DNA from: Acidobacteriota bacterium
GTDB taxonomy: Bacteria > Acidobacteriota > JAAYUB01
Reading direction: 5' to 3'
NCBI GenBank assembly: GCA_018001935.1
Contig: JAGNHB010000017.1
Span: 784-64,783, forward strand
Length of the DNA stretch: 64,000 nucleotides
Part shown: positions 1 through 64,000 of the stretch, in pieces
How the letters are laid out: every line of letters starts with the position of its first letter
Position numbering within the stretch: the first letter of the stretch is position 1
Program-made: the position numbers and the translations under genes
The notes under the pieces: model-generated
Database searches by the model: none
What the model was told of the DNA's origin: nothing
The model's input: the letters and a program-made list of their open reading frames with translations, nothing else

Positions 1-35
1 GATCGCCGAGGCCGACCGTCGTCCCGATCTGCTGA

Positions 36-2504
36 TTGAACCGGCGGCCGGCGGTGAGCCTCTTCAGACGTCCTGCCGCTCCATCCGGAAGCTGGAATGG
101 ATGCAGAAACGCCTGGAAGCGAACAGTTTCACGACCTTCTGGCCGTAGCGGGCGGCGGGCCATGCCTGACGTTCTCTCCGTCAAAACAGCCGTTTGGCAC
201 TTGACCGTCTGGACGAAAGACGCGGAATCCCCCTGCAGCCGCTTGGCCGCCATGCTGAAAACCCGGGGGAAAGAACTTTCTCCGAGCAGGATTCGCCTGT
301 CCCCCCCCTTGGAGATTCTGGACACCCATCCTCTGCCTGTATCGGCACTGCGTGAACAGGCGGACGAATTGGTTCTCCCCAAACCGGTCTTTTTTGAGAA
401 CAGATTGTACGAGTTCGATTTCCAGTTTTCTGGGGACATGGTCGATCTGCAGCCCCGGGTCGTCCACTGGAGGAAGGACATTGAGGACGGGTTCCACCAG
501 GCTGGAAAAAACCTGCGAGGGGGCATCCATTTCGGCAACGACATCGGGTGGTTCCGACTGGGCCTCGAATTCAGCTTAGGCGGGGCGCGCACCAGACAGC
601 ACCTCTCCTTTGAAGTTTTGCCGATCAAGATGGACTTGGACGGCGATTTCGGCATGATCTGCAAGGATGTGGACGCCGAATACCCGCTTTGGCGGCTTTC
701 TTTCGCCAGGAAGACGGAGCTGGAACTCGCCTCGTCGCGCTGGCCGTACGAGCGGTTCCCCTTGCTCTGGCTGGCTATGTTCCGGGTGCTCCGCCAGGAA
801 CTGGAGGATGCCGTTCGGCTGATCTGCCGATCACCTCACGCCCGGCTTCTGCCGGAAGGGCGTTTCCTGTGCCCGGACCGATTGCGGGGAAAGCTGCCGT
901 CGAAGCAGGAGGAGCGGGTGACCCGGGACCGCATGAACGGAGATCTGCACCGCCGATATCGGGTGGAAACCCGTCGGCTCTCGGTAGACACCCCGGAAAA
1001 CCGCTTTGTGAAGATGGTCCTGACCCGGTGCACGCGTGAACTGTCCGGCTTGGTCAGAAAAGCGCGGCAAAGTGACAGGGCCCCGGACCAAGGGCGGCTC
1101 AGCGATGCGTTTTTCCGAGAACTCCAGTCATGGTTGAAACCCTTGAAACAACGGCTGTCCGAACCACTGTTCCGGGAGACCGGTGATTTTGCGGGGCTGG
1201 CACACGAGTCGTTGGTGCTGCATTACCGAGCCGGCTACGCCAGGGTGTACCGCATATGGCAGGAACTCAAGCTCTACCTCGACCTGTTCGGACAGCGGGC
1301 GTCTGTCTGCCTGAAGTCCGCCGCCGAACTTTACGAGGTCTGGTGCCTGCTGGAAATTCGACGAATGCTGCTCTCCCTCGGGTTTGTTGAATCTATGGCC
1401 AGACGGGGGTCGCTGAAGACCTCCGGCCTGGAAAAAAAACTCGAGGACGGCATGGGGACCGCTTTCTGCTTCACCCGCCGCGACGGTCTGGAGGTCCGGC
1501 TAGCCCATGAACCGCTGTTCGGATTTTGGAATCAGACGGACACCCGGGGTATCTTTTCCTGGACTACGCCACAGAAACCGGACATTCTGCTGGAGGCGTC
1601 GTTTCCCGGCGGCCGCAGAATCCGTTGGGTTTTCGACGCCAAGTACCGTCTTTCTCCAGACGAAACCGGCGAAGACCGCATCCCCGAAGACGCCCTCAAC
1701 CAGATGCACCGATACCGTGACGCGCTGATCCATCTCGAACCGGCGGATGACGGGGTGGCCGAAAAAAGCCGTCCGGTGGTCGGCGCCTTCGTCCTGTACC
1801 CCGGGTTCTACGATGAAATTCTAAGGCCGAATCCGTACGAGGCGGGGATCGAAGCGGTAGGCATCGGCGGCTTCCCGATGTTGCCGGGGAGGGAGAATCG
1901 CTGGCTCAGGGCGTTTCTGAAGGAAAAATTCAGCGACCTTTCCGATGGCTATCTCACGGAGCATATTCCGGAATTCGACGAGCACCTGCTGCACGAGTCG
2001 GTGCGCATCGCGCCCACGGGGCTGAGATTGGCCCGCTACGGCGACCTGGTTCTGGCCGCCTCGCTGGGCGGGACCGCGGGCAGGGACGGCGCATATGTCG
2101 ACCGCTTTCTGACAGGCACGGCCAGCTGGTACCACATCCCGGTCAGCACCACTGACAAGAAAATCGCTCGAACCGTCATGCGCGAACTCCGATTCTGCGC
2201 TGTCGCTGTCCATCGCCCTGACATCCACGACCGATGCATCGAGTATTTGTACGACGTCCTTTCGGTCCGCCGGGTGAAGCGGTGTGAGCTGACCGTCGAG
2301 CAGGCCGGCAAGGTTGAAACCAGCAATCGGAACGACTATTGGCTTCTGCGGCTGGGCAATTCCAGGCGCCTCAAGGAACTGGTGAGCACGGGCGGAACCC
2401 GGCACTTCCGATTCCGACTGACCGGCGCCGCTGAAATCCTCGCTGCCTGTCGGTGGGATAACCTTCCGGATCGATACCCGCGCATCAGTTGCCCTGCGGA
2501 GTGA
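36..2504 (+). CDS. McrC-like PD-(D/E)XK nuclease-family protein (DUF2357/DUF524-like); N-terminus may continue upstream of the window
   Basis: 822-aa ORF with high GC3. It carries TPENRF (DTPENRFVKMVL) and D...E-A-K-like motifs (PDILLEASF...WVFDAKYR), typical of restriction-endonuclease-fold proteins of the DUF2357/DUF524 type. A 320-bp AT-rich gap follows. Confidence 0.6.
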   Translation: MNRRPAVSLFRRPAAPSGSWNGCRNAWKRTVSRPSGRSGRRAMPDVLSVKTAVWHLTVWTKDAESPCSRLAAMLKTRGKELSPSRIRLSPPLEILDTHPLPVSALREQADELVLPKPVFFENRLYEFDFQFSGDMVDLQPRVVHWRKDIEDGFHQAGKNLRGGIHFGNDIGWFRLGLEFSLGGARTRQHLSFEVLPIKMDLDGDFGMICKDVDAEYPLWRLSFARKTELELASSRWPYERFPLLWLAMFRVLRQELEDAVRLICRSPHARLLPEGRFLCPDRLRGKLPSKQEERVTRDRMNGDLHRRYRVETRRLSVDTPENRFVKMVLTRCTRELSGLVRKARQSDRAPDQGRLSDAFFRELQSWLKPLKQRLSEPLFRETGDFAGLAHESLVLHYRAGYARVYRIWQELKLYLDLFGQRASVCLKSAAELYEVWCLLEIRRMLLSLGFVESMARRGSLKTSGLEKKLEDGMGTAFCFTRRDGLEVRLAHEPLFGFWNQTDTRGIFSWTTPQKPDILLEASFPGGRRIRWVFDAKYRLSPDETGEDRIPEDALNQMHRYRDALIHLEPADDGVAEKSRPVVGAFVLYPGFYDEILRPNPYEAGIEAVGIGGFPMLPGRENRWLRAFLKEKFSDLSDGYLTEHIPEFDEHLLHESVRIAPTGLRLARYGDLVLAASLGGTAGRDGAYVDRFLTGTASWYHIPVSTTDKKIARTVMRELRFCAVAVHRPDIHDRCIEYLYDVLSVRRVKRCELTVEQAGKVETSNRNDYWLLRLGNSRRLKELVSTGGTRHFRFRLTGAAEILAACRWDNLPDRYPRISCPAE

Positions 2505-2794
2505 GGGATTCCGCACTTGCTTAGGGAATTTATGAATTTCATAATCAGCGTTTTTTTAGCGTTATTCGCGAGAGATCTCCTTTTCGTGACTTTTGCGGAC
2601 GCGGATAAGGTAAAGAATCTTTCGCACAATTGAGGGGTAGCCCGCCAATCTGCCGGAAGGTGAACTCCATGGCCGGCTGGCTTGTTTCTCCGGTTATTCC
2701 TTCGCAATCTTAAGTTTGCGCCATCCTTTCCGCGGATGAAACCGGTCGAAAACGGCAGCGAGAAGGTCAGGGGGGTAAAGCCAGAAAGACAATT

Positions 2795-2830
2795 GACAAT
2801 TTCACCTTGACAGGTGTAAATGGGAAGTGT
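2795..2830 (+). promoter_or_regulatory. sigma70-like promoter (TTGACA-18 bp-TAAATG) in AT-rich gap upstream of the SNF2 helicase gene
   Basis: gacaattgacaatttcaccttgacaggtgtaaatggg has a -35 TTGACA and a -10-like TAAATG at 18 bp spacing. Local GC is far below the window average. Confidence 0.3.
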
Positions 2831-2982
2831 TGGTTGTTTTCCCATGGCTTAGATGCGGGAACCCGGGCATGTCCCGGGCAGGGTTCATCTTGCCGATCCC
2901 CCGCCGGGGTCGGGACCGGTTAAACGGAATGGCGGCCTCGCGGTCGGCGCCCTGGCGGAGAGTTTCTCCGGGGAAAGGACGG

Positions 2983-6174
<3,192 letters not shown>

Positions 6175-6195
6175 CCGCTGTGGAGGAGGTACGCC

Positions 6196-7725
6196 ATGAT
6201 GGTGCAGAACACTGGCGGGAAGGGCCCTGGCGGGGCCGGTGCCGTCCGGACCGCCCGGGATGCGGGCCTGACCCGTCCCCTCGATCTTCACGTCGGGCTG
6301 GATTTCGGGACGTGCTTTACCAAGCTCTGCTGCCGCCACCTCGGGCGGGACGAGTCCTTCGTGGTCCGGTTGGGCGTCCTGGGGACGGGCCTGGAGGACG
6401 CCCTGATCCCGTCCGTGGTCGGCATCGCCCCGGACGGTCGGCTGGTCGGGGGCCTGACGGAAACCGAGTGGCGGAAGAACCCCGAGCCTTCGCTGCAGCG
6501 GGTCCGCTTCCTGAAAATGCTCCTGGCCGGCGGACGTGTCCCCCATCGGGCCATGAGCTGGGCCGGCGTCAGCGGCCTGAAAACGGCCGACGAGGACCGG
6601 ATCCGCGCCCTCAGCACCTACTTCATCTACCGGGTTCTGGACCGCTTCCGGGGTTGGGCCCGCCACCATTTTCTCGGAGCGGGCAGCACCCGGCCGCTTC
6701 GTCTGTCCTTCAGCCTGGGCGTGCCGGTGGAACAGTTCGACTCCCCGGCGCGGAGGACCTTCCAGGGGGTCCTGAACACCGCCTGCCGGTGGCTGGACGG
6801 CGGACCGATCGACGGCCCCTGGACGCTCGAGCGCGCGCTCAAGCTCATGGCTTCCGGCGAGGGGCGGGAATCCCGGGAGACCGTCGCGGACACGGTGCCG
6901 GAGATCGCCGCGGCGGTCCACGCCTTCCTCGCGTCCCGGCAGTCCCAGCGGGGGGTCTACTTCTACCTGGACATCGGCGGGGGAACCCTGGACGCCGTGG
7001 CCTTCAAACGGTGGGACAAGGACGGCGAGCCCCAGGTGAATTTCTACTGCGGCAAGGTGGAGCCGCTGGGCCTGGATGCCCTGTCCGAGGCCGCCGCGCG
7101 GCGGCTGGACCGGGAGCCGGGAAGCCTCCTGCACTACCTGTCGCGCTCGGAGCCCGGACCCGGGAAGCGTGCGGTTAACCCCCCGGCACCGCGTTTCAGC
7201 TGGATGAAAGGGAAGGAGCCCGCCATGCGGTCCACGGGCCCGGCGAGTCCTGGCCCGGTCGCTGACGAGGGCATTTTTACGCTGCTCGAGCCGGAGCGAC
7301 GGCTGATTCACCGCCAGGTGGGGACCGTGCTGGCGACCTCCCTCAAGAAGGACCCCGTCGCCTTCCGGGCCGGCCGGGGCGACAACCCCTTCCAGAAAGA
7401 CCCGGGGGAGAAGATCTGGGTTTTTTCCGGCGGCGGCGGGGCGGCGTCTACGTTCTATGCGGAGGCCGTGGACGAAGCCTGGCGGCTTCGGCTGAAGCAG
7501 TGCGGGCTGCCGGGGCTCAGCCGCCAGGTCATCGAGGTCCCGGGAGACCTGGAGTTTCTCGGGCTGCCGGCCAGCAGTTACCGTCGCTTCGACATCGCCT
7601 ACGGCTTGTCCATCCCGGAGGAGGACCGTTTCCGGGCCTGGATGCCGAGCCTCTTCGAGCCGCAGGAGGAAGATTCCGGCGCGGCCCGGGGGCTGGACCA
7701 CGTCGACACCCACGACTGGCAGTAG
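6196..7725 (+). CDS. Hsp70/actin-fold (ASKHA) ATPase, NBD-only, no Hsp70 substrate-binding domain
   Basis: Phosphate-1 GLDFGTCFTK, IPSVVGI (compare Hsp70 TPSVVAF), phosphate-2 DIGGGTLDAVAF. RBS GGAGGAGG sits 8 nt upstream. It lies 21 bp after the SNF2 stop. Confidence 0.65.
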   Translation: MMVQNTGGKGPGGAGAVRTARDAGLTRPLDLHVGLDFGTCFTKLCCRHLGRDESFVVRLGVLGTGLEDALIPSVVGIAPDGRLVGGLTETEWRKNPEPSLQRVRFLKMLLAGGRVPHRAMSWAGVSGLKTADEDRIRALSTYFIYRVLDRFRGWARHHFLGAGSTRPLRLSFSLGVPVEQFDSPARRTFQGVLNTACRWLDGGPIDGPWTLERALKLMASGEGRESRETVADTVPEIAAAVHAFLASRQSQRGVYFYLDIGGGTLDAVAFKRWDKDGEPQVNFYCGKVEPLGLDALSEAAARRLDREPGSLLHYLSRSEPGPGKRAVNPPAPRFSWMKGKEPAMRSTGPASPGPVADEGIFTLLEPERRLIHRQVGTVLATSLKKDPVAFRAGRGDNPFQKDPGEKIWVFSGGGGAASTFYAEAVDEAWRLRLKQCGLPGLSRQVIEVPGDLEFLGLPASSYRRFDIAYGLSIPEEDRFRAWMPSLFEPQEEDSGAARGLDHVDTHDWQ

Positions 7726-7743
7726 GGATTGGCCAGCGTTGAT

Positions 7744-7838
7744 GCGTTCGTAAAAAGTACCATCACCCTCCGGGTGATGGCTCAAACAAAGGCTTTACAG
7801 ACACTTTTCCGTCCGTTTTCCGACTTTTTGCGAGGACA
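7744..7838. repeat. IR-L: ~92-bp repeat unit (GC hairpin ccatcaccctccgggtgatgg + T-run on minus strand) in inverted copy relative to 11885..11975
   Basis: The reverse complement matches 11885..11975 nearly base for base (cgcaaaaagtcggaaaacggacg.aaaagtgtctgtaaagcctttgtttgagccatcaccc.gagggtga.ggtactttttgcg). Confidence 0.8.
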
Positions 7839-8286
7839 TCAGCGTTGAGAAATAACTGCTTTTGCTGCAAAAATTTCGCCCCTGGCGGGGCGAGGCGTTC
7901 CCCGCCAGGGTCGACCGGGCCTGCGGTTTTCCGGCGCCGCCTCCGGGGCGCAAGGATTTTCAAATGGCCCGCAACCGGCGGGAGTACCCCCTGCCGGGGG
8001 AACACCCGCCGGCTAATCTCTTTTATCCCTTCGGGATAGGGATTGCCTGGGTGCGGGTTGTTCGCGTTGTGGTTACACAGAATGAAGCCCTGACGGGGTT
8101 CTCCCCGTGCGGTTTGTTCGTCATCGGCCCGGGTTACCCGGGGCGTTCGAAGCGGAGGACGAACCCCTTGCCCGCACCGGCCTTGCCCCGGGTCCCGAGC
8201 GAAGCGCCCCTTTTCCCGCCAGCGTCCCGCCCGGATCCCGACGTCGTCCCGCCCGCGCCCCGCCCGGATCGCGGCCGTTGGCTCTT

Positions 8287-8455
8287 CACCCCGTCAGGGG
8301 TGAAATGTTTGTAGAATAAGCGGTTATCAAGAGTTCCCCCCGCGCGCCGCCGGCCCGGGATGGCGCCCCGCGGCACGATCTCCCCCCGGCGGCGCGCGGG
8401 AGGGGGTGTTTTATAAACCGTTTTACTACAAATGTTTCACCCCTGACGGGGTGAG
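8287..8455. mobile_element. Complete MITE/REP-like composite element (copy A): 30-bp terminal inverted repeats caccccgtcaggggtgaaatgtttgtagaa flanking a ~70-bp GC palindrome cccccgcgcgccgccgg...ccggcggcgcgcggg
   Basis: TIRs sit at 8287-8316 and 8427-8455 with 2 mismatches. The internal hairpin is shared with copies at 22291, 35100 and 60269. Confidence 0.6.
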
Positions 8456-8675
8456 GGCGCGAGGGGGTGACGGGATTGCGGTGGGGTGACGGCGTACGGC
8501 TCGCCCGGCGTACGCGCGCCGAGCCGAGGCGCGCGCCCGGCCGAGGGGGCGTCGGGGGGGGTTACCGCCGGGCTCGGCTCGCCCGGCGTACGGCTCGCTG
8601 TTCGCGGCCGAATGGACGGCCACCCCGCCGCCCTCGCTCCCGGGGTTGCCCCCCCCGCGCTTTCGAATGCGCGGG

Positions 8676-11600
8676 CTACTCGCGGATGCAATTGCGCCCG
8701 TCGCGCTTGGCGCGGTAGAGGGCCGCGTCCGCGGCGGCGACGAGGTCCGCCGGGGCGGCCCGTTCGTCCGGCTTCACCCAGGCCGCGCCGATGCTGACGG
8801 TGACCCGGGGTGACACCGGGGAGGCCGGGTGGGGCAGCCCCAGCGCCTCGACGTGGCGGCGGACGAGTGCGGCGGAGATCAGCACGCTCTCGCGGTTTGC
8901 CCCCGGGACGATCACGGCGAACTCCTCCCCGCCGTACCGGGCGGTGATCTCGCCGGCCCGGGTGTGGGAGTCGGCGATCGCCCCCGCCACGAGCCGGAGA
9001 CACTCGTCGCCGGCCTGGTGCCCCAGCGCGTCGTTGTACTGCTTGAAGTGGTCGATGTCCAGGATCAGCAGGCCCAGCGCCTCCCGCCCCCGCAGGGCGC
9101 GGCGCCACTCCTCGTCCAGCGCCTGGTCGAAGCGCCGGCGGTTCGCGATCCCGGTCAGCGGGTCCTGCTGGGAGAGCTGGTCGAGCCGGGCGTTCGCCGC
9201 CGCCAGTTCCGCGGTGCGCAACGCCACCACCTTCTCGAGCGCCGCCTTCTGGCGGGAGAGATGCCGGGTGCGGAACCGGTAGAGGAACGCCCCCGACAGG
9301 ACCAGGAGCACCATGACGCCCGCCCGGAACCCGACGTGCTGCCACCAGGCGGGGAGGACCTCGATGGGGATCTCGAGGGGGGCGGTCTCGAGGCCGGCCG
9401 CGTCGCGCCCCTTCACCTGCAGGAGGTAGCGCCCGGGCGGAAGCGCCCCGAAGACCCGCTCGTTCGTCTCGACCCAGGGGCCCGGGTGGGGGTCGTAGCC
9501 CAGGAGCTGCCAACTGAAACGGTTCTCGTTTTCCCGCTGCCAGGACAGGAGGGCCACCTTGAACGACAGCTCCCGGGTCGAGGAGGGAATGCACACCGGC
9601 GCCCCCGCCACCTCCCCGCCGTCGGCCTGCACCCGCATCAGCCGCAGCGGTTTGGGGTGCTGCTCGGGGACCGCCCCGGTCGGGTCGTAGACCGACAGGC
9701 CGCCCATGGTGCCGCACCAGTACCGGCCGAGCGTGTCGACGAACTGGGCGTTGGTGTTGCACTCCTCGTGAAGGAGGCCGTCGCGGCGGACGAACACCCG
9801 TTCGTCCCACCCGCCGGACGCCTTCGGGGTCAGCAGCTGCACCCCCGCGTCGGTCGACACGAAAACCCGCCCCCGCGGGTCCCGGATCGCCTGGTAGGCG
9901 GTGGGGACCGGCGGGCGGGGCAATTCGTCCCCCGGCAGCACCCGCGGCCGGAGCGGGTCGGTGATGTCGACGCGGATGATCCCGCTGTTCAGGCTGCCGG
10001 CCCAGAGTATGGGTTTCCCCTCCCGGTCCGGGATGAGCGTGAGCCCCAGCAGGTGGATGTCGGGCAACCCGTCCCCCCGGCCCAGGAAGGTCCAGTCGGT
10101 CCCGTCGAACCGGGCCAGGCCCTGGCTGGTGGTGGCCCACAGCCACGACCGGTCGTCGGCGTCTTTCGACGCCACGATCCGCGTCACCTGCAGGCGTTCG
10201 GAAGCGGACGACGGAAAGGCGGCCCAGCGGCCTTCGCGAAACCGGTACATCCCGCTCTTGCGGGTCGCCACCCAGAGTTCCCGGGCCCCGTCGAAAAACC
10301 GGGAAAGGACGTCCATCACGTGCTGGCCGGCTTCCTTGGGCCAGGGCGTCGGAACGGTTTCGAAGACGGGCCCCTCCCGCACCCGCACCAGTTCCCCGGG
10401 GACGACGGCCGTGAAGAGCGTCGGCTGCCCCTTTTCGTCGGGCGCCCGGACCAGCAGGCGGGAGTTGGAACCCGGCAGGGTGCTGTTCGAGCTGTTGAAG
10501 GTCCTCCACTGCCCGTCCTGGTAAAGGCCGAGGCCGTCACCCGAGGACGCCACCCAGAGGCGCTCGCCGCCGTGCCCGTCCGGCTCCGCCAGGACCCCGA
10601 AGACGCCGTTGGACCGGGAACCGAGGAGCGACACGGTCCGCCAGGGGCTGCCGCCGAGGACGGTCCGCGCCAGCCCCCCCTCGGTGGCCAGCCAGAGGAC
10701 CTCGATGCCCTCGGGGCTCCTCCAGAGGTGCACGTTGCGCACCGCATTCGAGGGAAGCCCGTGACTGCGGCCGAAGGCCTGAACCTGCTCCCCGTTGACG
10801 CGCACCAGGCCGCCGCGCGTCGCCGCCCAGAGGGTGGGCTCCCCGCCGGGAGCGGCGCCGGCCGCCAGGGAGTAGACGATCCGGGTCTCCATCCCGGCCT
10901 CGGTGTCCGCCAGGTTGCGGATGCCCTCGTCGGTGAGCCGGAACAGGCCGGCCCCGTAGGTCGCGATCCAGAGTTCCTCCACCCCGCGGCGACGGACCGT
11001 CAGGAGGTCCTGCACCTGGGCCACCTGCGCCGGGGTGAACCCCGGGGCGCTGAAGCGCTGCCAGGCGCCGCCGCTCTCGCGATACCAGAGCCCTTCGTTG
11101 TTGGTGGAGACCCACAGGCGTTCCCGACCCCCGATTTCCCAGGTTCGGGCCAGGCCGTTGAGGCACCCGGGCGGAAGCTGCCGGTTGCCGGGGTCGGCTC
11201 GCCACCGCCCCGCCACGCGCTGGAAAAGGCCGGCGTCCAGGGTCAGCGCCCAGGTTTCCGTTTCCCCGACGCGGACCGGGACTTCGACCACCCGGAAAAT
11301 CCGTCCGGCCGGGAGCCCGCTTTCCGGCCCCTCGATGTGCCAGCCGGCGGCATCGAGCCGTCCCAGAGCGGAACTGGTGGACGGGGCCCAGAGGTTCCCC
11401 TCGTGGTCGAGCAGGAGGTTTTCCACCACCCCCTGGAGGCCGGGCACCCGGACGGGCTCCCAGCGGTGGCCGTCGTAGCGGTAGAGGCCCTGGGGCGAAC
11501 CCAGCCAGACAAAGCCCACGGCATCGGTGGCCACGGAGACGACCGTGGTGTCCGGCGCGCCGTCCGAGGCGGTGAAGGTCCGGAACGCCGGCAGGCCCAG

Positions 11601-11708
11601 CCGGGACAGGTCGAGCGGGCGGAGCGCCGCGGCCCCGCCGTCCCACCCAGGGACAAAGGCGAAGAGGGCAACCGGGAGAAGGCGGCGGAGGATGGTCAAT
11701 CGCGTCAT
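8676..11708 (-). CDS. Sensor diguanylate cyclase: signal peptide, beta-propeller/Y_Y_Y periplasmic repeats, TM, GGDEF domain
   Basis: The C-terminus has DHFKQYNDALGHQAGDECL and RYGGEEFAVIV (GGEEF). The N-terminus is MTRLTILRRLLPVALFAFVPG. Propeller-like repeats: WLGSPQGLYRYDG, WVSTNNEGLWY. Confidence 0.85.
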   Translation of the reverse strand: MTRLTILRRLLPVALFAFVPGWDGGAAALRPLDLSRLGLPAFRTFTASDGAPDTTVVSVATDAVGFVWLGSPQGLYRYDGHRWEPVRVPGLQGVVENLLLDHEGNLWAPSTSSALGRLDAAGWHIEGPESGLPAGRIFRVVEVPVRVGETETWALTLDAGLFQRVAGRWRADPGNRQLPPGCLNGLARTWEIGGRERLWVSTNNEGLWYRESGGAWQRFSAPGFTPAQVAQVQDLLTVRRRGVEELWIATYGAGLFRLTDEGIRNLADTEAGMETRIVYSLAAGAAPGGEPTLWAATRGGLVRVNGEQVQAFGRSHGLPSNAVRNVHLWRSPEGIEVLWLATEGGLARTVLGGSPWRTVSLLGSRSNGVFGVLAEPDGHGGERLWVASSGDGLGLYQDGQWRTFNSSNSTLPGSNSRLLVRAPDEKGQPTLFTAVVPGELVRVREGPVFETVPTPWPKEAGQHVMDVLSRFFDGARELWVATRKSGMYRFREGRWAAFPSSASERLQVTRIVASKDADDRSWLWATTSQGLARFDGTDWTFLGRGDGLPDIHLLGLTLIPDREGKPILWAGSLNSGIIRVDITDPLRPRVLPGDELPRPPVPTAYQAIRDPRGRVFVSTDAGVQLLTPKASGGWDERVFVRRDGLLHEECNTNAQFVDTLGRYWCGTMGGLSVYDPTGAVPEQHPKPLRLMRVQADGGEVAGAPVCIPSSTRELSFKVALLSWQRENENRFSWQLLGYDPHPGPWVETNERVFGALPPGRYLLQVKGRDAAGLETAPLEIPIEVLPAWWQHVGFRAGVMVLLVLSGAFLYRFRTRHLSRQKAALEKVVALRTAELAAANARLDQLSQQDPLTGIANRRRFDQALDEEWRRALRGREALGLLILDIDHFKQYNDALGHQAGDECLRLVAGAIADSHTRAGEITARYGGEEFAVIVPGANRESVLISAALVRRHVEALGLPHPASPVSPRVTVSIGAAWVKPDERAAPADLVAAADAALYRAKRDGRNCIRE

Positions 11709-11884
11709 GGGTCCTGGGCCTCACCCTGTGATCCGGACGATCGGCGGATATTCTAACAGATATCGGGGGTCCCGTGAAAACCCCGAAAGCAGGTTGAAAG
11801 AGGTTTGGCCGGAATCCCCGGCAACCCGCGGGGGGAGACTGAATTGTGACCCCATTCCCCCGCCGGTATGGTAAGATCGAGGGG

Positions 11885-11975
11885 TTCGCAAAAAGTCGGA
11901 AAACGGACGAAAAAGTGTCTGTAAAGCCTTTGTTTGAGCCATCACCCGGAGGGTGAGGGTACTTTTTGCGACCGT
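11885..11975. repeat. IR-R: inverted partner of 7744..7838; on plus strand reads as hairpin + TACTTTTT intrinsic-terminator-like end
   Basis: Near-identical reverse complement of IR-L. The hairpin ccatcacccggagggtgagggtacttttt lies 180 bp upstream of the FAAL gene start. Confidence 0.8.
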
Positions 11976-12156
11976 GTCAGGCTTGCCCGTCCCGGCCTCG
12001 ACACTCTCGGCACCGCTCTGGAAGGCGTCGCCACGGCGGCCGACCCTCGAGGAGGACAAACATGCGGGAAGTGTGTTTTCTCGTCTCCGACGACGCCGAC
12101 CGGGGGACCGGCCGGCTGAAGGCCGTCAGGACGGGGTGCGGCGGGGGGCGACGTTC

Positions 12157-15090
12157 ATGAGGGAGACCGCCGGGCCCGCCACCCTGGTCGACGTCCTGCG
12201 GCATCACGCCCGGATGCAGCCCGAAAGGGCGGCGGTGGTCTTCCCCGGCGCCGACGGGGCCCCGGAAACGACCCTGACCTACGCCGAACTGGACCGCCGA
12301 GCACGCGCCGCCGCCGCCGCCCTGCAGGCCCGGGTCAGTCCCGGCGATCGCGCGCTGTTGCCGCTCGAGTCGGAAGAGGGCTTCCTGACGGCCTTCCTGG
12401 GTTGCCTTTACGCCGGGGTCGTCGCCGTGCCGACCGCGCTGGAGGCCTCCCGCGACGCGGCCGGCCCCCGGCTGCGCGCCATTCTCCAGGACGCCACGGT
12501 CAGCCTCGTGGCGGCCACGGAAACGGCACGGCGGCACCTGGCCCCCTGCCTGAAGGACCCGGCCGTCCCGCCGGTCACCTGGCTGTCTCTCGACACCGCG
12601 CCGCCGCCCGGAACCGAGGACGACTGGCAGCCGCCGACCCTGGGCGGCGGCGCCCCGGCCCTGTTGCAGTACACCTCCGGTTCGACCGGGACGCCCCGGG
12701 GGGTCCGGGTCGACCACGACAACCTGTCCTACGACCTGCGGGTCATACGGCAGATCCTGGATTACGACCCGGGTTCCACCCTCGTCAACTGGATGCCCCT
12801 CTTCCATGACGGCGGCCTGATCCTGATGACGCTCGCCGCGCTTTACAGCGGCGCGCGGCTGGTTCTCATCTCCCCGGCGGCCTTCATCCGCGACCCCCTG
12901 GGGTGGTTGCGCCTGGTCTCCCGCTACGGCGCCTGCAGCACGGTCGGCCCGAACTTCGCCTACGACCTGTGCGCCCGCCGGGCCGCGCCCGAACGGTGCC
13001 GGGAGCTGGACCTGCGGTCCCTGCGGTGCGCCATGAACGGCTCGGAGCCCGTCCACGCCGCCACGCTGGAGCGGTTCAGCCGCGCCTTCGCCCCCTGCGG
13101 TTTCCACGCCGACGCCTTCACCCCGAATTACGGCCTGGCGGAGGCCACCATCCTGGTCACGTCCAAAATCCTCTCCGACCCGCCGCTGATCCAAAGCTTC
13201 GACGCCCGGGGCCTGGACGACGGCCGGGTCGTGCCGGTCGCCGCGGGGGCCCCGGACAGCCGGCCGCTGGTGGGCTGCGGAGCGCCCTGCCCGGGGCTGA
13301 CGATCGCCGTCGCCGACCCCGAATCCGGCCGGCGAGCCGCCCCCGACCGGGTCGGCGAAATCTGGGTGGCCGGCCCCGGCGTCGCCCGGGGCTACTGGAA
13401 CCACCCGCGAACCACGGCCCGCGTGTTCGGCGCCGTCCTGGCCGACAGCGGGGAGGGCCCCTTCCTGCGGACCGGCGACCTGGGCTTCCTTCACGACGGC
13501 AACCTGTTCGTCGCCGGCCGGATCAGGGACCTGGTCATCATCCGCGGGCAGAACCACTACCCGCAGGACATCGAGGCCGCGGCCGGCGAGTGCTCCCCCT
13601 GCCTGCGCCCCGGGGGCGGCGCGGCGTTCCCGGTCACCGTGGACGAGGAGGAGCGGCTGGTCGTCCTGCACGAGGTGCGCGCCGAGTGCCGGGAGGGCCT
13701 CGACGGGCCGGGGGTGATCCGGGCGATCCGGCGGCGGCTGGGCGAACGTCTCGGGCTGGCGGCGCACGCCGTCGCCCTCGTGGCGCCGAAGAGCCTTCCG
13801 AAGACCACCAGCGGGAAACTCCAGCGTTTCGCCTGCCGCGAGGCGTTCGAGGCGAATCGCCTGGAAACCTGGGCCGCATGGCGGGAAACGGCGGCGCGGG
13901 AAGAAGAAGAGCCGGGACCGCGCGAAGCGGCTTCCCTGGCGGCGCTCCTGGCTGACCCTCCCCGGCTGGAAACCGCCCTGACCGCCCTGGCGGCCAACGT
14001 GCTGCGCGAACCCGCCCTTCAACCGGGGGACAACTTCTTCCACTCGGGCGGGGATTCCCTCCGGGCCGCCCGGTTCATCCTGGCGGTGGAGGATGGGCTC
14101 GGGGTCCGGGTCGCGGCGGCCTTCCTCGAAAATCCCACCGTCGCCCACCTGGTCCGCCGGGTCACCCGGCCGCCCGGGCCGGGCGAGGGGCCGTCGACCG
14201 GGCCGGTACCGGGGGAGGACGGCGGCCCGCCGCTGGGTCGCCCGCCGCATCCTGCCCGGAAGGCCAGGTGGTGGACCCGGGGGCCGGTCTGCGGCGGCCG
14301 GAACCTGCCGTACGGGCCGGGTTTCTTTCTCCAGCGGGTGTGGCTGGGCGTACCCGGGATGCGGCGGCTCCTCTTTCGCCCCGGTATCGCCGCCGTCCGG
14401 CGATGGAGCGAACTGGTCGGCGAAGAGAGCCCCTCCCGGGCCGTCCGTCAAAGCCTGCTCACCAACACCTGGATCCACTGGCGGAACCGGGTCCTGGCCG
14501 CGCCGCCGGCGGCATCGCCCTGGCTGCGGCTGCAGGGTGACCTGGCCGGTCTGTGGCCAGGAGGCGGGAGCGTGGGCACGATCCTGCTCCTGCTTCACAG
14601 CCCGCTCAGCGGGCTCTTCCGGCGCTGCCTCGCGGCGGAGGGCCGCCGCTTCGTGCTCATCCGCGGCGAGGACGAAGAGAAGTCGACCCAGGCACAGAAC
14701 CGCTCGATGCAGGTCTACCTCGCCCACACGGCCTTGCGGGACGGGGGCGCCGTGGTGATCTACGGGGACGGCGGCAAGGGCCGGCAGGGCGTCACCGTCC
14801 CCTTTTTCGGCGCCCCCCGCACGTTCCGGCCGGGGGCGGGCGAACTGGCGGCGGAGACCGGGGCTTCCGTCGTCCCGGTCTTCGGCGTCCTGGAGGGCAA
14901 CGGCCGGGTGGTCTTCGAGATCTGCCCGCCCCTGGCAGCCGGGGGGGGATCCCCCCACGACCAGGCCCTGTCCCTGACGCGGGGCTATGCCGCGCTCGTG
15001 ACCGAGCGCTGGCCAAGGGTGTACCCCTTCCAGAGCTGGAGCAACCTGGAGCGGCTGCTGTTCCTTCGGGCACGGGACGGCGGCCGCTGA
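12157..15090 (+). CDS. Tri-domain fatty-acyl-AMP ligase (FAAL) - acyl carrier domain - LpxL/LPLAT-family acyltransferase
   Basis: The adenylation domain has YTSGSTGTPRGV and a GDLGFLHDGNLFVAGRIRD core. The phosphopantetheine site is FFHSGGDSLRAARF. The C-terminus reads VIYGDGGKGRQGVTVPFFGAPRTFRPGAGELAAETGASVVPVF, like lauroyl/myristoyl acyltransferases. ATG at 12157 was chosen over the ORF-track start 11953, which overlaps IR-R. Confidence 0.75.
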   Translation: MRETAGPATLVDVLRHHARMQPERAAVVFPGADGAPETTLTYAELDRRARAAAAALQARVSPGDRALLPLESEEGFLTAFLGCLYAGVVAVPTALEASRDAAGPRLRAILQDATVSLVAATETARRHLAPCLKDPAVPPVTWLSLDTAPPPGTEDDWQPPTLGGGAPALLQYTSGSTGTPRGVRVDHDNLSYDLRVIRQILDYDPGSTLVNWMPLFHDGGLILMTLAALYSGARLVLISPAAFIRDPLGWLRLVSRYGACSTVGPNFAYDLCARRAAPERCRELDLRSLRCAMNGSEPVHAATLERFSRAFAPCGFHADAFTPNYGLAEATILVTSKILSDPPLIQSFDARGLDDGRVVPVAAGAPDSRPLVGCGAPCPGLTIAVADPESGRRAAPDRVGEIWVAGPGVARGYWNHPRTTARVFGAVLADSGEGPFLRTGDLGFLHDGNLFVAGRIRDLVIIRGQNHYPQDIEAAAGECSPCLRPGGGAAFPVTVDEEERLVVLHEVRAECREGLDGPGVIRAIRRRLGERLGLAAHAVALVAPKSLPKTTSGKLQRFACREAFEANRLETWAAWRETAAREEEEPGPREAASLAALLADPPRLETALTALAANVLREPALQPGDNFFHSGGDSLRAARFILAVEDGLGVRVAAAFLENPTVAHLVRRVTRPPGPGEGPSTGPVPGEDGGPPLGRPPHPARKARWWTRGPVCGGRNLPYGPGFFLQRVWLGVPGMRRLLFRPGIAAVRRWSELVGEESPSRAVRQSLLTNTWIHWRNRVLAAPPAASPWLRLQGDLAGLWPGGGSVGTILLLLHSPLSGLFRRCLAAEGRRFVLIRGEDEEKSTQAQNRSMQVYLAHTALRDGGAVVIYGDGGKGRQGVTVPFFGAPRTFRPGAGELAAETGASVVPVFGVLEGNGRVVFEICPPLAAGGGSPHDQALSLTRGYAALVTERWPRVYPFQSWSNLERLLFLRARDGGR

Positions 15091-15200
15091 TCCCTGTTTC
15101 GTTCCGCCCCGTGTTTTCGGCCCTTGTTCCCACGCCCGCACGCGTTGACGGACCGCTCCGGGCATCGCCCCGAAATCCGGCACGCGACGGCAGAGGCGAA

Positions 15201-17450
15201 TCACACGGTCCCAGCGTCTCCGGGCGTCCCGGCCGATGGTTCCGGGGACGGGCAAAGGGGAAGGCGGACGTGGAAGGTGCTGCCCTTGCCCACGGTGCTC
15301 TCCACCCAGATTTCCCCCCCGTAGTGGTCCACGATCTCCTTGCAGATGGTCAGCCCCAGGCCGGTCCCGGTGGAGGGCGTCCCCGTCAGGGTGTCGCCCA
15401 CCTGGCGGAACTTCTCGAAGATCGTCTCCAGGGACTCCGGGGGGATCCCCGCCCCCGTGTCGCTCACCGCGATGACGAGGGCGTCCTCCCCGTCCCGGCG
15501 GGCCCGCAGTTCGACCACCCCTTTCCGGGTGAACTTGGCGCTGTTGGAGAAGAGATTGGTGATCACCTGGATGAACCGGTCCCGGTCGATGCGGAGGAAG
15601 CCCGAAACGCCGGCGGTCTCGGCCTTGAAGAAGAGGTCCGGGCGGTTGTAGAAGAACCCGTCGCCGATGGACTTCACGCCCAGGAGGAGGTCCGCGGCGG
15701 GGTAGACCTGGTCCTGCCACTCCATCTTCCCCGAGTCGATCTTGGCCAGGTCCAGGACGTTGTTGATCATGCGGGAGAGCCGTTCCACCTCCAGGATGAT
15801 GATGCGGAGGTCCTCGATGATGCGCAGGTGGGACTTCTCGATCCCCGGGTCCGAGCCGCTGAGCCGGAGCGCCTTCGCCACTTTCCGGTAGTCCCGGTCG
15901 ATGATCTTGGCGAAGCCGAGGATGGAGGTGAGCGGGGTGCGCAGCTCGTGGGACACCGACGACAGGAAGTCGGTCTTCATCCGGTCCACCCGGCTGAGCT
16001 GGTCGTAGGCGAGCTGAAGCTCGGCCTGCTGGCGGGTCAGTTCCGCGTTCTTCGCCGCCAGGTCCAGGGTCCGCTCCTCCACCTTCATCTCCAGGGAGCG
16101 GTTGACGACCCGGAGTTCGGCGTTGAAGCGCTCCTGGATCTCCTCGTTGTGGCGCAGGGCCTCGATCAGCCGGGCCCGCGCGGTCTCCTTCTCCGCCTGC
16201 AGCGCGTTGATCTTGTCGGGGATGGCGAAGAAGAGGAAGAAGACCTTCAGCACCGCGCCGACGTAGAGCCCCCCCTCGGTGAAGGAGGTGGAAGGGAGGA
16301 TGCCGAACTTGGAGAGGCCGTAGATGGTGGCGAAGATGAAGAAGGTGCAGAAGGCGACCAGGTAGTACCGGGCGTAGCGGTGCCCGCGGATGCGGCAGAC
16401 GATCCCGATGGCGAAGGCCAGGGTCGGCGAGACGAGGGTGCCGATCCCCGCGAGCCGAACCCCCGCGGGGTAGCCCCAGACGATCCCGGCCAGCGGGATG
16501 AGGACGGCGTAGAGCATCATCACGCGGAAGAGGGCGTTGAGCGTGGTCATCCCGCGGTGGATCCCGAGGAACTCCCGGGTGAAGAAAAACATGGAAAAGA
16601 CGGTGAGGCCGGCCATGACCGGCAGGGCGTAGAGGTTCCACCCGGGGAGCTTCGGCCAGAAATACTGGAAGGCCTGGCCGTTGAGGACCATCTGCAGGAT
16701 GGTGTAGCAGAGGATGTAGAGGGTGAGGAACAGGTAGTTGCGCTCCCGCATGGAGAAGAACACGAAGAGGCTGTAGAGGGCGAAGGCCGCCATGACCCCG
16801 TAGCAGAGCCCCAGCACCACCGACTCCCCGATGACGCCCCGGATGAAGTCGGACGGGTACCACAGGAACAGGGGGAACCAGCTGGAGGAGTCGGTCCGGA
16901 AGCGGAGGAAGACGTGCCGGGTCTGGCCCGGCGGGATGAAGATGCTGGTCACGAAGTTGCGGTTGGCGATGTCCCGGTCGGCGAAGGGGTGGCGGTCGCC
17001 CATGACCCGGACGTCCCACCCCGGGCCCGCCCGGGACACGTAGACCTCGACGTGGTCCAGCAGGGGGTAGGCGATCTCCAGGAGGCGGAGCTTGTCCTTC
17101 TCCGTGGGGTTGTGCATGGCGAAGCGGACCCAGAACACGGACTGCGAGAAACCGAAGGCGGGGAAGCGGGGGCCGCAGGGGCGGAACGCCTTGCGGGTCG
17201 GGTCGCTGGAGACGTCCCCGATGGCCAGCCGGCCCTCCGGGTCCTCCAGGACCTCCATCCAGGGGCCGAGGGCCAGTTCCCGCACCGCGTCCGTCAGGAC
17301 GAGCACCGGGGCCTGCCCCCGGGCGAAGGGCCCCAGCAACAGCACCACCCCGGCCAGCAGGAGGCCCCGCCACGGCGCACGGCGCCGGCCCGCGGGAGGG
17401 GGCCCCGTCCCGACCGGGTCACGGGCGAAGCTGCCGCGGGAGGGGCAGGC
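15201..17450 (-). CDS. 7TMR-DISM (extracellular + 7TM) sensor histidine kinase
   Basis: Signal/TM region, then 7 TM helices, a coiled coil, the H-box FLSSVSHELRTPLTSILGF, and HATPase motifs GLGLTICKEIVDHYGGEIWVES. The start codon is 2 nt downstream of the AOR stop. The 1300-aa track ORF is an over-extension. Confidence 0.8.
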   Translation of the reverse strand, partial: ACPSRGSFARDPVGTGPPPAGRRRAPWRGLLLAGVVLLLGPFARGQAPVLVLTDAVRELALGPWMEVLEDPEGRLAIGDVSSDPTRKAFRPCGPRFPAFGFSQSVFWVRFAMHNPTEKDKLRLLEIAYPLLDHVEVYVSRAGPGWDVRVMGDRHPFADRDIANRNFVTSIFIPPGQTRHVFLRFRTDSSSWFPLFLWYPSDFIRGVIGESVVLGLCYGVMAAFALYSLFVFFSMRERNYLFLTLYILCYTILQMVLNGQAFQYFWPKLPGWNLYALPVMAGLTVFSMFFFTREFLGIHRGMTTLNALFRVMMLYAVLIPLAGIVWGYPAGVRLAGIGTLVSPTLAFAIGIVCRIRGHRYARYYLVAFCTFFIFATIYGLSKFGILPSTSFTEGGLYVGAVLKVFFLFFAIPDKINALQAEKETARARLIEALRHNEEIQERFNAELRVVNRSLEMKVEERTLDLAAKNAELTRQQAELQLAYDQLSRVDRMKTDFLSSVSHELRTPLTSILGFAKIIDRDYRKVAKALRLSGSDPGIEKSHLRIIEDLRIIILEVERLSRMINNVLDLAKIDSGKMEWQDQVYPAADLLLGVKSIGDGFFYNRPDLFFKAETAGVSGFLRIDRDRFIQVITNLFSNSAKFTRKGVVELRARRDGEDALVIAVSDTGAGIPPESLETIFEKFRQVGDTLTGTPSTGTGLGLTICKEIVDHYGGEIWVESTVGKGSTFHVRLPLCPSPEPSAGTPGDAGTV

Positions 17451-17452
17451 CA

Positions 17453-19236
17453 TCAACCGGCCCCCTCCCCCGCGCCCGACACCAGGGCGTCCACCTGCCG
17501 GCGGGCGTGGGCCAGGCCGGCCTCGATGAAGGCCCGGTCGAAGGGCATGGAGGGGTTCTCGAGCTCCAGGGCCCGTCCCGGGAGGACCTGTTCCTCCAGC
17601 CGGAAACCCTCCCGCCGCTTGAAGGCGTGCTTGCACCCCAGGATGGCGCGGCCCCGCGCGAGGATCTCCTCGTCCGTCAGGGAATAGCCCGCCACGGCCA
17701 GGGCTTCCCGGACCACGTCCGCCGGGTAGACGCCCCGGGCGAACAGGCAGATGCAGAGGCTGGTAAGGACCTGCCGCCAGGCTTCCTCCTTCAGGAGGCT
17801 GTCGACGATCTGCTCCGCGGTCATGGGCTGGCCCTTCCGCAGAATGGCGTCGTCGAGGCTGTAGCCGGCGTTGCAGAGGTGGCTGTGCCGCCCCCCGATC
17901 ATCAGGCCGAGCCAGGACCCGGGGCCGGTGGGGTACCCGGGCATCTCGAGCCCGCCGAACGCCATGGCGAAGTCCTTCCCGCCGTAGACGGACGCGGCGT
18001 GGGCGACGCCCCGGGCCAGCGCCCGGTAGAAGTCGTTGGGCTGCCCCACGATGAGGTCCACCGCCTCGACAAAGGTCTTCCAGTCCCCCCAGGCCAGCGG
18101 CAACAGGGTCTGTGCCGGGGTGACGAGCCCCTTCTCCAGCGCCTCGGTGGCCCAGGCCAGGCAGACGCCGGTGGAGATGGAGTCGATCCCGGCCTTCTCC
18201 ACGGCGTCGAAGAGGAGGAGCATCCCCTGGGGGTCGCCGATCCCCAGGTCCGAGCCCAGGGCGTAGATCAGCTCCCAGTCGTACCCCACCATGGTGGTCT
18301 TGTAGAAGTAGGCCTCGTTGGCGTAAGGTTCCCGGACCGCGGCGATGTGGATGCACCCCACGGGACAGTGGGCGCAGGCCAGCCGCCGGCCCAGGTAGTT
18401 CTCCGCCAGCGCCTCCCCCGAGATCCGCCCGGCGTGTTCGAAGGTCCCGGAGAGCAGGTTCCGGGTGGGCATGGCGCCGATGGCCTGCATGGTCATCACG
18501 TTCCCCGCCGTGCCCAGGTTGTGGTACTTCTTCATGACCGGGGACTCCACGGCGGCGTCGTAGATCCGGTCGTAGACCCGGCGGTACGCCGGGCGGTCGG
18601 CGACGGGGATGGAGCACTCCCCCGCGATCACCACGGCCTTGATCTTCTTGCTGCCCAGGACGGCCCCCAGGCCCATCCGCCCGAAGTGCCGGTAGGTTTC
18701 GGAGGTCACCGACCCGAAGGCCACCCGGTTCTCCCCGCCCCGCCCGATGCGCATGATGGAACGCGAGCCCGCGCCCGGCTCCTTCTCCCGGATGATGCTG
18801 CCGGCGGTGAAGAGGCTCCGCATGCCCCAGAGGGTGGTGGCGTCCCGGAAACCGACCTTGCCGCCGTGGATGGCCAGGTAGATCGGCAGGGGGGACGCGC
18901 CCTTGATGACGATGGCCCCGTAACCGGCCATCCGGATCGCGAGGGCGCTGCGGCCGCCCGCGTGGCTCTCCCCCAGGTTGCCCGTCAGGGGCGACTTGAA
19001 CATGGCCACGCTCTTCGAGGCCAGGGGGAACAGCCCCGTGAGGGGGCCCACGGAGAAGATCACGGGCGCCTCGGGGGCGTAGGGGTCCACCCCCTCGGGG
19101 CACTCCTCGCGGAGGAGCCGGATGGCGGCGCCGGCGCCGCCGAACCAGGACGCGAAGAGGTCCGGACGGTCCACCACCTTGTGGCTCTTGCGGCCGACGT
19201 CGATGTAGAGGACGCGGGTGGGATGGGCGGCACTCA
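17453..19236 (-). CDS. Tungsten-containing aldehyde:ferredoxin oxidoreductase (AOR family)
   Basis: MSAAHPTRVLYIDVGRK...GGRSALAIRMAGYGAIVIKG...CPVGCIH, typical of the AOR N-terminal and catalytic domains. RBS and ATG at 19236. Confidence 0.85.
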
Positions 19237-19653
19237 TGGACGCACCTCCGGGGCGGGTTCGGTCTTCTCCAGTTCCAGGACGCCGTGGGGGCAATACTTC
19301 GCGCAGAGCCCGCACTGGATGCAGATCAGCGGTTTGCCCGTCTCGCCGTTCCAGAAGACGGCCCCGATGATGCAGGCCTGGCGGCAGGACCCGCAGCCGA
19401 TGCAGCGGTCCGCCTGCAGCCGGACCCCGCCGGTCGGCTTCTGCGAAAGCGCCCCCACCGGGCAGGCCCGGACGCAGGGGGCGTCCGCGCAGCAGCGGCA
19501 GACGATCACCTTGAAGCCCTTGGACATGCCCCCCGCCGACATGACGCCGATGCAGGAGTTGCTCAGCCCGGCGTCCCCGCCCCGCCGCGAGCAGGCGAAC
19601 ATGCAGAGCTGGCAGCCGACGCAGCGCTGGGAATCGACGACCTTCAGTTTCAT
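19234..19653 (-). CDS. 4Fe-4S ferredoxin (four CxxCxxC(xx)CP clusters), AOR electron partner
   Basis: CVGCQLCMFAC, CRCCADAPCVRACP, CIGCGSCRQAC, CIQCGLCAKYCP. It overlaps the AOR start by 3 nt. Confidence 0.75.
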   Translation of the reverse strand: MKLKVVDSQRCVGCQLCMFACSRRGGDAGLSNSCIGVMSAGGMSKGFKVIVCRCCADAPCVRACPVGALSQKPTGGVRLQADRCIGCGSCRQACIIGAVFWNGETGKPLICIQCGLCAKYCPHGVLELEKTEPAPEVRP

Positions 19654-19711
19654 CAGGCCTCCCTGTTCGTGGCGGCGCCGGTTTCAACCGGCGCGGACGC
19701 CCCCTTTTCAG

Positions 19712-22159
19712 TCACTTTCCACCCTGCCGCGGCTCGATCTTCCAGATGTCCCGGCAGTAGTCCCGGATGGCCCGGTCCGAGGAGAACCGCCCCATCCGCG
19801 CCACGTTGAGCACCGACATCCGGGCCCAGGCGTCCGGGTCGCGGAAGGTGAACGCGGCGCGGTCCTGGCTCTCCACGTAGGACCGGAAATCGGCCAGCAG
19901 CATGTACTCGTCCTGGAACAGGAGGGAGTCCACCAGGGGGCGGAAGATGTTCCGGTCGCCGCCGGAGAAGGCCCCCGACGCGATCGGTTCGACAACGGCG
20001 CGGATGACGGGGTCCGACTCGTAGAGATCGGCCGGGCGGTAACCCGACCGGCGCCGCTCCATCACTTCCGCCGCGGTCAGGCCGAAAAGGAAGAAATTCT
20101 CCTCCCCCACCGCCTCGCGGATCTCGACGTTGGCGCCGTCCAGGGTGCCGATGGTCAGGGCGCCATTGAGCGAGAATTTCATGTTCCCGGTCCCCGAGGC
20201 CTCCTTCCCCGCGGTGGAGATCTGCTCCGACAAATCGGCGGCGGGGTAGATGCACTGGGCGTTCCGGACGTTGAAATCGGGCACGAAGACCACGCGGAGG
20301 AGCCCCTGCGCCTCCGGGTCGTTGTTCACCACCTCCGCCACCGCGTGGGCGAGCCGGATGATGAGCTTGGCCATGTGGTAGGCGGGGGCGGCCTTCCCGC
20401 CGAAGATCACGGTGCGGGGGGTCATGCCCTCCGTCTCTCCCCGGTGGATCCGGTTGTAGAGGTGGATGACGTGCAGAAGGTTCAGGTGCTGGCGCTTGTA
20501 CTCGTGGATCCGTTTCGCCTGGACGTCGAAGAGGGACTCGGGGTCGGTGACGATCCCGGTCCGGGCGGCGATCACGTCCGCCAGGCGCTGCTTGTTCTCC
20601 CGCTTGACGGCCCGCCACCGGGCGAGGAAAGCGGGGTCGGCGGCCAGGGGTTCGAGGGCCCGGAGCCGATCCAGGTCCGTCAGCCACCCGGGGCCCGCCG
20701 CCTCGTCCAGGAGCCGGGCCAGCCTCGGGTTGCACAGGGCCAGGAAGCGGCGGGGGGTGACCCCGTTGGTGACGTTGTGGAACTTGCCCGGCCACAGGTC
20801 GAAGAAGTCCTTCAGGACCGTCTGTTTCAGCAGCTCGGAGTGGAGGGCGGCCACCCCGTTGACGGCGTGGCTCCCCACCACCGCCAGGTTCGCCATGCGC
20901 ACGTAGCGCTCGCCGGTCTCGTCGATCAGGGAGAGCCGGCGGACCCGGTCGAGATCGTTCGGGTCCAGGGCGCGGACGCGGTCCAGAAACTGCCGGTTGA
21001 TCTCGTAGATGATCTCCAGGTGCCGCGGCAGGAGGTTCCCCAGCATCCCCACGGGCCACTTCTCCAGCGCTTCGGGCAGCAGGGTGTGGTTGGTGTAGGC
21101 GAAGAGGCGTTCGGTGATGCCCCAGGCCGGGCCCCACTCCAGGTCGTACTCGTCCACCAGGAGCCGCATCAGCTCCGCCACGGCGATGGCGGGGTGGGTG
21201 TCGTTGAGCTGGGCGGCGAAGCGCTCCGGGAGCCGCTCGAGGTCCGTCTCCTTCACCAGGAAAACGGCGAGGAGGTTCTGCAGGGCGCAGGAGGCGAGGA
21301 AGTACTGCTGCTTGAGGCGGAGTTCGCGCCCCGCCAGGGGTTCGTCGTTGGGGTAGAGCACCTTGGACAGGTTCTCCGAGACCATCTTCTCGTGGACGGC
21401 GCCGTAGTAGTCCCCCACGTTGAAGGCCCGGAAGCTGAAGGACTCCACGGCCTCCGCCTTGAAGAGCCGCATCAGGCTCACCGTGCCCGTCCGGTAGCCC
21501 GGGATCACGACGTCGTAGGCCACCCCCTTGACCACCTGGTCCGGCTTCCAGCGGACCCGGGTGTGCCCGTCCGGGTCGCGGTACCACTCGGTGTGCCCCC
21601 CGAAGCGGACGTCGTAGGCGATTTCCGGGTGGGGCATCTCCCAGACGAAACCGCGGCGGAGCCACTTGTCGGTGAGTTCCTCCTGCCAGCCGGCCCGGAT
21701 GTCCTGGCGGAAGATCCCGAACTCGTACCGGATGCCGTACCCGATGGCCGGCACGCCCAGCGTGGCGGTCGAATCGAGGAAGCAGGAGGCCAGCCGGCCC
21801 AGCCCCCCGTTCCCGAGGCCCGGCTCCTCCTCGCAGGCCAGGACGGCGTCGAAGTCCTTGCCCAGCCCCGCCACCGCCTCCCGCACGACCTCGTAGAGGC
21901 CCAGGTTCACCAGGTTGTTCCCGAGCTGCGGCCCGGCGAGGTACTCCGCGGATAGGTAGGCCAGCATCCGGGGCTCCTCGTGGTAACAGAACTCGACCCC
22001 GGCTTTCCAGTGCCGCATCATGAGGTCCCTCACGGTGTAGGCCACTGCCTGGTAGTAGTCGTTGAGCGTCGCCAGTTCGGGGATGCGCCCCCGCATCGTG
22101 GTGAGATGATCCAGTATGGCCGCCTGAATATCCGCTGCCTTCACCGTGATGTCTTGCAT
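19712..22159 (-). CDS. glgP: Glycogen/alpha-glucan phosphorylase
   Basis: 815 aa. Contains the EASGTGNMKFSLNGALTIGTLDGANVEI pyridoxal-phosphate region and an overall GT35 signature. Confidence 0.9.
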   Translation of the reverse strand: MQDITVKAADIQAAILDHLTTMRGRIPELATLNDYYQAVAYTVRDLMMRHWKAGVEFCYHEEPRMLAYLSAEYLAGPQLGNNLVNLGLYEVVREAVAGLGKDFDAVLACEEEPGLGNGGLGRLASCFLDSTATLGVPAIGYGIRYEFGIFRQDIRAGWQEELTDKWLRRGFVWEMPHPEIAYDVRFGGHTEWYRDPDGHTRVRWKPDQVVKGVAYDVVIPGYRTGTVSLMRLFKAEAVESFSFRAFNVGDYYGAVHEKMVSENLSKVLYPNDEPLAGRELRLKQQYFLASCALQNLLAVFLVKETDLERLPERFAAQLNDTHPAIAVAELMRLLVDEYDLEWGPAWGITERLFAYTNHTLLPEALEKWPVGMLGNLLPRHLEIIYEINRQFLDRVRALDPNDLDRVRRLSLIDETGERYVRMANLAVVGSHAVNGVAALHSELLKQTVLKDFFDLWPGKFHNVTNGVTPRRFLALCNPRLARLLDEAAGPGWLTDLDRLRALEPLAADPAFLARWRAVKRENKQRLADVIAARTGIVTDPESLFDVQAKRIHEYKRQHLNLLHVIHLYNRIHRGETEGMTPRTVIFGGKAAPAYHMAKLIIRLAHAVAEVVNNDPEAQGLLRVVFVPDFNVRNAQCIYPAADLSEQISTAGKEASGTGNMKFSLNGALTIGTLDGANVEIREAVGEENFFLFGLTAAEVMERRRSGYRPADLYESDPVIRAVVEPIASGAFSGGDRNIFRPLVDSLLFQDEYMLLADFRSYVESQDRAAFTFRDPDAWARMSVLNVARMGRFSSDRAIRDYCRDIWKIEPRQGGK

Positions 22160-22290
22160 GGGTTCCTCGCCGGACGGGATTTGAAAAGAACGATTTCAGT
22201 GTCTCACAACCGCCGGGGTTCTTCAACAGCTTTCGCCGCGGCAGGCGCTTGGGCGGCTGCGTTCATGACAGTAAAAGAGGCTTTTATTCA

Positions 22291-22640
22291 TTTCCCCCGC
22301 GCGCCGCCGGGGGTGAAGCGTGCTCCGAAGCACCCTTCCGGCCGGCGGCGCGCGGGGGAGGAGAATCATTATAACTACCTTTTCTACAAACATTTCACCC
22401 CTGACGGGGTGAGGACGCAGAGGGCATGATCCCGGCGGGGTGGAGACGCGGCAGGCACGCCCCACACGGGATGAGGACGCAGAGGGCATGATCCCGGCGG
22501 GGTGGAGACGCGGCAGGCACGCCCCACACGGGATGAGGACGCGGCAGGCACGATCCCGGTGGGTCGGGACGCGGCGGGCACGACCAATGCGCGGTGAAGA
22601 CACGAAAGGCCACGATCCGCACGGAACAAAGGGGTGGCGA
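22291..22640. repeat. Composite repeat copy B: GC palindrome + 31-bp TIR-like block ttctacaaacatttcacccctgacggggtga + ~7 degenerate 30-31-bp tandem units
   Basis: Contains tttcccccgcgcgccgccgg...ccggcggcgcgcggggg. The TIR is followed by contiguous units of consensus GGGTGAGGACGCGGCAGGCACGATCCCGGCG with no spacers. Confidence 0.7.
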
Positions 22641-22880
22641 GGTCGATTCAGGATCAGGACACCCACCCATTGCCGAGGGGGGCGTTCCGTGCTCATGAAG
22701 CTTTCGCAAAAGCGTTGCCCATTCACGCAAGACAGAGGGGGCGATCTCTCGAAACGTCGGCCGGGATAGGTATTGCTTTCCCCTCTGAAACAAGGTAACG
22801 TTACCTGTTTTGACGGTCCCGGGTCGCCCGCCCCGCCGGCCGGCCCGGGGACCGCCCCATCCGACCGCACGGAGACGTCC

Positions 22881-24203
22881 ATGAAGCGAATCATGACCGC
22901 GGCCGCGCCCCTGGTTCTCCTGGCCTGCCTGACCGCCGGGCTGGGCGCCCTGACACCGGACGAAGTCCGGCAGCACGACCTGCCCAACGGCCTGAAGGTG
23001 CTCCTGGTTCCCCGGCACAACATCCCCAGCGTCGCGCTGTACACCTTCTTCCGCGTCGGCTCGCGGAACGAGCGGGTCGGCCTGACGGGCGTGTCCCACT
23101 TCATCGAGCACATGATGTTCAACGGGTCGAAAAACGTGCCCCCCGGCGAGTTCGACCGGATCATGGAGTTCCACGGCGGGTCCAACAACGCCTACACCGG
23201 GGACGACATGACCGCCTACACCGACTGGTTCCCGCCCGAGGCCCTCGAGCCCATGATCCGAATCGAGGCCGACCGGATGCAGGGCCTGCGCTTCGACCCG
23301 AAGGTCCTGGAGTCCGAGCGGAGCGTGGTGGCCAACGAACGCCGGCTGACCACCGAGAACGACAACCGGAGCCTCCTCAACGAGCACCTCCGGGCCACCG
23401 CCATCATGGCGCACCCCTACCACTGGGACGTGATCGGGTGGATGAGCGACATCCTCTCCTGGCGCCGGGACGAGATCGTAGCCTACTACCGCACTTACTA
23501 CGCCCCCAACAACGCCGTGCTGATCCTGGTGGGGGATTTCGATCCCGCCAGGGCCATCGGCCTGATCCGGAAGCACTTCGGGGCCATCCGGCGCGTCCCG
23601 CCCCCGCCGCCGGTTTCCACCGTGGAACCGCCCCAGATGGGCATCCGCCGCGTGGTTGTCCGGAAGCAGTCCCAGGCGCCGCTCCTGATGCTGGCCTTCC
23701 GGGGCGTCGCCTGCACGGACAAGGACTTCCCCGCCCTCCAGGCGCTCGAATCCGCCCTCCTGGACGGGGAGAGCAGCCGCCTCTACCGCCGCCTGGTCTG
23801 GCAGGAGCAGTCCGCCCTGTCGGTTCGGGGCGGCATCGAGGAGAACCTCGACCCCTACCTCTTCACCATCGTCGTCCAGCCCAAACCCGGCGCCGACCTG
23901 GCCCTCGTCGAGCGGCAGGTCCTCGAGGAGATCGAGAAGGTGCGCACGGACGGCGTGTCGGAGCGGGAAGTCCAGAAGGCCGTCAACGGCATCCGCTCGG
24001 CCCACTACCGGCGGCTCCAGAGCCAGGCCGACATCGCCAACGCCCTGGGGAGGGCGGAACTGCTCCACGGCGACTGGAAGAAGCTCTTCGATTTTTCCGC
24101 CCGGTACGACAAGCTCGGGCCCGAAGCCGTCCGCGGGGCCGCGGCCCGGTACCTGGTGGAGGACGCCCTGACGGTGGGCACGCTGATCCCCAAGGAGAAC
24201 TGA
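22881..24203 (+). CDS. M16 (pitrilysin) family zinc peptidase, active subunit with HxxEH
   Basis: Signal peptide MKRIMTAAAPLVLLACL. Has the HFIEHMMFNGS inverted zincin motif. Confidence 0.85.
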   Translation: MKRIMTAAAPLVLLACLTAGLGALTPDEVRQHDLPNGLKVLLVPRHNIPSVALYTFFRVGSRNERVGLTGVSHFIEHMMFNGSKNVPPGEFDRIMEFHGGSNNAYTGDDMTAYTDWFPPEALEPMIRIEADRMQGLRFDPKVLESERSVVANERRLTTENDNRSLLNEHLRATAIMAHPYHWDVIGWMSDILSWRRDEIVAYYRTYYAPNNAVLILVGDFDPARAIGLIRKHFGAIRRVPPPPPVSTVEPPQMGIRRVVVRKQSQAPLLMLAFRGVACTDKDFPALQALESALLDGESSRLYRRLVWQEQSALSVRGGIEENLDPYLFTIVVQPKPGADLALVERQVLEEIEKVRTDGVSEREVQKAVNGIRSAHYRRLQSQADIANALGRAELLHGDWKKLFDFSARYDKLGPEAVRGAAARYLVEDALTVGTLIPKEN

Positions 24204-24205
24204 CC

Positions 24206-25594
24206 ATGAAGAAGACCGCGAGCCTCTCCGCCCTTGCCCTCCTCGCCACCTTCACCCTCCGGGCCGGCGAGTTCCGCCTGCCCCCCCCGGAGGTCTTCAC
24301 CCTCGACAACGGGATGACCGTGCTCTACCGCCTCGACCGGACCGCCCCCCTGGTCAGCTTCCAGGCCATCCTCGGCGGCGCGGGGACGGCGGACGAGCCC
24401 CAGGGGAAGGAGGGCGTCGCCGGCCTGACCGCGGACCTGCTGCTCAAGGGGTGCGGCGGGAAGAGCGCCCAGGCCGTGGCGGAGGCCATCGACTTCATGG
24501 GGGCGTCCCTCACGATGAGCTCCGACGCCGAAAGTGCCCAGATGAGCGGCCTGTGCCTCCGGGAACACTTCCCCGTCCTGCTCGACCTCGCGTCCGCCGC
24601 CCTGACCACCCCCGATCTCCCCGCCGACGAGTTCGAGCGGGAGCGGGCCCGGCGCCGGGAGTCCTTCAAATCCCTCAAGGACGACGCCCACGCCGCCATC
24701 CGGCCCTACTTCATGAAGGCCTACTTCGCCGGGCACCCCCTCGGCCGCCTCGCCCTGGGCACCGAGGCCTCTCTCGGCGCGCTCGGGCCCGACGACGTCA
24801 AGGCGTTCTACAAGGCCTGCTACCGGCCCGACCGGATGATTCTCTGCGTGGTGGGCGACATTTCCCCGGACGACCTGAAGGCGGCCCTCGGGAGAACCCT
24901 GGGGACCTGGGCCCGGCCCGCCGCCCCCGCCGGGGCGCCGAGCCTCCCCGAGTTCCCGAAACCGTCCGGACGCCGGCTCCTGCTGGTGGACAAGCCGGAC
25001 CTCAACCAGAGCTTCTTCATCCTGGGCGGGCCCGGCTTCGCCTTCGGCGACCCCGTGGAACCCCGTGCGCAGGTCTTCAACACCCTGTTCGGCGACCGCT
25101 TCACGTCCTGGCTCAACACCGAGCTTCGCATCAAGCGCGGCCTCACCTACGGCGCCGGCAGCGCATTCCAGGGCTGGCGCAACGGCGGTCTCTTCACCAT
25201 CGCCTCCTACACGAAAAACGAGGACCTCGGCACGATGCTGGACATCACCCTCGACCTGATGAAGAAGGCGCGGGAGCAGGGCTTCGCCGCCGCCGACGTG
25301 GAGAGCGCCCGGAACTACATCCGGGGGCAGACCCCCCTGGACCTCGAGACCGCCGGCCAGCAGGCCGACGCCTACGCCCAGCTCCGCTTCTACGGGATCG
25401 GCTGGGATTACTTCGACCGCTTCCTCGCGGAAGTGTCCCGGGTGACGCCGGCCGCCGTCGCCGACGCGGCGAAGCGGCTGGTCCCCTCGGAGGACTTCAC
25501 CCTGGTGGTGCTGGGCAAGGCGGAGGCGGTCCTGCCGATCCTGGAGAAATACGGCAAGTTCGAGGTCCGCAAGATCTCCGACCCGGGCTTCTGA
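24206..25594 (+). CDS. M16 family peptidase, second (likely non-catalytic) subunit
   Basis: Starts 3 nt after the upstream stop. Signal peptide MKKTASLSALALLATF. M16 C-terminal-type domains, no HxxEH. Confidence 0.8.
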   Translation: MKKTASLSALALLATFTLRAGEFRLPPPEVFTLDNGMTVLYRLDRTAPLVSFQAILGGAGTADEPQGKEGVAGLTADLLLKGCGGKSAQAVAEAIDFMGASLTMSSDAESAQMSGLCLREHFPVLLDLASAALTTPDLPADEFERERARRRESFKSLKDDAHAAIRPYFMKAYFAGHPLGRLALGTEASLGALGPDDVKAFYKACYRPDRMILCVVGDISPDDLKAALGRTLGTWARPAAPAGAPSLPEFPKPSGRRLLLVDKPDLNQSFFILGGPGFAFGDPVEPRAQVFNTLFGDRFTSWLNTELRIKRGLTYGAGSAFQGWRNGGLFTIASYTKNEDLGTMLDITLDLMKKAREQGFAAADVESARNYIRGQTPLDLETAGQQADAYAQLRFYGIGWDYFDRFLAEVSRVTPAAVADAAKRLVPSEDFTLVVLGKAEAVLPILEKYGKFEVRKISDPGF

Positions 25595-25596
25595 AA

Positions 25597-25825
25597 GTAC
25601 GCGCCGCCTGCCGGGCGGCGCTTTGTCTTTCCCCTTGGCGCCTTCCGGCAGAAGGCGCCTACCGTACGCGCCGCCTGCCGGGCGGCGCTTTGTCTTTCCC
25701 TGGCGCCTTCCGGCAGAAGGCGCCTACTGTACGCGCCGCCTGCCGGGCGGCGCTTTGTCTTTCCCTGGCGCCTTCCGGCAGAAGGCGCCTACCGTACCCG
25801 CCGCCTGCCGGGCGGCGCACGTTCT
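25597..25825. repeat. Tandem array (3.5 x ~63 bp) of paired GC hairpins (gcgccgcctgccgggcggcgc and ggcgccttccggcagaaggcgcc)
   Basis: Direct near-perfect repeats begin 3 nt after the peptidase stop. Each unit has two perfect palindromes, and the first is followed by TTTGTCTTTCCC. Confidence 0.85.
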
Positions 25826-26069
25826 CCCCCCCGGGGACGGCGATCACCTTCGTGTGCAACCGCTGGACCCGGTCACCGGCGTGCACTTGGAGGAGATCCG
25901 TCTTTTGATATCTTTGGTTTCATGATCTGAAATGATTTCTTTCACACATCTTTTCTATTACAGGGCAAAGGAGAAAGCAAACCCGATAATCGTCTTGGCA
26001 AAACCAATACGCTGAGGGTGCTTCAGCCTACAGCCTAAACCCCTACAGCCTAAACCCCTACAGCCTACT

Positions 26070-27917
26070 TCAGTGCCCCCGGATCTCCGTCCAGGCCTTC
26101 GTCAGGGGGTCGAGAAAGCGGCCCACGTCATGGAAAAGCGGGTACTTCCCGAACCCCCCGCCGGGCGCGAAGAGGGTGGGGTGATCCCGCAGGTCCGGCG
26201 GGAGGAGCTTGAACGCCTCGGGGTTGGGCATGGCATAACAGATGAAGTTCATGTTGCGGGCCGAGACCTCGGGGCGGAGGAGGTAATTGATGAAGATCTC
26301 CACCTCCCTCGCGTTCTTCGAACTCCCGGGGATGCAGAAGTTGTCCACGAACATCTGGCACCCCTCCCGGGGGAAGGCCAACCTGAACCGCTTCGGGTCC
26401 TCCCGGCACAGCTTGACCCCCTCGCCGGACCACACCTGGGCGAGCCAGATCTCCCCCGAGCGGAGCATGTCCTTGAAGAGGGCGCTCTCGTACTTTCTAA
26501 GAAGCGGCTTCTGCTTCAGGAGCAGGGCCTTGGCCCGGGCGAGGTGGGCGGGGTCCGTGTCGTTGATGGAGTAACCGAGGAGCAGGTAGGCGACGGCGAA
26601 GACCGGCCGCATCTCGGCGACGAAGGTCATCCGTTCCCTGTAGGCGGGGTCCCAGAAGACCTTCCAGGAGTCCACCGGCTCCCGGACCTTGTCGGCGTTG
26701 TAGGCGATGGCCACGAGCCCCCACGCGTAGGGAACGTAGTACCGTCCGGAGGGGTCGAAGGAGAGGGCCCGGAAGCCGGGGTCCAGGTACCGGGCGTTGG
26801 GGATGTTCCCGAAGTCCAGCGGGCGCAGGTGCCCCTGCTTGATCATGATCTCCACGAAGTGGTCGCTGACCATCATCAGGTCCTCGGAGCAGGTGCCGGT
26901 GTCGAGCTTGGTGAGCAGTTCGTTGACGTCGCCGAAGTAGTCCATCACCACCTCGATCCCGGTCTCCTTCCGGAAATCCTCCAGGATCGACTCGTCGAAG
27001 TACTCCGAGTAGTTGGCGAAGTGGATCACCTTGTGCCGGGGGGCGGCCAGGCAGAGGAAGGCCACGAGCCCCGCGGTCAGGGTCAACAGGCCCCCCGTGA
27101 CCCAGCGAAGCTTTCCCTCGAGCCGATCCCGCTTCAGGGCGAGGAGCCCCCCGCCGGCCACGGCGGCGCAGGTCACGAGGATCAGGAGGGTGGAGACCGC
27201 GTTGATGGACGGGTTGATCCCGTACTTGAGCATGGAGTAGACCTTCAGGGGGAAGGTGGTGAACCCGGCCCCCGTGGTGAAGAAGGTCACGACGAAGTCG
27301 TCGATGCTGAGGGCGAAGGCGAAGAGGGCCGCCGAGACGATGCCGGCGGAGATGTTGGGCAGGACCACGTCGAAGAAGGCCCGGACCGGCCTCGCCCCGA
27401 GGTCCAGCGCCGCGTGCTCGATCTCCCGGTCGAAGTTGAGGACCGACGTGAGCACGATGATGATGACGAAGGAGAGGCTGAAGGTGACGTGGGCGCAGGT
27501 GACGGAGAGGAGCCCCAGGGGGAGGCGGATCACCATGAACAGGATGAGCAGCGCCACGCCGAAGACGATCTCGGGGAGGATGATGGGGATGTGCACCAGG
27601 TTCCGGAGCAGCGCCCGCCCCCGGAACCGGCGGGCCCCGATCGCCAGGGCGGCCAGGGTGCCCAGAACGGTGGAGATGAGGGTGCTCAGGACCGCCACCA
27701 GGAGCGAGTTCCGGACGGAGATCCACAGGGAGGTGTCCCGGAAGGCCTTCCCGTACCATTCCACGGAGAACCCGCCCCACTGGGTGACGTTTTTCGACGC
27801 GTTGAACGAGAACAGGATGAGCAGGACGAGGGGCGTCAGGAGGAAGAGGAGCCCGGCGAAGAAGAGCACCCGGACCCAGGGGCTTTGGCCGATGCGGAGG
27901 TCGTTGCGCCCGGACAC
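26070..27917 (-). CDS. Fused ABC polyamine transporter permease (PotC-like, 6 TM) + periplasmic substrate-binding protein (PotD-like)
   Basis: The N-terminal 270 aa form a permease with an EAA-like loop. The C-terminal 340 aa (HKVIHFANYSEYFDE...) form an SBP type 2 fold. A single 615-aa ORF. Confidence 0.75.
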   Translation of the reverse strand: MSGRNDLRIGQSPWVRVLFFAGLLFLLTPLVLLILFSFNASKNVTQWGGFSVEWYGKAFRDTSLWISVRNSLLVAVLSTLISTVLGTLAALAIGARRFRGRALLRNLVHIPIILPEIVFGVALLILFMVIRLPLGLLSVTCAHVTFSLSFVIIIVLTSVLNFDREIEHAALDLGARPVRAFFDVVLPNISAGIVSAALFAFALSIDDFVVTFFTTGAGFTTFPLKVYSMLKYGINPSINAVSTLLILVTCAAVAGGGLLALKRDRLEGKLRWVTGGLLTLTAGLVAFLCLAAPRHKVIHFANYSEYFDESILEDFRKETGIEVVMDYFGDVNELLTKLDTGTCSEDLMMVSDHFVEIMIKQGHLRPLDFGNIPNARYLDPGFRALSFDPSGRYYVPYAWGLVAIAYNADKVREPVDSWKVFWDPAYRERMTFVAEMRPVFAVAYLLLGYSINDTDPAHLARAKALLLKQKPLLRKYESALFKDMLRSGEIWLAQVWSGEGVKLCREDPKRFRLAFPREGCQMFVDNFCIPGSSKNAREVEIFINYLLRPEVSARNMNFICYAMPNPEAFKLLPPDLRDHPTLFAPGGGFGKYPLFHDVGRFLDPLTKAWTEIRGH

Positions 27918-27926
27918 GGCGTCCCC

Positions 27927-28778
27927 CTAGCTCGTCGCCCAGCGGTCGGCGTAGCGGAGGTAGAGGTAGACGAAGACCATGATCACGGCGATCAGGACGG
28001 TGGAGAGGGCCGACCCCAGCGGCCAGTTCCGCGCCACGGTGAACTGGTCGGTGATGACGTTGCCGATGAGGACATGGTTCTTCCCGCCCAGCACCTCGGG
28101 GATGATGAAGCAGCCCAGCGTGGGCACGAAGCAGAAGATCACGCCGGCGAAGACCCCTGGCAGGGCGCAGGGGAGGGTGACCCGCAGGAAGGTCCGGACC
28201 CGGCCGGCGCCCAGGTCCATGGAAGCCTCGATCCAGGACATGTCCATCCGGTCGAGGGAAGCGAAGATGGGCAGCACCATGAACGGGAGGTTCCAGTAGA
28301 GGAAGCCCAGGTAGAGCGAGAAGTCGGAGCGACCGAGTCGCAGGGGGGCGTCCGTGAGCCCCAGGGCGCCCAGCACCGTGTTGATCCACCCGCTTTCGGC
28401 GAAGAGGACGGTCATGGCGTAGAGCCGGATCATGAGGTTCGTGAAGAAGGGCACGATGAGGAGGAAGAGGAGCACGTACCTGGCCCGGCCGGCCCCGAAC
28501 GCCAGGAAATAGGCCATGGGGAAACCGGCCAGGAGCGTCAGGGCGGTGGCGAAGCCCGCCACGCCCAGCGACCGGACGAAAACGTTCAGGTAGAGCGGGT
28601 CGAAGGCGGCGCCGAAGTTCTTCAGCGTGAAGTCGAGCCGGACCCCGCCGTAGAGCTGGGGCTGGGACACGCTGAACACCCCGACGAGAAGCAGGGGGAG
28701 GACGAAGAAAACCGTCAGCCAGAAAAACGGCGGGAACAGGAGCGCCAGCCGGCGGCGGCCCTCGGGGTCCCTAGGCAT
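27927..28778 (-). CDS. potB: ABC transporter permease (PotB-like)
   Basis: 283 aa, 6 TM. Binding-protein-dependent transport inner-membrane motif region. Confidence 0.8.
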   Translation of the reverse strand: MPRDPEGRRRLALLFPPFFWLTVFFVLPLLLVGVFSVSQPQLYGGVRLDFTLKNFGAAFDPLYLNVFVRSLGVAGFATALTLLAGFPMAYFLAFGAGRARYVLLFLLIVPFFTNLMIRLYAMTVLFAESGWINTVLGALGLTDAPLRLGRSDFSLYLGFLYWNLPFMVLPIFASLDRMDMSWIEASMDLGAGRVRTFLRVTLPCALPGVFAGVIFCFVPTLGCFIIPEVLGGKNHVLIGNVITDQFTVARNWPLGSALSTVLIAVIMVFVYLYLRYADRWATS

Positions 28779-29850
28779 GGATCACCCGCCCCGAGGTCCG
28801 GCTCCAGAGGACGTTGACCGCCTCCCCCGCCTCGAAGAACCCCTCCCCCAGGGCCGAAAGGTAGTTCTGGACGTTCACGGAGACGACGTCCCCCGTGTTC
28901 AGCCGGATGTCGAAGACCGTGGTCTCCCCCAGGTAGACCGACCCCAGGATCTCCCCCTGCAGGGCGTTCTCGTAGGGCTCCGGCGGGAGAAGGCTGAGCT
29001 TGAGGCGCTCCGGCCGGAGGCAGAAGAGGACCTTGTCCCCGGCGGCGGCCCCCCCGGGGACGCTGAGGGTGACGGGGCAGGCGTCGAACAGGTCGATCCG
29101 GCAGGACCCCTCGTCCGCCGACCGCACCGTGCCCGGGAAAAAGTTCATGGAGCCGATGAAGCCCGCCGTGAAGACCGTGTCGGGCGACTCGTAGATCCCC
29201 CGGGGCGTGCCGGCCTGCTCCACCCGGCCCGCGTTCATCACCGCCACCCGGTCGGCCAGGGCCAGCGCCTCGGTCTGGTTGTGGGTCACGTAGACGAAGG
29301 TGATGCCCACCTGCTTCTGGAGGTCTTTCAGCTCGCGGCGCATCTGCTCGGAGATCTTCTTGTCCAGGGCGCTCATGGGCTCGTCCAGCAGGAGAACGGA
29401 CGGCTCGTTCACCAGGGCGCGCGCCAGGGCCACCCGCTGCTTCTGCCCGCCGGAGAGCTGGGAGGGCATCCGATCGTCGTAACCCGGGAGTTCCACCTGG
29501 GCGAGGGCCTTCGTCACCCGCTCCCGGATTTCCCCCTTCGGCTTTTTCCGGATCCGAAGCCCGTAGGCCACGTTGCCGTACACGTTCAGGTGGGGGAAGA
29601 GCGCGTAGTTCTGGAAGACCATGTTGACGTCGCGCCGGTAGGGCGGAAGCCTGGAAATGTCCTTTCCGTTCAGGAGGATTTCGCCGGCGTCCTGGTTTTC
29701 GAAGCCCGCGATCATCCGAAGGATGGTGCTCTTCCCGCAGCCGCTGGGCCCCAGGAGGCAGAAGAACTCCTGCTTCTCCAGGCGGAGGGAGACGCCGTCC
29801 ACCGCCACCGTCTTCCCGTAACGCTTGGTCAGGTTGCGGATTTCGAGCAT
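28771..29850 (-). CDS. potA: ABC transporter ATP-binding protein (spermidine/putrescine PotA-like) with C-terminal TOBE domain
   Basis: Walker [12 protein letters not shown], signature [15 protein letters not shown], Walker B LLLDEP. Start [12 protein letters not shown] with RBS GGGGAGGAA. Confidence 0.85.
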
Positions 29851-29928
29851 TTTCCTCCCCATCGAACCCGGGTGGATCGGATTATAACCACGAACCCCGC
29901 GAACCACACGAAAAAATCCGGCTCGCCG

Positions 29929-30327
29929 TCATCGTGCTGCGTCTAAATGGACGGCCGAACTGGGAAAGCAATCCAGCACCTGCTTGTCCAGGGTGACCAG
30001 ACGGGTCTTCGAAGCAATAGCCAACGCGACGAACTCGCAGTCATAGGCGGTGCATCCCGATCTCGCGGCCAGATCCAGGACTGCCCTTGAGGCCACCGGG
30101 TATTCCGAATTCCGCATCAGGGCCTCGGCATCCTCCATGACTTCCTGGGCCTCCTCCAAGCTCAACCCGCCCCGGCGCACGTAATGGCTCAGGACGTTCC
30201 GAAACTCGCTTCGCCATAGCAACGGGGCGATCCAATCGCCGTCAAATCGCCGCAGGGCCTCGGCGGACCGGGCATGTTCTCCCGCCAGTAGAAGAGCCGC
30301 GATGACGTTGGTATCGACCACGATCAC
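29929..30327 (-). CDS. vapC: PIN-domain toxin VapC
   Basis: MIVVDTNVIAALL... with the conserved D5. PIN acidic residues present. 132 aa. Confidence 0.8.
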   Translation of the reverse strand: MIVVDTNVIAALLLAGEHARSAEALRRFDGDWIAPLLWRSEFRNVLSHYVRRGGLSLEEAQEVMEDAEALMRNSEYPVASRAVLDLAARSGCTAYDCEFVALAIASKTRLVTLDKQVLDCFPSSAVHLDAAR

Positions 30328-30566
30328 GCTCGCCCCTCCCGCTTGGCTTGGGTGATTTCATCGTCCGAGAGCGGAAGCGACGCCGTCCGCTCTCGCCAGT
30401 GCCTGGCCTTGACCAGGATCTCTTCTTCGGACCCGAAACCCGGACCTTCCGCTTTCTCGAGGCAGACGATGACCTCGCTGTTGAGGCTGCGACGATGTAG
30501 CCGGGCTCGTTCCTTGAGGCGTTCGTACAACTCCGGGGGCAGGTTTTTTATGGTGAGTGTAGGCAT
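30324..30566 (-). CDS. vapB: VapB-like antitoxin (ribbon-helix-helix/plasmid-stability type)
   Basis: 81 aa, MPTLTIKNLPPELYERLKERARLHRRSLNSEV. 4-nt overlap with vapC. The ORF-track start at 30623 is an over-extension. Confidence 0.6.
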   Translation of the reverse strand: MPTLTIKNLPPELYERLKERARLHRRSLNSEVIVCLEKAEGPGFGSEEEILVKARHWRERTASLPLSDDEITQAKREGRA

Positions 30567-30659
30567 GTAAAAGCTCCCAAGCGAGAATACAACCATTTTG
30601 GTACCGAAGCGGAACCATGTCAACCCTTTTCCCCTTGATCGCCAGCCAATTGTGTTGCG

Positions 30660-30790
30660 TTCGCAAAAAGTCCTTTTCTCTCACAGAGGCACGGAGGCAC
30701 AGAGAAATGCGAATCGTATTTAATAGAATCAACAATCGTTACGATTCTTCTCCGTACCTCTGTGCCTCTGTGAGATCACAACCAAGACTT
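30660..30790. repeat. Long imperfect palindrome (~40-bp arms) around a low-GC core
   Basis: tcacagaggcacggaggcacagagaaatgcgaatcgta...tacgattcttctccgtacctctgtgcctctgtgag. Confidence 0.55.
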
Positions 30791-30928
30791 TTTGGACTGC
30801 TTTCTGAACAACCTGCCGAAAAAGCCCAAGACCGTCTCCTCCATGCTCGAAGCGTACAAGCCAGAGCGGCGCCACGAGGTGTGGCGCCGCAATCCAAAAG
30901 CTCGAAGACTCGCTGCCGTAAGCTAAAG

Positions 30929-33073
30929 TCACTTCGCCGGCGGGATGATGGGGGCCGGCATCGTGGGCTTGACCGGGGCCGGTTTCGGGGCCGGGGTCAC
31001 CACCGGGGCCGTGGACGGCGCGCCGGCGGGCGCGGCCGGCTTCGCGGCGATCTTGTCGGTCAGGAACGCCGAGAGGAGCCCGCCCAGGTTGTCGCCGCCC
31101 TGCACCAGGAAGTCGGGCGTCACCTTGATGTTGCCCATGGCGATCTGCTTGGCGATCTCGATGGCCGTGACGCCCTGGGCGCCCACGGCCTTGTTCTGCA
31201 GCTCGTAGGCCTTGGCGGTGGACTCGCCGATGGCCAGGATCTTGGCGCCCTCGGCCTCGCCCTTGGCCCGGATGCCGGCGGCCTCGCCCTGGGCTCTCAG
31301 CTTGATGCCCTCGGCGTCGCCCTCGGCGGTGCGGATGACCTTCTGCTTCATCTGCTCGGCGATCTTGACGCCGATCTCGGCCTCCACCAGGTTCTTCTGC
31401 TGGTCGGCCTCGGCCCGGGTCTTCTCGGTGGCGATGCGGGTCTGCTCGGCCTTCTGCATCTCCTGGTACATGGCCAGCTGCTGCTGGGCGATGATCTTCT
31501 TGGTCTGGGTGTCCATGAGTTCCTGGGGCAGCTTGATCTGGCAGATCAGGACGGAGACGCACTCCACGTGGTAGCGCTCCAGCTCGGCCCTCGCCCGTTC
31601 CTCTGCCTTCTTCTGCTCCTCCTGGCGGTCCTGGAGGAAGTTCATGGCGGAGGTGGAGGAAGACTGGTTGCGGAAGGAGGAGTCGATCATGGGGTGGATG
31701 ACGTGCATGATGAGGTTCTGGATGGAGCCGATCTTGGCCACCATGTAGGGGGCCTGGTCCGGCCGCACCCGGACGATGACCTTGACGGAGACGTGGATTT
31801 CGAACCCGTCCCGGGAGACGATCCGCAGGGGGTCGAAATTGGTCTGCTTGGAGTCGTCCCAGTCCACGGAGATGTTGGTGGTGTCCACGATGTAGACGAT
31901 GTAGGCCCGCCGGTTCAGGTAGTAGATGCCGGGCCCGGCCACCTCCTGCTGGATGCCCCGGAAGCCCTTGGGCACCACGTAGCGCTCGATCCCGAGGTTC
32001 AGGCGCTCCTCCAGCGGCTGGGCGGTGCCCGCCGCCCCCCCCGATTCCCGCCGGGCCACGGCGTCGACCAACTCCTTCACCTGGTGGGGCTCCTCGCCCA
32101 CGTTGGAGACCACCACGGCCACCTGGCCGCGCTCCACCACCGCCACGTCGTCCATCTCCACGTGGAACATGAGGGTGTTCACGTAATAAGTGCCCGGCTT
32201 GAGGACGTCGAACTGCGGACCGCGTTGTCCCCCGGCAGCCAGGAACCTCGAGGCGTCCTGGTAGTCCGCATGCCCCTGCACGGCCTTGGCCACGTACTCC
32301 TTTTCGGGGAGGGGTTCCCCGTCCAGCGCCGTCACGAGGCCGATCTTGTTGGGCGGGATGATGGTGGCCGCGCGGATGTCCACCCGGAAGAGGTCCGTGT
32401 TGACCCGGTAGGTCCCGGGAAGGAGCACCTCGATCTGGGGCCCTTTCTGCCCCCCGTTCTCCAGGAAGGCCTCGCCGTTCTCGAAGGTGTTGTGCCCCGT
32501 GACCTTGTGGGCCAGCAGGCGGCCGGCGGGGATCGGGACCCCGTCCGTGGCGGTCACCAGGCCGACGAAGCCCTTGTCGATGCTGATCGCCGGCACCTTG
32601 CGCACGATGAAGAGGGCGGGGTTGATGCGGTAGTTCCCGGGGGGCAGGATCTCGATCTGGGGCCCCTTCTGGCCGCCGTTGGTCAGGAAGGCCTCGCCGT
32701 CCTGGAAGGCGTTGTGTCCCGGCGCCACCCGGGCGAAGATGCGCCCCGGCGGGATGGGGTCGCCATCGATGGACTCCACCAGGCCCACCTCGCTCTCCTC
32801 GATGACGGTGAAGGGGCGCTTGCGGGCCTTGTAGAGGAACGGGATCACGAAGTGGAGGCCGGGCCCCAGGGTCCTCGCCTGGATGCCGACCTCGTCGGCC
32901 ATGGCCATGACGCGCCCCTGGGGCATGTTCCGGCCCAGGTACTTGCGCTCCAGGATGGCGATCTCCGTCCCGCCCACCACCACGATCGCCTTGACGACGA
33001 CGATGAGGAACAGGAGCAATCCGCCCAGGGCCCAGTAGATCATGTGCGGGTTCGCGGCGAAGTATTCCGGCAT
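30929..33073 (-). CDS. Flotillin-like SPFH/band-7 protein with three ~75-aa N-terminal internal repeats
   Basis: N-terminal TM, then three repeats of (D/N)G-PIP-GR... NGG(Q/E)KGPQIE. The C-terminus is a flotillin coiled coil with an Ala/Pro-rich tail. RBS GGAGG before ATG at 33073. Confidence 0.8.
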   Translation of the reverse strand: MPEYFAANPHMIYWALGGLLLFLIVVVKAIVVVGGTEIAILERKYLGRNMPQGRVMAMADEVGIQARTLGPGLHFVIPFLYKARKRPFTVIEESEVGLVESIDGDPIPPGRIFARVAPGHNAFQDGEAFLTNGGQKGPQIEILPPGNYRINPALFIVRKVPAISIDKGFVGLVTATDGVPIPAGRLLAHKVTGHNTFENGEAFLENGGQKGPQIEVLLPGTYRVNTDLFRVDIRAATIIPPNKIGLVTALDGEPLPEKEYVAKAVQGHADYQDASRFLAAGGQRGPQFDVLKPGTYYVNTLMFHVEMDDVAVVERGQVAVVVSNVGEEPHQVKELVDAVARRESGGAAGTAQPLEERLNLGIERYVVPKGFRGIQQEVAGPGIYYLNRRAYIVYIVDTTNISVDWDDSKQTNFDPLRIVSRDGFEIHVSVKVIVRVRPDQAPYMVAKIGSIQNLIMHVIHPMIDSSFRNQSSSTSAMNFLQDRQEEQKKAEERARAELERYHVECVSVLICQIKLPQELMDTQTKKIIAQQQLAMYQEMQKAEQTRIATEKTRAEADQQKNLVEAEIGVKIAEQMKQKVIRTAEGDAEGIKLRAQGEAAGIRAKGEAEGAKILAIGESTAKAYELQNKAVGAQGVTAIEIAKQIAMGNIKVTPDFLVQGGDNLGGLLSAFLTDKIAAKPAAPAGAPSTAPVVTPAPKPAPVKPTMPAPIIPPAK

Positions 33074-33480
33074 GGGGTGCCTCCTTCGGGGGAAAACTGG
33101 TGTCATTTTATCCCACAAGAAAGAACCCCGCAAGGGGTACCCCTTGAAGACGCGCTGAATTCGGCGGAGAGGGGCGGGGGCGGAAAGGTTTTGGGCGCAC
33201 GGCTTCCCGGGGCGGCGCCGCGGACGCCCGTCACGGTTCCCGAGACGCTTGTGTATCGCCGGCGTCCGCGGCTTGCCCCGGGCTGAAACGCCTTTCCCCT
33301 TCGGGGAAAGAGGGCGGGGGGGGCACAAATCAAATTGGGAGAGGACGTTCGTGGAACCTAACCGGGTTCGAGAACCTGTTGGTCAAGCCGCAGCCGGTGA
33401 AGCGGCGAAAAACCTGGCGATGGGGACAGCGATAGCAGCGATGGCGATACCGATACCGATACCAATACCGAAGTGAGGAG

Positions 33481-34194
33481 TCAGAACAGGGGAACCGGCC
33501 GGAAGCCCACGGCGTCGGCGCTGGCCAGGACGTAACGGACCCCGTCCCTGGGGCCCTGGAACGCCCCGGCGATGGACGGGCCGTGGAGGTGCCCGTAGAC
33601 GCAGACGGCCCCCGGCCACTTCCGGATCTGTTCCGAGAACCCGCTGGGCTCGAAACGGTCGTTCCAGGGGGGGTAGTGCAGCGCGATGACCAGCCGCTTC
33701 CACGAGACCTTCCCGAGGCCGGCCAGCGAGGCCTCCAGGCGGAGGACCTCCCGCCGGTAGATCTTCTCGTCCCCGGCGGTGAACCCCTCGCGCTCGCCGC
33801 CCTCCGGGGGCTCCGTCCCGGGGCAGGTCCAGGCGCGGGTCCCCGCCACCGCCACGTCCCCGACCACCACCGGCGCCCCCTGCAGAAGGGCGGTGGAAGG
33901 CCCCAGGACCGCCCGGATCTTCGACGCGGACTCCCACCAGTAGTCGTGGTTGCCCTTGAGCAGGACCTTCCGGCCCGGCAGGGACTCGACCCAGGCGAGG
34001 TCGGGGAGGGCGTCGGCCAGGCGCATGGCCCAGGAGATGTCCCCGGGGACCACCACCAGGTCGTCGGGGCCGACGACGGAGCGCCAGTTCTCCGCCATCA
34101 CGCGGGCGTGGTCGCGCCAGGCCTCCCCGAAGATGTCCATGGGCTTGGGGTCCGAAAACGACAGGTGCAGGTCGCCGAGGGCAAAGACGTTCAT
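33481..34194 (-). CDS. Calcineurin-like metallophosphoesterase
   Basis: MNVFALGDLHLSF, GDISW, GNHDYW and HYPPW motifs. Confidence 0.75.
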   Translation of the reverse strand: MNVFALGDLHLSFSDPKPMDIFGEAWRDHARVMAENWRSVVGPDDLVVVPGDISWAMRLADALPDLAWVESLPGRKVLLKGNHDYWWESASKIRAVLGPSTALLQGAPVVVGDVAVAGTRAWTCPGTEPPEGGEREGFTAGDEKIYRREVLRLEASLAGLGKVSWKRLVIALHYPPWNDRFEPSGFSEQIRKWPGAVCVYGHLHGPSIAGAFQGPRDGVRYVLASADAVGFRPVPLF

Positions 34195-34395
34195 GCGCAG
34201 CTCCCGGGCGGCGGAAAACGGCCGGCCCGGGGCATCATACCAGACGGGGGCCGCGGGGAACAGGGGGGTGTTGGGTGAACGAACTGACCGGCTCCCGCCG
34301 GCCGCGAAAACGAGCCGGGGCCCTGGCGGAAAACGGAAAAATCTTGGAAGGAGGGGCGCTTTGTGTTGAAATAGCCGCACGGCGCCGGACGGCCC

Positions 34396-34830
34396 GTGAA
34401 CCCCTTGATCGAGGAGCCCGCCATGACGGCCCTGCAGCTCGTGGCATCCATCGCCAACCTGCTTGCCCTCTTCATGATCCTCTCCTTCCTCCGACGGGAG
34501 CGGCTCAAGGAGAAATACTCGCTGCTGTGGCTCCTGTGCATCGTCGTCGCCGAGGTCCTCATCCTCTCCTATCACTGGATCGACCGCTTCGCCGCGTGGA
34601 TGGGCGTCTTCTACCCGCCGTCCCTGATCTTCTTCCTGGCCATCCTGTTCCTCTTCGTCATGGTGCTCCACCTGACCCTGGTGGTCTCGAAACAGAACAA
34701 GCAGATCCAGATCCTGGCCCAGCAACTCGCGCTCCTGGAGGCGCGGGTGTCGCCCGGGACGCCGCCTTCGATCACGGGGGACCCAAAGGACATAGAGGAC
34801 CTGCGCTCTTCCCGGGACGTCGCCCGGTAA
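34396..34830 (+). CDS. Small membrane protein (DUF2304-like, 2-3 TM)
   Basis: 144-aa ORF with hydrophobic helices and GC3 consistent with coding. The start is uncertain. Confidence 0.4.
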   Translation: MNPLIEEPAMTALQLVASIANLLALFMILSFLRRERLKEKYSLLWLLCIVVAEVLILSYHWIDRFAAWMGVFYPPSLIFFLAILFLFVMVLHLTLVVSKQNKQIQILAQQLALLEARVSPGTPPSITGDPKDIEDLRSSRDVAR

Positions 34831-34851
34831 CCGTGGTCTCGAAAGGCAACC

Positions 34852-35180
34852 GGGATCGTACCCGCCGCGTCATCACCCCGTGTGGGGCGTGCCTGCCGCG
34901 TCCCCACCCCGCCGGGATCGTACCCGCCGCGTCTTCACCCCGTCAGGATCGTACCCGCCGCGCCCTCGCCCCGCCGGGATCGTACCCGCCGCGTCTTCAC
35001 CCCGTCAGGATCGTACCCGCCGCGCCCTCGCCCCGCCGGGATCATGCCCTCTGCGCCTTCACCCCGTTAGGGGTGAAATGTTTGTAGAAAAGGCAGTTAT
35101 AGAGATTGTTTTCCCCCGCGCGCCGCCGGTCCGGGAGGGTGCTCCGGAGCACGGTTTACCCCCGGCGGCGCGCGGGGGAA
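34852..35180. repeat. Composite repeat copy C (inverted relative to copy B): ~6 alternating 31-bp tandem units, TIR caccccgttaggggtgaaatgtttgtagaa, GC palindrome
   Basis: Units of gatcgtacccgccgcgtcttcaccccgtcag alternate with gatcgtacccgccgcgccctcgccccgccgg. The array ends in the TIR and the cccccgcgcgccgccgg hairpin. Confidence 0.7.
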
Positions 35181-35678
35181 ACGATTTCCGGCACCCCTCC
35201 GGGGTGCGGCGGGTTTATGGGGCTCCGACCGGTGGGAGTTCGCCTCTCCAGGGGAACTACGGTATCGGTATCGGTATCGCTCTCGGTCTCGCTATCGCCC
35301 TCGCCCTCGCTCTCCCCCTTTCTCCCCGGCCCGATCAGTCGGAAAGACGGCGCTCCGGCGACCTGCGCGCCTTGCTCCTGGGGTTTGTCAAAAAGCGGCG
35401 CTCCGTCAGACCTCCGCGCCGCACTCCCCAGGACACCCCCACCGTCACTCCGGCGGCCTGCGCGCCGCACTCCCCATCGGTCCATTCAGATTCAACTGGC
35501 GGGGTTCGGGCATGCGCCAGGTGGGGGCGTTCTTCATCCCCGCCAGGGGATGAATCTGTGTAGAACCGGCGGGGGTTTCGGTCTGTTCCCGTCCCGCACC
35601 CAACGGGAAGGGTGAGCGCCCCCATAAAAAAACCGGCGCCACGGGGCGCCGGTTCGGGATTCAACGCGTTGGGGACGA

Positions 35679-39920
<4,242 letters not shown>

Positions 39921-39946
39921 GGGAATTCTCCTTTATCGGGAAGTCG

Positions 39947-44212
<4,266 letters not shown>

Positions 44213-44422
44213 GGTGTCCTATCTCCCAGAAAAAATTGTCGGAGGGGCAATATGGGGTCGGTCGGGGGCGGGCCCCGGCAAGCTGCGGACGAACCTTTGT
44301 CAGATCCCGAATACGCTCGGACAAGGTTTCCTTTTCAAGCCTCGGAAAAGACTCAAGAATGAACGGAATGAAAGGGAGACGCCTCCCTTTCATTCCCAAA
44401 ATGAACGGATGGTTGCGGTTTG

Positions 44423-44812
44423 CTACTTGATGGTGACCTTCGCGCCAACTTCCTCGAATTTCTTCCGGATGCTCTCGGCCTCTTCCTTCTGAACGGCTTC
44501 CTTGATCGGCTTGGGAGCGCTCTCGACCAGGTCCTTGGCCTCTTTCAGGCCGAGGTTGGTGACCTCGCGGACGACCTTGATCACCTTGATCTTCTCGGCG
44601 CCCACGTCGGACAGGATGACGTCGAACTCGGTCTTCTCTTCGACCGGGGCGGCAGCGGCGGCGGCGGCACCCGGCATCGCGCCCATCATCATGGGGGCGG
44701 CGGCGGCGGCGGAAACCCCGAACTTCGTTTCAATGTCTTTCACGAGTGCGGAAATCTCCATCATGGAAGCTTGCTCGATCCAGCTCAGGACCTCTTCTCT
44801 GCTGATAGCCAT
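44423..44812 (-). CDS. rplL: 50S ribosomal protein L7/L12
   Basis: 129 aa with an Ala-rich hinge. The C-terminal domain has [22 protein letters not shown]. Confidence 0.9.
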
Positions 44813-44839
44813 TATACGATACCTCCAGTATTTTTTTAT

Positions 44840-45373
44840 CTAGTTCGAGTCGGGCGCGGCACAGGATTCCTTCTTGACCTCTTTCATGACCAGGCACAGA
44901 TCGCGCAGCGGGGCCTGGAGAACACGCGCCAGCGACGTGATGGGATGATTCAGCAGGAACATCAACTGGGAGATCAATTGGGGCTTGCTGGGCATGGACG
45001 CCACGGCGTCCAGGTCTTCGCCCTTATATACTTTCCCATCCACCAGGATGGACTTGTAGGTGAATGCCTTGTTGTCCTTGGAGAAGTCCTTGAAGATCTT
45101 GGCCAGGGTGATGGGGTCGGCCTCGCAGTAAGCGATGGCGGTGCTTCCCTGGAAGTTGGGGACCAGTTGTTCCATGGGGGTGTCCTTGGCGGCGATGCGC
45201 GCCAGGGTGTTCTTCACCACCCGGTAGGTGCAGTTGGCGTCGCGGAGCTTGCGCCGGAGCGCGGCCGAATCGTTGGCCTTGAGCTTGGAGAAGCTGAAGA
45301 CCACGGCGTTCGCGTTCTGGGCGAAAATGCTGTGGAGCTGGTCTTTCAGTGTTTCTTTCTCGGTGCGTTTCAC
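44840..45373 (-). CDS. rplJ: 50S ribosomal protein L10
   Basis: 177 aa, L10 family, in the conserved position between rplA and rplL. Confidence 0.9.
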   Translation of the reverse strand: MKRTEKETLKDQLHSIFAQNANAVVFSFSKLKANDSAALRRKLRDANCTYRVVKNTLARIAAKDTPMEQLVPNFQGSTAIAYCEADPITLAKIFKDFSKDNKAFTYKSILVDGKVYKGEDLDAVASMPSKPQLISQLMFLLNHPITSLARVLQAPLRDLCLVMKEVKKESCAAPDSN

Positions 45374-45375
45374 GG

Positions 45376-46089
45376 CTATTTCCTCCCGATTTTATCAATG
45401 GACGCCAGGGAGATGGGAACGCCGGGCCCCATGGTGGATGCGGCGTAAACGCTGCGAATGTAGCGGCCCTTGGCGGTGGCCGGCTTGGCCCGGACGATGG
45501 CCTCGATGAGGGCGAGGGCGTTCGCCTCGAGCTTGTCCAGTTCGAAGGAGATCTTCCCGACCGGGGCGTGGACGATCCCGGTCTTGTCGACGCGGAACTC
45601 GACCTTGCCGGCCTTGATCTCCGTGACGGCCCTGGCCACCTCGGTGGTCACCGTACCGGTCTTCGGGTTGGGCATCAGGCCCCGGGGCCCCAGCACTTTC
45701 CCGAGTTTGCCGACGAACTTCATCATGTCGGGGGTCGCGATGAGAGCATCGAAATCCAGGTAACCCTTGGAGATCCGATCGACCAGGTCCTCGCCGCCGA
45801 CCTCGTCGGCCCCGGCGTCCTGGGCGTCCTTCAGCTTGTCGGCGGACGTGATGACCGCCACCTTCTTGGTCTTCCCGAGGCCGTTGGGCAGAACCACCGT
45901 CCCGCGGACCATCTGGTCGGCGTGCTTCGGGTTGACGCCCAGCCGGAGGGAGAGTTCCAGGGTCTCGTCGAACTTCGCGAAGGCGATGGACTTGATCAGG
46001 CCGAGGGCTTCGTTGATCTCGTATTCCCGCGCTTCGATCCGCTTGCTCGCATTGTTGTATTTTTTTCCATGTCTGGCCACGGATCTCAC
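45376..46089 (-). CDS. rplA: 50S ribosomal protein L1
   Basis: 237 aa, [10 protein letters not shown] motif. Confidence 0.9.
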
Positions 46090-46091
46090 CT

Positions 46092-46517
46092 CTACTGAAT
46101 GATTTCGATTCCCATGCTGCGGGCGGTGCCCATGACGATCTTGACGGCGGCGTCAAGGTCGTAGCAGTTCAGGTCGGGCAGCTTGATCTTGGCGATGTCC
46201 CGAACCTGGTCCATGCTCAGCTTGGCGACCTTGTTCTTGTTCGGCTCGGCGGACCCCTTCGCCAGCTTGGCGGCCTGCTTGAGAAGGACGGCGGCGGGAG
46301 GGGTCTTCAGGACGAAGGTGTAGGACTTGTCCTGGTAGACCGTGATCACCACGGGGATGATCAGCCCGGAATCCTTCTGGGTCTTGGCGTTGTAATTCTT
46401 GCAGAAGTCCATGATGTTGACCCCGTGCTGCCCGAGGGCGGGCCCGACCGGGGGCGCCGGGGTCGCCTGCCCGGCGGGTATCTGCAATTTGACCTGTGCT
46501 ACAACCTTCTTGGCCAT
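46092..46517 (-). CDS. rplK: 50S ribosomal protein L11
   Basis: 141 aa, [23 protein letters not shown]. Confidence 0.9.
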
Positions 46518-46526
46518 GGATGCTCC

Positions 46527-47060
46527 TTAAATTTTTTCCACCTGGAGAAAATCGAGTTCCACCGGGGTCTGTCGGCCGAAGATGGTGACCGAGACCTTGA
46601 GGGTGTTCTTCTCCTCGTTGACGTCGTCCACGACACCGACGAAGTTGGCGAAGGGACCGTCGGTGATCTTGACCGTTTCGCCCTTGTCGAACTTGAACTT
46701 CGGCCGGGGCTTCTCGGAGGAGACCACGATGGTGTTCATCAACTGGTTGACCTCGTCCTCGGTCAGGGCGGTGGGCTTGCCCCCGGAGCTGATGAACCCC
46801 GTCACGCGCGGGATGGACCGGATGAGGTGCCAGATCTCGTCGGACATCTCGATTTCCACCAGGACGTAGCCCGGGTAGACGATCCGCGACGTGACGACCT
46901 TCTTGCCGCTCTTCATCTCCACGAGGTCTTCCGTGGGGATGAGGATCTGGCCGACGACTTCCTCGCGGCCGGCCACCTGGATGCGGTTCATCAGGGTCTC
47001 GGCGACCCGGCGCTCGAAGCCGCTATACGTGTGAATGATGTACCACTTCTTGTCGCCCAT
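46527..47060 (-). CDS. nusG: Transcription termination/antitermination factor NusG
   Basis: The start [16 protein letters not shown] was chosen over the upstream track start. KOW motif at the C-terminus. Confidence 0.9.
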
Positions 47061-47079
47061 CGCGTGTTCCGGATACCCG

Positions 47080-47301
47080 TCAGAATCGGTTGCGGACGAA
47101 CGTGACGCCGTACTCGATCGCCACGTCGACGGCAAAGAGGAAGAGACCGAAGAAGAAGGACGTCACGATCACCACCACCGTGGTGTTCATGACCTCGTTC
47201 TTGTCCGGCCAGGTCACCTTTTTCATCTCCGCCCGGGTGTCGCCGATGAAACCGCCGAACCGGGTGAAGATCGCTGCTGTCTTTTGAACGAGAGCTTTCA
47301 C
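47080..47301 (-). CDS. secE: Preprotein translocase subunit SecE (GTG start)
   Basis: KKVTWPDKNEV plus a single TM helix. The GTG start is preceded by AAGGAAGGG. The track ORF runs into tRNA-Trp, so it was trimmed. Confidence 0.75.
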   Translation of the reverse strand: MKALVQKTAAIFTRFGGFIGDTRAEMKKVTWPDKNEVMNTTVVVIVTSFFFGLFLFAVDVAIEYGVTFVRNRF

Positions 47302-47321
47302 GGGCCCTTCCTTGGTAAAAA

Positions 47322-47398
47322 TGGCAGGCCAGGAGGGACTCGAACCCCCAACATCCGGTTTTGGAGACCGGCGCTCTACCAATTCGAGCTACTGGCCT
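47322..47398 (-). tRNA. tRNA-Trp (CCA anticodon), CCA end encoded
   Basis: Reverse complement: AGGCCAGTAGCTCGAATTGGTAGAGCGCCGGTCTCCAAAACCGGATGTTGGGGGTTCGAGTCCCTCCTGGCCTGCCA. It folds as a cloverleaf. Confidence 0.85.
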
Positions 47399-47410
47399 GC
47401 TCGGGGTACG

Positions 47411-47560
47411 CTACTTGGTTTCCTTGTGCGGCGTGTGCTTCCGGCAGAACTTGCAATACTTGCTCAGGAGATACTTCTCCGTGTGCTTCTTCTTGTTCCG
47501 CGTGGTGGCGTAGTTGCGGTTCTTGCACTCGCCGCACTGCAACTGGACTTTATCGCGCAT
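47411..47560 (-). CDS. rpmG: 50S ribosomal protein L33
   Basis: 49 aa, [49 protein letters not shown]. Not present in the ORF track. Confidence 0.8.
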
Positions 47561-47589
47561 GTCGTTCTCCCCGGCCCGGAAGGACCGAG

Positions 47590-48780
<1,191 letters not shown>

Positions 48781-48821
48781 GATGGTATCCTCCAGTCTTC
48801 GTTTTTTTCATGCGGGAAAAG

Positions 48822-48896
48822 TGGAGCCCAAGACCAGGATTGAACTGGTGACCCCCTCCTTACCAAGGAGGTGCTCTACCACTGAGCTACTTGGGC
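48822..48896 (-). tRNA. tRNA-Thr (GGT)
   Basis: Reverse complement: GCCCAAGTAGCTCAGTGGTAGAGCACCTCCTTGGTAAGGAGG...CTTGGGCTCCA. Confidence 0.85.
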
Positions 48897-48921
48897 CCTG
48901 ACGCGTTCCATTGTCAAGGAG

Positions 48922-48997
48922 TGGAGCGGGAGACGGGATTCGAACCCGCGACCCTCAGCTTGGAAGGCTGACGCTCTACCAACTGAGCTACTCCCGC
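48922..48997 (-). tRNA. tRNA-Gly (TCC)
   Basis: Reverse complement: GCGGGAGTAGCTCAGTTGGTAGAGCGTCAGCCTTCCAAGCTGAGGGTCGCGGGTTCGAATCCCGTCTCCCGCTCCA. Confidence 0.85.
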
Positions 48998-49081
48998 GGT
49001 CAAAGTGCTCCAGGCTCGCCGCCGCCGAGGTCGCCGAGCTGTCGCTCTTCCTCGTGACGTCCGGTTTCGCCGGGAGAACTG

Positions 49082-49166
49082 GTGGAGAGGGGAGGATTCG
49101 AACCTCCGTAGGACCGAAGTCCGGCGGGTTTACAGCCCGCTGCCATTAGCCGCTCGACCACCTCTC
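49082..49166 (-). tRNA. tRNA-Tyr (GTA), long variable arm, CCA not encoded
   Basis: Reverse complement: GGAGAGGTGGTCGAGCGGCTAATGGCAGCGGGCTGTAAACCCGCC...GGTTCGAATCCTCCCCTCTCCA. Confidence 0.8.
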
Positions 49167-49196
49167 CATACCGTTGGTTCAAATAACAGGTTTCAA

Positions 49197-49269
49197 AAGC
49201 TGGCGAGAGGACTTGAACCCCCAACCCGCTGATTACAAATCAGCCGCTCTACCGGTTGAGCTACGCCAG
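49197..49269 (-). tRNA. tRNA-Thr (TGT)
   Basis: Reverse complement: GCTGGCGTAGCTCAACCGGTAGAGCGGCTGATTTGTAATCAGCGGGTTGGGGGTTCAAGTCCTCTCGCCAGCT. Confidence 0.8.
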
Positions 49270-49369
49270 CGCGCGAGCGGGGGAAGTTAGCACAACCGCG
49301 GCCAATCTGCAAGCGAAAACGCAAGGAAGTTTCCCCGGTGGAAATCCTCCGAGCGAATGATGAAGTTTA

Positions 49370-49774
49370 ATGATCCTTTCAAAAAAAGCAAGAAAAAAAA
49401 TCGACTGGGCGAAAAATTTTCGGCGCCCTTCCTCCCTCCCGGCCGTGCCGATTGCCTTCCGGTCTCCCTGGCGGACGTTGCGCCTTGGCGCGATCGGCGC
49501 GGTGTTCGCGCTTTACCAGCTTTTCTCGTGGTTGTTGTTCTACGCCCTGATCCTCCTTTCGTTCCGGAGTTCCAGTACGGACCCGGCCTCGGTTTTCATC
49601 CTCGGCGAACTGATGGCCATCGCGTTCGAAGCGCTTCTCTACCACGAGTACTTCCGGCGGAATTCATTGAAAAGGACGCTCCGCAAAAGCCTGCTGGTCA
49701 GCCTGCTCGGGAACCTCCTCTCGCTCTTGCTGGGCTTCGGCGCCGCTTGGATCCTGTCGCGATTGGGATATTGA
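49370..49774 (+). CDS. Hypothetical small membrane protein
   Basis: 134-aa ORF with three hydrophobic segments and high GC3. There is no recognisable motif, and the start is uncertain. Confidence 0.3.
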   Translation: MILSKKARKKIDWAKNFRRPSSLPAVPIAFRSPWRTLRLGAIGAVFALYQLFSWLLFYALILLSFRSSSTDPASVFILGELMAIAFEALLYHEYFRRNSLKRTLRKSLLVSLLGNLLSLLLGFGAAWILSRLGY

Positions 49775-50253
49775 CCCTGATCCCCGAGGCGATTCCTCGG
49801 AACACCGCAAACCGCACCCTCGATCTGTAGACGTCCTTCGTCGGAGCCGCGACCGTCAGGGAGCGGTAAGCGTTAAATTCCGACCGTTTGCTTCCGGCGC
49901 GGCCCCGATCCGTTTCAAACCCATTGGACGGCGCCCCTGTCCGCGAAGCAATGCCGCCGATGCGGCCGTTCTCGAATTCGGAGGTTTATCTTCACTCGGC
50001 AGAAAGGGTCCCGGGTTCTCCCCGCCGGGCATGGGAAAGACCATACCCCGGCAATTCTCCGGTAAAGATAATGTGCCGGAGTTCAACAGTGTGATATAAT
50101 CAAATTGCCATTTTTCTCTGCCAGACGTGACGGTCGGGACACGAAAAGTTCATCGGCTTCGACGCGCCTTCCGTCGGGAGTTCCTCCCCGGTTCCACCTG
50201 GTTGACGCGGGAAGAAGCATTCATGGCCCTCTCAACGGATGGGGAGGTTGAAC

Positions 50254-53058
50254 ATGACCCAGGAAGAACCTCCGGGAAAAGACGCTGAACGCGCTCCCGG
50301 CCGCTCCGAACAAGTCGACGAGGCCCCCGGGCGACCCTTGGGGCACGGCCCGGGGAGCCTCGGACGACAGATGGACACCCGGGGAATGGACACCACGCCG
50401 GTCACGGGTTTTCACTTCGACGACGCACCGGAGGGCGCACCACCGGGCGCCCCCTCCCCCGAGGCCTCGGCCGCCGCCTTTTCCGCCGAGGCGCCGAACC
50501 CGGTTTTCCCCGAACCGGACCCGGAGTTCCCTCCCCTGCCGAACGTCCGCTACAACGGTTTCCTGGCGGAAGGCGGGATGGGGCGGCTTTTCCGGGCTTT
50601 CCACCTCGGGCTCTCCATGCCGGTGGCGGTCAAGGTATTAAAGCCCGAGGTGGCCTCCCCCGCCATGCTGGAACAGTTCATCGAGGAGGCCCGCATCGCG
50701 GCGAGGATCCGCCACGCTCACGTGGTGCGCGTGCTGGATTGCGGGATCTCCCAGGGGCGGCCTTTCATCGTCATGGAGTATGTCGAGGGGGAGTCGTCCG
50801 CGGACCTGGTGGAGCGGGAGGGCCCGCTTCCGTGGCAACGGGCCGCCCACATCGTCCGCTGCGTGGCCCGGGGGCTGTCGGTGCTTCACCAGGCTCAGAT
50901 CACGCACTGTGACATCAAACCCTCCAACATCCTTCTGGGGAAGGACGGGTCCGTGGTGCTGGCCGACTTCGGCCTCGCCCGCCGGAACCTCGGGGGGGAA
51001 GGCCCCCTCAAGCCGCGGACCCTGCTGGGGACGCTGCAATACATGGCCCCGGAGCAGGTCCGCAACCCGGGACACGCCGATGTCTCCTCCGACCTCTATT
51101 CCCTGGGGGCGAGTTTTTTCCACCTTCTGTCGGGGGACACGCCCTTCACGGGGTCGATCCTGAAAGTCCTCCAGGCCCTGATGACCGACCAGGCCCCCCC
51201 ACGGCTGGAGAGCCTGAAACCGGGTATCCCCCTGGCGCTCTGCGAGCTGACCCACCGGATGATCGACGTCAACCCCTCCCACCGCCCCGCCAGCGCGGCG
51301 GCCGTCGAACAGGAACTGGACCAGGTCCTCGCCCGGTGCGCCGCCCCCCGGGCCGCCCAGCGCTCCGGGGCCGCCCGGGGAGGCCTTCCGCGCCGTGCCG
51401 TCGACTTCGCCTTTCTCGGCTACGGGAGTTCCGCGGACCCTTGCGGGGACGGCATCCCCCGGCTCTACCTGGACGTGGGAAACTCCCTCGGACCGGGGGT
51501 GATCGACCAGCACCACCTGCTGGCGTACATGGGGTCCACCACTTCGCTGCTCCGGCAACATCCCGAGTTTGTCCGAGCCACCCTGAACCCCGGGGCCGTT
51601 CCGCCGGAGGTCTACACGATCCTGGTGCACCAGCAGCCGGACCTGGACTGCGTCTGCGCCGCCTTCCTGGCTGTCGGCCTCCTGTGCGACGGCGAACTGC
51701 CCGAGGGCGCCGAGGTCCTTTCCCACTACACCGACCGGGTGGACGCGGGGTATTCGGGCACGATCCCCGAGAACCCCTTCTCGCTGTACACGGCCTACGT
51801 GTACCTGAGCCACCGGTTGAGCCTCCGTGCGTGGCGTTGCCCTGAAGACGGCTGGTCCCGTCGCCTGGCGGAGGGGCTCGAACTGGTGGGGTACGCCCTT
51901 CGGGAGTCGCTCCGGGCGGGCGTTTCACTCTGGGAGGTGGACGCCTTCGGCTGCCCGGGGCTCTTCAGCGAAGTCGACCGGAAGGAGGTGCGGCGGGACC
52001 GCGACCGCTACGAGCGGAAGCTCGCCGACCCGGAGTGCAGGGCGCGGATGAGCCGACTCGCCCTGCCGGCCCTTTTCGGAAGCTCCCGGGAGATCGACGC
52101 GCTGATGATCCGCCGTGTCCAGGGGGCTTCGGACCCCGACCGGTGCATCTTCTTCAAGGACTGGGCGAGGTCCGACACCCGCCGGACCGAGACGGGGTTC
52201 ACGTTTCTCTCGGTCTACGAGCCCCTCTCCCCGACCCGCGGGCGGGCCATCCTCTCCGTGAAGCCCGAGAGCGGGCTGATCCTCCGGGGGCTCGGGGAGG
52301 CCCTGGACCGCTCCGAATCCGAGTTGCGCCGGAGCCGCGAAGGGCGGGACCCGCGGCTGGACAGCGCTCCCCGCCAGGGGTATTCGAACGCGGATCCCTG
52401 GTACGACGGGAGGGCCCACGTCTACACCATCGTCGACGCCCCGAGGGAAGGCACCGTCCTGTCGGCGGACGAGGTGGAGGCGCGGGTGCTGGAGTTCTCG
52501 GCCCACAGCGCCATCGGCCCCCGGGCCGCCTTACCCGGCCCGGACCAGCCCACCGCCGCCGTCACCGGGGAATCGGTCCGCTGGTACACCTTCCTGGCCC
52601 GGCAGTGGCGTTGGGAAATGGGGGAGCCCCCGGGCGACGCCGTCCCGTCCGTTCTCGTCTGGACCGTCCCGGACGGTGAGGCGTGGGCCCGGGAAAACCT
52701 GGTTCTGCCGCTCAGGGCGAGGCTCCCCGCGGCAGCGGGCCCCGAGGCCGTCCGGCTGTTCGCCGCGTCGGAGCCGCTGGGCGGGCCCTTGTTGGCGGAA
52801 TTGGCGCGCTGGATCGAGAGGTGCCGGGTGTTCCTCCCCGTCCTGGACGCGTCCTTTCTTTCCCGGGAGGACTGCCTGTGGGCCTTCCAGAGCGCCCTGA
52901 CCCGGGACCCGCGCGGCGAGAAGGGGATCGTCCGGCCCCTGTTCGCGGAGGGGACCGACCTTCCCCGGTGGTGTTCGGAGCTTCGCCGGGGGACGGCCAT
53001 CCCCGCCGCGTCCCCGCCGGCGCTGATCGAGGGGATCGTGCAGGCGTTCGGGCGATAG
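50254..53058 (+). CDS. Eukaryotic-like Ser/Thr protein kinase fused to an unknown ~450-aa middle region and a C-terminal TIR-like (flavodoxin-fold) domain
   Basis: The kinase has a GxGxxG-like GGMGRLF, VAVK, HCDIKPSNILL, DFGLAR and APE. The C-terminal 160 aa read SVLVWTVPDGE...RLFAASE...CRVFLPVLDASFLSREDCLWAFQSAL...IVRPLFAEG, which resembles a TIR beta-alpha pattern. RBS GGGGAGG before ATG at 50254. Confidence 0.8.
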   Translation: MTQEEPPGKDAERAPGRSEQVDEAPGRPLGHGPGSLGRQMDTRGMDTTPVTGFHFDDAPEGAPPGAPSPEASAAAFSAEAPNPVFPEPDPEFPPLPNVRYNGFLAEGGMGRLFRAFHLGLSMPVAVKVLKPEVASPAMLEQFIEEARIAARIRHAHVVRVLDCGISQGRPFIVMEYVEGESSADLVEREGPLPWQRAAHIVRCVARGLSVLHQAQITHCDIKPSNILLGKDGSVVLADFGLARRNLGGEGPLKPRTLLGTLQYMAPEQVRNPGHADVSSDLYSLGASFFHLLSGDTPFTGSILKVLQALMTDQAPPRLESLKPGIPLALCELTHRMIDVNPSHRPASAAAVEQELDQVLARCAAPRAAQRSGAARGGLPRRAVDFAFLGYGSSADPCGDGIPRLYLDVGNSLGPGVIDQHHLLAYMGSTTSLLRQHPEFVRATLNPGAVPPEVYTILVHQQPDLDCVCAAFLAVGLLCDGELPEGAEVLSHYTDRVDAGYSGTIPENPFSLYTAYVYLSHRLSLRAWRCPEDGWSRRLAEGLELVGYALRESLRAGVSLWEVDAFGCPGLFSEVDRKEVRRDRDRYERKLADPECRARMSRLALPALFGSSREIDALMIRRVQGASDPDRCIFFKDWARSDTRRTETGFTFLSVYEPLSPTRGRAILSVKPESGLILRGLGEALDRSESELRRSREGRDPRLDSAPRQGYSNADPWYDGRAHVYTIVDAPREGTVLSADEVEARVLEFSAHSAIGPRAALPGPDQPTAAVTGESVRWYTFLARQWRWEMGEPPGDAVPSVLVWTVPDGEAWARENLVLPLRARLPAAAGPEAVRLFAASEPLGGPLLAELARWIERCRVFLPVLDASFLSREDCLWAFQSALTRDPRGEKGIVRPLFAEGTDLPRWCSELRRGTAIPAASPPALIEGIVQAFGR

Positions 53059-53244
53059 GCGCTTTAGCAGCTGCGTTCTTACCAACATGTTGTCGTTTCC
53101 GGTTGCCTTCCCAGGCCACTGTTACCGGGCGAAGTCCCGGAAAAAGCGCAGGCCCTTCGAAGTGAGATCTTTGGCAAAATGAGCAAGATTTGAGATCGTC
53201 GGTGGGCTCCCACCGCTTTCGGAGCAGGGAAACCCGATGAGGGC

Positions 53245-53540
53245 ACGGAGGGAATCCCCACAGCGTCGCCAGGCAGTTCCCAGGGCTGAAATGCCCCGCT
53301 CGTGCCGATCCTGGTCCGGAATCGACGAGAAAAGTCTCTCGCCAAGACGCCAGGATGCAAAGCCTCGCAAAGGGATCCCCCTTTTCCGGTTCCGGCTTTG
53401 CGTCTTGGCGAGAGGTTGAGACCGCCTGTTTTTTATTTTCTGTTTTCTTCGTTCGTGTGGTTCGTGTGGTTCGTGGTTCTTTTCCCTTTCGTGTATTCCG
53501 TGTATTTCGTGGTTCCTTCTCCGGTTTATCCGGCTTGGGC
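53245..53540. repeat. Repeat family E copy 1: ~100-nt structured stem-loop (tctcgccaagacgc...gcgtcttggcgaga), U-tract, then 9-bp iteron-like direct repeats (ttcgtgtgg x3; cgtgtattc x2), directly upstream of gene start 53557
   Basis: A homologous copy lies at 60657..60940 and a partial copy at 55195..55245. Each sits immediately 5' of a + strand gene. Confidence 0.7.
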
Positions 53541-53556
53541 ATCCCAGGAGGTCCCC

Positions 53557-54492
53557 GTGAAAGAGCGCTACATTCGCGAGATCCTGTCGGGTTTTCCCTA
53601 CCCGATCACCGCCTACTTCACGAAGCTGGGGACGGACGAGTGCCTGGACCCCGGCCCGCTGCGGCTGAAGTACCTGCTGGCCACGGGGGAGGCGGTGGGG
53701 CGGTTCCTGGGGGTGGTGGTCCTGGCCGAGGTGCGGGACCGTCTGGAGGAGCCGGGGGCGCCGTCGCTGCCGGCGTCCCTGGTGTCGGACTTCGCGAAGC
53801 GGTACCGGTCGCCCTCGTGGGGGAACTGGCTGCACTTCGCCCGGGAGGGGCTCAAGTGGCTGAGCCTGGGCGGAGTGAGCCTGGTGATGCCGGAGCTGAC
53901 GGGGTTTTACTTCGGGAAGTTCCCGGCGGAGAGCGAGGCGGCGGAAGCGCTGGGGAAGATGCTGACGCTGCGGAACGGGCTGAGCCACGAGCGGATCCGG
54001 GCGATGACGGGGCGGGAGTTCCAGGGGCTGTGCGAGGAGGCGGAGCCGCTGCTGGAGGCCGTGCTGACGGCGCTCGCGTTCCTGCCGGACCACGAACTGG
54101 TGTTCGTGAGCCGGATCGAGGTGACGAAGCGGCGGCGGACGCCGGCGTCGTTTTTGCACCGGCTGAGCCGGATCGTGGGGGACTCGTCGGACTTCCGGGG
54201 GGACCGGAAGACGCTGCCGCGGTACCTGGACCCGGGGTGCATCCTGCTGGAGGGGGAGGGGGAACGGCTGCTGAACCTGGACCCGTTCCTGGTGTACGAG
54301 CCGTCGGCGGGGAAGGCGCCGGACGTGTTCTTCTACGACGGGTTCAAGCGGGCGGGGAGCGCGGAGTACGTGGCGTGCAACCACGGGGGGGGCTTCGGGA
54401 GCGCGGCGGCGGAACGGGGCGGCGAACTGTGGGAGGAGGCGGCGTACCTGCTGCGGCTGGTGACGGGCGAAGCGCCCGGCCAGGGGGCGTGA
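53557..54492 (+). CDS. Hypothetical protein (no recognisable domain) boxed in by inverted iteron blocks
   Basis: 312 aa with a GTG start after AGGAGG. Strong GC3 bias. No catalytic motif recognised. Confidence 0.55.
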   Translation: MKERYIREILSGFPYPITAYFTKLGTDECLDPGPLRLKYLLATGEAVGRFLGVVVLAEVRDRLEEPGAPSLPASLVSDFAKRYRSPSWGNWLHFAREGLKWLSLGGVSLVMPELTGFYFGKFPAESEAAEALGKMLTLRNGLSHERIRAMTGREFQGLCEEAEPLLEAVLTALAFLPDHELVFVSRIEVTKRRRTPASFLHRLSRIVGDSSDFRGDRKTLPRYLDPGCILLEGEGERLLNLDPFLVYEPSAGKAPDVFFYDGFKRAGSAEYVACNHGGGFGSAAAERGGELWEEAAYLLRLVTGEAPGQGA

Positions 54493-54600
54493 GGGTGCCG
54501 GGAGGACTCGGATTGAACCACGAAATACACGGAATACACGAAATGAAAAACAGCATCTTCTGCACGGTTTACGCATATTGTTTGGTCTGTCCTGTGAAAT

Positions 54601-55020
54601 ATGGCATATTTCACTCGACAAATCGGGCAAATCAGGAAGCAGATGAATAAAGAGCATTTAATAGAAGCGCTTACGGAATGGAACTTCTGGAAACGGCCGT
54701 TTCCCCCGACCCTGAATCGCCCGGCTTATGAAACGGAATTGACCCGGAAAGCGTCCGCCGGGGAAATCGTGGTCCTCAAGGGAGTCCGTCGGAGTGGAAA
54801 ATCCACCCTCCTGATCAACACGATCAAGTCTCTGCAGGCGGGCGGGACCCCACCCGAGGAGATCCTCTACGTGAACCTCGAGGACCCGCGGTTTTCCGGT
54901 GACCTGCGGCCGGAATTCCTCCAGGAGATCAAGGACACCTTTCTGGAATACCTTGCTCCCCGGCGAAACCCCTGGATCTTTCTCGACGAGATCCAGAATG
55001 TCGCGGGGGTTGAAAAGTGA
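54601..55020 (+). pseudogene. Truncated AAA_14/DUF4143-family ATPase (N-terminal 139 aa only); paralogue of 61058..62329
   Basis: Walker A GVRRSGKST and Walker B IFLDEIQNV are present. It ends at VEK-stop where the full-length paralogue continues for ~280 aa. A 21-bp perfect palindrome gtgaaatatggcatatttcac overlaps the ATG. Confidence 0.6.
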
Positions 55021-55261
55021 CTGGCAAAGGAACACGACCTGGGCGGGGGAGGCGCGGTGGAACTGCTGATCCTGGCTCCGGATCGGGAGGAGGTCATCCC
55101 GGTCAACGGGCGGCAGGTCCGGGTCCGAAACCTCCTGAACTGGCTGTTGGAGGCCCAGGCATGAAGAGCATTGAACAGCCGGAACCTCGGAGCCCTTGGC
55201 GAGGCTTTGCGTCTTCGCGCCTTGGCGAGAGGCTTATAACATCGACCGATCGAGGTGAGCC

Positions 55262-58200
55262 ATGACTGAACCCGAACGCCCGGACGGTCCCGAGTCTTTG
55301 GACGACCTTTTCGGCCCGGTGAAGGAAGCCGCGGCGTTAGGGCGGAAGCCCTTCAAGTTCCTCGACCCCTACGGTCCCGAGGACGCCGACCTGTTCTTCG
55401 GGCGGGACCCGGAGATCCGGGAGGTCTACGCACGCTACTACGGGAGCCGGCTGCTGCTGGTGTACGGGGAGTCGGGGGCGGGGAAGACCTCGCTGCTGCA
55501 GTGCGGGCTGCGGGGGCGGGTGCCGCCGGAGGAGGCGCTGTTCGTGCCCTTCCGCTCGGGGGAGGACCCGCTCGAATCCCTCCGGCGGGAAGTGCTGCGC
55601 CGCGTGGCGTTCCCCGACGGGGCGCCGGAAGACGACCTGGAGCTGCTGCGGGAGGCGGCGTTCCGGAAGCGCAAGACCCTGGCGCTGGTGTTCGACCAGA
55701 TGGAGGAGTGCTTCCTCTTCGCGCCGAAGGCGGCGCGGGAGCGCTTCGCGAAGGCCCTGGCGGCCTGGATGGCGGCGGGGGTGAACGTCAGGGTGGTGCT
55801 GTCCATCCGGGAGGAGTACCTGGCGCGGCTGGGGGAGTGGGAACCGCTGCTGCCCGAGCTGTACCGGAACCGGCTGTGGGTGCGGCGGGTGGACTTCGGG
55901 GACGTGAAGGAGCTGGTGGAGGGCCCGTGCCGGGCGGTGGGGGTGCCGGTGGAGCCGGACCTGACGGCGGCCGTCACGCGCCTCTTCGAGCGGGAGGCGC
56001 GGGGGGTGGACCTGCCCACGTTCCAGGTGCTCATGGACCGGCTGTACGACGAAGCCTCCACGCGCGGCGAGACGCCGGTGGCCCTGAAGGCGGCGGACCT
56101 CGAGCGCGTGGGCGGCCTGGAGGACGTCCTGGCGGCGTTCCTGGAGCGGGCGGCGTCGGAGCTGCCCGACCCGGCGGCGGGGCGGGAGCTGCTCAAGGCC
56201 ATGGTGTCGGCGGAGGGGACGAAGCTCCGGGCCGGGGCGGAGGCGCTGGCAGCGGGGGCCGGCCTGGACCCGGCGGCGGCGGTCCCGCTGCTGGCGTCCC
56301 TCGAAACCGCGCGGGTGGTGCGCCGGCTGCCGGAGGGTGAGGAGTGGGAGCTGCGGCACGACCGCCTGGCGAAGGTGGTGTTCGGCTGGCTGTCGGAGAC
56401 GGAGAAGGACCTGCTGGAAGCGCGGCGGATGGTGGAGGGGCGTCTGAAGGACTACCAGTCCCGGGGCCTGCTGCTGGACACGGCGGCGCTGAAGGCGATC
56501 GTGCCCTTCGAGAAACCCCTCTCGCGGCACCCGGCCACGGCGGAGCTGATCCGGAAGAGCCGTGAGCACCTCGCGGCCCTCTCCCGCCGCCGGAAGCGCC
56601 TCGTCGCCGAGGTCACGGGCATCGCCTTCCTGGTGCTGGCGCTCTTCACCGTCTGGAACGTCCGCGAGCGCCGCGCGGCGGAACGGGAACGCGATCGGGC
56701 GGAGCAGATGGCTGCCGAGGTTCGGGCAAGCGAGGCGAAAACCACACAAGCCTTCGCTCTTTCCCTCTTCCACCGGATGGAAATCGCCTTGGAAAAAGGC
56801 CGGCGAAACGAGGTCATCTCCCTCCTCGTGGGGGCCATACGGCTATCACGCGCCAATGGGCTTTATCTGGACCGGCTCGTGAATCAATTGACGGTTGTCG
56901 GTATCGCCCTGCCCGTTTCTCCACCCCTGCGTCATTCGGACGAGGTTTGGTACGTCGCCTTCAGCCCCGACGGATCAAGAGTGGCTACGGGATCTGCGGA
57001 CAAGACTGGCCTAGTATGGGATGCGCGGACAGGGGTTGCGTTGACGCCTCCGTTACAGCATGGAGGTCCCGTCAGCGGAGTAGCCTTCAGCCCGGATGGA
57101 GCCAGAGTGGCCACGTCTTCATGGGATGGCACTGCGCGGGTATGGGATGCGCGGACAGGAGCGGCCTTGACAGCCCCGCTTCGCCACGAGAAAGCCGTCG
57201 ACCGGTGTATCACCTTCAGCCCGGATGGAACCCGCCTGGCGACCGGTTCCATGGATAATACCGCTAGGGTCTGGTGTTCACAAACGGGGAAAGCGATTAC
57301 CCCTTCGCTGAAACACGGGGGGCTGGTCTTTGCACTTGCATTCAACCGGGACGGCACAAGGCTGGCAACGGCTTCTTTCGACAAGACCTCCCGCGTGTGG
57401 AATGCCCTGACAGGAGAACCGGTTACGGCTCCGCTAAAGCATGATGACGAGGTTGTGGACGTCGCGTTCAGCCCAGATGGAACCAGGGTGGCAACCGCGT
57501 CGCTTGATAAAACAGTCCGGATCTGGGATGCACGGACTGGCGCGGCGGTGACGGCCCCGCTGATGCATGAAAACAAGGTCTGGAAGGTCGTGTTCAGCCC
57601 GAATGGGAAGCAGGTCTTTTCTTTCACCGACACTTCGACGTATATCTGGAATGCCCAAACAGGTGAGTCGATTGAAATTCCCTTCAGAGATCATCAATGG
57701 AGTTGTGTGGCATTCAGCCCTGATTTGACGAGGGTCCTTTCACAGAATCCGAATTGCGCACGCGTGAAGGACATACGAACGGGAGCCACGGTCACGGAAT
57801 TCATGCAACACAACGCAACCCTCTTGCTGGGGATTTTTAGCCCGGACGGGCAGTGTGCTGCCACGTATTCCAGGGATCAGACGGCTCGCATCTGGGACGC
57901 CCGCGGGAGAGGGGCCCTGCCGATTCCTTTGAATCTTGAGAATCGAGGAACCTGTGCTGCCTTCAGCCCGGACGGGACACGATTGGCGGCGCCAAGCGGA
58001 GATCGTGGGGTAAGGCTTTGGGACACAAAATCCGGAGGGGAGATTCTGCCCTCACTCAGGCCTGAAGGCAAGATAGGTTATATCGGTTTCGACCCGAGAG
58101 GGCTTCGGGTGGCCACCGTGTCCGATGTTGCGGCGCAGCTCTGGGATGCCCGGACAGGGCAACCGCTGTGCGCACCCTTGAGGCTTTCCACCACCATCCG

Positions 58201-59191
58201 CGCGTTTGCCTTCAGCCCGGACTGGGGATGTCTGGCCATGGCCTCCACGGACAGAACCGTCCAAATCTGGGAAACACGAACAGGATCGGCATTGAAAGCC
58301 CCCCTTCGATGCGACGGCGATATCCTGGACCTGGCTTTCCACGCGGACGGAACTCGATTGGTCGTGCTGTGTGGGGATCGCACAACCTGGCTTTGGAATT
58401 TCCGGAAAAGGACCTTTGAAAAGGTCACGCTGCGGTGTGGGGAAAAGTGTGACATATACCTGAGTCCTGAGGGGACGAAAATCGCCTCACGATCCGAAAA
58501 TCAAAGTGTAGTGCGGGTCTGGGATGCCCGGACAGGTTTGGCATTGACGCCACCGCTGAAGCACGAGGCTCCAGTCAAGTTCATTACTTTCAGCTTGGAT
58601 GGGACTCTGCTAGCCACTGGATCTTTATGGATAGTGCATCTTTGGGACCTGCGTACCGGCGCGGCAACAGCAAAGCTAATTCATGAAGGAATGGTCGAGG
58701 GAGACGCTTTCGTCCCTGTCATCAACGCAAGCTTCAGCCAAGATGGCACGCGATTGATTACGGAAACAAAAGACCGAGCCGTCCGGATCTGGGATGTCAA
58801 AGCGGGGGCGATGGCCACCGAACCGCTCCAGCATGACGAGCCTGTACACTTTGCTATTTTCAGTCCTGACGGGAAGCGGGTGGCCACGATGTCAGGCGAC
58901 CACACCCTGTTGGTCTGGGACCTCGGGCTCGGGCTTCGGAACCCGCCCGACTGGTTCTTGAGCCTGGCCGAAGGGTTGGCGGGGTTGCGGTTAGACGATT
59001 CGGGCAACTTGATCCCCGTGATCGATTCCTGGGACCGTCTCCAAAAAGCCCGGGCAATCGCTGCGACAGGAGATCCAACAGATCCGTGGATTCACTGGGC
59101 GCGCTGGTTCCTGGCCGACTGCGACACGCGCACTGTCTCCCCTTCCTCCGACGCCACCGCAGCGCAATACCGCGCCCTCCACCCCCGGTGA
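55262..59191 (+). CDS. STAND-type P-loop NTPase - helical region - single TM helix - ~14 WD40 repeats (1309 aa)
   Basis: Walker A LVYGESGAGKTSLL and Walker B LALVFDQMEE. A TM helix IAFLVLALFTVWNV at ~aa 455. Repeated motifs VAFSPDG.R.AT.S.D.T.R.WDA.TG from there to the C-terminus. Confidence 0.85.
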   Translation: MTEPERPDGPESLDDLFGPVKEAAALGRKPFKFLDPYGPEDADLFFGRDPEIREVYARYYGSRLLLVYGESGAGKTSLLQCGLRGRVPPEEALFVPFRSGEDPLESLRREVLRRVAFPDGAPEDDLELLREAAFRKRKTLALVFDQMEECFLFAPKAARERFAKALAAWMAAGVNVRVVLSIREEYLARLGEWEPLLPELYRNRLWVRRVDFGDVKELVEGPCRAVGVPVEPDLTAAVTRLFEREARGVDLPTFQVLMDRLYDEASTRGETPVALKAADLERVGGLEDVLAAFLERAASELPDPAAGRELLKAMVSAEGTKLRAGAEALAAGAGLDPAAAVPLLASLETARVVRRLPEGEEWELRHDRLAKVVFGWLSETEKDLLEARRMVEGRLKDYQSRGLLLDTAALKAIVPFEKPLSRHPATAELIRKSREHLAALSRRRKRLVAEVTGIAFLVLALFTVWNVRERRAAERERDRAEQMAAEVRASEAKTTQAFALSLFHRMEIALEKGRRNEVISLLVGAIRLSRANGLYLDRLVNQLTVVGIALPVSPPLRHSDEVWYVAFSPDGSRVATGSADKTGLVWDARTGVALTPPLQHGGPVSGVAFSPDGARVATSSWDGTARVWDARTGAALTAPLRHEKAVDRCITFSPDGTRLATGSMDNTARVWCSQTGKAITPSLKHGGLVFALAFNRDGTRLATASFDKTSRVWNALTGEPVTAPLKHDDEVVDVAFSPDGTRVATASLDKTVRIWDARTGAAVTAPLMHENKVWKVVFSPNGKQVFSFTDTSTYIWNAQTGESIEIPFRDHQWSCVAFSPDLTRVLSQNPNCARVKDIRTGATVTEFMQHNATLLLGIFSPDGQCAATYSRDQTARIWDARGRGALPIPLNLENRGTCAAFSPDGTRLAAPSGDRGVRLWDTKSGGEILPSLRPEGKIGYIGFDPRGLRVATVSDVAAQLWDARTGQPLCAPLRLSTTIRAFAFSPDWGCLAMASTDRTVQIWETRTGSALKAPLRCDGDILDLAFHADGTRLVVLCGDRTTWLWNFRKRTFEKVTLRCGEKCDIYLSPEGTKIASRSENQSVVRVWDARTGLALTPPLKHEAPVKFITFSLDGTLLATGSLWIVHLWDLRTGAATAKLIHEGMVEGDAFVPVINASFSQDGTRLITETKDRAVRIWDVKAGAMATEPLQHDEPVHFAIFSPDGKRVATMSGDHTLLVWDLGLGLRNPPDWFLSLAEGLAGLRLDDSGNLIPVIDSWDRLQKARAIAATGDPTDPWIHWARWFLADCDTRTVSPSSDATAAQYRALHPR

Positions 59192-59733
59192 ATTTAATGA
59201 AAAGCAATTTTTTCTTCGGGAGTTACGAATATTGTTCGATCTTTCCTGAGAAAATAGCATATTTGATGCCCTCGTAAAAAGACACGCGGTGCAGGGGAGG
59301 GTTGGAAGCAAATTTCGGGCTTAGTGAAAGCGAAAATCGGTCAGACCCCGGTTTTTCCCTGTCAGCAACAGTAAATTTTTAAGCCATCAGCAACGATGTA
59401 GGACCAGGCCAATTGGAACTAGCCCCATCCGTGGGGAGGTGGTAATAAACTCTATACAACGTTTCAGCTGCCCTTCTAAAAGCTCTCTTACTGTCTCTTC
59501 TCGATGACCTAATTCAATACCGCTGCTTTGGCCTCATTCCTGACCGCTGCTGACAGTTTTTCCCGAACGACCCCCTGAAAAACGAGACGATCGTCCCCCG
59601 CGCGACGAAAAAGGAGACGAAGAAGGGCGAATCAGCCGTAGCAAGCGTCCCAGCGGCCTGCCCGGCTTCCTATTCCGCATAGGTTTTACGCGAGGCTTCC
59701 ACCAGTCGGGTCGCCCGGACTGCCACCCCCCGG

Positions 59734-60231
59734 GTGTGGGACGTCCGGTCGGGGTTGACGGTGACCGGGCCGTTGGGCGGGTCCGCGGAAAGTGCCGCGG
59801 ACCCGCACGGGGCGGGAAAGGTGTACGACGAGCTGATGGAGTGGGCCGACGGCCCGGCCGGGCCGAACCTGATGACCGTGGGGTACGACGGGTACGTCAG
59901 GGCCTGGGAGCTCGGGCTCGGCCTGCGCAACCCCCCCGGCTGGGTCCTGGACCTGGCCGAGGCGGTCACGGGGCTGCGGCTGGACGAAACCGCCTATCCG
60001 TTGCAGATGCCGGCCGCCGAGGTGTGGGAGCGGATCCGGCGGGCCCGGGAGGAGGCGGCGCGCGGGGACCCGAAGGACCCCTGGGTCCGCTGGCTGCGCT
60101 GGTTCCTGGCGGACCGCGACACCCGGACCCTCTCGCCCTTCTCGGACGTCACGCCGGCGCAGTACCGCGACCTCCACCCGAACCCGGCGCCGGCCCCGAA
60201 GACCCCTGCCCCGCCGGGTGCCGGGCCCTGA
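59734..60231 (+). pseudogene. Orphan fragment homologous to the last WD repeat + C-terminal ~90 aa of the 55262..59191 protein
   Basis: WELGLGLRNPPGWVLDLAEAVTGLRLDE...DPKDPWVRWLRWFLADRDTRTLSPFSDVTPAQYRDLHP aligns to ...WDLGLGLRNPPDWFLSLAEGLAGLRLDD...DPTDPWIHWARWFLADCDTRTVSPSSDATAAQYRALHPR. There is no start context, and the frame is open upstream into low-GC DNA. Confidence 0.6.
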
Positions 60232-60268
60232 CCCTCTGAAGGTTCGGAGTAAAAGCGGTTGTTATTAA

Positions 60269-60565
60269 TTTCCCCCGCGCGCCGCAGGGTCCTCACCCCG
60301 TCAGGTTAAATGTTGGTATTAAAAGAGGTTATTTTTCATTCCCCCCGCGCGCCGCCGGGGGTTTACCATACTCCGGAGCGCCCTCCCGGCCGGCGGCGCG
60401 CGGGGGAGGAGAATATTTATAACTGCCTTTTCTACAAATATTTCACCCCTGACGGGGTGAAGACGCGGCGGGCACGATCCCGGCGGGTCGAGGGCATGGC
60501 GGGCACGATCCACACGGGGCGAGAACGCGGCGGGCACGATCCCGACAGAGTGGGGACGCGGTGTA
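60269..60565. repeat. Composite repeat copy D: degenerate hairpin+TIR half copy, full GC palindrome, TIR ttctacaaatatttcacccctgacggggtga, ~4 tandem 30-bp units
   Basis: Same architecture as copies B and C. The tandem units are gacgcggcgggcacgatcccggcgggtcgagg and similar. Confidence 0.7.
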
Positions 60566-60656
60566 CACGACCCTGGCGGGGAAGAACGCCTTGCTCCCGC
60601 CACCTTCGGGGTGGGTTTGTTTTTGCGAGGCGTCGTTTCTTCCCCGGGGCGGGGAC

Positions 60657-60940
60657 GGAGGAGGGAATCCCGGCAGCGTCGTCCGGCATGCCCCGGGGCT
60701 AAAATGCCCCACTGGTGCTGATTCGGTTCCGGAATCGACGTATCCGGTCTCTAGCAAAGACGCAAAGCCTCGCAAAGGAATCCCCCTTTTCCGGTTCCGG
60801 CTTTGCGAGGCTTGGCGTCTTTGCGCCTTTGCGAGAGGTAAAGACCGCCTGTTTTTTTTCTGGAGCGTCCGGATGATCCGTGCCCATCCGTGTTCATCCG
60901 TGTTCATCCGTGGTTTCTCTCCGGTTTATCCGGGTTGGGA
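60657..60940. repeat. Repeat family E copy 2 (structured stem-loop + 10-bp direct repeats atccgtgNNc x4) upstream of the full-length AAA_14 ATPase
   Basis: It shares ggagggaatccc...gctaaaatgcccc...ccggaatcgacg...caaagcctcgcaaagg.atccccctttttccggttccggctttgcg...cgagagg...gaccgcctgttttttt...ctccggtttatccgggttggg with copy 1. Confidence 0.7.
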
Positions 60941-61057
60941 CGGCCTTTTCGGTGAGGATGGAATTCTAGCCGGACCTTCGTCGGAGCCAGGAAAAGCGAG
61001 GTCGGCTGCGCATGATAATTCTTGAACTGCACAAATAATCATGTTATTGTGCAGTTC

Positions 61058-62329
61058 ATGATCACTGATGCGATATATCAACACAGAATCGAACGGGACC
61101 GGAATCTCGCCGCTCCCACTGTTCCGAGAGAGTTACTCCGCGGTGCGCGGGCGGAGATGTCCAGTCCGCTGATCAAGGTCATCACGGGTCCGCGACGGGC
61201 CGGCAAGTCGGTTTTTGCGTTTCAACTGCTTGCCGGTCAGAATTTTGCTTACATCAACCTTGACGATGAACGCCTGGTCGGCCAGCGGGATTTCGACGAG
61301 ATCATGAAGGCCCTGGTGACGGTCTACGGCCCCGTCACTTCCCTGCTTTTCGACGAGATCCAGAATTTCCCCAGCTGGGAGTTGGTCGTGAACCGCCTTC
61401 ACCGGCAAGGGTATGCCATCGTCGTCACCGGCTCCAACGCCCACCTTCTCAGCCGCGAACTCGGCACCCATCTCACGGGACGGCATGTGGAATTCCGGAT
61501 TCTGCCGTTCTCTTTCCGGGAGTACTGTCTCGCCCGGGGAGAAACCGCAAGGCAGGGCATGCCCGATCCCGAAGCCGTGATGCTCCATCGCTTCGGCCAA
61601 TACCTCGAAACCGGCGGTTACCCCGAAGTCGTCATCGGGGGGGTACAGGCAAAGAGCTATCTCGCCACCCTTTTCGAAAGCGTCCTTTTCAAGGATGTTG
61701 TTAAGCGGTACCGGGTCAAATACCCGCGGAAACTCCATGAACTGGCTCTCTACCTCACCTCCAATCACTCCAGCGAGTACACGTTCAATGCCATCAGAGG
61801 GGCTCTTGGTTTCCGAAGTGTTCATACCGTGGAGAACTACACCGCCTACCTGGCGGAGTCATACCTCTTCTTTTCGGTGGAGCGTTACTCCCCGAAGCTT
61901 AAGGAGCTGTTCAAGGCTCCCCGAAAAGCGTATTCCATAGACCTCGGCCTGATCGATGCCGTCAAGTTCAAGAGTCTGCCGGACCGGGGCCGACTGCTGG
62001 AAAACCTGGTTGCCCTGGAACTGCTCCGCCGGGGAAACCGCTTCTATTCCTACAAATCCGCCGGCAGCAGGGAGTGCGACTTCGTCGTCCGCGAGGGGAA
62101 CACAACGGCCGAACTGATCCAGGTGGCTTATGAGACCCCTTCGCCCAAGACCTTCAAGCGTGAACTGACTGGCCTGGCCGCCGCGGCGAGGGACCTCTCC
62201 TGCGATCGCCTGACCTGTCTGACCTGGAACGAGACCTGGGAGCGGCGCATCGACCGGTGGAAAGTGAAGGCCCAACCGGTATGGCGGTGGTTGATGGAAA
62301 GCCGCGACACCGGTCCCCCTGAGGCCTGA
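61058..62329 (+). CDS. AAA_14/DUF4143-family ATPase (full length)
   Basis: Walker A ITGPRRAGKSV, Walker B LLFDEIQNF, and a C-terminal DUF4143-like region. Start taken at MITDAIYQ (61058). A 34-bp palindrome gaactgcacaaataatcatgttattgtgcagttc sits immediately upstream. The track start at 61022 lies inside the palindrome. Confidence 0.75.
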   Translation: MITDAIYQHRIERDRNLAAPTVPRELLRGARAEMSSPLIKVITGPRRAGKSVFAFQLLAGQNFAYINLDDERLVGQRDFDEIMKALVTVYGPVTSLLFDEIQNFPSWELVVNRLHRQGYAIVVTGSNAHLLSRELGTHLTGRHVEFRILPFSFREYCLARGETARQGMPDPEAVMLHRFGQYLETGGYPEVVIGGVQAKSYLATLFESVLFKDVVKRYRVKYPRKLHELALYLTSNHSSEYTFNAIRGALGFRSVHTVENYTAYLAESYLFFSVERYSPKLKELFKAPRKAYSIDLGLIDAVKFKSLPDRGRLLENLVALELLRRGNRFYSYKSAGSRECDFVVREGNTTAELIQVAYETPSPKTFKRELTGLAAAARDLSCDRLTCLTWNETWERRIDRWKVKAQPVWRWLMESRDTGPPEA

Positions 62330-62454
62330 TACGAACGCGGGGGACTCCTTCTGGATGGATGCCCTTTTTCTGGTATTTCCTCTCTTCGCTTCGCGGCGGT
62401 TCGCGGGATTCGCGGTCGGCAAAGGAAAGGTCGCGGGTTCGTCCAGGTCCCGGG

Positions 62455-63564
62455 TCAGAGGCGGGTATCGTCCAGGCAGCGGAGGGCTTCCGCGACGTCG
62501 GCGGCGATCCGGGTGCGGAGGGCGTCGAGAGACGGGAAGCGGACCTCGTCGCGCAACTTGCGGTAGAGGCGGACGACGAGGGCCTTCCCGTAGAGGTCCC
62601 CGTCGAAACCGGGCAGGTGGGCCTCGAACACCTTCTTGTGGTGGGGAACGCCCGGGATGGTGGGGCGGTGCCCGATGCTGACCACCGCCGGGAGCCACGG
62701 CGCCCCTTCCCCCGGAAACGCCGGGTTCGGCGCGAGCGGAGTGCCGGGAACGGGCCCGGCGGGAAAGCCCGTCGTCGCCCCGGCCCGGCTGACGTGGAAG
62801 GGCGAAGCGGCCAGACCGGCCGGGGCGGCCGGGGAGAGGACGGCTCCCTCCGGGCCCACGCCGGGAGAGACCCCGACGGCCACGCGCCCGGCGTAGACGC
62901 CCGGCGGCGGCAGGAGGGGGATGCGGGGCCTCAGGTTGGCCGTCGGGAACCCGAGGGAACGCCCGAGGTGAAGGCCCGGTTCCACGACGCCCGTGACGGC
63001 GTAGGGGCGCCCCAGCATCCGGGCGGCCTCCTCGAGCTTGCCGCCGGCGATCAGCGTCCGGATGCGGGTGCTGGACACCACGTGCCCCCCGACGCTCACC
63101 TTGGGGAGGACCACGGTCTCCCAGCCCAGCCGCACCCCCGTCTCCCGAACCAGCGCCAGGTCGCCCGCCCCGCCCTTTCCGAAACGGAACTTCTCCCCCA
63201 GCACCACGGCCCGGACGCCCAGGGCCTCCCCGAGGACGTCCGAGAGGAAGGTCCCGGCGCTCGTCCCGGCGAGGGCCTCGTCGAAGGGGAGGACCACGGC
63301 GCCGTCGACCCCCGAGGCGGCGATGAGGGCGAGGTTCTCGTCGGGGGCCTGCAGGGCGGGCGGGGCTTTCTTCGGGGCGAAGAGGCGGAGGGGGTGACGA
63401 TCGAAGGTCAGGACCACGGACGCGCCGCCATGCCGGGACGCCGCCCCGCGAACCGCCTCGAGGAGGGCCCGGTGACCGAGGTGGACCCCGTCGAAGATGC
63501 CGATGGTCACCGCGGGGGACCGGAAGGCTCCCCTCGCGGCGTCCGCCCCCCGGACCACCCTCAT
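62455..63564 (-). CDS. ribF: Bifunctional riboflavin kinase / FAD synthetase with a ~55-aa Pro/Gly/Ala-rich insertion in the kinase domain
   Basis: [14 protein letters not shown] marks the nucleotidyltransferase domain. The kinase motifs are GFPTANL, GVYAGRV and SIGHRPT...[13 protein letters not shown]. The start was trimmed to MRVVRG (63564). Confidence 0.85.
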
Positions 63565-64000
63565 TCCGCCCCTCCCGGGGCCAGGTCCGGGGCGACGTCC
63601 GGCGGGCTCGCGTCCGATGCCCGGCGCCGCTGCAGGCGGGCCTTGATGAGTTCCATGTAGATGTAGAAGACAGGCGTCAGGTAGAGGGTGACCACCTGGG
63701 AGATGAGCAACCCGCCGACCACCACCAGGCCCAGGGGCCGTCGGGACTCCGCGCCGGCGCCCATCCCGAGAGCGATGGGCAGGGTCCCCATCAGGGCCGC
63801 CATGGTGGTCATCATGATGGGCCGGAACCGGATCAGGCAACCGTCCACGATGGCCTCCGCGGGCGGCTTCCCCTGCTTCCGCTGCGCCTCGAGGGCGAAG
63901 TCGATCATCATGATGGCGTTCTTCTTCACGATGCCGATGAGCATCACCATCCCCACCAGGCCGTACAGGTTCAGCTCGACCCGGAAGAGGAGCAGGATGA
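63561..64000 (-). CDS. RND-family efflux transporter permease, C-terminal end only (gene continues beyond window)
   Basis: The C-terminal TM segments read ...[50 protein letters not shown]..., typical of AcrB/CzcA. The reading frame is open to the window edge. Confidence 0.7.

Follow-up and report, generated by a model that had tools for sequence, protein, structure and literature searches.

The three large genes at the left end of the window, a 64-kb stretch of acidobacterial DNA, are all real, and they form two units. At least 74 bacterial genomes have inherited the second and third genes, which encode an SNF2 helicase and an Hsp70-like ATPase, as one unit, in different phyla and on plasmids too. 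This cassette is probably an undescribed anti-phage or anti-plasmid module. For the region as a whole we lean, though only a little, towards the following reading. Unit A is a McrBC remnant of the NxD McrB branch, and Unit B is an autonomous two-gene operon of an SNF2 protein and an Hsp70-NBD-like protein. Both would be independent and horizontally mobile, lying here side by side, and the SNF2/ATPase pair would interfere with invading DNA without cutting it. The genomic context makes a defence role for Unit B plausible.

An ORF scan of the window found three same-strand ORFs at the coordinates that the first-pass annotation had given for its three large genes in one orientation. The region reads as follows.

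2..148, plus strand: McrB-like AAA+ (GTPase-type) gene of which only the 3′ end lies inside the left edge of the window; the frame ends with TAG at 146-148
162..2504, plus strand: ORF1, McrC-type nuclease, 780 aa, with a DUF2357 N-terminal domain, a PD-(D/E)xK nuclease and a C-terminal region
2505..2982, no strand: intergenic region between the two systems, of lower GC (0.54)
2983..6174, plus strand: SNF2-family helicase/translocase of the RapA/DrmD/BrxHII-like clade, 1063 aa (Pfam, PADLOC, NCBIfam)
6182..6189, plus strand: Shine-Dalgarno-like GGAGGAGG, seen by direct inspection, 6 nt before the ATG of ORF3
6196..7725, plus strand: ORF3, Hsp70/Hsp110-NBD-like ASKHA ATPase, 509 aa, no substrate-binding domain
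7760..7780, plus strand: short hairpin with a 9-bp stem and a 3-nt loop, seen by direct inspection, 35 nt past the stop of ORF3

The McrB-like fragment upstream of ORF1 was left unmentioned by the first-pass annotation. This gene is the partner of ORF1 and stands outside the SNF2/ATPase pair. Its motif GTVNMDETT is the NxD-E variant of the McrB signature (PMC11090510), and its homologues carry the name "McrB family protein". Logan contig L085 has a longer fragment, of 276 aa, which shares 33% identity (E 1e-16) with the "AAA family ATPase" encoded ahead of a DUF2357 gene on a Caballeronia plasmid. The McrB-like protein in the source Acidobacteria MAG has 297 aa, compared with ∼410-430 aa in homologues, and Walker A and B are absent from it. 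Going by the MAG gene call, the gene is apparently truncated at its N-terminus in this genome.

ORF1 likely starts at ATG 162, and gene calling on an independent assembly gave the identical product. In NCBI, ORF1 is listed as "restriction endonuclease-like protein" (MBP7866033.1). Its earlier description as a DUF2357/DUF524 PD-(D/E)XK nuclease agrees with Pfam, where both DUF2357 (E 1.7e-56) and PDDEXK_7, the former DUF524 (E 1.4e-39), were matched. The nuclease motif (PD...DAK) is intact, with PDILLE at residue 473 and FDAKY at residue 491. The C-terminal ∼180-190 residues have no Pfam match. On plasmids, homologues of ORF1 lie directly after AAA/McrB-like genes, often with a methyltransferase. 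ORF1 and the McrB-like gene make up a separate and possibly decayed McrBC restriction system.

The first-pass annotation had instead joined the McrC-like nuclease, as effector, to the SNF2 and Hsp70-like proteins in one system. The shared orientation and adjacency in the window favour this, as does the pairing of Hsp70-like domains with McrBC-type systems in CoCoNuTs (PMC11090510). However, homologues of ORF1 were found within 10 kb of the pair at none of 80 related genome loci, nor at the metagenome or plasmid loci. We reject a three-gene module because ORF1 lacks such homologues near other pairs, has its own McrB-like partner upstream, and has a 478-nt gap and a GC step between it and the SNF2 gene; we give the single-system model hardly any credence. 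GC is 0.605 in ORF1 and 0.68-0.70 in the pair. The latter is near the window average of 0.66, so composition gives no foreign mark here.

The gap between ORF1 and the SNF2 gene had been described as AT-rich with a sigma70-like promoter. Its GC of 0.54 is indeed lower than that of the genes (0.61-0.70), and TTGACA boxes are present at 2793 and 2807. However, a consensus scan found no sigma-70 promoter in 2400-3100, as the -10 candidate TAAATG fails the rule. The same kind of scan gave no terminator, and no Rfam family was matched in the gap. We presume that the promoter of the SNF2 operon lies in 2505..2982.

The SNF2 gene starts at ATG 2983 and its product matches Pfam SNF2-rel_dom and Helicase_C. 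The PADLOC DrmD model PDLC02623 aligns from position 3 to 1014 of 1040 (E 1.5e-277), which upholds the earlier suggestion that the protein is DrmD-like. Its N- and C-terminal extensions had been called non-canonical. They are not unusual: the same model spans the whole protein, and flanking domains at both ends are typical of the RapA/BrxHII SNF2 clade (PMC12839542). Among solved structures, RapA is the closest (E 1e-34). Conservation of motifs I, II, III and VI (GLGKT 155, DEAH 272, TATP 302 and QRIGR 645) is 95% or higher across 65 orthologues. No nuclease-type D...(D/E)xK is conserved in the C-terminal region of these 65 proteins.

ORF3 begins 21 nt past the SNF2 stop and has its own putative ribosome-binding site, as first annotated. 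The proposed actin/Hsp70 (ASKHA) fold and its restriction to a nucleotide-binding domain were also confirmed, with Hsp70/Hsp110 domains as the best structural matches. Invariant residues are D36 and G38 of phosphate-1, E236 of the EPxAAA-like PEIAAAV, and D259 and G261 of phosphate-2. For the other positions of DxGGGTxD and for the GGG adenosine motif, conservation ranges from 90% to complete. The protein family is without a name.

Downstream of ORF3, an inverted repeat had been reported at 7744. It is in fact the hairpin at 7760-7780, which is below the length limit of the repeat finder. The hairpin has no T tract and may mark the end of the operon. The MITE-like element further on was found at 8286-8454 with inverted ends of 45 nt. 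Its 28-nt terminus has three further copies in the window, compared with 0 expected.

Relatives were found with a single peptide pattern, which matched 208 stretches in a collection of 185,579 species genomes. The adjacency count is from the best 80 of these 208 loci, which are not independent because many come from related cyanobacteria. A full-length SNF2 orthologue adjoins the ATPase gene in 74 of the 80, and one further locus has a truncated SNF2 remnant. The adjacency was also seen in metagenome loci and on four plasmids, so that the tight coupling noticed in the window extends well beyond it. The orthologues are 40-50% identical to the window SNF2 over residues 27-1061; on two of the four plasmids the SNF2 protein is only 34% identical. 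Both gene orders occur, with a median intergenic gap of 1 nt in one and 29 nt in the other. The two genes are often translationally coupled. Both proteins have conserved ATPase sites. Their identity matrices are closely correlated (r = 0.958, Mantel p = 0.001, 65 loci), a value to which common descent of the host loci also contributes.

The pair has no conserved third member. Every other gene family is confined to 8 or fewer of 84 loci. Pfam places the 120 immediate neighbours in 178 families, each of them seen in 4 proteins at most. Hosts among the best 80 of 208 are 49 cyanobacteria, 19 alphaproteobacteria, 6 gammaproteobacteria and 3 spirochaetes; the window host is an acidobacterium. The distribution is patchy, with most copies on chromosomes and some on plasmids. 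Neither protein has a recognisable nuclease, toxin or pore domain, and phage and viral collections contain no member of the family.

Defence genes are sometimes found near the pair, including Hachiman, Hma, ARMADA-like genes, CRISPR and PDC-S68. In the window the neighbour is the McrBC system. On an Aminobacter conjugative plasmid the pair is flanked on one side by a RecB-like nuclease, an AAA ATPase and a restriction endonuclease, and on the other by Hachiman, a restriction endonuclease and AbiEii. On a Leptolyngbya plasmid it adjoins type I-D cas1/cas2 and transposases, and in Rivularia a NACHT-WD40 protein follows it. Rhizobiales loci have HmaB and HmaC upstream and PDC-S68 downstream. The L006, L040 and JGI loci described below add to this defence and mobility context. 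At many loci, especially on cyanobacterial chromosomes, the neighbours are instead housekeeping genes, for example those for ABC transporters and aminotransferases.

The defence-type neighbours raise the possibility that the pair is an accessory helicase module of larger DISARM-, ARMADA- or Hma-type modification-restriction systems. SNF2 would then take the role of DrmD, BrxHII or HmaA, the Hsp70-like protein would be an add-on, and the window copy would be an orphan after gene loss. The full-length PADLOC DrmD match fits this model, as do several loci with YprA/MZB or DrmD-like plus methylase neighbours. Locus L006 has a YprA/MZB helicase and a second DrmD-like SNF2 directly upstream, and L040 has a DrmD-like SNF2 and an Eco57I-type methylase directly downstream. 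At a JGI locus, in an integrase/DUF927 island, the pair is followed by SNF2, an Eco57I-type methylase and a YprA/MZB helicase. Three loci (L028, L039 and L054) have HmaB and HmaC upstream with no other HmaA candidate in between, and a Sphingobium plasmid has a PLD-like protein downstream. However, neighbours of this kind are limited to fewer than about 10 of the 84 loci and vary by locus, and at most loci the surrounding 10 kb are free of methylase, YprA and PLD genes. A tblastn search of the 64-kb window with one representative each of YprA/MZB, PglX-like methylase, PLD, HmaB, HmaC and PDC-S68 gave no match. L006, L040 and the JGI locus already hold a separate canonical DrmD/BrxHII-like SNF2; therefore the pair there is additional and is not the system's own helicase. 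We regard the accessory role as possible but doubtful.

A housekeeping or stress role, in which a RapA-like SNF2 recycles or removes stalled RNA polymerase or other DNA-bound proteins with the aid of a chaperone-like ATPase, seems unlikely. RapA is the closest solved relative, neither protein has a nuclease or toxin domain, phage and viral collections lack the family, and several cyanobacterial loci are syntenic with metabolic genes. However, the window SNF2 reached 175 bits against the NCBIfam RapA model, far under the equivalog cut-off of 576, and therefore is not a RapA orthologue. The first-pass annotation would have abandoned its module for a RapA orthologue with no co-conserved Hsp70-like gene; here the Hsp70-like gene is co-conserved. 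Moreover, the 208 matches are few and lie in scattered phyla, flanking genes differ even within genera, and the pair is carried by conjugative and mobilizable plasmids and by an integrase island. An actin-like (ParM/MreB-type), filament-forming ATPase in a pair that segregates or maintains mobile DNA, with no part in defence, is very improbable: most copies are chromosomal, pair-bearing plasmids have their own ParA/ParB genes, no conserved centromere-binding adaptor gene adjoins the pair, and the best structural matches are to Hsp70/Hsp110 domains.

Under the preferred reading, of an autonomous interference module, the linkage of the two genes suggests that SNF2 and the Hsp70-like ATPase form a complex. 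By analogy with RapA, DrmD and BrxHII, the SNF2 motor may track along DNA or act on DNA-bound polymerase. The Hsp70-like subunit could serve as a switch or clamp, driven by ATP, for gating, loading or localising the motor, comparable to stable atypical Hsp70 subunits (Ssz1, Hsp110) or to the actin/Arp modules of eukaryotic SNF2 remodellers. The complex would interfere with invading phage or plasmid DNA without cutting it, and might act alone or beside neighbouring nuclease/methylase systems.

The pair matches no system in PADLOC v2, NCBIfam 20, Pfam or the searchable literature and catalogues, in line with the first impression that no named system combines these proteins. DrmD of class 1 DISARM has the same architecture along the full SNF2 length, with motor motifs intact. 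However, the window SNF2 falls below the NCBIfam DISARM_DrmD equivalog cut-off (402 against 610 bits), and its conserved partner is an Hsp70-like ATPase. Counterparts of DrmA, DrmB, DrmC and DrmMI were found neither in the window nor in most related loci. The DISARM gene list of Ofir et al. 2018 reportedly contains no Hsp70-like ATPase. RapA and the BrxHII-like helicases of BREX type 3 and ARMADA belong to the same bacterial SNF2 clade, but the window SNF2 is without PglX/PglZ or YprA genes, and the few related loci with such genes also hold a second, canonical BrxHII/DrmD-like helicase.

McrBC type IV restriction of the NxD branch is comparable only to ORF1 and its upstream partner, which likewise place a McrC homologue (DUF2357 and PD-(D/E)xK) directly after a McrB-like NxD-E gene. 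The differences are the 297-aa McrB-like protein of the MAG without Walker A and B, and about 190 extra C-terminal residues in ORF1 with no recognised domain.

DrmD-like helicases have been recruited into diverse defence systems, including ARMADA (PMC12458937) and ietHAS (PMC13069673), where the DrmD-like SNF2 is an essential, regulatory add-on. These are a precedent for such recruitment, but the ietHAS partners are a protease and an AAA ATPase, whereas here the partner is an Hsp70-like ATPase only. Hsp70-family proteins, some without a peptide-binding domain, are dedicated parts of bacterial conflict systems (PMC7159879). The GTPase-centred systems, enriched in multicellular bacteria such as cyanobacteria (Kaur et al. 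2020, PMC7159879), are in contrast built on DO/GAP1-N2 GTPases, tubulin, GrpE and DnaJ, with no SNF2 partner described. CnuD of CoCoNuT, a McrBC-derived system, is likewise an Hsp70-fold protein dedicated to a nucleic-acid-directed conflict system. As described, CnuD combines a substrate-binding domain with HEAT repeats, its ATPase motifs are degenerate and its partners are McrB/McrC homologues; this description sets it apart from ORF3, which is an NBD only, has fully conserved catalytic residues and is partnered with SNF2. Eukaryotic SNF2 remodellers with actin/Arp modules (INO80, SWR1, SWI/SNF-BAF) also count among the closest known systems.

Three ORFs on the same strand were called at 36–7725 of the window, behind a McrB-like gene that is cut by the left edge. 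The features of this stretch are as follows.

2–148: 3′ end of the McrB-like gene (Logan contig L085:2-832; protein P0156)
Likely start ATG 162: ORF1, 780 aa, MBP7866033.1, "restriction endonuclease-like protein"
Likely start ATG 2983, same strand: SNF2 gene, 1063 aa, SNF2-rel_dom and Helicase_C
6196–7725, same strand: ORF3, 509 aa, MBP7866035.1, "hypothetical protein"

The 780-aa product of ORF1 was also called, exactly, on an independent Logan assembly. Between the SNF2 stop and the start of ORF3 there are 21 nt, and GGAGGAGG precedes ORF3. The gap between ORF1 and the SNF2 gene is 478 nt with a GC content of 0.54. GC content is 0.605 in ORF1, and 0.68–0.70 in the SNF2 gene and ORF3. A foreign origin of the SNF2/ORF3 pair by composition was rejected, since its GC content is near the mean of the whole window (0.66). 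TTGACA boxes are present in the 478-nt gap; a consensus sigma-70 promoter, a terminator and an Rfam family were looked for there and not found. Window 1–9000 was also searched for promoter consensus, terminator consensus and Rfam families, and none was found. The DNA downstream of ORF3 is non-coding. A MITE-like element of ∼170 nt lies at 8286–8454, where 45-nt imperfect terminal inverted repeats flank a GC-rich internal palindrome. Its 28-nt end recurs at 22384–22411, 35060–35087 and 60432–60459 with at most 1 mismatch (0 expected by chance).

The SNF2 and ATPase genes are a co-inherited two-gene operon, mobile between phyla and onto plasmids. When each species was represented by one genome, a scan yielded 208 stretches encoding an ORF3 relative, and the best 80 of these were examined. 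All 80 loci were selected with a single peptide pattern, and they cluster in the phylogeny (49 cyanobacteria, 19 alphaproteobacteria, 6 gammaproteobacteria, mostly Arenicellales, 3 spirochaetes and 3 unclassified); ORF boundaries were set by a simple longest-ORF caller. In 74 of the best 80, an SNF2 orthologue lies directly beside the ATPase gene, and these orthologues are 40–50% identical over residues 27–1061 or cut only by the contig end. The other loci include one with an SNF2 remnant and one that is uninformative at a contig end. The same pairing was found in three metagenome loci and on plasmids of Leptolyngbya, Cyanobacterium, Aminobacter and Sphingobium. The SNF2 proteins of Aminobacter and Sphingobium are only 34% identical to that of the window, and their ATPase partners were recognised by profile comparison (99.4–99.9% probability).

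Both gene orders occur. When the SNF2 gene comes first, the ATPase has ∼450–540 aa and the median gap is 1 nt. When the ATPase gene comes first, mostly in cyanobacteria, the ATPase has ∼700–890 aa and the median gap is 29 nt. Across 65 loci, the pairwise identities of the SNF2 and ATPase proteins are correlated (r = 0.958, Mantel p = 0.001); this points to joint inheritance and does not demonstrate contact between the proteins. No third gene is conserved, as ORF clustering placed no other family in more than 8 of 84 loci; the Pfam matches of the 120 immediate neighbours are spread over 178 families, and no family occurs in more than 4 proteins. In phage and viral collections, the ORF3 family was not found beyond one short 54-aa match. 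At two cyanobacterial loci (L072:3362-4798 and L073:8596-9969), the ATPase homologue is preceded by a 457–478-aa protein that is not SNF2; these two proteins share 30% identity, belong to no recognised family and lack a Pfam match.

The PADLOC DrmD model PDLC02623 spans the SNF2 protein end to end (E 1.5e-277). On the NCBIfam equivalogs, the protein scored 402 bits for DISARM_DrmD (cut-off 610) and 175.5 bits for RapA (cut-off 576), below the cut-off in both cases. The closest solved structure is RapA (E 1e-34). In an alignment of 65 SNF2 orthologues, the motor motifs ADEVGLGKTIE, DEAHYxRN, LLTATPxQN and QRIGRxDR are at least 95% conserved, and conserved positions are scattered over the C-terminal 300 residues. 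An active nuclease at the C-terminus was rejected, as this region has no conserved D...(D/E)xK and no invariant lysine. A C-terminus of this kind agrees with the RapA/BrxHII architecture, which combines a Tudor domain, the motor, an endonuclease fold that is inactive and an alpha+beta domain (PMC12839542). The flanking extensions, first taken as non-canonical, turned out to be ordinary for the DrmD/RapA clade. Together, the model matches, the conserved motor motifs and the fitting architecture point to an active-looking DrmD/RapA-clade translocase.

ORF3 has no match in Pfam (E≤0.01), NCBIfam or PHROGs. Its single PADLOC match is weak (PDC-M61B, E 4e-4, over the phosphate-1 region), and a PDB profile search gave only E 0.054 to an Hsp70. 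The family emerged by exhaustive HMM profile search, with 2396 cluster representatives at E<1e-3 and 331 at E<1e-30; a word-indexed search returned just 5 homologues, with either one sequence or an 80-sequence alignment. By exact look-up, the 509-aa form is unmatched and a 508-aa form is found only on 2–3 kb contigs. In the 80-sequence alignment, G34, D36, G38 and K43 (phosphate 1), K107, G413, D259 and G261 of DIGGGTLD (phosphate 2), and E236 in PEIAAAV, the counterpart of Hsp70 EPTAAA, are invariant. G263, T264 and D266 of DIGGGTLD and G414/G415 of the adenosine GGG motif are at least 90% conserved. ORF3 carries an Hsp70-type nucleotide-binding domain with its catalytic residues.

The AlphaFold model of ORF3 built from the 80-sequence alignment has a pLDDT of 85.5 and a pTM of 0.86; a model from 5 sequences (pLDDT 49.8) was set aside. 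A short C-terminal region follows the nucleotide-binding domain, and the substrate-binding domain and lid are absent. Among the nearest structural relatives are Ssz1 and Hsp110, two atypical Hsp70s acting as stable subunits or regulators and not as folding machines. ORF3 has the Hsp70 nucleotide-binding fold, yet the missing substrate-binding domain and the lack of a Pfam match mean that it is not an Hsp70 chaperone. A proline/glycine-rich insertion at residues ∼306–357 (window 7111–7266) is of low confidence, predicted to be disordered, and specific to the acidobacterial protein, being absent from all aligned homologues. The cyanobacterial ATPases, with reversed gene order, carry a 250–450-aa N-terminal extension of coiled-coil character (for example at loci L014:9023-11368, L016:3112-5793 and L086:8128-10362; proteins P0042, P0054, P0069 and P0136). 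The extension has only weak matches, to myosin tail, apolipoprotein and crescentin. SNF2–ATPase fusions were rejected, as the long family members carry these coiled-coil extensions and have no SNF2 domain.

The first-pass annotation was largely right in the sequence features that it observed, and had joined all three genes into one candidate conflict/defence module of nuclease, SNF2 helicase and Hsp70-fold ATPase. That grouping did not hold, and ORF1 belongs to a different, McrBC-type system. ORF1 is set apart from the SNF2 gene and ORF3 by the 478-nt gap, by the GC step and by a tblastn result: at none of the other loci did an ORF1 homologue turn up within 10 kb of the pair. ORF1 has the DUF2357 N-terminal domain (Pfam, E 1.7e-56) and the PD-(D/E)xK nuclease (PDDEXK_7, E 1.4e-39) of McrC, with the nuclease residues PD...DAK intact. 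Its last 180 residues (window 1962–2504) lie beyond residue ∼596, the limit of alignment with plasmid homologues, and may correspond to an additional domain of the sort reported as fused to McrC in the NxD branch.

The Logan contig recovered DNA from 845 nt upstream through ORF1 and lengthened the McrB-like gene to 276 aa. This fragment is 33% identical (E 1e-16) to an "AAA family ATPase" encoded on a Caballeronia plasmid, directly upstream of a DUF2357 gene, and its database homologues bear the name "McrB family protein". Its GTVNMDETT is the rare NxD-then-E variant of the McrB signature, which marks a large, uncharacterised McrBC branch according to Bell et al. (PMC11090510). The close homologues have 410–430 aa and begin at the P-loop, without a coiled-coil extension. 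In the Acidobacteria MAG from which the window comes, the McrB-like protein has 297 aa and is missing the N-terminal stretch that contains their Walker A (GISGTGKT) and Walker B (LDEMNLAP). For this reason the McrBC pair may be decayed in this genome, going by the MAG gene call. The contig of the independent assembly ends 845 nt upstream of ORF1, near the alignment end of the MAG McrB-like protein, and there may be an insertion or a repeat where this protein stops aligning with its homologues.

Some pair loci are plainly defence or mobile islands, and defence neighbours of the pair are frequent, though not universal.

Neighbours of the pair in selected loci.
Aminobacter conjugative plasmid, one side: RecB-like nuclease, AAA ATPase, restriction endonuclease
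Aminobacter conjugative plasmid, other side: Hachiman (HamA and helicase), restriction endonuclease, AbiEii
Leptolyngbya plasmid: type I-D cas1/cas2, transposases
Cyanobacterium plasmid: toxin-antitoxin genes, XerD
Three Rhizobiales loci (L028, L039, L054): HmaB and HmaC upstream; Hma neighbours in these only
Nine alphaproteobacterial loci: PDC-S68 (PADLOC candidate) adjoining the pair, usually directly downstream
JGI locus, integrase/DUF927 island: downstream SNF2, Eco57I-type methylase, YprA/MZB helicase (ARMADA-like)
Loci L006 and L040: similar DISARM/ARMADA-like neighbours
Rivularia: NACHT-WD40 protein downstream
Sphingobium plasmid: PLD-like protein and GIY-YIG nuclease downstream

PDC-S68 is a single-gene candidate system of PADLOC, a RecD-like helicase of ∼1250 aa. 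Its copies (L028, L031, L037, L038, L039, L054, L055, L060 and L069; at ∼11.3–15.3 kb in each locus) diverge down to 37% identity. The gene often overlaps the pair; in L055 it has the opposite orientation, and in L037 it is apparently fused to an HKD-Snf2 protein. In these loci the module may exist in a three-gene form, made up of the pair and PDC-S68. The conjugative plasmid of Sphingobium sp. CAP-1 (L091, 7995–17660) has a deep-branching pair with an ATPase of 587 aa; downstream of it, the same strand encodes a 533-aa protein without a Pfam match, an 822-aa PLD-like protein and the GIY-YIG nuclease. On plasmid pMETHO01 of Methanomethylovorans hollandica (L093, 9722–16206), the gene that starts 6 nt after a related SNF2 gene (28% identical) encodes an "HSP90 family" protein of 1113 aa in place of the Hsp70-like one, and a RelE toxin and restriction genes lie next to these two. 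The arrangement may parallel the pair of the window, with another chaperone-fold ATPase beside an SNF2.

Both ATPase sites of the pair are conserved, and a nuclease or toxin domain is not recognisable in either protein. In the reading that we lean towards, at slightly better than even chances, the SNF2 and Hsp70-like proteins would form a complex. SNF2 would translocate on DNA or act on a DNA-bound polymerase, as is thought for RapA, DrmD and BrxHII, and the Hsp70-like subunit would serve as an ATP-driven switch for gating or positioning the SNF2 motor. Foreign DNA would be interfered with but not cut, by the pair alone or with neighbouring systems. The main rival, which we consider rather unlikely, is that the pair is an accessory of DISARM-, ARMADA- or Hma-type systems. 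Such genes do stand beside the pair in the Rhizobiales loci, the JGI locus, L006 and L040. In the 64-kb window, tblastn with one representative each, a search of limited sensitivity, found none of YprA/MZB, PglX-like methylase, PLD, HmaB, HmaC and PDC-S68. A housekeeping, RapA-like role is less probable again. Many cyanobacterial chromosomal loci have ordinary metabolic neighbours and the solved structure nearest to SNF2 is RapA; the distribution of the pair is patchy, with plasmid copies and varying flanks, unlike the conserved single-copy chromosomal RapA.

A more specific form of the gated-motor reading is less likely than not. The pair would be a so far undescribed, stable two-subunit, nuclease-free anti-phage or anti-plasmid system on its own, with an ASKHA-fold ATPase gating a chromatin-remodeller-type motor. 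If true, the pair would give bacteria a counterpart, convergent or not, to the actin/Arp modules of eukaryotic SNF2 remodellers, and a permanent pairing of an SNF2 motor with an actin/Hsp70-fold ATPase would bear on the origin and logic of remodeller–Arp modules. The archaeal pairing of SNF2 with an Hsp90-family protein on a plasmid is a hint that defence modules combining an SNF2 motor with a chaperone-fold ATPase may form a broader class, so far unrecognised. DrmD/BrxHII-type SNF2 helicases belong to the core of DISARM, BREX type 3 and ARMADA. With a single dedicated partner and neither methylase nor nuclease, a minimal two-gene version would offer an easier way of studying how these motors recognise or disable foreign DNA. 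The partner family of ∼2,400 cluster representatives has no Pfam, NCBIfam, PHROG or PADLOC model. If the pair defends, current defence-finding tools overlook it in cyanobacteria and rhizobia, whose phage resistance is relevant to algal culture and crop inoculants.

Compared with DISARM class 1, the SNF2 protein matches the PADLOC DrmD full length but stays below the NCBIfam DISARM_DrmD cut-off. Flanking ORFs at the window locus are the McrC-like and Hsp70-like genes. DrmA/DrmB (YprA-type helicase, DUF1998/MZB), the DrmC PLD nuclease and the DrmMI methyltransferase were not found in the window by tblastn with one representative each. Compared with ARMADA types I and II, the window has SNF2 only and no YprA or methylase match. 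Compared with Hma, the HmaA model gave E 1.7e-36 on SNF2, far behind the DrmD model, and HmaB (DUF1156 methylase) and HmaC (DUF499 ATPase) were not found in the window by tblastn. The locus does not qualify as DISARM, ARMADA or Hma, because their other defining genes are absent from the window by these one-representative searches.

CoCoNuTs have a coiled-coil McrB fusion, usually a nuclease-dead McrC, and HEPN or another nuclease nearby, whereas the ORF1 nuclease motif is intact and the McrB-like homologues are short. CnuD of CoCoNuT type III is by description an Hsp70-like protein with NBD and SBD; ORF3 has no SBD, and in other loci the family is paired with SNF2. CnuD works with McrBC homologues and has no SNF2 partner (PMC11090510), and the Hsp70-like proteins of GTPase-centred conflict systems also have none (PMC7159879). 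DrmD-like helicases have been recruited elsewhere, in ARMADA (PMC12458937) and ietHAS (PMC13069673). An SNF2 and Hsp70-NBD pair is described in no paper that we found and by none of the models of PADLOC v2, NCBIfam 20 and Pfam, and the ATPase partner is labelled "hypothetical protein" in GenBank and RefSeq records. The pair is a well-supported two-gene module that has apparently not been described previously. The SNF2 protein resembles DrmD and BrxHII and would work like them, and the pair, with a function that we infer, appears to sit within the known kind of SNF2-helicase-based defence modules.

Follow-up and report, generated by a model that had tools for sequence, protein, structure and literature searches.

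A predicted Hsp70/actin-fold ATPase as the conserved partner of a DrmD-type SNF2 motor in bacteria

The stretch of Acidobacteriota DNA analysed here (the window, 64,000 nucleotides) holds a gene at 6196..7725 on the plus strand whose 509-residue product is, as judged from its sequence and structural model, a stand-alone ATPase of the Hsp70/actin fold (ASKHA superfamily), with an intact active site and no other domain. The gene is real, which confirms an earlier observation on this DNA, and its product belongs to an unclassified family. It lies beside a gene for a DrmD/RapA-like SNF2 ATPase, and the two constitute a two-ATPase module that is self-contained and horizontally mobile. In this minimal unit, a DrmD-type SNF2 protein is almost invariably accompanied by a second ATPase, which is unrelated to it and has the Hsp70/actin fold. 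Such a fold as the conserved partner of a bacterial SNF2 protein was not reported in the literature searched. SNF2 motors themselves recur in bacterial immunity, as DrmD of DISARM, ArmA of ARMADA, ZorD of Zorya, BrxH of BREX, DpdE of Dpd and Hma, and class 1 DISARM is a validated system with DrmD as a component. To our knowledge, the control of these motors in bacterial immunity is poorly understood. The original prediction, an Hsp70-like nucleotide-binding domain (NBD) protein coupled to a helicase, was partly supported.

The ASKHA gene and its product

A Shine–Dalgarno-like sequence, GGAGGAGG, can be read on the plus strand at 6182..6189, 8 nt 3′ of the SNF2 stop codon and 6 nt 5′ of the ATG of the ASKHA gene. 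On the far side of the gene, a GC-rich hairpin of 10 bp at 7759..7781, 34 nt 3′ of the stop codon, possibly represents the end of the operon. Apart from this hairpin, a scan for promoters and terminators gave nothing above the level of shuffled sequence, and hairpin sites of this kind are no more numerous than in shuffled sequence, which makes it weak evidence of an operon end.

Single-sequence searches with the ASKHA protein gave no match in Pfam, NCBIfam or the PDB, and its relationships were detected by profile and structure methods alone. The AlphaFold model built from an alignment of 95 sequences has a pLDDT of 85.7 and supersedes a run with 5 sequences, which gave 49.8. The duplicated beta-beta-beta-alpha-beta-alpha-beta-alpha core and the four subdomains are present, which places the predicted fold in the actin/Hsp70 branch of the ASKHA superfamily. 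The ATPase fold extends to approximately residue 485 of 509, and the remaining tail has a pLDDT of 55–68. This agrees with the earlier claim that the ATPase domain stands alone, with the peptide-binding domain and lid absent. The C-terminal 200 residues, which had been described as unrelated to DnaK, instead complete the ATPase fold. Subdomain IIB contains an insertion of approximately 39 residues (318–356; 7147..7263, plus strand) that was modelled with low confidence (pLDDT 24–53). This insertion is peculiar to the window protein and is missing in the four closest homologs.

The motifs GxDFGTxxTK, DxGGGTxD and GGGG vary little or not at all among 95 family members, and all of the positions given below lie on the plus strand and refer to the same alignment. 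The phosphate-1 loop, GLDFGTCFTK (residues 34–43; 6295..6324), pairs with GIDLGTTYS of Kar2/BiP in the profile alignment. Its residues G34, D36, G38, T39 and K43 are invariant, with D36 corresponding to D8 of DnaK. The invariant K107 (6514..6516), in the motif YLKMxLA, is the probable counterpart of the Hsp70 catalytic K70/K71 (IKRLIG), an equivalence that was read by eye from the likeness of the motifs, not from superposition. In the hhalign and hmmsearch alignments, the invariant E236 (6901..6903) of PEIAAAV equals DnaK E171 (NEPTAAA), and the phosphate-2 loop DIGGGTLD (residues 259–266; 6970..6993) is aligned to DLGGGTFD, which equates D259 with D194, T264 with T199 and D266 with D201. Within this loop D259, G261 and G263 are invariant, and T264 and D266 are conserved in at least 90% of sequences. 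The adenosine-binding loop GGGG (residues 412–415; 7429..7440) is aligned to the GGGA loop of MreB, with G413 invariant and both G414 and G415 conserved in at least 90%. The hhalign comparisons with single DnaK and MreB sequences (58% and 78% probability) were used for residue mapping only. The equivalents of D8, E171 and D194, which had been named beforehand as the residues to look for, are all present and invariant, and across the catalytic set D8, K70, E171, D194 and T199 each counterpart is either invariant or shared by at least 90% of sequences.

The protein had been placed in the ASKHA superfamily close to the Hsp70 NBD. The fold and the motifs uphold this assignment, but the protein matches no curated Hsp70 model. 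Its identity to the NBDs of DnaK, BiP/Kar2, Hsp110/Sse1 and Ssz1 is 12–17%, and in contrast to Hsp70 it lacks an interdomain linker, a substrate-binding domain and a lid. Whereas Hsp70 works with J-protein and GrpE partners, the near-constant partner here is an SNF2 DNA motor, and neither DnaJ nor GrpE is among the frequent neighbour families of the gene. A canonical Hsp70 (PF00012, DnaK/HscA/HscC) was rejected on the lack of a Pfam or NCBIfam match to the window protein, the lack of an HSP70 match in all 95 members and the missing beta-sandwich domain and lid.

The SNF2 partner and the conservation of the pair

The SNF2 partner is encoded by an ORF of 1115 amino acids at 2827..6174 on the plus strand and has the Pfam domains SNF2-rel_dom and Helicase_C. 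Its true start is probably the ATG at 2929 or 2983; conservation among the orthologs starts at residue 79 (coordinate 3061). The Walker A motif GLGKT (residues 207–211; 3445..3459, plus strand) and the DEAH box (residues 324–327; 3796..3807, plus strand) are at least 95% conserved in 66 orthologs. The PADLOC DrmD model PDLC02623 matches the protein over its full length (E 1.5e-277). The NCBIfam model DISARM_DrmD (NF038317) aligns with residues 128–1097, comprising the motor and the C-terminal domain, at 402 bits against a cut-off of 610. RapA is the nearest solved structure (E 1.5e-34; NCBIfam RapA E 1.7e-51), with the similarity restricted to the motor lobes. Judged only by eye, the N-terminal segment looks similar to the short Tudor/KOW-like beginning of RapA. 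These sequence comparisons assign the partner to a sister clade of DrmD. The C-terminal domain (residues 816–1113; 5272..6165, plus strand) has no match in Pfam, nor does its 66-sequence profile find one in the PDB, and is where the ASKHA protein may dock.

The proposed coupling to the SNF2 gene was followed through a survey of co-occurrence, and it holds. A full-length SNF2 ortholog (40–50% identity) is adjacent to and co-directional with the ASKHA gene in approximately 75 of 80 species-representative loci, and immediately upstream of all four metagenomic homologs lies an SNF2 gene encoding about 1000 amino acids. The gene order takes two arrangements (37 and 31 loci), with intergenic gaps that are mostly below 60 nt and genes that often overlap. 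No third conserved gene was found across the 80 loci. Pairwise identities in one protein track those in the other (matrix correlation r=0.91, Mantel 0/999), a mirror-tree signal that is partly expected from common phylogeny. By domain, the SNF2 C-terminal domain has the top correlation with the ASKHA protein (r 0.90, partial r 0.49), and once the motor is controlled for, this domain and the linker co-vary best with it, although similar evolutionary rates could produce such a pattern. In three cyanobacterial loci (L074, L075 and L079), the partner has lost Walker A and/or the second RecA lobe and has kept its N- and C-terminal domains. The ASKHA proteins of these loci retain the phosphate-1 and phosphate-2 motifs.

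The module is rare and scattered. There are 208 loci among 185,579 species genomes, spread over Cyanobacteria, Alpha- and Gammaproteobacteria, Spirochaetes and Acidobacteria. Carriers of the pair include Sinorhizobium psoraleae, Rhizobium etli SEMIA 471 and Leptolyngbya sp. BL0902, and Mesorhizobium is another native host. A scan of 2.9 million viral contigs returned one weak match, such that the family is virtually missing from phage contigs.

Genomic surroundings and resemblance to known systems

In the window the pair resides in chromosomal DNA, approximately 28 kb from rpoBC. Its neighbours are a McrC-like gene, a 150-aa ORF without matches, a gene for a GGDEF protein and a fatty-acyl-AMP-ligase-like gene. 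Elsewhere the surroundings differ from locus to locus and frequently include defence genes, in a raw tally in which many neighbours are ordinary genes. The same tally includes PDC-S68 (8 loci), HmaB/HmaC, an HKD-SNF2 protein, a type III methyltransferase, GajB-like and DpdF/PsyrT-like helicases, HEPN, Fic, NERD and SNase. The PDC-S68 gene is RecD-like and lies downstream of the pair in Rhizobiales. Plasmid-borne copies adjoin cas1/cas2, toxin-antitoxin genes, XerD and transposases. No conserved effector, whether nuclease, protease, pore or NADase, was found in the module by neighbour families and domain searches.

The McrC-like left neighbour (36..2504, plus strand) combines DUF2357 with a PDDEXK_7 nuclease domain bearing a DAK motif (Pfam E 1.7e-56 and 1.4e-39). 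This gene occurs in none of the 86 other loci and its GC3 (0.73) is lower than that of the pair, and it was rejected as a third component on both counts. The window starts just 5′ of it, so a McrB gene could lie outside the window. The original prediction had been silent on this unrelated nuclease, and also on the affiliation of the SNF2 partner with the DrmD/RapA-like clade.

An Hsp70-like ATPase in a conflict-system context is known from CnuD of the type III CoCoNuT systems, which are of the McrBC type, and the window also has a DUF2357 (McrC N-terminal) gene two genes upstream of the ASKHA gene. CnuD consists of ATPase and substrate-binding domains with HEAT repeats, has degenerate Walker-like motifs, and accompanies a McrB with an NxD motif, CnuH and HEPN (PMC11090510). 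The window protein, in contrast, has invariant ATPase motifs and neither a substrate-binding domain nor HEAT repeats. The DUF2357 protein of the window retains its nuclease motif, and the gene is missing from every other locus. Membership in CoCoNuT type III was rejected, as the ASKHA protein is an ATPase domain only and its motifs are invariant. In searches of the literature on Hsp70, ASKHA or actin-like proteins in association with SNF2, DISARM or defence, CoCoNuT and Aravind's GTPase-centred systems were the only ones to emerge, and the pair is in neither.

PADLOC PDC-M61B is the sole defence-database model with similarity to the ASKHA family, matching 28 of 95 members (best E 6.8e-9). Its match to the window protein is weak and partial (E 4.4e-4, residues 30–107). 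From these scores, PDC-M61B would be a distant paralogous family at best.

Proposed role and competing readings

The favoured reading is that the pair is an accessory two-ATPase module directed against invading or mobile DNA, with a role in phage or plasmid defence or in a related conflict; the chances of this reading are judged to be about even. It draws on the sparse scatter of the loci, the defence genes and mobile elements found beside many of them, the near absence from viral contigs and the sister relation of the SNF2 protein to DrmD. The missing conserved effector, the many ordinary neighbours and the chromosomal setting of the window pair weigh against it. The literature searched held no paper or experiment tying the pair to defence. 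In the proposed mode of action, the SNF2 motor would translocate along double-stranded DNA or a nucleoprotein target. The ASKHA protein would bind to the linker and C-terminal domain of SNF2 and serve there as a regulatory or assembly subunit gated by nucleotide; physical contact through the C-terminal domain is suggested by the genomic data, namely the domain-wise co-variation and the survival of this domain in the motor-less partners. As the module has no conserved nuclease, it would act by remodelling or evicting protein–DNA complexes or in cooperation with adjoining restriction modules. Candidates for such cooperation are the McrC-like nuclease in the window and, at other loci, PDC-S68, Hma or DISARM-like genes. 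A defence role, if borne out, would make the pair a new type of system that lacks a nuclease of its own, and would open a tractable route to the role of the DrmD-like C-terminal domain.

Regulation of the motor by the ASKHA subunit would, if real, give bacteria a parallel to the actin/Arp modules found in eukaryotic remodellers. In its strongest form, the pair would be the prokaryotic counterpart, by analogy and possibly convergence, of the eukaryotic SNF2-plus-actin/Arp modules. The ASKHA protein would then attach to SNF2, at either a helical extension or the C-terminal domain, and gate DNA translocation, and the pair would found a new nuclease-free two-ATPase class of immunity or genome surveillance. 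This extension is speculative and is held to be rather unlikely. The likeness to INO80, SWR1 and SWI/SNF-BAF is one of analogy only, as Arps are not the closest matches of the ASKHA protein, an HSA helix was not identified and the bacterial SNF2 protein is RapA/DrmD-like. Common descent with the eukaryotic modules is neither shown nor likely. If the Arp-like reading were true, the three cyanobacterial loci with motor-less partners would mark the ASKHA subunit as the essential engine.

The readings that compete with an accessory defence module are all doubtful to differing degrees. In one of these, the ASKHA protein is an actin-like filament former of the MreB/ParM type, whose ATP-dependent polymer, together with SNF2, positions, segregates or compacts DNA, for instance in the maintenance of plasmids or mobile elements and not in defence. 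A weak ALP_N match was obtained in one of 95 members (E 0.0018), and Pfam matches to MreB, ParM and FtsA in none. Compared with MreB, ParM, BeeR and FtsA/PilM, the ASKHA subdomains IB and IIB are larger and there are no ParR or membrane-anchor partners. A filament-forming role is regarded as unlikely, if worth keeping in mind.

A place for the pair on the periphery of a class 1 DISARM-type system, with the SNF2 protein as DrmD and the ASKHA protein as an optional accessory, is improbable. This reading draws on the end-to-end likeness to PDLC02623 and the alignment of DISARM_DrmD over the motor and C-terminal domain. At one locus (P0003), with an integrase nearby, a second SNF2 gene, an Eco57I-like methylase and a DrmA-like helicase come after the pair as a DISARM-like set, and a second SNF2 gene stands in tandem at three others (L008, L042 and L073). 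The NCBIfam score, however, falls below the cut-off, and loci with DISARM-like genes have their own separate DrmD-type SNF2. The genes drmA (helicase), drmB (DUF1998), drmC (PLD) and drmMI (adenine methylase) are missing beside the window pair and in most of the 80 loci, and class 1 DISARM as published does not include an ASKHA gene. Membership in class 1 DISARM was rejected on the lack of conservation of these four genes.

A transcription-linked stress module is given a similarly low likelihood. The RapA-like SNF2 protein would recycle or dislodge stalled RNA polymerase, with the Hsp70-like ATPase as a chaperone-like helper and no genetic conflict involved. RapA as the closest solved homolog, the RapA-like start of the SNF2 protein and the lack of a nuclease are all compatible with this. 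A housekeeping factor would be expected to show vertical inheritance and stable synteny, so the sparse, patchy distribution and the variable neighbourhoods, with copies on plasmids and near integrases, speak against it. The RapA match is, furthermore, limited to the motor lobes.

A true component of the Hsp70 system, namely a nucleotide-exchange factor or truncated chaperone working with DnaK/DnaJ, is very improbable. The top structural matches do include Hsp110/Sse1 and Ssz1, atypical Hsp70s that are exchange factors or partners, but the substrate-binding domain and lid are missing, none of the 95 members matches Pfam HSP70, DnaJ, GrpE and DnaK are not conserved nearby in the 80 loci, and the near-constant partner is a DNA motor. 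That the protein is an ASKHA-superfamily kinase of sugars or small molecules is hardly credible: Hsp70 and MreB outscore the kinases by 6–8 Z units, the profile matches among those listed are Hsp70s only, the motifs PEIAAAV (NEPTAAA-like) and DxGGGTxD are of the Hsp70/actin type, a metabolic gene context is missing, and ROK, hexokinase and NagK were rejected as not closest by structure or sequence.

A word-index homolog search had given just 5 proteins, whereas the exhaustive profile search returned 2396 cluster representatives of the ASKHA family. With this number of representatives and no Pfam or NCBIfam model, the family deserves a definition in any case. Its relatives beyond the SNF2-linked clade occur in other contexts, such as a coiled-coil fusion or, at one locus (L028), beside a BY-kinase-like neighbour.

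The SNF2–ASKHA gene pair

The ASKHA protein, an Hsp70/actin-fold ATPase, is encoded by an ORF at 6196-7725 on the forward strand that runs from ATG to stop and specifies 509 aa. As the window is GC-rich (GC 0.60-0.74), long spurious ORFs are plentiful. The ASKHA frame is singled out by its codon-position GC (GC3 0.88 > GC1 0.70 > GC2 0.51), and a 640-aa antisense ORF at 5863-7785 was rejected by the same measure. The three peptides quoted in the original prediction exist as claimed within this frame, with GLDFGTCFTK at residues 34-43, IPSVVGI at residues 71-77 and DIGGGTLDAVAF at residues 259-270. An identical protein has been deposited from an Acidobacteria MAG (MBP7866035.1) under the name “hypothetical protein”. 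The upstream SNF2 gene (2827-6174, forward strand) ends at 6174 and the sequence GGAGGAGG lies at 6182-6189, 6 nt ahead of the ASKHA start codon; thus, the two genes form an operon-like pair.

The predicted coupling to an SNF2 helicase holds well beyond this contig. An SNF2 gene of ~1000 aa is located directly upstream in all four metagenomic ASKHA homologs. When 185,579 species were scanned, each represented by a single genome, 208 loci with ASKHA relatives were found, and in ~75 of the best 80 of these a full-length SNF2 ortholog is adjacent and on the same strand (40-50% identity over residues 79-1113). Among these best 80 loci, the SNF2 gene comes first in 37 and the ASKHA gene in 31, with gaps mostly below 60 nt and overlaps common. 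The pairwise-identity matrices of the two proteins are strongly correlated (r=0.91, Mantel 0/999), as is partly expected from shared ancestry. Clustering of all neighbouring ORFs revealed no third conserved gene. The SNF2 and ASKHA genes are inherited as one unit.

Both ATPases of the pair are intact, one being of the double-stranded-DNA translocase type and the other of the Hsp70/actin fold. The SNF2 partner carries the Pfam domains SNF2-rel_dom and Helicase_C, and its Walker A, DEAH and motif VI are at least 95% conserved in 66 orthologs. Its C-terminal domain (~300 aa) has no relative in Pfam or the PDB, and no effector domain is conserved in the pair. A search of the literature found no description of an SNF2–ASKHA pair. 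It is a well-supported and apparently undescribed two-gene module.

Fold and active site of the ASKHA protein

As a single sequence, the ASKHA protein has no match in Pfam, NCBIfam or the PDB sequences, and PADLOC returns only a marginal match to the candidate PDC-M61B. A word-index search recovered five homologous proteins, from which an exhaustive profile search reached 2396 cluster representatives at E<1e-3 (331 at E<1e-30). The motifs G[IV]DFGTxxTK and DxGGGTxD are near-universal in the 150 best members. Where sources name family members at all, it is as “hypothetical protein”, and Pfam matched no family among 95 members except for one marginal ALP_N. The family is scattered across Cyanobacteria, Alpha- and Gammaproteobacteria, Spirochaetes and Acidobacteria, and is virtually absent from 2.9 million scanned viral contigs.

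With an alignment of 95 family sequences, AlphaFold produced a model with a pLDDT of 85.7 and a pTM of 0.87, as against a pLDDT of 49.8 with five sequences. In a Foldseek search of the PDB, ranks 1-38 are Hsp70-family proteins (DnaK, BiP, Hsp110; E about 1e-11) and rank 39 is MreB. The lower-ranked proteins of the structural comparison include BeeR (20.5), Ta0583 (19.7), ParM (18.2), PilM (18.1) and FtsA (17.8), followed by actin-related proteins at 13-17. All of the 60 PDB matches listed for the family profile are Hsp70 nucleotide-binding domains (best E 8e-7). Mapping to DnaK by hmmsearch and hhalign equates D36, in the phosphate-1 loop, with D8, and E236, D259, T264 and D266 with E171, D194, T199 and D201; K107 in YLKMxLA was matched to K70 in IKRLIG by eye only. 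The equivalents of D8, E171 and D194, the catalytic residues singled out in advance, are invariant in the 95 sequences, as are G34, G38, T39, K43, K107, P177, G261, G263, G292 and G413. Taken together, the structural comparison, profile matches and residue mapping place the protein in the actin/Hsp70 branch of the ASKHA superfamily, marginally closer to Hsp70 than MreB, and indicate that it is catalytically competent as an ATPase. It appears to work like the Hsp70/actin ATPase domain.

The original prediction, which placed the protein in this superfamily close to the Hsp70 nucleotide-binding domain, holds for the most part but needs correcting on two points. The substrate-binding domain and lid are absent as described, with the modelled fold ending near residue 485. 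The C-terminal 200 aa, held to be unrelated to DnaK, are part of the ATPase fold, contributing the helices of subdomain IIB, the GGGG adenosine loop (412-415) and the closing helix. This stretch also aligns to the MreB GGGA loop. The sole idiosyncratic insertion is at residues 318-356, where model confidence is low. Secondly, the protein is equally “actin-like”, and membership of the Hsp70 family was rejected as there is no model match, substrate-binding domain or co-chaperones. An identity with CnuD of the CoCoNuT systems was likewise rejected: unlike the ASKHA protein, CnuD combines ATPase and substrate-binding domains with HEAT repeats, and its motifs are degenerate (PMC11090510).

Many family members carry N-terminal extensions of 250-1000 aa that are coiled-coil-like, e.g., P0043, P0047, P0049, P0055, P0070, P0072 and P0137 (700-936 aa) and P0066 (1454 aa). 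These extensions give only weak, compositional matches to LmuB, JetC, ZorA and myosin-tail models. One fused form (locus L028, 7955-11302) follows a GNVR/ParA-like BY-kinase gene. The extended members and this setting show that the wider family has contexts other than SNF2.

Genomic neighbourhoods and possible function

Three cyanobacterial loci encode a motor-less or inactivated SNF2 derivative directly ahead of the ASKHA gene. The partners in Spirulina sp. CCY15215 (L074, 3362-4795) and cyanobacterium ESFC-1 (L075, 8596-9966) are 457-478 aa long and 32% identical; in both, the motor is gone, leaving the N-terminal segment of SNF2 and its C-terminal domain, with the THPLVKWIE motif. In the 739-aa partner in Spirulina subsalsa (L079, 7817-10033), Walker A is destroyed (AKEEALEQT), the second RecA lobe is missing and the C-terminal domain is kept. 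The ASKHA proteins of all three retain both phosphate motifs (1 and 2). In L074 the glutamate motif and the GGGG-type loop were both found; L075 yielded only the first of these and L079 only the second. Across 66 pairs, with motor divergence controlled, ASKHA divergence follows that of the SNF2 C-terminal domain (partial r 0.49) and linker (0.45), as opposed to the N-terminal domain (0.08). The motor-less partners and this co-divergence suggest the C-terminal part of the SNF2 protein as the region with which the ASKHA subunit cooperates.

The genes flanking the pair vary by locus and are often of defence or mobile-element types, in a raw neighbour listing that is not background-corrected. A RecD-like helicase matching the PADLOC candidate PDC-S68 (E = 0; 1255-1280 aa, at about 11400-15200 in those loci) is directly downstream and co-directional in eight Rhizobiales/Rhodobacterales loci, those named being L030, L033, L039, L040, L041, L056 and L062. 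HmaB and HmaC matches lie directly upstream in Aminobacter-type loci (L030), with HmaC-type neighbours in three loci. The pair, PDC-S68 and HmaB/HmaC may form a larger composite system. Other neighbours include an HKD-SNF2 protein, a type III methyltransferase, GajB-like and DpdF/PsyrT-like helicases, HEPN_Swt1, Fic, NERD and SNase. At one locus the pair is accompanied by an integrase and a DISARM-like trio. Plasmid copies adjoin cas1d/cas2, transposases, toxin-antitoxin genes and XerD. On a Leptolyngbya sp. BL0902 plasmid (L088, NZ_CP046159.1, 8128-13586), an ASKHA gene annotated at 744 aa precedes an “SNF2-related protein”, with transposases on the flanks. This copy is downstream of type I-D cas1d/cas2 across a ~7-kb unannotated gap, which may be a CRISPR array.

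The pair may well have a defence or conflict role, as an accessory module that would target invading DNA or nucleoprotein complexes. More tentatively, the ASKHA subunit might dock on the SNF2 C-terminal region and act as a nucleotide-gated regulator or assembly factor. The outcome could be that complexes are evicted or remodelled, or that the pair works together with restriction modules next to it. The likeness to eukaryotic SNF2-Arp modules is intriguing, as an analogy only.

It is conceivable, if doubtful, that the ASKHA protein instead forms an actin-like filament for DNA positioning. An accessory role in DISARM is unlikely. The SNF2 partner matches PADLOC DrmD (PDLC02623) end to end (E 1.5e-277), but NCBIfam DISARM_DrmD, aligned over residues 128-1097, scores 402 bits against a cut-off of 610, and DrmA, DrmB, DrmC and DrmMI are absent. 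Canonical class 1 DISARM was rejected on these grounds; as published, it has no ASKHA gene, whereas the pair has one. The closest solved relative of the SNF2 partner is RapA (E 1.5e-34), and there is a similarly slight prospect that the pair comprises a RapA-like transcription factor and a chaperone-like helper. That the ASKHA protein, for all its Hsp70-like fold, is a co-factor of the Hsp70 system is highly improbable. A sugar kinase can be dismissed, as sugar kinases reach at most 15.8 in the structural comparison, below the Hsp70 and MreB-type proteins.

Surroundings of the pair in the window

To the left of the pair, a gene at 36-2504 (forward strand) encodes an McrC-like protein with DUF2357 and PDDEXK_7 (PD-(D/E)xK) domains, an intact PD...DAK motif and a 230-aa C-terminal region without assignment. 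An McrB-type GTPase would be expected upstream of such a gene, at the point where the window begins. As it occurs at no other pair locus and its GC3 (0.73) is below that of its neighbours, it looks like a separate acquisition.

To the right, a coding-like 150-aa ORF (7862-8314, forward strand; GC3 0.76) is preceded by a promoter-like site at 7845-7874; Pfam, PADLOC and NCBIfam gave no match for it, and it lacks conservation at other loci. A 1010-aa GGDEF diguanylate cyclase with Reg_prop/Y_Y_Y beta-propeller sensor repeats (8676-11708, reverse strand) is convergent with the 3′ end of the pair. It is followed by a 1045-aa adenylation protein of the fatty-acyl-AMP ligase/PKS-loading type (11953-15090, forward strand; E 1e-124 to 7r7f), which suggests that a locus for a lipopeptide or polyketide lies downstream.

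Both rpoC (35679-39920; confirmed by a PDB match, E = 0) and rpoB (39947-44212; from position and size only) are on the reverse strand, which accounts for the strong negative AT skew at 36-50 kb. Their presence marks the window as core chromosome and, at ~28 kb from the pair, its setting as chromosomal. Further along, a 1309-aa protein (55262-59191, forward strand) has a large WD40 block that spans residues ~556-809 and continues further. There is also a match to the WD40 portion of Apaf-1, and the protein could be of the STAND/NACHT type, with a role in signalling or conflict.

What the first reader, a model, noticed from the sequence alone, without database searches (positions are those of the whole stretch)
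22291..22640. Interspersed composite repeat family (copies at 8287, 22291, 34852, 60269): GC palindrome + TIR + degenerate 30-bp tandem arrays
The three copies carrying arrays (22291, 34852, 60269) each combine (i) a 70-bp GC-only palindrome, (ii) a ~20-bp AT-richer linker (tataact.cctt), (iii) a 31-bp block ttctacaaacatttcacccctgacggggtga with its own mini-hairpin, and (iv) 4-7 contiguous degenerate 30-31-bp units. The units look like serial partial duplications of the TIR end (tcttcaccccgtcag). Copy A (8287) lacks the array and instead carries a second inverted TIR. Copies B and C are in opposite orientations. All copies sit in intergenic regions at operon boundaries. I cannot place the family in a known REP/BIME/MITE class from sequence alone. 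The arrays could also be protein-binding sites, for example for a REP-associated tyrosine transposase or a nucleoid protein.
Basis: seen in the sequence. Interest (0 to 1): 0.6.

Follow-up and report, generated by a model that had tools for sequence, protein, structure and literature searches.

The report
REP-like hairpin repeats with tandem arrays
The four repeats are decayed copies of a small hairpin-ended mobile element (REP/REPIN type) that, in related bacteria, flanks an IS200-like tyrosine transposase gene; the 31-bp arrays are tandem amplifications of the element's end, so this is a real but fairly ordinary bacterial repeat family.

Summary
Copies at about 8283, 22291, 34850 and 60269 share a GC palindrome, a TATAAC linker, a 31-nt end (TTCTACAAACATTTCACCCCTGACGGGGTGA) and, in three copies, 4-7 contiguous 31-bp units with a 62-bp higher-order period. 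The units have no spacers, so this is not CRISPR. There is no Rfam match. The window comes from an Acidobacteriota MAG. The end hairpin belongs to a widespread motif: a variable 5-7-bp stem closed by CC/GG, a GTYA loop, and an N-ATGTTTRTAG tail. It occurs in Blastocatellia/Pyrinomonadaceae, Nitrospirales, KSB1 and Alloprevotella MAGs and in soil metagenomes, and its stems covary strongly. In 9 of 120 metagenome loci fetched by this motif alone, inverted hairpins flank a 153-aa Y1 HUH transposase (Pfam Y1_Tnp, NCBIfam IS200). The reciprocal search, from protein to DNA, found the hairpins again. It also found 46-bp x15.5 and about 261-bp tandem arrays beside the gene, which sits at one syntenic site in three genomes. 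Elements B and C are absent from relatives 89-95% identical in the flanking protein. Best reading: REPIN-like non-autonomous elements of an IS200-like/RAYT-like system with head-to-tail REP clusters. The cognate transposase of this genome was not seen. This is a new member of a known kind, of moderate to low interest.

The parts
7862..7896 (-). Solo degenerate end copy: linker plus hairpin TCGCCCC-TGGC-GGGGCGA, with no palindrome
   Evidence: Model R1 scores it 31 bits, E 6.5e-6. Sequence read.
8070..8104 (-). Weak degenerate hairpin-plus-tail copy (GAACCCC GTCA GGGCTTC)
   Evidence: R1 scores it 16 bits, E 0.05. This is marginal.
8283..8457 (.). Copy A, a complete REPIN-like doublet: left hairpin+tail 8283-8317 (+), GC palindrome about 8335-8404, right hairpin+tail 8423-8457 (-)
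   Evidence: Folds at -71 kcal/mol, z -11. R1 scores 51.1 and 45.5 bits.
22272..22415 (+). Copy B core: left linker, GC palindrome 22292-22360, TATAAC linker, end hairpin+tail 22381-22415. The left hairpin is lost.
   Evidence: R1 scores 52.9 bits.
22413..22629 (+). Array B: 6-7 units of 31 bp. Units 1-2 are duplicated exactly as units 3-4 (62-bp period). Outer units are decayed.
   Evidence: TRF and unit table.
34850..35058 (-). Array C: 7 units of 31 bp, starting 20 bp after the stop of the DUF2304 gene
   Evidence: TRF 31 x7.0 and 62 x3.6. Unit table. Reproduced in L057 and L058.
35056..35207 (-). Copy C core: end hairpin+tail 35056-35090, linker, GC palindrome 35111-35180, degenerate second hairpin GCACCCC-TCCG-GGGGTGC 35191-35207
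   Evidence: R1 scores 51.6 bits.
35532..35566 (+). Solo variant hairpin TTCATCCCC-GCCA-GGGGATGAA plus TCTGTGTAGAA, with a compensatory stem change
   Evidence: R1 scores 21.5 bits, E 0.002. Sequence read.
60250..60322 (+). D': left linker plus half a GC palindrome (60272-60288), joined to a damaged left hairpin+tail (60290-60322)
   Evidence: R1 scores 16.5 bits.
60323..60463 (+). Copy D core: left linker, GC palindrome 60340-60408, TATAAC linker, end hairpin+tail 60429-60463
   Evidence: 82% identical to B over 261 nt (family D4). R1 scores 51.5 bits.
60461..60584 (+). Array D: 4 units of 31 bp, followed by a terminator-like hairpin at 60596-60625
   Evidence: TRF, unit table, terminator scan.

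Best explanation
The four loci are old, partly decayed copies of a REP/REPIN-type non-autonomous element. Its functional end is a single-strand DNA hairpin: a 5-7-bp stem closed by two C:G pairs, a GTYA loop, and a 3' tail N-ATGTTTRTAG. By inference, this is the recognition and cleavage substrate of an IS200-like Y1 HUH tyrosine transposase that acts in trans. In related genomes that gene is single-copy, sits at a syntenic site, and is flanked by inverted sets of these hairpins with tails pointing inward, which is a REPtron/TIRtron arrangement. Copy A is the gene-less doublet, with two inverted ends around a lineage-specific GC palindrome. B, C and D have lost or damaged one end.

The 31-bp arrays are head-to-tail amplifications of a segment made of the outer hairpin arm, the loop, 2 nt of the inner arm, and 18 nt outside the hairpin. 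They were partly inherited with the element when it copied itself. They were then expanded locally as 62-bp dimers, by replication slippage or unequal recombination, or possibly by Y1-mediated cleavage and rejoining between neighbouring ends. Most units can no longer form the hairpin, so they are best read as fossils of end amplification rather than working sites.

Shown here: the anatomy, the covariation, the association with Y1 genes in related loci, and the absence of B and C in close relatives. Inferred: that a Y1 enzyme mobilised these particular copies, and how the arrays arose.
For: Motif and structure:
- In 145 metagenome matches found with the stem positions left free, the three inner free positions pair in about 95%.
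- All five free positions pair in 49 matches, against 3.4 by shuffling, with 22 distinct stems.
- Results are similar in the genome loci.
- On the hairpin alignment A3 (built from hits pre-selected for stem pairing), 5 of 7 pairs change on both sides.
- The two ends of one element often carry different stems, yet each stem is self-complementary: L007, L040, L046, L052.
- G:T pairs are not enriched among mismatches: 18 of 161.

Link to a Y1 transposase:
- ORF clustering beside hairpins found one recurrent protein.
- It matches Pfam Y1_Tnp at E 1e-23 to 1e-27 and NCBIfam IS200 above the cutoff.
- 9 of 120 motif-selected loci carry it.
- Hairpins flank it in inverted orientation with tails inward: L098, L157, L149 and others.
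- The reciprocal test worked. Three genomes fetched by protein have the gene at the same syntenic site with hairpin clusters beside it.
- Y1 is 88% identical between two of these genomes, and neighbouring genes are 78-98% identical.

Arrays are family-wide:
- L187 has 46 bp x15.5, also a 94-bp dimer x7.8, next to the gene.
- L188 has a ~261-bp periodic series of hits.
- L034 has 50 bp x4.5.

Array history in the window:
- B1=B3, B2=B4 and C2=C4 are 100% identical.
- B1~C1 is 87%, B2~C6 is 93% and D1~C3 is 93%.

Mobility:
- B is absent from L055, whose flanking protein is 95% identical.
- C is absent from L059-L062 (89%) and from L063 (76%).

Literature: tandem REP clusters and Y1 genes flanked by non-GTAG inverted repeats, including an Acidobacteria group, are described in PMC3733652. 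Atypical REP-like structures are described in PMC6006769.
Against: - No Y1 gene occurs in the 64-kb window or in the 54 genome loci, so the cognate enzyme of this genome is unseen.
- The Y1 protein scores below the cutoff for NCBIfam REP_Tyr_transpos (36-37 bits against 80). Its closest solved relatives are IS200/IS605 TnpAs, not E. coli TnpA-REP.
- The canonical GT[AG]G at the 5' foot of the hairpin is absent.
- The empty sites in relatives are not clean. The whole spacer differs, so insertion boundaries and any target duplication could not be defined.
- Array units lack the tail and one arm, unlike the full-unit arrays in L187 and L034, so their origin may differ.
- The lineage-specific GC palindrome has no counterpart in the Y1-flanking structures.
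Confidence: 0.7

Rival explanations
1. A classical MITE mobilised by a DDE transposase that recognises the 31-bp terminal inverted repeats as duplex DNA. On this view the arrays are unrelated minisatellites.
For: Copy A has near-perfect 31-bp inverted ends, is small and carries no ORF. Two related copies show possible 3-5-bp direct repeats at their flanks: L024 and L040 (the apparent one at L049 is element sequence).
Against: - There is no consistent target duplication. Most copies have none, and in Alloprevotella the apparent flanks are part of a longer element.
- The two ends of one element can have different stem sequences while each end stays self-complementary. Duplex TIR recognition does not predict this.
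- No DDE gene recurs beside the hairpins. The only recurrent neighbour is a Y1 gene.
Confidence: 0.07
2. The element works mainly at the RNA level, as a terminator or mRNA-stabilising hairpin cassette. The arrays might then be a processed repeat RNA, in the manner of type III antitoxin arrays.
For: - The hairpin plus T-rich tail passes a simple terminator scan at 22412-22395, 35058-35077 and 60461-60442.
- Copies C and D lie in 3' regions of genes. In C the hairpin has the right orientation for the upstream DUF2304 gene.
- The copies fold strongly, with z of -4.6 to -11.
Against: - Orientation relative to neighbouring genes is inconsistent. B lies between divergent gene starts, and the hairpin in D is on the opposite strand.
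- There is no Rfam family.
- G:U pairs are not enriched.
- Array units are 61-100% alike and degenerate, and no toxin-like gene follows them consistently.
- The tight link to a DNA transposase explains the conservation without any RNA role.
- A secondary host effect as terminator or stabiliser, as reported for REPs, is not excluded.
Confidence: 0.1
3. The 31-bp arrays are iteron-like binding sites for a DNA-binding protein such as a nucleoid protein, partition protein or regulator. The period of 31 bp is about three helical turns.
For: The spacing is regular at 31 bp, and most units contain a GATC and a short GC inverted repeat.
Against: - Arrays occur only attached to the element end.
- Unit sequences drift freely, and outer units decay to background.
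- Arrays B and C are absent from close relatives at the same loci, so no conserved host function is tied to those positions.
- Other family members have periods of 46-50 bp and about 261 bp.
Confidence: 0.05
4. A CRISPR array or CRISPR remnant.
For: The repeat length of about 31 bp and the partial dyad symmetry are in the CRISPR range.
Against: Units are contiguous with no spacers. The 62-bp period is two alternating unit types, not repeat plus unique spacer. There are three arrays within 40 kb, each fused to the same transposon-like end.
Confidence: 0.01

Closest known systems
REP/BIME/REPIN elements with RAYT (TnpA-REP) genes, called REPtrons, in Proteobacteria
   Same: Both are short extragenic hairpins present in many copies. 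Both form inverted doublets that fold into a long hairpin. Both form head-to-tail tandem clusters that include flanking DNA (PMC3733652). In both, a single-copy, vertically inherited Y1 HUH gene is flanked by its own hairpins.
   Different: There is no GT[AG]G at the 5' foot of the hairpin. Instead there is an invariant GTYA loop, CC/GG closing pairs and a 3' tail ATGTTTRTAG, with RTAG 7 nt from the foot. The motif is conserved across genomes assigned to several phyla, whereas REPs are usually species-specific (PMC6006769). The protein scores as IS200 rather than as REP_Tyr_transpos. The doublet core is a 70-bp GC palindrome.
TIRtrons/TIRYT (Di Nocera et al. 2013, PMC3733652), and the atypical TnpA-Y1 subclass 2.6 and class 3 (Quentin et al. 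2018, PMC6006769)
   Same: These are Y1 genes flanked by inverted repeats that are not GTAG REPs. Repeat families occur as singles, dimers and clusters. An Acidobacteria group is reported. Some TIRs share the motif GGGGWSAS, and the window has GGGGTGAG at copies A-right and B.
   Different: Sequence identity with those published TIRs could not be checked, because the figures are not held. Class 3 has a Y----Q motif and a CnGA foot, whereas this protein has Y-x-x-x-Q. Many copies read GGGGTGAA, which does not fit GGGGWSAS.
IS200/IS605 insertion sequences and their gene-less derivatives (PATEs)
   Same: The closest HMM and PDB matches are to this family. Both use subterminal hairpins, and neither makes a target duplication.
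   Different: From general knowledge, IS200/IS605 ends carry their hairpins on the same strand and are not inverted repeats. Here the ends are inverted. The gene looks single-copy and syntenic rather than multi-copy.
Modular repeats with a variable tandem module, such as pneumococcal BOX (boxA-boxB(n)-boxC) and E. coli BIME-2
   Same: Both are composites of fixed modules plus a module repeated a variable number of times. Both are intergenic.
   Different: There is no sequence relationship. In BIME-2, REPs alternate in orientation, whereas here all units point the same way and are truncated hairpins. This comparison rests on my own knowledge and was not tested.

Membership tests
REP/REPIN-RAYT (REPtron) | Short imperfect palindrome, extragenic, in multiple copies | tested here: met
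   The window has 6 clear model hits (E 6.5e-6 or lower) and 3 weaker ones (E 0.002-0.053), all outside the genes identified. The motif is abundant in 174 related loci.
REP/REPIN-RAYT (REPtron) | Inverted REP doublet that folds into one long hairpin (REPIN) | tested here: met
   Copy A folds at -71 kcal/mol, z -11. There are many doublets 140-310 bp long in related loci.
REP/REPIN-RAYT (REPtron) | Conserved GT[AG]G tetranucleotide 0-2 nt 5' of the hairpin foot | tested here: not met
   The 5' flank is not conserved. RTAG lies 7 nt 3' of the foot (A3 alignment).
REP/REPIN-RAYT (REPtron) | Cognate Y1 transposase gene flanked by the same hairpins | tested here: inconclusive
   Met in related loci: 9 of 120 motif-selected loci and 3 protein-selected genomes. 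No such gene is in the window, and the rest of this genome was not available.
REP/REPIN-RAYT (REPtron) | Protein matches the curated RAYT model (NCBIfam NF047646) | tested here: not met
   It scores 36-37 bits against a cutoff of 80. IS200 model NF033573 scores 64-68 bits against a cutoff of 55.
REP/REPIN-RAYT (REPtron) | Single-copy, vertically inherited transposase gene | tested here: met
   The gene has the same syntenic neighbours in L186, L187 and L188. Y1 is 88% identical, against 78-98% for neighbouring genes. Most protein clusters are seen on one contig. This applies to relatives, not to the window genome.
IS200/IS605 insertion sequence or PATE | Y1_Tnp transposase | tested here: met
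   Pfam PF01797, E 1e-23 to 1e-27. PDB matches 2f4f, 2xm3 and 2a6m.
IS200/IS605 insertion sequence or PATE | Left and right end hairpins on the same strand, with ends that are not inverted repeats | tested here: not met
   The ends are inverted, with tails pointing inward on both sides of the gene and of the doublets.
TIRtron/TIRYT (PMC3733652) | Y1 gene flanked by inverted repeats that are not GTAG REPs, with the repeats also dispersed as singles, dimers and clusters | tested here: met
   for the gene flanks. for dispersed singles, dimers and clusters.
TIRtron/TIRYT (PMC3733652) | Shared TIR motif GGGGWSAS | tested here: inconclusive
   GGGGTGAG (A-right, B) fits the motif. GGGGTGAA (C, D, most relatives) does not.
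DDE-type MITE | Direct target-site duplication of fixed length | tested here: not met
   There is no consistent duplication at 10 doublets.
DDE-type MITE | Parent IS with the same ends and a DDE transposase | tested here: not met
   No such gene recurs near the hairpins in 174 loci.
CRISPR | Repeats separated by unique spacers of similar length | tested here: not met
   The units abut one another. The 62-bp period is two alternating unit variants.
CRISPR | cas genes nearby | not tested
   Only 10 window ORFs were scanned. None was a Cas protein.
Rfam structured RNA | Match to a curated covariance model | tested here: not met
   The whole window at gathering threshold gives only 5 tRNAs. Permissive scans of copy B and of four Y1 loci give only sub-threshold chance hits.

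The most novel reading that the evidence does not exclude
This would be an unrecognised clade of REPtron-like systems, widespread in soil Acidobacteriota and also seen in MAGs assigned to other phyla. An IS200-type Y1 transposase, rather than a canonical RAYT, would have been domesticated at a fixed chromosomal site. It would recognise a hairpin by an invariant GTYA loop and a 3' ATGTTTRTAG tail instead of a 5' GTAG foot. The head-to-tail arrays would then be direct products of the enzyme's cleavage and rejoining between neighbouring ends. These arrays are 31 bp in the window, and 46-50 bp and about 261 bp elsewhere, always beside an intact end and often beside the gene itself. They would be a natural record of how REP clusters are made.
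Probability: 0.3. Interest if true: 0.5.

Novelty: new member of a known kind. Interest (0 to 1): 0.35.

Why it matters
A hairpin family with a fixed loop and tail, found in genomes assigned to several phyla and tied to an IS200-like Y1 gene at a conserved chromosomal site, would widen that picture. It would also give a clean substrate for testing how Y1 enzymes read hairpins, because it combines an invariant loop and tail with a freely covarying stem. The arrays beside intact ends and beside the gene offer a testable case for how tandem REP clusters arise. On the practical side, these arrays break short-read assemblies of this organism. They could also be mistaken for CRISPR-like or regulatory arrays during annotation.

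Tried and rejected
- CRISPR is rejected, because there are no spacers.
- Rfam gave nothing, either on the whole window at gathering threshold or in permissive scans of copy B and of four Y1 loci.
- The exact hairpin sequence is not printed in any paper in the library.
- There is no match in plasmid records or in viral contigs.
- A lineage-specific pattern of palindrome plus end gave 0 hits in JGI metagenomes. This genome's own copies were not in the GTDB representative set.
- Exact-protein look-ups of the phosphorylase and EF-Tu failed. The organism was identified only through the DUF2304 protein.
- A first ORF-clustering pass over the 54 genome loci found no recurrent neighbour gene. Same-strand hairpin pairs in L014 and L050 enclose ordinary genes, not transposases.
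- The search for target-site duplications was inconclusive to negative.
- Clean empty sites could not be obtained. In relatives the whole intergenic spacer differs.
- The first covariation count was on hairpins pre-selected for pairing, so it is biased. It was replaced by counts on hits chosen by loop and tail only.
- A type III antitoxin-like repeat RNA was considered. It was dropped because the units are degenerate, the orientation is inconsistent and no toxin gene follows.
- A promoter role for the TATAAC linker is not supported: no sigma-70-like site was found in or beside copies B and C, and the one near D lies about 430 bp past its array.

Full report
**1. Observation**

Its parts are a GC palindrome with 17-bp GC-only arms (CCCCCGCGCGCCGCCGG), a linker containing TATAAC, and a 31-nt end (TTCTACAAACATTTCACCCCTGACGGGGTGA). 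The last 18 nt of that end form a perfect 7-bp hairpin.

In copies B, C and D, contiguous 31-bp units lie outside that end. The statistics are as follows.
- The 20-nt core occurs 5 times with at most 1 mismatch, where 0.02 is expected.
- The GC arm occurs 9 times against 0.45 expected.
- TRF reports the arrays at 22404-22618, 34850-35071 and 60447-60589, with period 31 and a stronger period 62.

Copy A (8283-8457) has two inverted ends and folds into one hairpin of -71 kcal/mol, z = -11. Copy D is compound: half an element, a damaged left end, then a full copy. A covariance model of the end finds more solo or degenerate copies at 7862-7896, 8070-8104 and 35532-35566.

Contigs assembled independently from two other sequencing runs reproduce the start of array C exactly and then stop inside it. 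The arrays are therefore real sequence, and they break short-read assemblies.

**2. Array anatomy**

Sliced in register, the unit consensus is GGACGCGGCGGGCACGATCCCGGCGGGGTGA. Each unit keeps the outer hairpin arm, the loop and 2 nt of the inner arm (about 13 nt). It adds 18 nt that lie outside the hairpin, and it lacks the ATGTTTGTAG tail. The model of the intact end does not detect any unit.

The relationships between units are:
- B1=B3, B2=B4 and C2=C4 are identical, which reflects recent 62-bp duplications.
- The unit next to the hairpin is shared by B and C (87%).
- A distinctive variant is shared by B2/B4 and C6 (93%).
- D1 resembles C3 (93%).

So part of each array was inherited with the element, and part expanded in place. 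Units occur nowhere else in the window. There are no spacers, so the arrays are not CRISPR.

**3. Context and host**

The positions of the copies are:
- B lies between the divergent starts of a glycogen phosphorylase gene and an M16 peptidase gene.
- C starts 20 bp after a DUF2304 gene and lies upstream of the end of the long minus-strand ORF (35679-39920) taken to be rpoC; that ORF was not scanned.
- D follows an unannotated ORF and precedes a terminator-like hairpin and an AAA_14/DUF4143 ATPase gene.

The DUF2304 protein is identical to MBP7866051.1 from an Acidobacteria bacterium MAG.

In a relative whose phosphorylase is 95% identical, the B spacer is 146 bp of unrelated sequence between conserved flanks, against 531 bp in the window. 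In relatives with 89% and 76% identical DUF2304, the C spacer is 256 bp and 340 bp, with no trace of the element. The elements were therefore gained in this lineage or lost in the relatives. The empty sites are not clean enough to define the insertion boundaries.

**4. The end hairpin is a widespread, structurally constrained motif**

The exact 20-mer occurs in 54 stretches of GTDB representative genomes, where my estimate of the chance expectation is about 2. These are mainly Blastocatellia/Pyrinomonadaceae, a Nitrospirales MAG, a KSB1 MAG and one Alloprevotella MAG. The usual arrangement is an inverted pair 140-310 bp apart.

Neighbouring copies carry other stems (TCACTCC, GAACTCC, GCCCTCC, CAACCCC, CTGCCCC, TCGCTCC, TGATCCC). 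All of them keep the same GTYA loop, the CC/GG closing pairs and the ATGTTTATAG tail.

My first covariation count used hairpins pre-selected for pairing, so I repeated it without that bias.
- Among 34 hits chosen by loop and tail only, 28 pair at all five free positions.
- A metagenome scan with the stem left as N returned 120 loci and 145 matches. The three inner free positions pair in about 95% of them.
- All five free positions pair in 49 matches, against 3.4 by shuffling, with 22 distinct stems.

The two ends of one element often differ in stem sequence, yet each end remains self-complementary. G:T pairs are not enriched among the mismatches. This points to recognition of a folded single strand, most simply DNA. 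It argues against recognition of duplex terminal repeats.

**5. The partner gene**

I clustered the ORFs lying within 600 bp of hairpins across 174 loci. This gave one recurrent protein of about 153 aa. Its matches are:
- Pfam Y1_Tnp, E 1e-23 to 1e-27.
- NCBIfam IS200 above the cutoff, and REP_Tyr_transpos below it.
- Closest solved structures are IS200/IS605 TnpAs.

Nine of the 120 motif-selected loci carry it, while the window does not. In L098 the layout is [hairpin + ATGTTTATAG][second hairpin] gene [second hairpin][ATGTTTATAG + hairpin], inverted, with tails pointing inward. L157, L149, L083, L160, L129 and L150 have hairpin hits beside the gene, on both sides in most; L070 and L112 show one each. 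The gene-less four-hairpin doublets of Blastocatellia, and copy A in the window, have the same plan with the gene missing.

The reverse test also worked. More than 7,900 homologues exist, and sources name them either RayT or IS200/IS605 transposase. Three genomes fetched by protein alone carry the gene at the same syntenic site, with hairpin clusters beside it. Between two of these genomes the Y1 protein is 88% identical, while neighbouring genes are 78-98% identical. This is the behaviour of a domesticated, vertically inherited RAYT-like gene, not of an active insertion sequence.

**6. Arrays elsewhere in the family**

Tandem arrays occur in several related loci:
- Directly downstream of the Y1 gene, L187 has 15.5 units of 46 bp, which TRF also reports as 7.8 copies of a 94-bp dimer. 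Most of these units have a damaged hairpin, and intact hairpins follow the array.
- L188 has a ~261-bp periodic series of hits.
- L034 has 4.5 units of 50 bp at one end of a doublet.
- L157, L160 and L164 show smaller runs.

Tandem amplification of the end unit beside an intact end, often with a dimer super-period, is therefore a property of the family. The window's 31/62-bp arrays are a local version built from a truncated unit.

**7. Mechanism**

Shown here: the anatomy, the covariation, the Y1 association and synteny in relatives, the shared and duplicated units, and the absence of B and C in close relatives.

Inferred, by analogy with IS608 TnpA and E. coli TnpA-REP (established knowledge; reviewed in PMC6006769 and PMC3733652):
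- The Y1 enzyme binds the hairpin on single-stranded DNA and cuts near it, presumably in the conserved tail.
- It mobilises gene-less doublets in trans.
- Arrays grow by slippage or unequal exchange, or by enzyme-mediated joining of neighbouring ends.

The hairpin plus its T-rich tail also passes a simple terminator scan. A side effect on transcription is therefore possible, but the orientation relative to genes is inconsistent.

**8. Comparison with known families**

The closest kinds are REP/REPIN-RAYT systems and the TIRtrons of Di Nocera et al. Those authors already report an Acidobacteria group, and they describe REP clusters reiterated in tandem along with flanking DNA. The differences here are:
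- There is no 5' GT[AG]G foot.
- The loop and the 3' tail are invariant, and they are conserved across genomes assigned to several phyla.
- The protein is of IS200 type.
- The array units are truncated.
- The core is a GC palindrome specific to this lineage.

Membership in canonical REP/RAYT fails two defining tests, the GTAG foot and the RAYT protein model. Membership in IS200/IS605 proper fails on end geometry. The TIRtron description fits best.

**9. Verdict**

The finding is real and is now explained in kind. It is a new member of a known kind, of moderate to low interest. The main gap is that the cognate transposase of this genome was not seen.

Noticed in passing
window 25597-25818 and 26027-26067: A 65-bp unit is repeated 3.4 times at 96% identity, starting 3 bp after a gene stop at 25594. 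Each unit holds two GC hairpins (GCGCCGCCTGCCGGGCGGCGC and GGCGCCTTCCGGCAGAAGGCGCC), so it looks like a tandemly duplicated terminator pair. A 15-bp x2.7 repeat follows.
   Followed up: partly
window 53240-53540 and 60655-60945: There is a second dispersed repeat of about 290 bp, 78-88% identical between its two copies. It has embedded 9-10-bp microsatellites (GTTCGTGTG, ATCCGTGTTC) and ends in CTCCGGTTTATCCGG. One copy lies just after array D. It has no Rfam hit at gathering threshold.
   Followed up: partly
window 56954-58362: Coding repeats with a 126-bp period lie inside a 1309-aa ORF (55262-59191). They look like WD40-type repeats from the FSPDG...WD pattern. This was not scanned against Pfam.
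   Followed up: no
window 59030-59184 and 60025-60179: A 155-nt stretch near the end of the 1309-aa ORF is 71% identical to the end of the small ORF just upstream of copy D. This suggests a partial gene duplication (family D8).
   Followed up: no
window 35260-35319: Hexamer and 12-mer repeats (CGGTAT, TCGCTC) lie between copy C and the downstream minus-strand ORF taken to be rpoC. Their nature is unknown.
   Followed up: no
L187 10492-11221; L188 10523-11625: Long tandem arrays of degenerate hairpin units lie directly downstream of the Y1 transposase gene. They are 46 bp x15.5 (94-bp dimer) in L187 and a series of hits about 261 bp apart in L188. The gene sits at the same syntenic site, between Aldedh plus a hypothetical gene and Amidohydro_1, in three genomes.
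   Followed up: yes
L001-L053 (Alloprevotella MAG DAIRWG01), e.g. L049 1855-2160 and L017 2701-3041: In one oral Alloprevotella MAG the same hairpin is subterminal in a longer ~300-bp element whose flanks are also conserved. Many copies sit at contig ends. L017 has a 47/97-bp CACGAAG-rich tandem array 55 bp outside the hairpin.
   Followed up: partly
window 47325-49270: A cluster of five tRNA genes surrounds the 396-aa ORF at 47590-48780 (taken to be EF-Tu, not scanned), downstream of the long minus-strand ORFs taken to be rpoB/rpoC. This is ordinary.
   Followed up: no

Follow-up and report, generated by a model that had tools for sequence, protein, structure and literature searches.

Introduction

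Conflict systems centred on STAND NTPases with separate effectors have been described in two studies (Kaur et al., 2020, PMC7159879; Kaur et al., 2021, PMC8195603), the second of which is the source of the name nSTAND1, and combinations of HEPN and STAND domains are also on record (Anantharaman et al., 2013, PMC3710099). TIR and Ser/Thr kinase domains are among the effector domains listed for STAND conflict systems (PMC7159879, PMC8195603), and DHH-type domains have 0 occurrences in all three papers (PMC7159879, PMC8195603, PMC3710099). A literature search for DHH domains combined with TIR, kinase, STAND or Thoeris components, including the conflict-system papers of the Aravind group, gave no description of the module reported here.

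In this study, we analysed a protein composed of a kinase, a DHH-like module and a TIR domain, encoded in a stretch of 64,000 nucleotides of acidobacterial DNA (the window). Comparable to STAND-centred conflict systems, the window features an nSTAND1 NTPase with WD40 repeats two genes downstream of the target gene, the combination of nSTAND1-WD40 with a small HEPN-like protein represents a conserved operon, and the third gene of the cluster is variable and swappable. In contrast to these systems, no effector-associated adaptor domain was found that is common to the target and the NTPase, and the target gene is facultative, being absent from 5 of 9 lineages. With prokaryotic TIR proteins, e.g., ThsB of Thoeris, AbTir or TIR-APAZ of SPARTA, the protein shares the TIR fold and profile homology. 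Unlike the Thoeris- and SPARTA-type systems, however, it has no ThsA, SIR2, SLOG or Argonaute partner, and it differs from these TIR proteins in carrying a kinase and a DHH-like module fused to its TIR domain. Because a conserved pair of HEPN RNase and STAND NTPase lies beside the target, the latter probably belongs to an immune-type signalling system of bacteria and is unlikely to be an ordinary kinase. Our main reading is that the protein could serve a STAND-centred conflict system in an accessory role, as a signalling or effector component, and to this reading we assign a probability of about 0.5.

Results and Discussion

Gene structure and kinase domain

The coding sequence lies on the plus strand at 50254..53058 and comprises 934 aa from the ATG at 50254, or 939 aa from the ATG at 50239; residue numbers given here refer to the 939-aa ORF (50239..53058, plus strand, 939 codons, GC3 0.88). 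The ATG at 50254 is the second of this ORF and is preceded by GGAGG 6 nt upstream. In the NCBI annotation, the protein appears in a shorter form of 895 aa (MAG protein P0001), which is identical over 895 aa. An earlier sequence-only reading of this DNA had proposed the ORF and its division into kinase, middle region and TIR-like C-terminus. The ORF is real and the three-part description stands, and every peptide string quoted in its favour is present in the translation.

Residues 109–358 (50563..51312, plus strand) form a Hanks-type Ser/Thr kinase domain, matching Pfam Pkinase (PF00069) with E=2.9e-46 and 158.4 bits (GA 31.7). The motifs GGMGRLF, VAVK, EEARIAARI, HCDIKPSN, DFG, MAPE and DLYSLG are all present, and the catalytic residues read from the sequence are VAVK132, E149/E150, HCD225 with N230, D243FG and APE. 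The assignment as a Hanks kinase was thus right, but the accompanying statement that all motifs are intact was not, since HCD replaces HRD and Ala stands in for the first G-loop glycine. RD kinases are regulated by phosphorylation of their activation loop; as the Arg of HRD is absent here, the kinase is of the non-RD type, and it is probably active. The HCD catalytic loop is common to the target and its relatives P0002 and P0003; P0004 and the Planctomycete homologues feature HRD.

The PADLOC models of PD-T4-6 match the kinase strongly (E=1e-69), covering about residues 106–386 only, and neither the middle region, the TIR domain nor the neighbouring HEPN-like gene had any match in the PADLOC scan. 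Neither these matches nor those to mad6 were taken to indicate membership, as the similarity concerns the generic kinase domain and does not extend over the full length.

Neighbouring genes and their linkage across lineages

The sequence-only reading named a STAND-WD40 gene and AAA ATPases as the next genes. Both are confirmed, but an intervening HEPN-like gene had been missed. This gene (53557..54492, plus strand, GTG start after AGGAGG) encodes a predicted RNase of 311 aa with an R-N-x3-H (Rx4H) motif. It is followed by a truncated AAA_14-type ATPase fragment (54601..55020, plus strand, by frame translation; P-loop GVRRSGKST, Walker B IFLDEIQ) and by a gene of 1309 aa for an nSTAND1 NTPase with WD40 beta-propellers (55262..59191, plus strand; Pfam nSTAND1 E=3e-43, and WD40). 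The latter carries the N-terminal motif SLDDLF...PFKFLDPYGPED..FFGR common to lineages L046–L048; in other phyla, an orthologue of this nSTAND1 gene comes after the HEPN-like gene. The AAA_14 fragment shares a repeat (family D16) with a gene with the Pfam domains AAA_14 and DUF4143 at 61022–62329.

Between the target and the HEPN-like gene lies a repeated intergenic element of ~290 bp (53247..53540), which features short GTTCGTGTG / CGTGTATTTCGTG repeats as well as a terminator-like hairpin bearing a T-run (53402–53434). A direct copy is located at 60660–60940 (78–93% identity) and inverted partial copies at 54515–54550 and 55189–55245. Because the spacers between the three genes (499 bp and 770 bp) hold repeat elements, the terminator-like hairpin and a gene fragment, their co-transcription in the window is doubtful. 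A promoter and terminator scan of 48.5–62.5 kb found terminator-like sites to be no commoner than in shuffled sequence, and the Rfam scan of the same region gave tRNAs only. Four tRNAs lie on the minus strand at 48822–49270; a tRNA-linked island was discarded as an explanation, since their 3' ends face away from the cluster and no integrase was seen. A mobile or viral origin was likewise rejected, with zero matches in phage, plasmid and IMG/VR collections.

Both protein families involved are rare. The DHH-like module family comprises about 1,157 clusters (50% identity) in a set of 1.84 billion and was found in Planctomycetota, Acidobacteriota, Myxococcota, Firmicutes-like MAGs and a Woesearchaeote, with all members found so far coming from uncultured organisms. 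The HEPN-like family comprises about 60 clusters; R139, N140 and H144 are invariant, 12 of 26 members match Pfam HEPN_MAE_28990, and PDB sequence searches with the protein and its profile returned nothing. In all six other lineages examined, the HEPN-like and nSTAND1(-WD40) genes overlap or abut as an operon. The DHH-like module joins them in differing orders: it precedes HEPN and nSTAND1 in L086, follows HEPN and nSTAND1-WD40 as a fusion to a further domain X in L048, and lies as a DHH-TIR protein 4 bp behind nSTAND1-WD in L054, there beside nSTAND1 alone. Genes of the module also adjoin HEPN-like domains in L072, L031 and L027/L028/L032. Altogether, at least five unrelated lineages have the module next to HEPN-like/nSTAND1 or fused with it, and, with both families being this rare, chance adjacency is negligible.

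Closer to the target, the P0002 orthologue is followed after 130 bp by an orthologue of the HEPN-like protein (82% identical). P0002 and P0003 are located on contigs of at most 5 kb, on which the synteny of this clade can be followed as far as the HEPN-like gene, and a metagenome scan for close relatives on longer contigs revealed none above 50% identity. The synteny with P0002 could come from common ancestry alone.

The conflict-system context claimed earlier is supported by the recurrent adjacency of DHH-like, HEPN-like and nSTAND1 genes, but not in the manner envisaged: the tight coupling of STAND-WD40 is to the HEPN-like gene that had been overlooked, and 5 of 9 HEPN/nSTAND1 lineages have no DHH-like gene nearby. 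Co-occurrence of target homologues with STAND-WD40 genes, proposed earlier as a check, is uncommon: most have neither neighbour, and among 74 loci nSTAND1 was seen at 2 and WD40 at 5. These counts would suit a signalling kinase of the ordinary housekeeping sort, one of the many eukaryote-like Ser/Thr kinases of bacteria whose C-terminal part has a regulatory or sensor role. Its adjacency to HEPN and nSTAND1 would then be inherited synteny of no functional meaning. Such a view is also in line with the commonest architecture of the family, a kinase followed by the module in Planctomycetota, whose gene contexts appear unrelated to defence (these proteins, like the standalone P0092, are not beside STAND or HEPN genes), with the position of the target directly beside a tRNA / tuf / rpl / rpoBC housekeeping cluster, with the repeats and hairpin separating it from the next gene and with PADLOC matches confined to the generic kinase domain. 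We nevertheless regard it as somewhat unlikely, as it does not account for two very rare families meeting in varying order in at least five unrelated lineages, nor for family members fused to a catalytically intact TIR domain or a TIR-NTPase, which are typical of conflict systems.

The DHH-like middle module

The middle region (residues ~388–757; 51400..52509, plus strand) stays below threshold for every Pfam, NCBIfam and PADLOC family. It had therefore rightly been called unrecognisable at the sequence level, but it is not an orphan: according to its predicted structure it is a divergent DHH/DHHA1-like phosphoesterase module, forming the conserved, family-defining core. Foldseek searches with the part behind the kinase, as proposed earlier, led from the middle region to DHH-type structures and from the C-terminus to TIR structures. 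The best and almost sole structural matches of the module are DHH/DHHA1 phosphoesterases (NrnA, Rv2837c/CnpB, GdpP, Pde2, PggH, DhhP, TM1595, archaeal RecJ/GAN, PPX1, family II pyrophosphatase), with which it shares a predicted two-lobed fold of DHH and DHHA1 domains; the C-terminal lobe resembles DHHA1 and AlaRS C-Ala. The similarity is remote (E about 1e-3, TM about 0.3). In sequence it stays under every curated threshold, with Pfam DHH (PF01368) reaching 14.5–15.2 bits against a GA of 28.1 over the motif I stretch only, and Pfam DHHA1 (PF02272) giving zero matches at E<=10 in 21 members. An identity as MYG1/UPF0160, considered for the DVGx...DHH spacing, was dropped, since neither UPF0160 nor DHHA1 matched at E<=10 in these 21 members.

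The conserved motifs are LDVGN (411–415), IDQHH (422–426), HQQPDLD (464–470), DRVDAG (499–504), FFKDWARSD (638–646) and DPWYDGRAH (719–727). H-x-x-P-D-x-D (H464-Q-Q-P-D468-L-D470) aligns to DHH motif I, its positions being 88–100% conserved among 235 members, and D-x-G-N, D-x-H and D-x-G could supply the remaining metal ligands. Conservation of 90–100% is seen for D412, G414, D423, H425, H464, P467, D468, D470, D502, K640, W642, R644, S673, E693 and D719-W-Y-D-G-R725, and of 86–87% for N415. The pattern also holds in 71 distant members, and the target retains all of these residues.

Unlike in DHH enzymes, the candidate D-x-G-N and D-x-H motifs (LDVGN and ID-x-HH) precede motif I instead of following it, and only DxG (502–504) comes after. 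Strands predicted at 388–393, 408–411 and 421–423 are likewise N-terminal to the motif I strand, and together with the motif positions this strand order suggests a rearranged or permuted DHH topology. In 10 members, the motif I segment was placed ahead of the N-terminal strands, but a Pfam rescan showed no rise in the DHH scores, and 4 of the 10 alignments simply reached as far as profile position 76; with no gain in score, the permuted topology is still to be read as a suggestion. The GGGH substrate-binding motif of DHHA1 is absent from the module, and D719-P-W-Y-D-G-R-x-H727 is found instead at a comparable C-terminal position, where it may be its equivalent. A further difference is the fusion of the module to kinases, TIR domains or STAND-type NTPases, of which the literature searched gave no example among DHH enzymes.

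The missing GGGH and the non-canonical motif order could also hint at a non-catalytic ligand or nucleic-acid sensor or scaffold, comparable to Cdc45 or AlaRS C-Ala, which detects the trigger and leaves the output to kinase and TIR; its place C-terminal to kinases and to a TIR-NTPase is the usual one of a sensor. We consider this quite unlikely, however, because D412, D423, H425, H464, D468, D470 and D502 are near-invariant in close and distant members, as would be expected of a metal-dependent active site. Both Cdc45 and AlaRS C-Ala are known to lack these DHH-type Asp/His ligands.

The module occurs alone or in the architectures kinase-module, module-kinase, TCAD9(kinase-like)-module, module-TIR, TIR-NTPase-module and module-X. 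From these arrangements, the module appears as the core of the family, with kinase and TIR as swappable signalling or effector partners. The combination of kinase and TIR is rare, occurring in 5 of 262 sampled members. The fusion is not unique to the target and the C-terminal fold is TIR, so that neither of the grounds named earlier for discarding the three-part reading applies.

The TIR domain and its lost glutamate

The C-terminal domain (residues ~801–939; 52639..53055, plus strand) has a TIR fold, as claimed by the sequence-only reading, and lacks the catalytic Glu. The target itself is degenerate, with a sub-threshold match to Pfam TIR_2 (E=1.6e-4, 22.6 bits, GA 28), but TIR homology is secure, since homologues carry PF13676 and the family profile matches the TIR chains of TLR2, MyD88, L6 and Cat1 in the PDB with E down to 6e-10. 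Consistently, an AF2 model of residues 761–939 (pLDDT 86.6) gave MyD88, MAL, AbTir, TLR1 and the SPARTA TIR as first Foldseek matches, with TM up to 0.68.

The loss of the catalytic Glu had been noticed before and is upheld: the family consensus CQWELQ reads CLWAFQ in the target, and the codon GCC at 52882..52884 (plus strand) encodes Ala882 at the position of the TIR NADase Glu (W-E-L in the family, here W-A-F). Among 48 family TIRs, 43 have Glu, four have Ala (the target, P0001, P0002 and P0003) and one is truncated. Ala is hence restricted to the clade of the target and its two closest relatives, the same clade in which HRD became HCD. Bacterial NADase TIRs and the DHH-TIR relatives of 570 aa have the catalytic Glu; the non-catalytic animal adaptors MyD88 and MAL are without it, as is the target. 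With this residue lost, the domain is naturally read as a non-catalytic scaffold, and we predict that it is left with the single role of an assembly or adaptor surface. It is very unlikely that the domain is still catalytic via a relocated acidic residue and, in the manner of the DHH-TIR relatives, cleaves NAD+ or nucleic acid for processing of the product by the DHH-like site: E876, six positions before Ala882, is kept in all three Glu-less sequences (SRED, YREN, SSEG) and the domain is well conserved within the clade (56–66% identity), but the canonical Glu is replaced in every clade member, the family-typical FISY and FFD have changed to LVWT and LFA, the target falls under the TIR_2 gathering score, and the TIR is the fastest-evolving domain of the protein.

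Proposed function and significance

Domain identities, conserved residues, the lost TIR Glu and the gene adjacencies are direct results of this analysis; for an accessory component of a STAND-centred conflict system, we infer enzymatic activity, substrate, direction of regulation and defence role as follows. The target would be a cytoplasmic three-module signalling protein; its gene stands first in a cluster of three, the other two encoding the predicted HEPN-like RNase and the nSTAND1-WD40 NTPase. The WD40 propellers could sense an invader or stress ligand, upon which the STAND NTPase would oligomerise and license the HEPN RNase. The kinase/DHH-like/TIR protein would act as accessory regulator or second effector, with the DHH-like module as a binuclear-metal phosphoesterase. 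Its predicted substrate is a nucleotide-derived small molecule or short oligonucleotide, which it would bind and in which it would hydrolyse a phosphoester or phosphoanhydride linkage. Turnover of this nucleotide signal or substrate could be coupled to protein phosphorylation, and the dead TIR domain may mediate recruitment or oligomerisation. In combining a dead TIR adaptor with a non-RD kinase, the protein may resemble MyD88-IRAK. A more far-reaching and in our view unlikely option is that the module represents an unrecognised, topologically rearranged DHH branch, which makes or destroys a nucleotide messenger in nSTAND1/HEPN immunity, while its fusion partners (catalytic TIR, kinase, or dead TIR together with non-RD kinase) offer alternatives for writing or reading the signal.

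With the present analysis, an unannotated but strongly conserved module of 370 residues can be placed structurally, and probably also enzymatically, among the DHH-type metal phosphoesterases. It pairs promiscuously with kinases, TIR domains and STAND NTPases and appears linked to a conserved HEPN-like/nSTAND1-WD40 operon, of which we found no description that includes a DHH-type component. Provided that the module acts on a nucleotide signal, a new enzyme class would be added to TIR/STAND immune signalling, and the family would offer a natural experiment comparing catalytic with dead TIR domains and RD with non-RD kinases on one scaffold. Should the module prove to be a rearranged DHH branch acting on a messenger, STAND-based immunity in bacteria would gain a new arm of nucleotide signalling, featuring a Myddosome-like pairing of dead TIR and non-RD kinase in an acidobacterial clade.

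Target gene and domain architecture

The target gene occupies a 939-codon ORF on the + strand (50239–53058), whose GC3 of 0.88 is typical among the surrounding genes; the ATG at 50254 is its second and has a GGAGG 6 nt upstream. All peptides quoted in the sequence-only reading were found in its translation, and an identical protein from an Acidobacteria MAG (P0001, NCBI) appears in a shorter, 895-aa form annotated “protein kinase.” Residues 109–358 match Pfam Pkinase (E = 2.9e-46), and the kinase carries a complete catalytic residue set, comprising the beta3 Lys (VAVK), the alphaC Glu, the catalytic Asp and Asn (HCDIKPSN), DFG, APE and DLYSLG. The earlier statement that all kinase motifs are intact holds for this set, but not for the first Gly of the G-loop, which is Ala, nor for the HRD Arg, whose replacement by Cys makes this a non-RD kinase. 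The HCD variant is common to the query and its two closest homologues (P0002 and P0003), and is absent from P0004 and the Planctomycete relatives. Strong PADLOC matches (PD-T4-6, mad6) are confined to the kinase domain and tell nothing specific.

The middle region (aa ~388–757) had been described as matching nothing recognizable. No family of Pfam, NCBIfam or PADLOC scores above threshold there, but a homologue search with aa 381–939 revealed a widespread modular unit, and its model retrieves DHH/DHHA1 structures. This module occurs alone (~370–450 aa), behind a kinase (~700 aa; the commonest form, mostly in Planctomycetota), in front of a TIR domain (~570 aa) and, as a rare form, between kinase and TIR. 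Further architectures place it ahead of a kinase, behind a TCAD9 kinase-like domain or a TIR-P-loop NTPase, or next to long unknown extensions. Among 1.84 billion representatives, the module profile matched 1,157 clusters at E ≤ 1e-3, of which 395 also pass E ≤ 1e-30. Genome matches were all MAGs, belonging to Planctomycetota, Acidobacteriota/Thermoanaerobaculia, Myxococcota, Syntrophomonadaceae, Verrucomicrobiales and one Woesearchaeote, and no relatives were found in phage, plasmid or IMG/VR collections. Giant ORFs of >4,200 aa with one DHH-like module were seen in a Woesearchaeota MAG (L022, 7376–21223) and at locus L070 (3251–16105), and representative library members with the module reach 6,862 and 2,808 aa (P0238, P0239).

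Linkage to a HEPN-like/nSTAND1 operon

The minus strand upstream of the target holds four tRNAs and the tuf-nusG-rplKAJL-rpoBC cluster. Downstream, the STAND-WD40 gene named in the sequence-only reading is present (55262–59191, +), but as the partner of a HEPN-like gene in between that had been skipped. The listed ORF 53302–54492 contains a true gene of 311 aa with a GTG start at 53557, right after AGGAGG. Its family is small (~60 clusters, all near 313 aa, 43–63% identity across phyla); since the R-N-x3-H motif is invariant and Pfam HEPN_MAE_28990 is matched by 12 of 26 members, with others matching Swt1 or RiboL-PSP HEPN, the product of 53557–54492 (+) is a predicted HEPN-like RNase. In all six other lineages examined (L046, L047, L048/49, L088/89, L090/91 and L092/93), the HEPN-like gene overlaps or directly adjoins the next gene, which codes for an nSTAND1 NTPase that usually has WD40 repeats. 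These NTPases have an N-terminal motif in common with the window protein, and the two observations together mark the latter as the operon partner. Here, the two genes lie 770 bp apart, separated by a truncated AAA_14 fragment and repeat copies. The P0002 orthologue is followed, 130 bp downstream, by an 82%-identical HEPN-like orthologue in three independent assemblies. At L092/L093 (3975–8103), the pair lacks WD40 and precedes two co-oriented genes (902 and 471 aa) that have neither a Pfam match nor a DHH-like module and could serve as alternative third and fourth components.

Linkage of module genes to this operon recurs, as seen when 74 loci of DHH-like module genes were scanned with purpose-built HMMs. 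The module gene is followed by HEPN-like and nSTAND1 genes at L086, whereas the order at the Latescibacter locus L048, found from the HEPN-like side, is HEPN-like, nSTAND1-WD40 and then a module with an unknown extension. A module preceded by such an extension stands 4 bp ahead of a protein with a HEPN-like N-terminal domain at L072; at L031, a HEPN-like-domain protein lies upstream of an extended module gene, and a HEPN-like-kinase-PAP2 protein is encoded close to a 1,400-aa module protein in three Thermoanaerobaculia loci (L027, L028, L032). At L054 (JGI contig Ga0247840_10029590; 995–4744), only 4 bp separate the gene for an nSTAND1 NTPase, whose WD40 region is short, from a downstream DHH-like-TIR gene whose product keeps the catalytic Glu; this product stands in the place that the HEPN-like effector has in other operons, which suggests effector swapping. 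As a separate observation, L027, L028, L032 and L038 (Thermoanaerobaculia/Acidobacteriota MAGs) have a conserved neighborhood, spanning about 10–19.5 kb in each locus, of the 1,400-aa protein (N-terminal DHH-like module), a PhnD-like substrate-binding-domain protein and a ~870-aa protein; in the latter, the HEPN-like N-terminal domain, kinase and PAP2 were detected in the first three loci and a kinase alone in L038. A cNMP-binding protein is also encoded in L027, the locus covered by Pfam annotation.

The link is not obligatory: no DHH-like gene lies within the flanks in five of nine HEPN/nSTAND1 lineages, and most Planctomycete kinase-module genes are without HEPN/nSTAND1 neighbors. The latter would fit a housekeeping kinase with merely coincidental synteny; however, both families are extremely rare and their adjacencies recur in differing orders and architectures, which is not attributable to chance and renders this alternative unlikely. 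A further kinase gene lies nearby in 19 of the 74 module loci; kinase-WD40 genes come after P0009, and P0030 faces a TIR-AAA_16-WD40 gene.

Fold and putative active site of the middle module

A confident AlphaFold model of the module built from 52 sequences (pLDDT 90.9, pTM 0.88) retrieved essentially only DHH/DHHA1 enzymes from the PDB with Foldseek, namely Rv2837c, NrnA, PAP phosphatase, PPX1, GdpP, RecJ, DhhP and TM1595 (E ~1e-3, probability up to 0.99, TM ~0.3). Weak matches to Pfam DHH across motif I were obtained for 16 of 21 standalone members, with no other family recurring among them. Across 235 full-length members, 71 of them distant, D412, G414, D423, H425, H464, P467, D468, D470, Y497, D502, G504, K640, W642, R644, S673, E693 and D719-x-W-Y-D-G-R725 are 90–100% conserved and N415 reaches 86–87%; the query keeps all of them. 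The module has a predicted DHH fold and a conserved Asp/His constellation; its structural similarity to known DHH enzymes is remote. The module could instead be a non-catalytic sensor, yet the near-invariant Asp/His set resembles a metal-dependent active site rather than a scaffold and makes this quite improbable.

As the D-x-G-N and D-x-H elements lie N-terminal to the H-x-x-P-D-x-D motif, and three strands precede the motif I strand in the predicted sheet, the topology, compared with that of canonical DHH domains, seems rearranged. Artificial sequence-level re-permutation of 10 members gave no gain in Pfam DHH score.

The C-terminal TIR domain

The query alone scores 22.6 bits against Pfam TIR_2, below the gathering score of 28. 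The TIR-like assignment made from sequence is nevertheless borne out by homologues carrying PF13676, by a family profile matching the TIR chains of TLR2, MyD88, L6 and Cat1 in the PDB (E down to 6e-10), and by an AlphaFold model of aa 761–939 (pLDDT 86.6), whose top structural matches are the MyD88, MAL, AbTir, TLR1 and SPARTA TIRs (TM up to 0.68). In the alignment of the profile with TLR2, the Glu of the family motif CQW-E-LQ falls on that of WCxxEL, the catalytic Glu of TIR NADases. It is kept in 43 of 48 TIR-bearing members, and Ala occurs only in the query/P0001 (Ala882, CLWAFQ in the query), P0002 and P0003, as anticipated from the missing Glu context. Of the three query domains, TIR has diverged furthest, but with 66% and 56% identity to P0002 and P0003 it is retained, not decaying. 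The scaffolding TIR proposed from sequence is the natural reading. A still-active TIR, for which the acidic E876 is a candidate relocated Glu, is very improbable.

Repeats and other features of the window

A ~290-bp intergenic element forms a direct repeat (53247–53540 and 60660–60940, 78–93% identity) upstream of the HEPN-like and the AAA_14/DUF4143 genes. Its features are the short tandem motifs GTTCGTGTG / CGTGTATTTCGTG and a terminator-like hairpin carrying a T-run, and it has no Rfam match; it may be a MITE-like element or a promoter/terminator region that was duplicated. Partial inverted copies (54515–54550, 36 nt at 94%; 55189–55245, 57 nt at 81% complementarity) were reported as bracketing the HEPN-like gene. 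The truncated AAA_14-type ATPase (54601–55020; P-loop and Walker B only), a paralogue of the 61022–62329 gene, is inserted between the HEPN-like and nSTAND1 genes, whose counterparts elsewhere overlap or directly adjoin each other. The full-length AAA_14+DUF4143 gene has a match (E = 2e-106) to the PADLOC candidate system PDC-S01. A second copy of the 3′ tail of the nSTAND1-WD40 gene (58912–59184) lies ~1 kb downstream (59901–60179, 71–78% identity), yielding a fragmentary 165-aa ORF (59734–60231) and pointing to local duplication or rearrangement. Ahead of the AAA_14 gene, the spacer holds a tandem repeat (60447–60589, period 31/62 nt, ~2.3–3.5 copies, GGCGGGCACGATCC core) near GC-rich inverted repeats (60271–60407). 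Moreover, rpoB (39947–44212, minus strand) has an N-terminal insertion (protein aa ~90–136) with weak zinc-ribbon matches (DUF7577, E = 1.6e-4; DZR; Zn_Ribbon_1), which is unusual for RpoB.

Novelty and proposed function

Hanks kinases, TIR domains, the DHH superfamily and STAND/HEPN conflict systems are known kinds of parts, the latter already described (PMC7159879, PMC8195603, PMC3710099). In the curated libraries and literature searched, we found no description of the DHH-like family as such, of its seemingly rearranged motif order, of the fusions joining it to kinases, TIR and NTPases, or of its association with the HEPN-like/nSTAND1 operon. The domain identification is solid and fairly surprising, and the systems-level reading offers a testable hypothesis.

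We propose that the DHH-like site hydrolyzes a molecule derived from a nucleotide; known substrates of DHH enzymes are pAp, nanoRNA, cyclic dinucleotides, ssDNA, polyP and PPi. In DHH-TIR relatives, a catalytic TIR would supply or consume related NAD-derived species, while in the query clade the TIR would have turned into an assembly surface, with output from the non-RD kinase. We give this mechanism as a whole roughly even odds (about 0.5); under it, the entire target protein would modulate or complement a STAND-controlled HEPN RNase.

Follow-up and report, generated by a model that had tools for sequence, protein, structure and literature searches.

A duplicated non-coding mosaic element of an Acidobacteriota genomic island carries tandem-repeat arrays resembling those of uncultivated phages

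Background

The closest known kind of sequence to the element described here is the cyanobacterial STRR repeats. These are intergenic 7-bp tandem repeats of heterocyst-forming cyanobacteria, which form hairpins and for which a role in transcript stability or translational coupling has been proposed (PMC2670836). REP sequences are imperfect palindromes of 20-40 bp; one end bears a GTAG or CGTC tag, and they have a cognate RAYT transposase (PMC3733652). In Planctomycetota populations, intergenic tandem repeats vary in length (PMC9426551).

We analysed a non-coding element, termed element E, in a 64-kb stretch of an Acidobacteriota metagenome-assembled genome (MAG), hereafter the window. Element E comprises a head (M0), a long hairpin (M1) whose stem arms are inverted arrays of the 8-nt unit CTTKGCGN, a T-tract, and tandem arrays (M2) of the 9-10-nt unit TTYCGTGNN that end in CGTGG. 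Similar to STRR repeats, the short units lie head to tail in few copies (2.4-3.7 copies of 8-10 nt according to TRF) and only in non-coding DNA, several unit types are present in the window, and inverted arrays form hairpins (z about -4.8), as STRR repeats do between genes of one transcript, for instance hupS and hupL. However, the units (CTTKGCGN, TTYCGTGNN) measure 8-10 nt and not 7, the likeness considered here is one of layout, and the carriers are an Acidobacteriota MAG and many uncultivated tailed phages instead of heterocystous cyanobacteria. Because of the unit length of 8-10 bp and the assignment of the genome to Acidobacteriota by its EF-Tu, element E would be an analogue of the named cyanobacterial families and not a member of them. 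Its arrays have a fixed build, with a pyrimidine tract, about three units, and CGTGG or GCG-NGAGA as the last unit; we know of no STRR description that includes such a build.

Like the REP, BIME and REPIN sequences of Gammaproteobacteria, the arrays are extragenic, often follow stop codons within operons, and occur singly or as inverted hairpin pairs, and the combination with other motifs in element E recalls the mosaics of BIMEs. Unlike in REP sequences, the arms are tandem arrays of 8-9-nt units, and the same units appear across very different genomes. Neither a terminal GTAG/CGTC tag at the array ends nor a RAYT gene among the scanned ORFs of the window was detected.

Copies of element E and their genomic context

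Local alignment and blastn bore out the two full copies and one partial piece that had been proposed for this element. Copy 1 (53247-53539, +) has a length of 293 nt and copy 3 (60660-60939, +) of 280 nt; they align locally with approximately 74-80% identity and with indels (blastn E = 9e-37), and AGACCGCCTGTTTTTT and TCTCCGGTTTATCCGG are conserved letter for letter between them. The partial piece, labelled copy 2 (55189-55235, +), was recovered by blastn (E = 1e-9 and 4e-9), by motif scan and in the sequence itself. It is composed of four 8-nt units (CTTGGCGAGG CTTTGCGT CTTCGCGC CTTGGCGAGAGG) and lacks the 5' arm, the head and M2.

Copy 1 is flanked upstream by a kinase-TIR gene (stop at 53058) and downstream by the gene of a 311-aa protein (GTG at 53557, RBS aggagg), and ends 17 nt 5' of that GTG. 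The fragment ends 27 nt before the ATG of a STAND gene (55262). Copy 3 lies approximately 118 nt from the ATG of an AAA_14 gene (61058), the gap being filled by an unrelated AT-rich leader with a palindrome of its own; close by on its 5' side are a terminator-like hairpin (60595-60624) and an array of 31-nt repeats. The element had been described as lying directly upstream of three island genes, which applies to copy 1 at most. The fragment matches the 3' stem arm alone. A Pfam search of the nine island ORFs identified kinase-TIR, AAA_14, nSTAND1-WD40 and DUF4143 domains, and four of the nine had no match.

All array sites of the window are intergenic. The indels between the copies of element E are not multiples of three, and six-frame translations of both copies matched none of 5.8 billion predicted proteins at E <= 10. 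A coding reading was rejected: only copy 1 has an open frame that runs from TTG 53416 into the 311-aa gene, and the homologues have no such N-terminal extension. The repeat search and the copy alignment detected no terminal inverted repeats of the whole element.

In two relatives, L012 and L013, whose protein is 82% identical, the kinase gene and the 312-aa gene are separated by a spacer of 130 nt that does not contain element E, and in a third, L014, the 314-aa and STAND genes overlap. Since orthologous kinase / 311-aa / STAND operons are without the element, it is not a conserved leader. Of the proposed duplicated 5' leader, a duplicated, modular and non-coding element stands, whereas a leader role could concern one gene at most. 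The arrays entered both junctions of the ancestral kinase / 311-aa / STAND operon, and the 290-nt mosaic was duplicated once within the island. The island is absent from relatives with a syntenic tuf-rpoB region. An exact look-up of the 311-aa protein returned one 1-kb Logan contig (L001), and the same look-up with EF-Tu and with a 433-aa ORF returned no record.

Two solo M2 arrays of the window had been overlooked in the original prediction. One of them (54515-54550, -) begins 22 nt past the stop of the 311-aa gene in inverted orientation, and is found at the same place in L012 and L013 (17 of 17 nt identical). The other (29886-29912, -; blastn E = 8e-6) reads TTCGTGTGG TTCGCGGGG TTCGTGG followed by TTATAAT, and is located between the stop of vapC and the start of a potA-like ABC ATPase gene.

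Modules of element E

The head M0 of copy 1 (53247-53327, +; GGAGGGAATCCC...GGAATCGACG) is present in copies 1 and 3 only (60660-60740 in copy 3), with 78% identity over 104 nt. This 85-nt head is private to element E: no relatives were detected in 1.1 Mb of array-bearing phage loci, in the metagenome and genome scans, or in the six-frame translation search.

The M1 hairpin occupies 53334-53422 (+) in copy 1, with the termini GTCTCTCGCC...GGCGAGAG..GAGAC, and 60746-60846 in copy 3. Predicted folding energies were -49.4 kcal/mol (z = -4.93) and -55.2 kcal/mol (z = -4.74), respectively, and none of 200 shuffles folded as stably. The long imperfect stem noticed earlier is thus real, with z about -4.8 against shuffles; the opposite strand folds with about equal stability. 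The internal mini-hairpin cctcgcaaag/ctttgcgagg is complete in copy 3, whereas copy 1 lacks 18 nt at this place. The 5' and 3' arms contain four and two CTTKGCGN units in copy 1, three and four in copy 3, and none and four in the fragment. These counts differ between arms; it is an array that is kept and not a fixed helix.

A pyrimidine/T tract (CGCCTGTTTTTTATTTTCTGTTTTCTTC; 53423-53450, +) follows the hairpin, with its counterpart at 60847-60866 in copy 3. A U-tract common to the copies had been predicted, and AGACCGCCTGTTTTTT is indeed identical in copies 1 and 3. Intrinsic terminators consist of a G+C-rich hairpin with a U-run 0-2 nt after it. Here the U-run begins 5-6 nt past the main stem. 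An alternative small hairpin lies beside the U-run in both copies, but with z about -0.5 it is not better than shuffles. The terminator scan gave a weak call in copy 1, at this alternative hairpin, and nothing inside copy 3.

In copy 1, M2 is divided into two sub-arrays. Sub-array A (53451-53479, +), identified by TRF with 100% match and by the motif cluster scan, consists of 2.8 copies of TTCGTGTGG with CGTGG as the last unit. Sub-array B (53488-53515, +; TTTCGTGTA TTCCGTGTA TTTCGTGG) lies in the left arm of an inverted repeat of 36 nt; the right arm is the solo array at 54515-54550 (94% complementary). The tail CCTTCTCCGGTTTATCCGGCTTGGG (53516-53539, +) includes a 16-mer that is identical in copy 3, where the M2 array occupies 60876-60912 and the tail 60913-60939. 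TRF reported direct repeats of 9 bp x 2.8 and 9 bp x 2.4 in copy 1, and of 10 bp x 3.7 in copy 3. Direct repeats at helical-turn spacing had been predicted; the repeats are present, but copy 1 and the wider family repeat every 9 bp and not once per helical turn. Folded as RNA, the M2 region of copy 1 shows no more structure than shuffles (z = +1.08). Masking of an anti-SD sequence by the tail motif CCTTCTCC was considered and rejected, as the fold is at shuffle level (z = 0.07).

Type III toxin-antitoxin systems (ToxI-like) carry tandem repeats of approximately 34-45 nt 5' of an endoribonuclease gene, with a terminator in between. Element E does not correspond to this arrangement, since its units are 9-10 nt long and the hairpin with U-run stands upstream of the repeats and not downstream.

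Searches against known motifs

The element had not been recognised as a known riboswitch, and this agrees with the Rfam search, in which no family matched: tRNAs alone scored at or above the gathering threshold in the window, and at E <= 10 both copies gave chance miRNA-type matches only (13-17 bits). No sigma-70 promoter was predicted at the element copies or at the 29.9-kb site, and no sigma-54 or ECF motif conserved in both copies was seen by eye. Integron attC sites, a tRNA 3'-end/att site, DnaA boxes, Chi sites, CsrA or Hfq motifs and MraZ boxes were dropped on inspection. A scan of genome contigs with the pattern TTCCGGTTCCGG..AGACCGCCTG, covering GTDB representatives, among which the source MAG is not included, gave chance matches only. 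A metagenome scan with a 19-mer of the hairpin loop gave 21 chance matches with dissimilar flanks, and literature searches with the motif strings gave no match.

Related arrays in uncultivated phages

The IMG/VR scan with the M2 pattern CGTGNNTTYCGTGNNTTYCGTGG returned at least 120 stretches, and that with the M1 pattern CTTBGCGNCTTBGCGNCTTBGCG also at least 120, where approximately one would be expected by chance according to our own estimate. The M1 unit and the GCG-(N)GAGA terminus are both present at the phage sites, and the M1 family sites among the matches listed end in (N)GAGA, as in element E. The M2 family, again among the matches listed, has a 9-bp period, a T/C-rich tract upstream and 'ttaa' downstream. 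Arrays of both families in these phage contigs consist of a pyrimidine tract, three units, and GAGA or TTAA. The region of sub-array B (positions 238-270 of copy 1) shares 32 of 33 bases (97%) with phage contigs L037/L039, and its core TTTCGTGTATTCCGTGTATTTCGTGGTTCC is identical in phage contigs. The tail motif 'CTCTCCGG' also follows arrays in five GC-rich phage contigs (L068, L073, L078, L085, L118). Only positions ~184-277 of copy 1 have relatives in the M2-selected phage loci. M1 and M2 arrays occur together in five of the 117 M2-selected loci listed, and neither was found in 208 kb of control loci.

Among the matches listed, M2 sites reach up to six per 12 kb of contig, and array density in phage contigs is 3-6 sites per 5-13 kb. 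Sites were found between terS/terL/portal genes and between MuA/MuB-like genes, and many are located 6-25 nt from start codons or directly after stop codons. An inverted partner is present on the T-tract side in 28 of the 111 sites listed, and on the other side in one. Such inverted pairs often occupy the whole spacer from a stop codon to the following ribosome-binding site: of the 57 paired elements listed, 29 have the end of a coding ORF 0-55 nt ahead of the left arm, and 31 have an ORF start -11 to +75 nt past the right arm. The interior is variable (10-250 nt) and unrelated between elements. A strict hairpin-plus-T-run terminator lies just 5' of the family arrays in three of the 116 sites listed. 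Mismatches between paired arms were G:T in 50 cases, A:C in 47 and other in 100, with no enrichment of G:U on the sense strand. Relative to the flanking genes, the solo arrays listed are 36 sense and 35 antisense.

The RNase III sites of phage T7 are intercistronic stem-loops, which are not built of tandem repeats and are specific to T7. Like phage intercistronic stem-loops, the paired arrays are long hairpins between genes of one transcript, several per phage genome; unlike the T7 sites, the majority of the sites are solo, non-hairpin arrays (74 of the 111 listed).

The same unit sequence is found again and again in contigs of 46-68% GC that share no proteins, and dozens of other unit types are densely present in the same phage contigs. 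Short tandem repeats amount to 5.2-6.6 per 10 kb in phage contigs, 1.9 in the window and 0.72 in controls.

Possible function and alternative explanations

We consider element E to be a lineage-private non-coding mosaic, and not a single evolved RNA or operator, with a probability of about one half. Its composition of M0, M1 and M2, together with the membership of M1 and M2 in two widespread families of short tandem-repeat intergenic sequences, is very probable. The arrays may grow, shrink and homogenise by replication slippage, which would leave the units alike within an array yet different between copies, as with the periods of 9 bp and 10 bp.

Regarding function, our best guess is operon punctuation at the RNA level, a suggestion made from sequence that we hold tentatively and at less than even odds. 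The M1 hairpin and U-tract could act as a 3'-end, attenuation or insulation signal behind the upstream kinase gene, and the unstructured, pyrimidine-rich M2 run could be the leader of the 311-aa gene, just 5' of its Shine-Dalgarno sequence. In phages, the paired form would have one stem base against the upstream stop codon, while the other would carry or abut the downstream Shine-Dalgarno sequence, as would be expected of an arrangement for translational coupling or differential mRNA stability. However, the hairpin of copy 1 lies 276 nt from the upstream kinase stop codon, and the coupling geometry of the phages is therefore inapplicable to element E. The paired-arm mismatches without G:U enrichment argue against selection on a strand-specific RNA helix, and the even orientation of the solo arrays is not easily explained by an RNA-level role of these arrays. 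In addition, the same unit across contigs of such different GC content requires either a shared recognition factor or horizontal spread, neither of which punctuation by itself provides.

The original prediction compared the direct repeats with OmpR/PhoB-type operators and with plasmid-like iterons. OmpR/PhoB operators have direct repeats 10-11 bp apart in fixed position and orientation relative to a promoter, and replication iterons, of approximately 17-22 bp, occupy a single locus of a replicon, next to a rep gene and an AT-rich unwinding region. Neither comparison could be maintained. The family has a 9-bp period, an orientation of approximately 50:50 and many sites inside operons 10-20 nt from starts or directly behind stop codons; no receiver or winged-helix domain was identified by Pfam among the nine island ORFs, although a cognate regulator could be encoded elsewhere. 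As to iterons, the units have 8-10 bp, the scanned island proteins include no rep gene, and each phage genome carries many sites. What comes closest to the regulator-site idea, and is also the main rival to punctuation, is a DNA-level operator or roadblock in which about three unspaced 8-9-bp units would be bound by a small repeat-reading protein controlling the 311-aa gene via M1 and/or M2. MetJ reads tandem 8-bp metboxes and the omega repressor reads 7-bp heptads, direct or inverted; in such tandem short-box operators (MetJ, pSM19035 omega, ParR/parC iterons), the cognate ribbon-helix-helix protein is encoded nearby and there are one or few sites per replicon. The arrays resemble these operators in their unspaced repeats of 7-11 bp, variable in number, direct or inverted and beside gene starts, and differ from them in that no cognate protein was found here and that many sites per phage genome occur inside late operons. 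An operator would account for unit cores that are conserved while the paired arms are not kept complementary and their mismatches show no wobble bias, for an orientation that is free with respect to genes but uniform within a contig, for arrays so close to start codons (6-25 nt) that a protein on them would obstruct initiation or elongation, and for a motif that recurs in very different genomes, which suggests a shared recognising factor. Nevertheless, no protein family was present in more than 14 of the 122 array-bearing loci listed (a weak test, as the contigs are partial), and no DNA-binding regulator occurs among the nine Pfam-scanned island proteins, four of which have no match at all. 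Moreover, one protein per unit type is implausible with dozens of other unit types in the same contigs, and a 9-bp period would place successive sites on different faces of the helix. We regard the operator as rather unlikely.

Nearly identical arrays in unrelated contexts and genomes, a paired form with inverted ends and a variable interior of 10-250 nt, an orthologous site without element E, and arrays inserted at both junctions of the ancestral operon would also be expected from selfish mobile palindromes of the MITE/REPIN type, in which inverted arrays are ends for a transposase or HUH enzyme encoded elsewhere, element E is a composite, and solo arrays are decayed halves. This is unlikely, because the paired elements have no target-site duplication and their flanks continue the inverted symmetry, the interiors are unrelated from element to element, element E as a whole has no terminal inverted repeats, and no transposase or RAYT-like gene was found among the scanned ORFs of the window or as a shared gene of array-bearing loci. 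A second species carries the array behind the 311-aa gene at the identical position, which indicates age or constraint and not recent hopping. For the same lack of terminal inverted repeats and of flank duplications at paired arrays, a MITE or IS end was rejected. A small RNA gene, or an attenuator or riboswitch-like leader, would make of M0, hairpin and U-tract an RNA of approximately 180 nt in which pairing of the 3' arm with GTTGAGAC before the U-run switches termination. It would fit the stable hairpin with its conserved U-run, the mutually exclusive small hairpin by the U-run in both copies, and the position of copy 3 behind a good terminator, where it would need its own promoter. It is very unlikely in view of the missing Rfam match even at E <= 10, an M0 without relatives, indels of 8, 18, 3 and 14 nt between copies 1 and 3 inside the supposed structure (local alignment), an alternative hairpin at shuffle level, orthologous operons without the element, and the lack of a detected sigma-70-like promoter. 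Least probable of all, and only barely conceivable, is phase variation by inversion of the 311-aa gene between the arms of the 36-nt inverted repeat (53480-53515 and 54515-54550). The arms are 999 nt apart and bracket exactly the gene and its RBS, and Logan contig L001 begins and ends inside these repeats; however, its ends are asymmetric relative to the repeat, the scanned island proteins include no recombinase, both arms are ordinary members of the M2 family found elsewhere as solo arrays, and the right arm is ancestral, being present in L012, which has no left arm.

Returning to operon punctuation, a broader proposal, which we find doubtful but worth stating, is that both array types, (TTYCGTGNN)3-CGTGG and (CTTBGCGN)3-NGAGA, may be cis-sites of an undescribed widespread mechanism. 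This could be a DNA- or RNA-binding repeat reader, or a ribosome-linked coupling device whose repeat-built stem has the upstream stop codon at one base and the downstream Shine-Dalgarno sequence at the other. It would serve the tailed phages of poorly cultured phyla, Acidobacteriota among them, to set operon expression ratios. Element E would then be a host copy gating a kinase / HEPN-like / STAND conflict operon.

Implications and occurrence outside phages

The apparent 'leader' of this putative defence operon is a recent insertion and is not to be taken for a dedicated sensor or a riboswitch. The widespread membership of M1 and M2 outside this genome is beyond the reach of a single-sequence reading. 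If functional, the arrays would be a compact and easily recognised operon 'grammar' for phyla almost without experimental genetics, could be of use in delimiting transcription and translation units and in assigning phages to hosts, and would give a handle on the 30-year-old question of the role of STRR-type repeats. A 23-base pattern locates arrays at gene boundaries in hundreds of uncultivated phage genomes, and the paired form offers a testable geometry, with a stop codon at one stem base and a ribosome-binding site at the other. Should the arrays be neutral products of slippage, they would still single out a class of genomes in which short tandem repeats are 7-9 times as dense as usual, which matters for assembly and variant calling.

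No such arrays were found in cultured phages. Among plasmids, one coding look-alike was present in Caballeronia, and one convincing array in Parabacteroides distasonis, after hisS. Other arrays of the window have the units CACAGAGG (paired, 30680-30780), CAGCCTA, and CGATAC/CGGTAT.

Structure of element E

Element E is an intergenic repeat with two full copies, which align over 53247-53539 (copy 1) and 60660-60939 (copy 3) in a local alignment and with blastn (E = 9e-37, 74% identity including gaps). Its original description as two full copies with a stable stem and direct repeats was accurate according to alignment, blastn, folding and TRF. A third, partial copy had also been claimed, and blastn does match 55189-55235, although this fragment holds only the 3′ arm of the stem. 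The position directly upstream of three genes applies to copy 1, which abuts the gene start, but to no other copy. Against shuffled sequence, both stems are far more stable: that of copy 1 has a predicted energy of -49.4 kcal/mol (z = -4.9) and that of copy 3 one of -55.2 kcal/mol (z = -4.7), and the stems of the opposite strand are equally stable. In copy 1, TRF detected two runs of direct repeats with a 9-bp period (2.8 and 2.4 units), and in copy 3 one run with a 10-bp period (3.7 units), so that the proposed helical-turn spacing holds for copy 3 but not for copy 1.

The stem arms are tandem arrays of the 8-nt unit CTTKGCGN, with 4/2, 3/4 and 0/4 units per arm in copy 1, copy 3 and the fragment. 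We named the parts of the element M0 (85-nt head), M1 (8-nt-unit hairpin), T-tract, M2 (9-10-nt arrays) and 24-nt tail. Element E is a mosaic: an inverted pair from the CTTKGCGN family makes up the hairpin, and the so-called phased repeats belong to the TTYCGTGNN family, as a solo array. What is private and duplicated is only the head and this particular way of combining the parts. Copies 1 and 3 differ by indels of 8, 18, 3 and 14 nt, so that the element is non-coding and does not keep a fixed fold. Since units are alike within an array and different between copies, we infer that the arrays turn over by slippage.

Solo M2 arrays on the minus strand were found at 29886-29912, in the gap from the stop of vapC to a potA-like gene start, and at 54515-54550, starting 22 nt past the stop of the gene for a 311-aa protein. 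The latter forms with 53480-53515 a 36-nt inverted repeat (94%) around this gene. Sub-array B of copy 1 and this inverted array are identical at 34 of 36 positions, which suggests local copying between them.

A frame that begins with a TTG at 53416, next to GAGAGG, stays open across the T-tract and both arrays as far as the 311-aa gene (53416-53556), and would add a very hydrophobic extension of 47 aa (RPPVFYFLFSSFVWFVWFVVLF...) if used. This frame was taken as chance and rejected as real coding, because the homologues begin at the GTG and copy 3 has an in-frame stop.

The gene island and its relatives

The island with element E adjoins a tRNA cluster (47325-49270) and the tuf-rpoBC region. 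The source genome, an Acidobacteriota genome assembled from a metagenome, encodes an EF-Tu with its closest named relatives in Acidobacteriota/Blastocatellia (80-86% identity). The island encodes a Ser/Thr kinase that weakly matches TIR (50239-53058), the 311-aa protein (53557-54492, GTG start, RBS aggagg), an nSTAND1-WD40 protein (55262-59191) and an intact AAA_14-DUF4143 protein (61058-62329). An AAA_14 pseudogene (54551-55165) has lost its middle part and retains the N-terminal 125 aa and a C-terminal remnant, which ends at 55165. PADLOC models match two of the island genes: the kinase (PD-T4-6) and the intact AAA_14-DUF4143 gene (PDC-S01). No Pfam domain was detected in the 311-aa family, and two homologues (P0020 and P0024) score just under the threshold for HEPN_MAE_28990.

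The AAA_14 pseudogene carries an AT-rich leader, of which a second copy (about 70% identical by eye) lies at 59195-59300, starting after the STAND stop and with no gene behind it. The end (60025-60179) of a 165-aa ORF (59734-60231) has 71% DNA identity to the 3′ end of the STAND-WD40 gene (59030-59184), and the ORF looks like a remnant of a second STAND gene. Just 5′ of the AAA_14-DUF4143 start, a 34-nt palindrome (61016-61049, GAACTGCACAAATAATCATGTTATTGTGCAGTTC) with perfectly complementary 15-bp arms and a central CATG resembles an operator and is unrelated to element E.

The 311-aa protein has widespread homologues (60 matches, 38-82% identity), and the gene order kinase, 311-aa protein, nSTAND1-WD40 (50239-59191) recurs in distant taxa (L012, L013 and L014). 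In L012 and L013, whose protein is 82% identical, a 950-aa kinase lies 5′ of the gene with a spacer of 130 nt that shows no trace of element E, which is thus not a conserved leader. In L014, a 314-aa gene overlaps the nSTAND1-WD40 gene. These loci show the ancestral arrangement, and the 293-nt element between kinase and 311-aa gene was therefore added in this lineage. The same holds for the 770 nt that separate the 311-aa and STAND genes and hold an inverted M2 array, the AT-rich leader, the internally deleted AAA_14 pseudogene and a solo M1 array. The inverted M2 array 3′ of the 311-aa gene is also present in L012 and L013 at the same position (17/17 nt identical), and is thus older than the other additions.

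Scans for further copies in the genome and in metagenomes with the hairpin-loop sequences gave chance matches only, and the six-frame translation of both copies matched no spurious proteins. Judging from these searches, M0 and this M1 loop seem to be private, and the local element is a lineage-private patchwork. The interest lies in the two array families, which the search for further copies did recover in IMG/VR.

M1 and M2 arrays in phage contigs

The exact M2 17-mer TCCGTGTATTTCGTGGT was found in five IMG/VR contigs, in four of them inside a similar 9-bp array. The degenerate pattern CGTGNNTTYCGTGNNTTYCGTGG matched at least 120 IMG/VR stretches, with up to 6 sites per 12 kb. The 120 unique M2 sites among the matches listed share an upstream T/C-rich tract, T at the first variable position and a last unit ...CGTGG, often followed by TTAA. 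GC-rich contigs run on with ...GCACCTCTCCGG, resembling the tails of copies 1 and 3, and L075, L119 and L157 each carry two sub-arrays, in one of which the unit is 10 bp long, like that of copy 3. When element E was compared by blastn with the M2-selected loci, only positions ~184-277 of copy 1 matched. The M1 pattern CTTBGCGNCTTBGCGNCTTBGCG gave at least 120 IMG/VR matches versus about 1 expected by chance (our own estimate), and the listed sites end in (C/T/A)GAGA, exactly as element E (...CTTGGCGAGAGG). M1-type sites are present in 5 of 117 M2-selected loci, and neither type occurred in 208 kb of unrelated control loci. Two simple 23-base patterns serve as markers of gene boundaries, both in this host and in the genomes of hundreds of uncultivated phages.

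The carriers of M2 arrays are real tailed phages, in which the arrays lie inside operons: 5′ of terS, between terL and portal genes, 5′ of terL, and between MuA- and MuB-like genes of a Mu-like phage. About 30% of the M2 sites are accompanied, within 300 nt, by a partner array in inverted orientation, which nearly always lies towards the T-tract. By the strict two-unit pattern, partners are found 28 times upstream versus once downstream, and when single units are counted, 37 of 111 sites have at least one upstream partner and 74 have none. The paired M2 form is a palindrome of 64-300 nt, 5'-CCACGRAA..CACGRAA-[spacer]-TTYCGTG..TTYCGTGG-3', and the paired M1 form is 5'-TCTCGCG..-[spacer]-..CGCGAGA-3'. 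The palindrome often starts at the upstream stop codon and ends just before the next Shine-Dalgarno and start. Of 57 paired elements examined with our own crude calls (ORF and GC3), 29 have a coding ORF with its end 0-55 nt ahead of the left arm, and 31 have an ORF with its start at -11 to +75 nt from the right arm. A strict terminator just 5′ of the arrays is rare (3 of 116 sites). The arrays of any one contig share the same orientation relative to genes.

A group of related large phage contigs from IMG/VR sample 3300045988 (L045, L052, L061, L062, L066, L109, L110, L124 and L137) shares a variant, CCGTGGGTT x 3 with inverted AACCCACGGAACCCA ahead, and the site and its flanks are kept across the group. 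No such arrays were found in cultured phages. The plasmid collection yielded one clear case from a cultured member of the Bacteroidota, Parabacteroides distasonis NZ_OY725790 (118080-118150; L159/L160), with an inverted pair of CCGTGT-type 9-nt arrays directly 3′ of hisS and no further arrays within 50 kb around it. Neither the array patterns nor their strings are described in the searchable literature.

Putative function and alternative explanations

With modest confidence, we propose that the arrays act as operon punctuation at the RNA level. The hairpin and U-run past the kinase gene would serve as a 3′-end or attenuation signal, and the M2 run as an unstructured pyrimidine-rich leader ahead of the ribosome-binding site. 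As RNA, the M2 region folds no better than shuffled sequence (z = +1.08). The paired form of the phages, with an upstream stop codon at one stem base and a downstream ribosome-binding site at the other, has the geometry that is classical for translational coupling. Translational coupling has also been suggested for the cyanobacterial STRR repeats (PMC2670836). STRR-type repeats are nearest to element E in look and putative working; however, their unit has 7 nt versus 8-10 nt and the phylum differs, so that element E is not a member of that named family. REP/BIME are similar in their mosaic build, but have a GTAG/CGTC tag and RAYT, neither of which was seen for element E. Element E also failed the membership tests for the OmpR/PhoB-type operator and plasmid-like iterons of the original prediction, and for MITEs, type III antitoxin repeats and riboswitches. 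The earlier view that it is no known riboswitch agrees with the Rfam search, which found no family at gathering thresholds or at E <= 10.

The main rival to RNA-level punctuation is recognition of the arrays, as double-stranded DNA, by a repeat-binding protein. This would fit the free orientation of the arrays relative to co-directional flanking genes (36 sense, 35 antisense; 14 convergent and 6 divergent), the lack of wobble bias in paired-arm mismatches on either strand (G:T 50, A:C 47, other 100), and the identical units in genomes of 46-68% GC. Nevertheless, no candidate protein was found, and the large number of unit types also argues against it. The array carriers have no protein family in common, although with pieces of only 1-15 kb this test is weak. 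A selfish mobile palindrome is less likely, the paired elements having no target-site duplication, and so are an sRNA or attenuator and an inverton.

Other short repeats

Short tandem repeats with many different units are unusually dense in array-bearing phage contigs (5.2-6.6 per 10 kb versus 0.72 in controls). The window has 1.9 per 10 kb and has further units in common with phage contigs. A paired CACAGAGG/CCTCTGTG element at 30680-30780 (TCTCACAGAGGCACGGAGGCACAGAGA, a spacer of ~45 nt, CCTCTGTGCCTCTGTGAGA) lies beside a vapBC pair and is built like the hairpin of element E from a different unit; the CCTCTGTG unit also occurs in phage contigs. Similarly, the unit of a CAGCCTA / CCTACAGCCTAAACC tandem array (26024-26068) is found 3′ of an M2 array in a Mu-like phage contig (L121, about 8725-8760).

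The hexamer arrays CGATAC x 4.5 (33445-33471) and CGGTAT x 6.3 (35260-35297) also have units in common with the phage contigs; they are inverted relative to each other and lie 1.8 kb apart, with a membrane-protein-like ORF and an array of 31-nt units between them. Another dispersed repeat family, of larger size, was found at 8245-8466, 22261-22620, 34796-35184 (minus strand) and 60239-60590, each copy with a G+C-rich hairpin (TTCCCCCGCGCGCCGCCGG...CCGGCGGCGCGCGGGGGA), then TTTCACCCCTGACGGGGTGA, then 31-nt units x 3.5-7. Copy 3 of element E lies directly 3′ of one such copy, and 53094-53156, 5′ of copy 1, is sequence found after the 34.8-kb array. Directly after a gene stop, 25597-25818 contains a 65-nt unit x 3.4 (96% match), each unit with two G+C hairpins and a T-rich stretch, and looks like a stack of terminator-like units.
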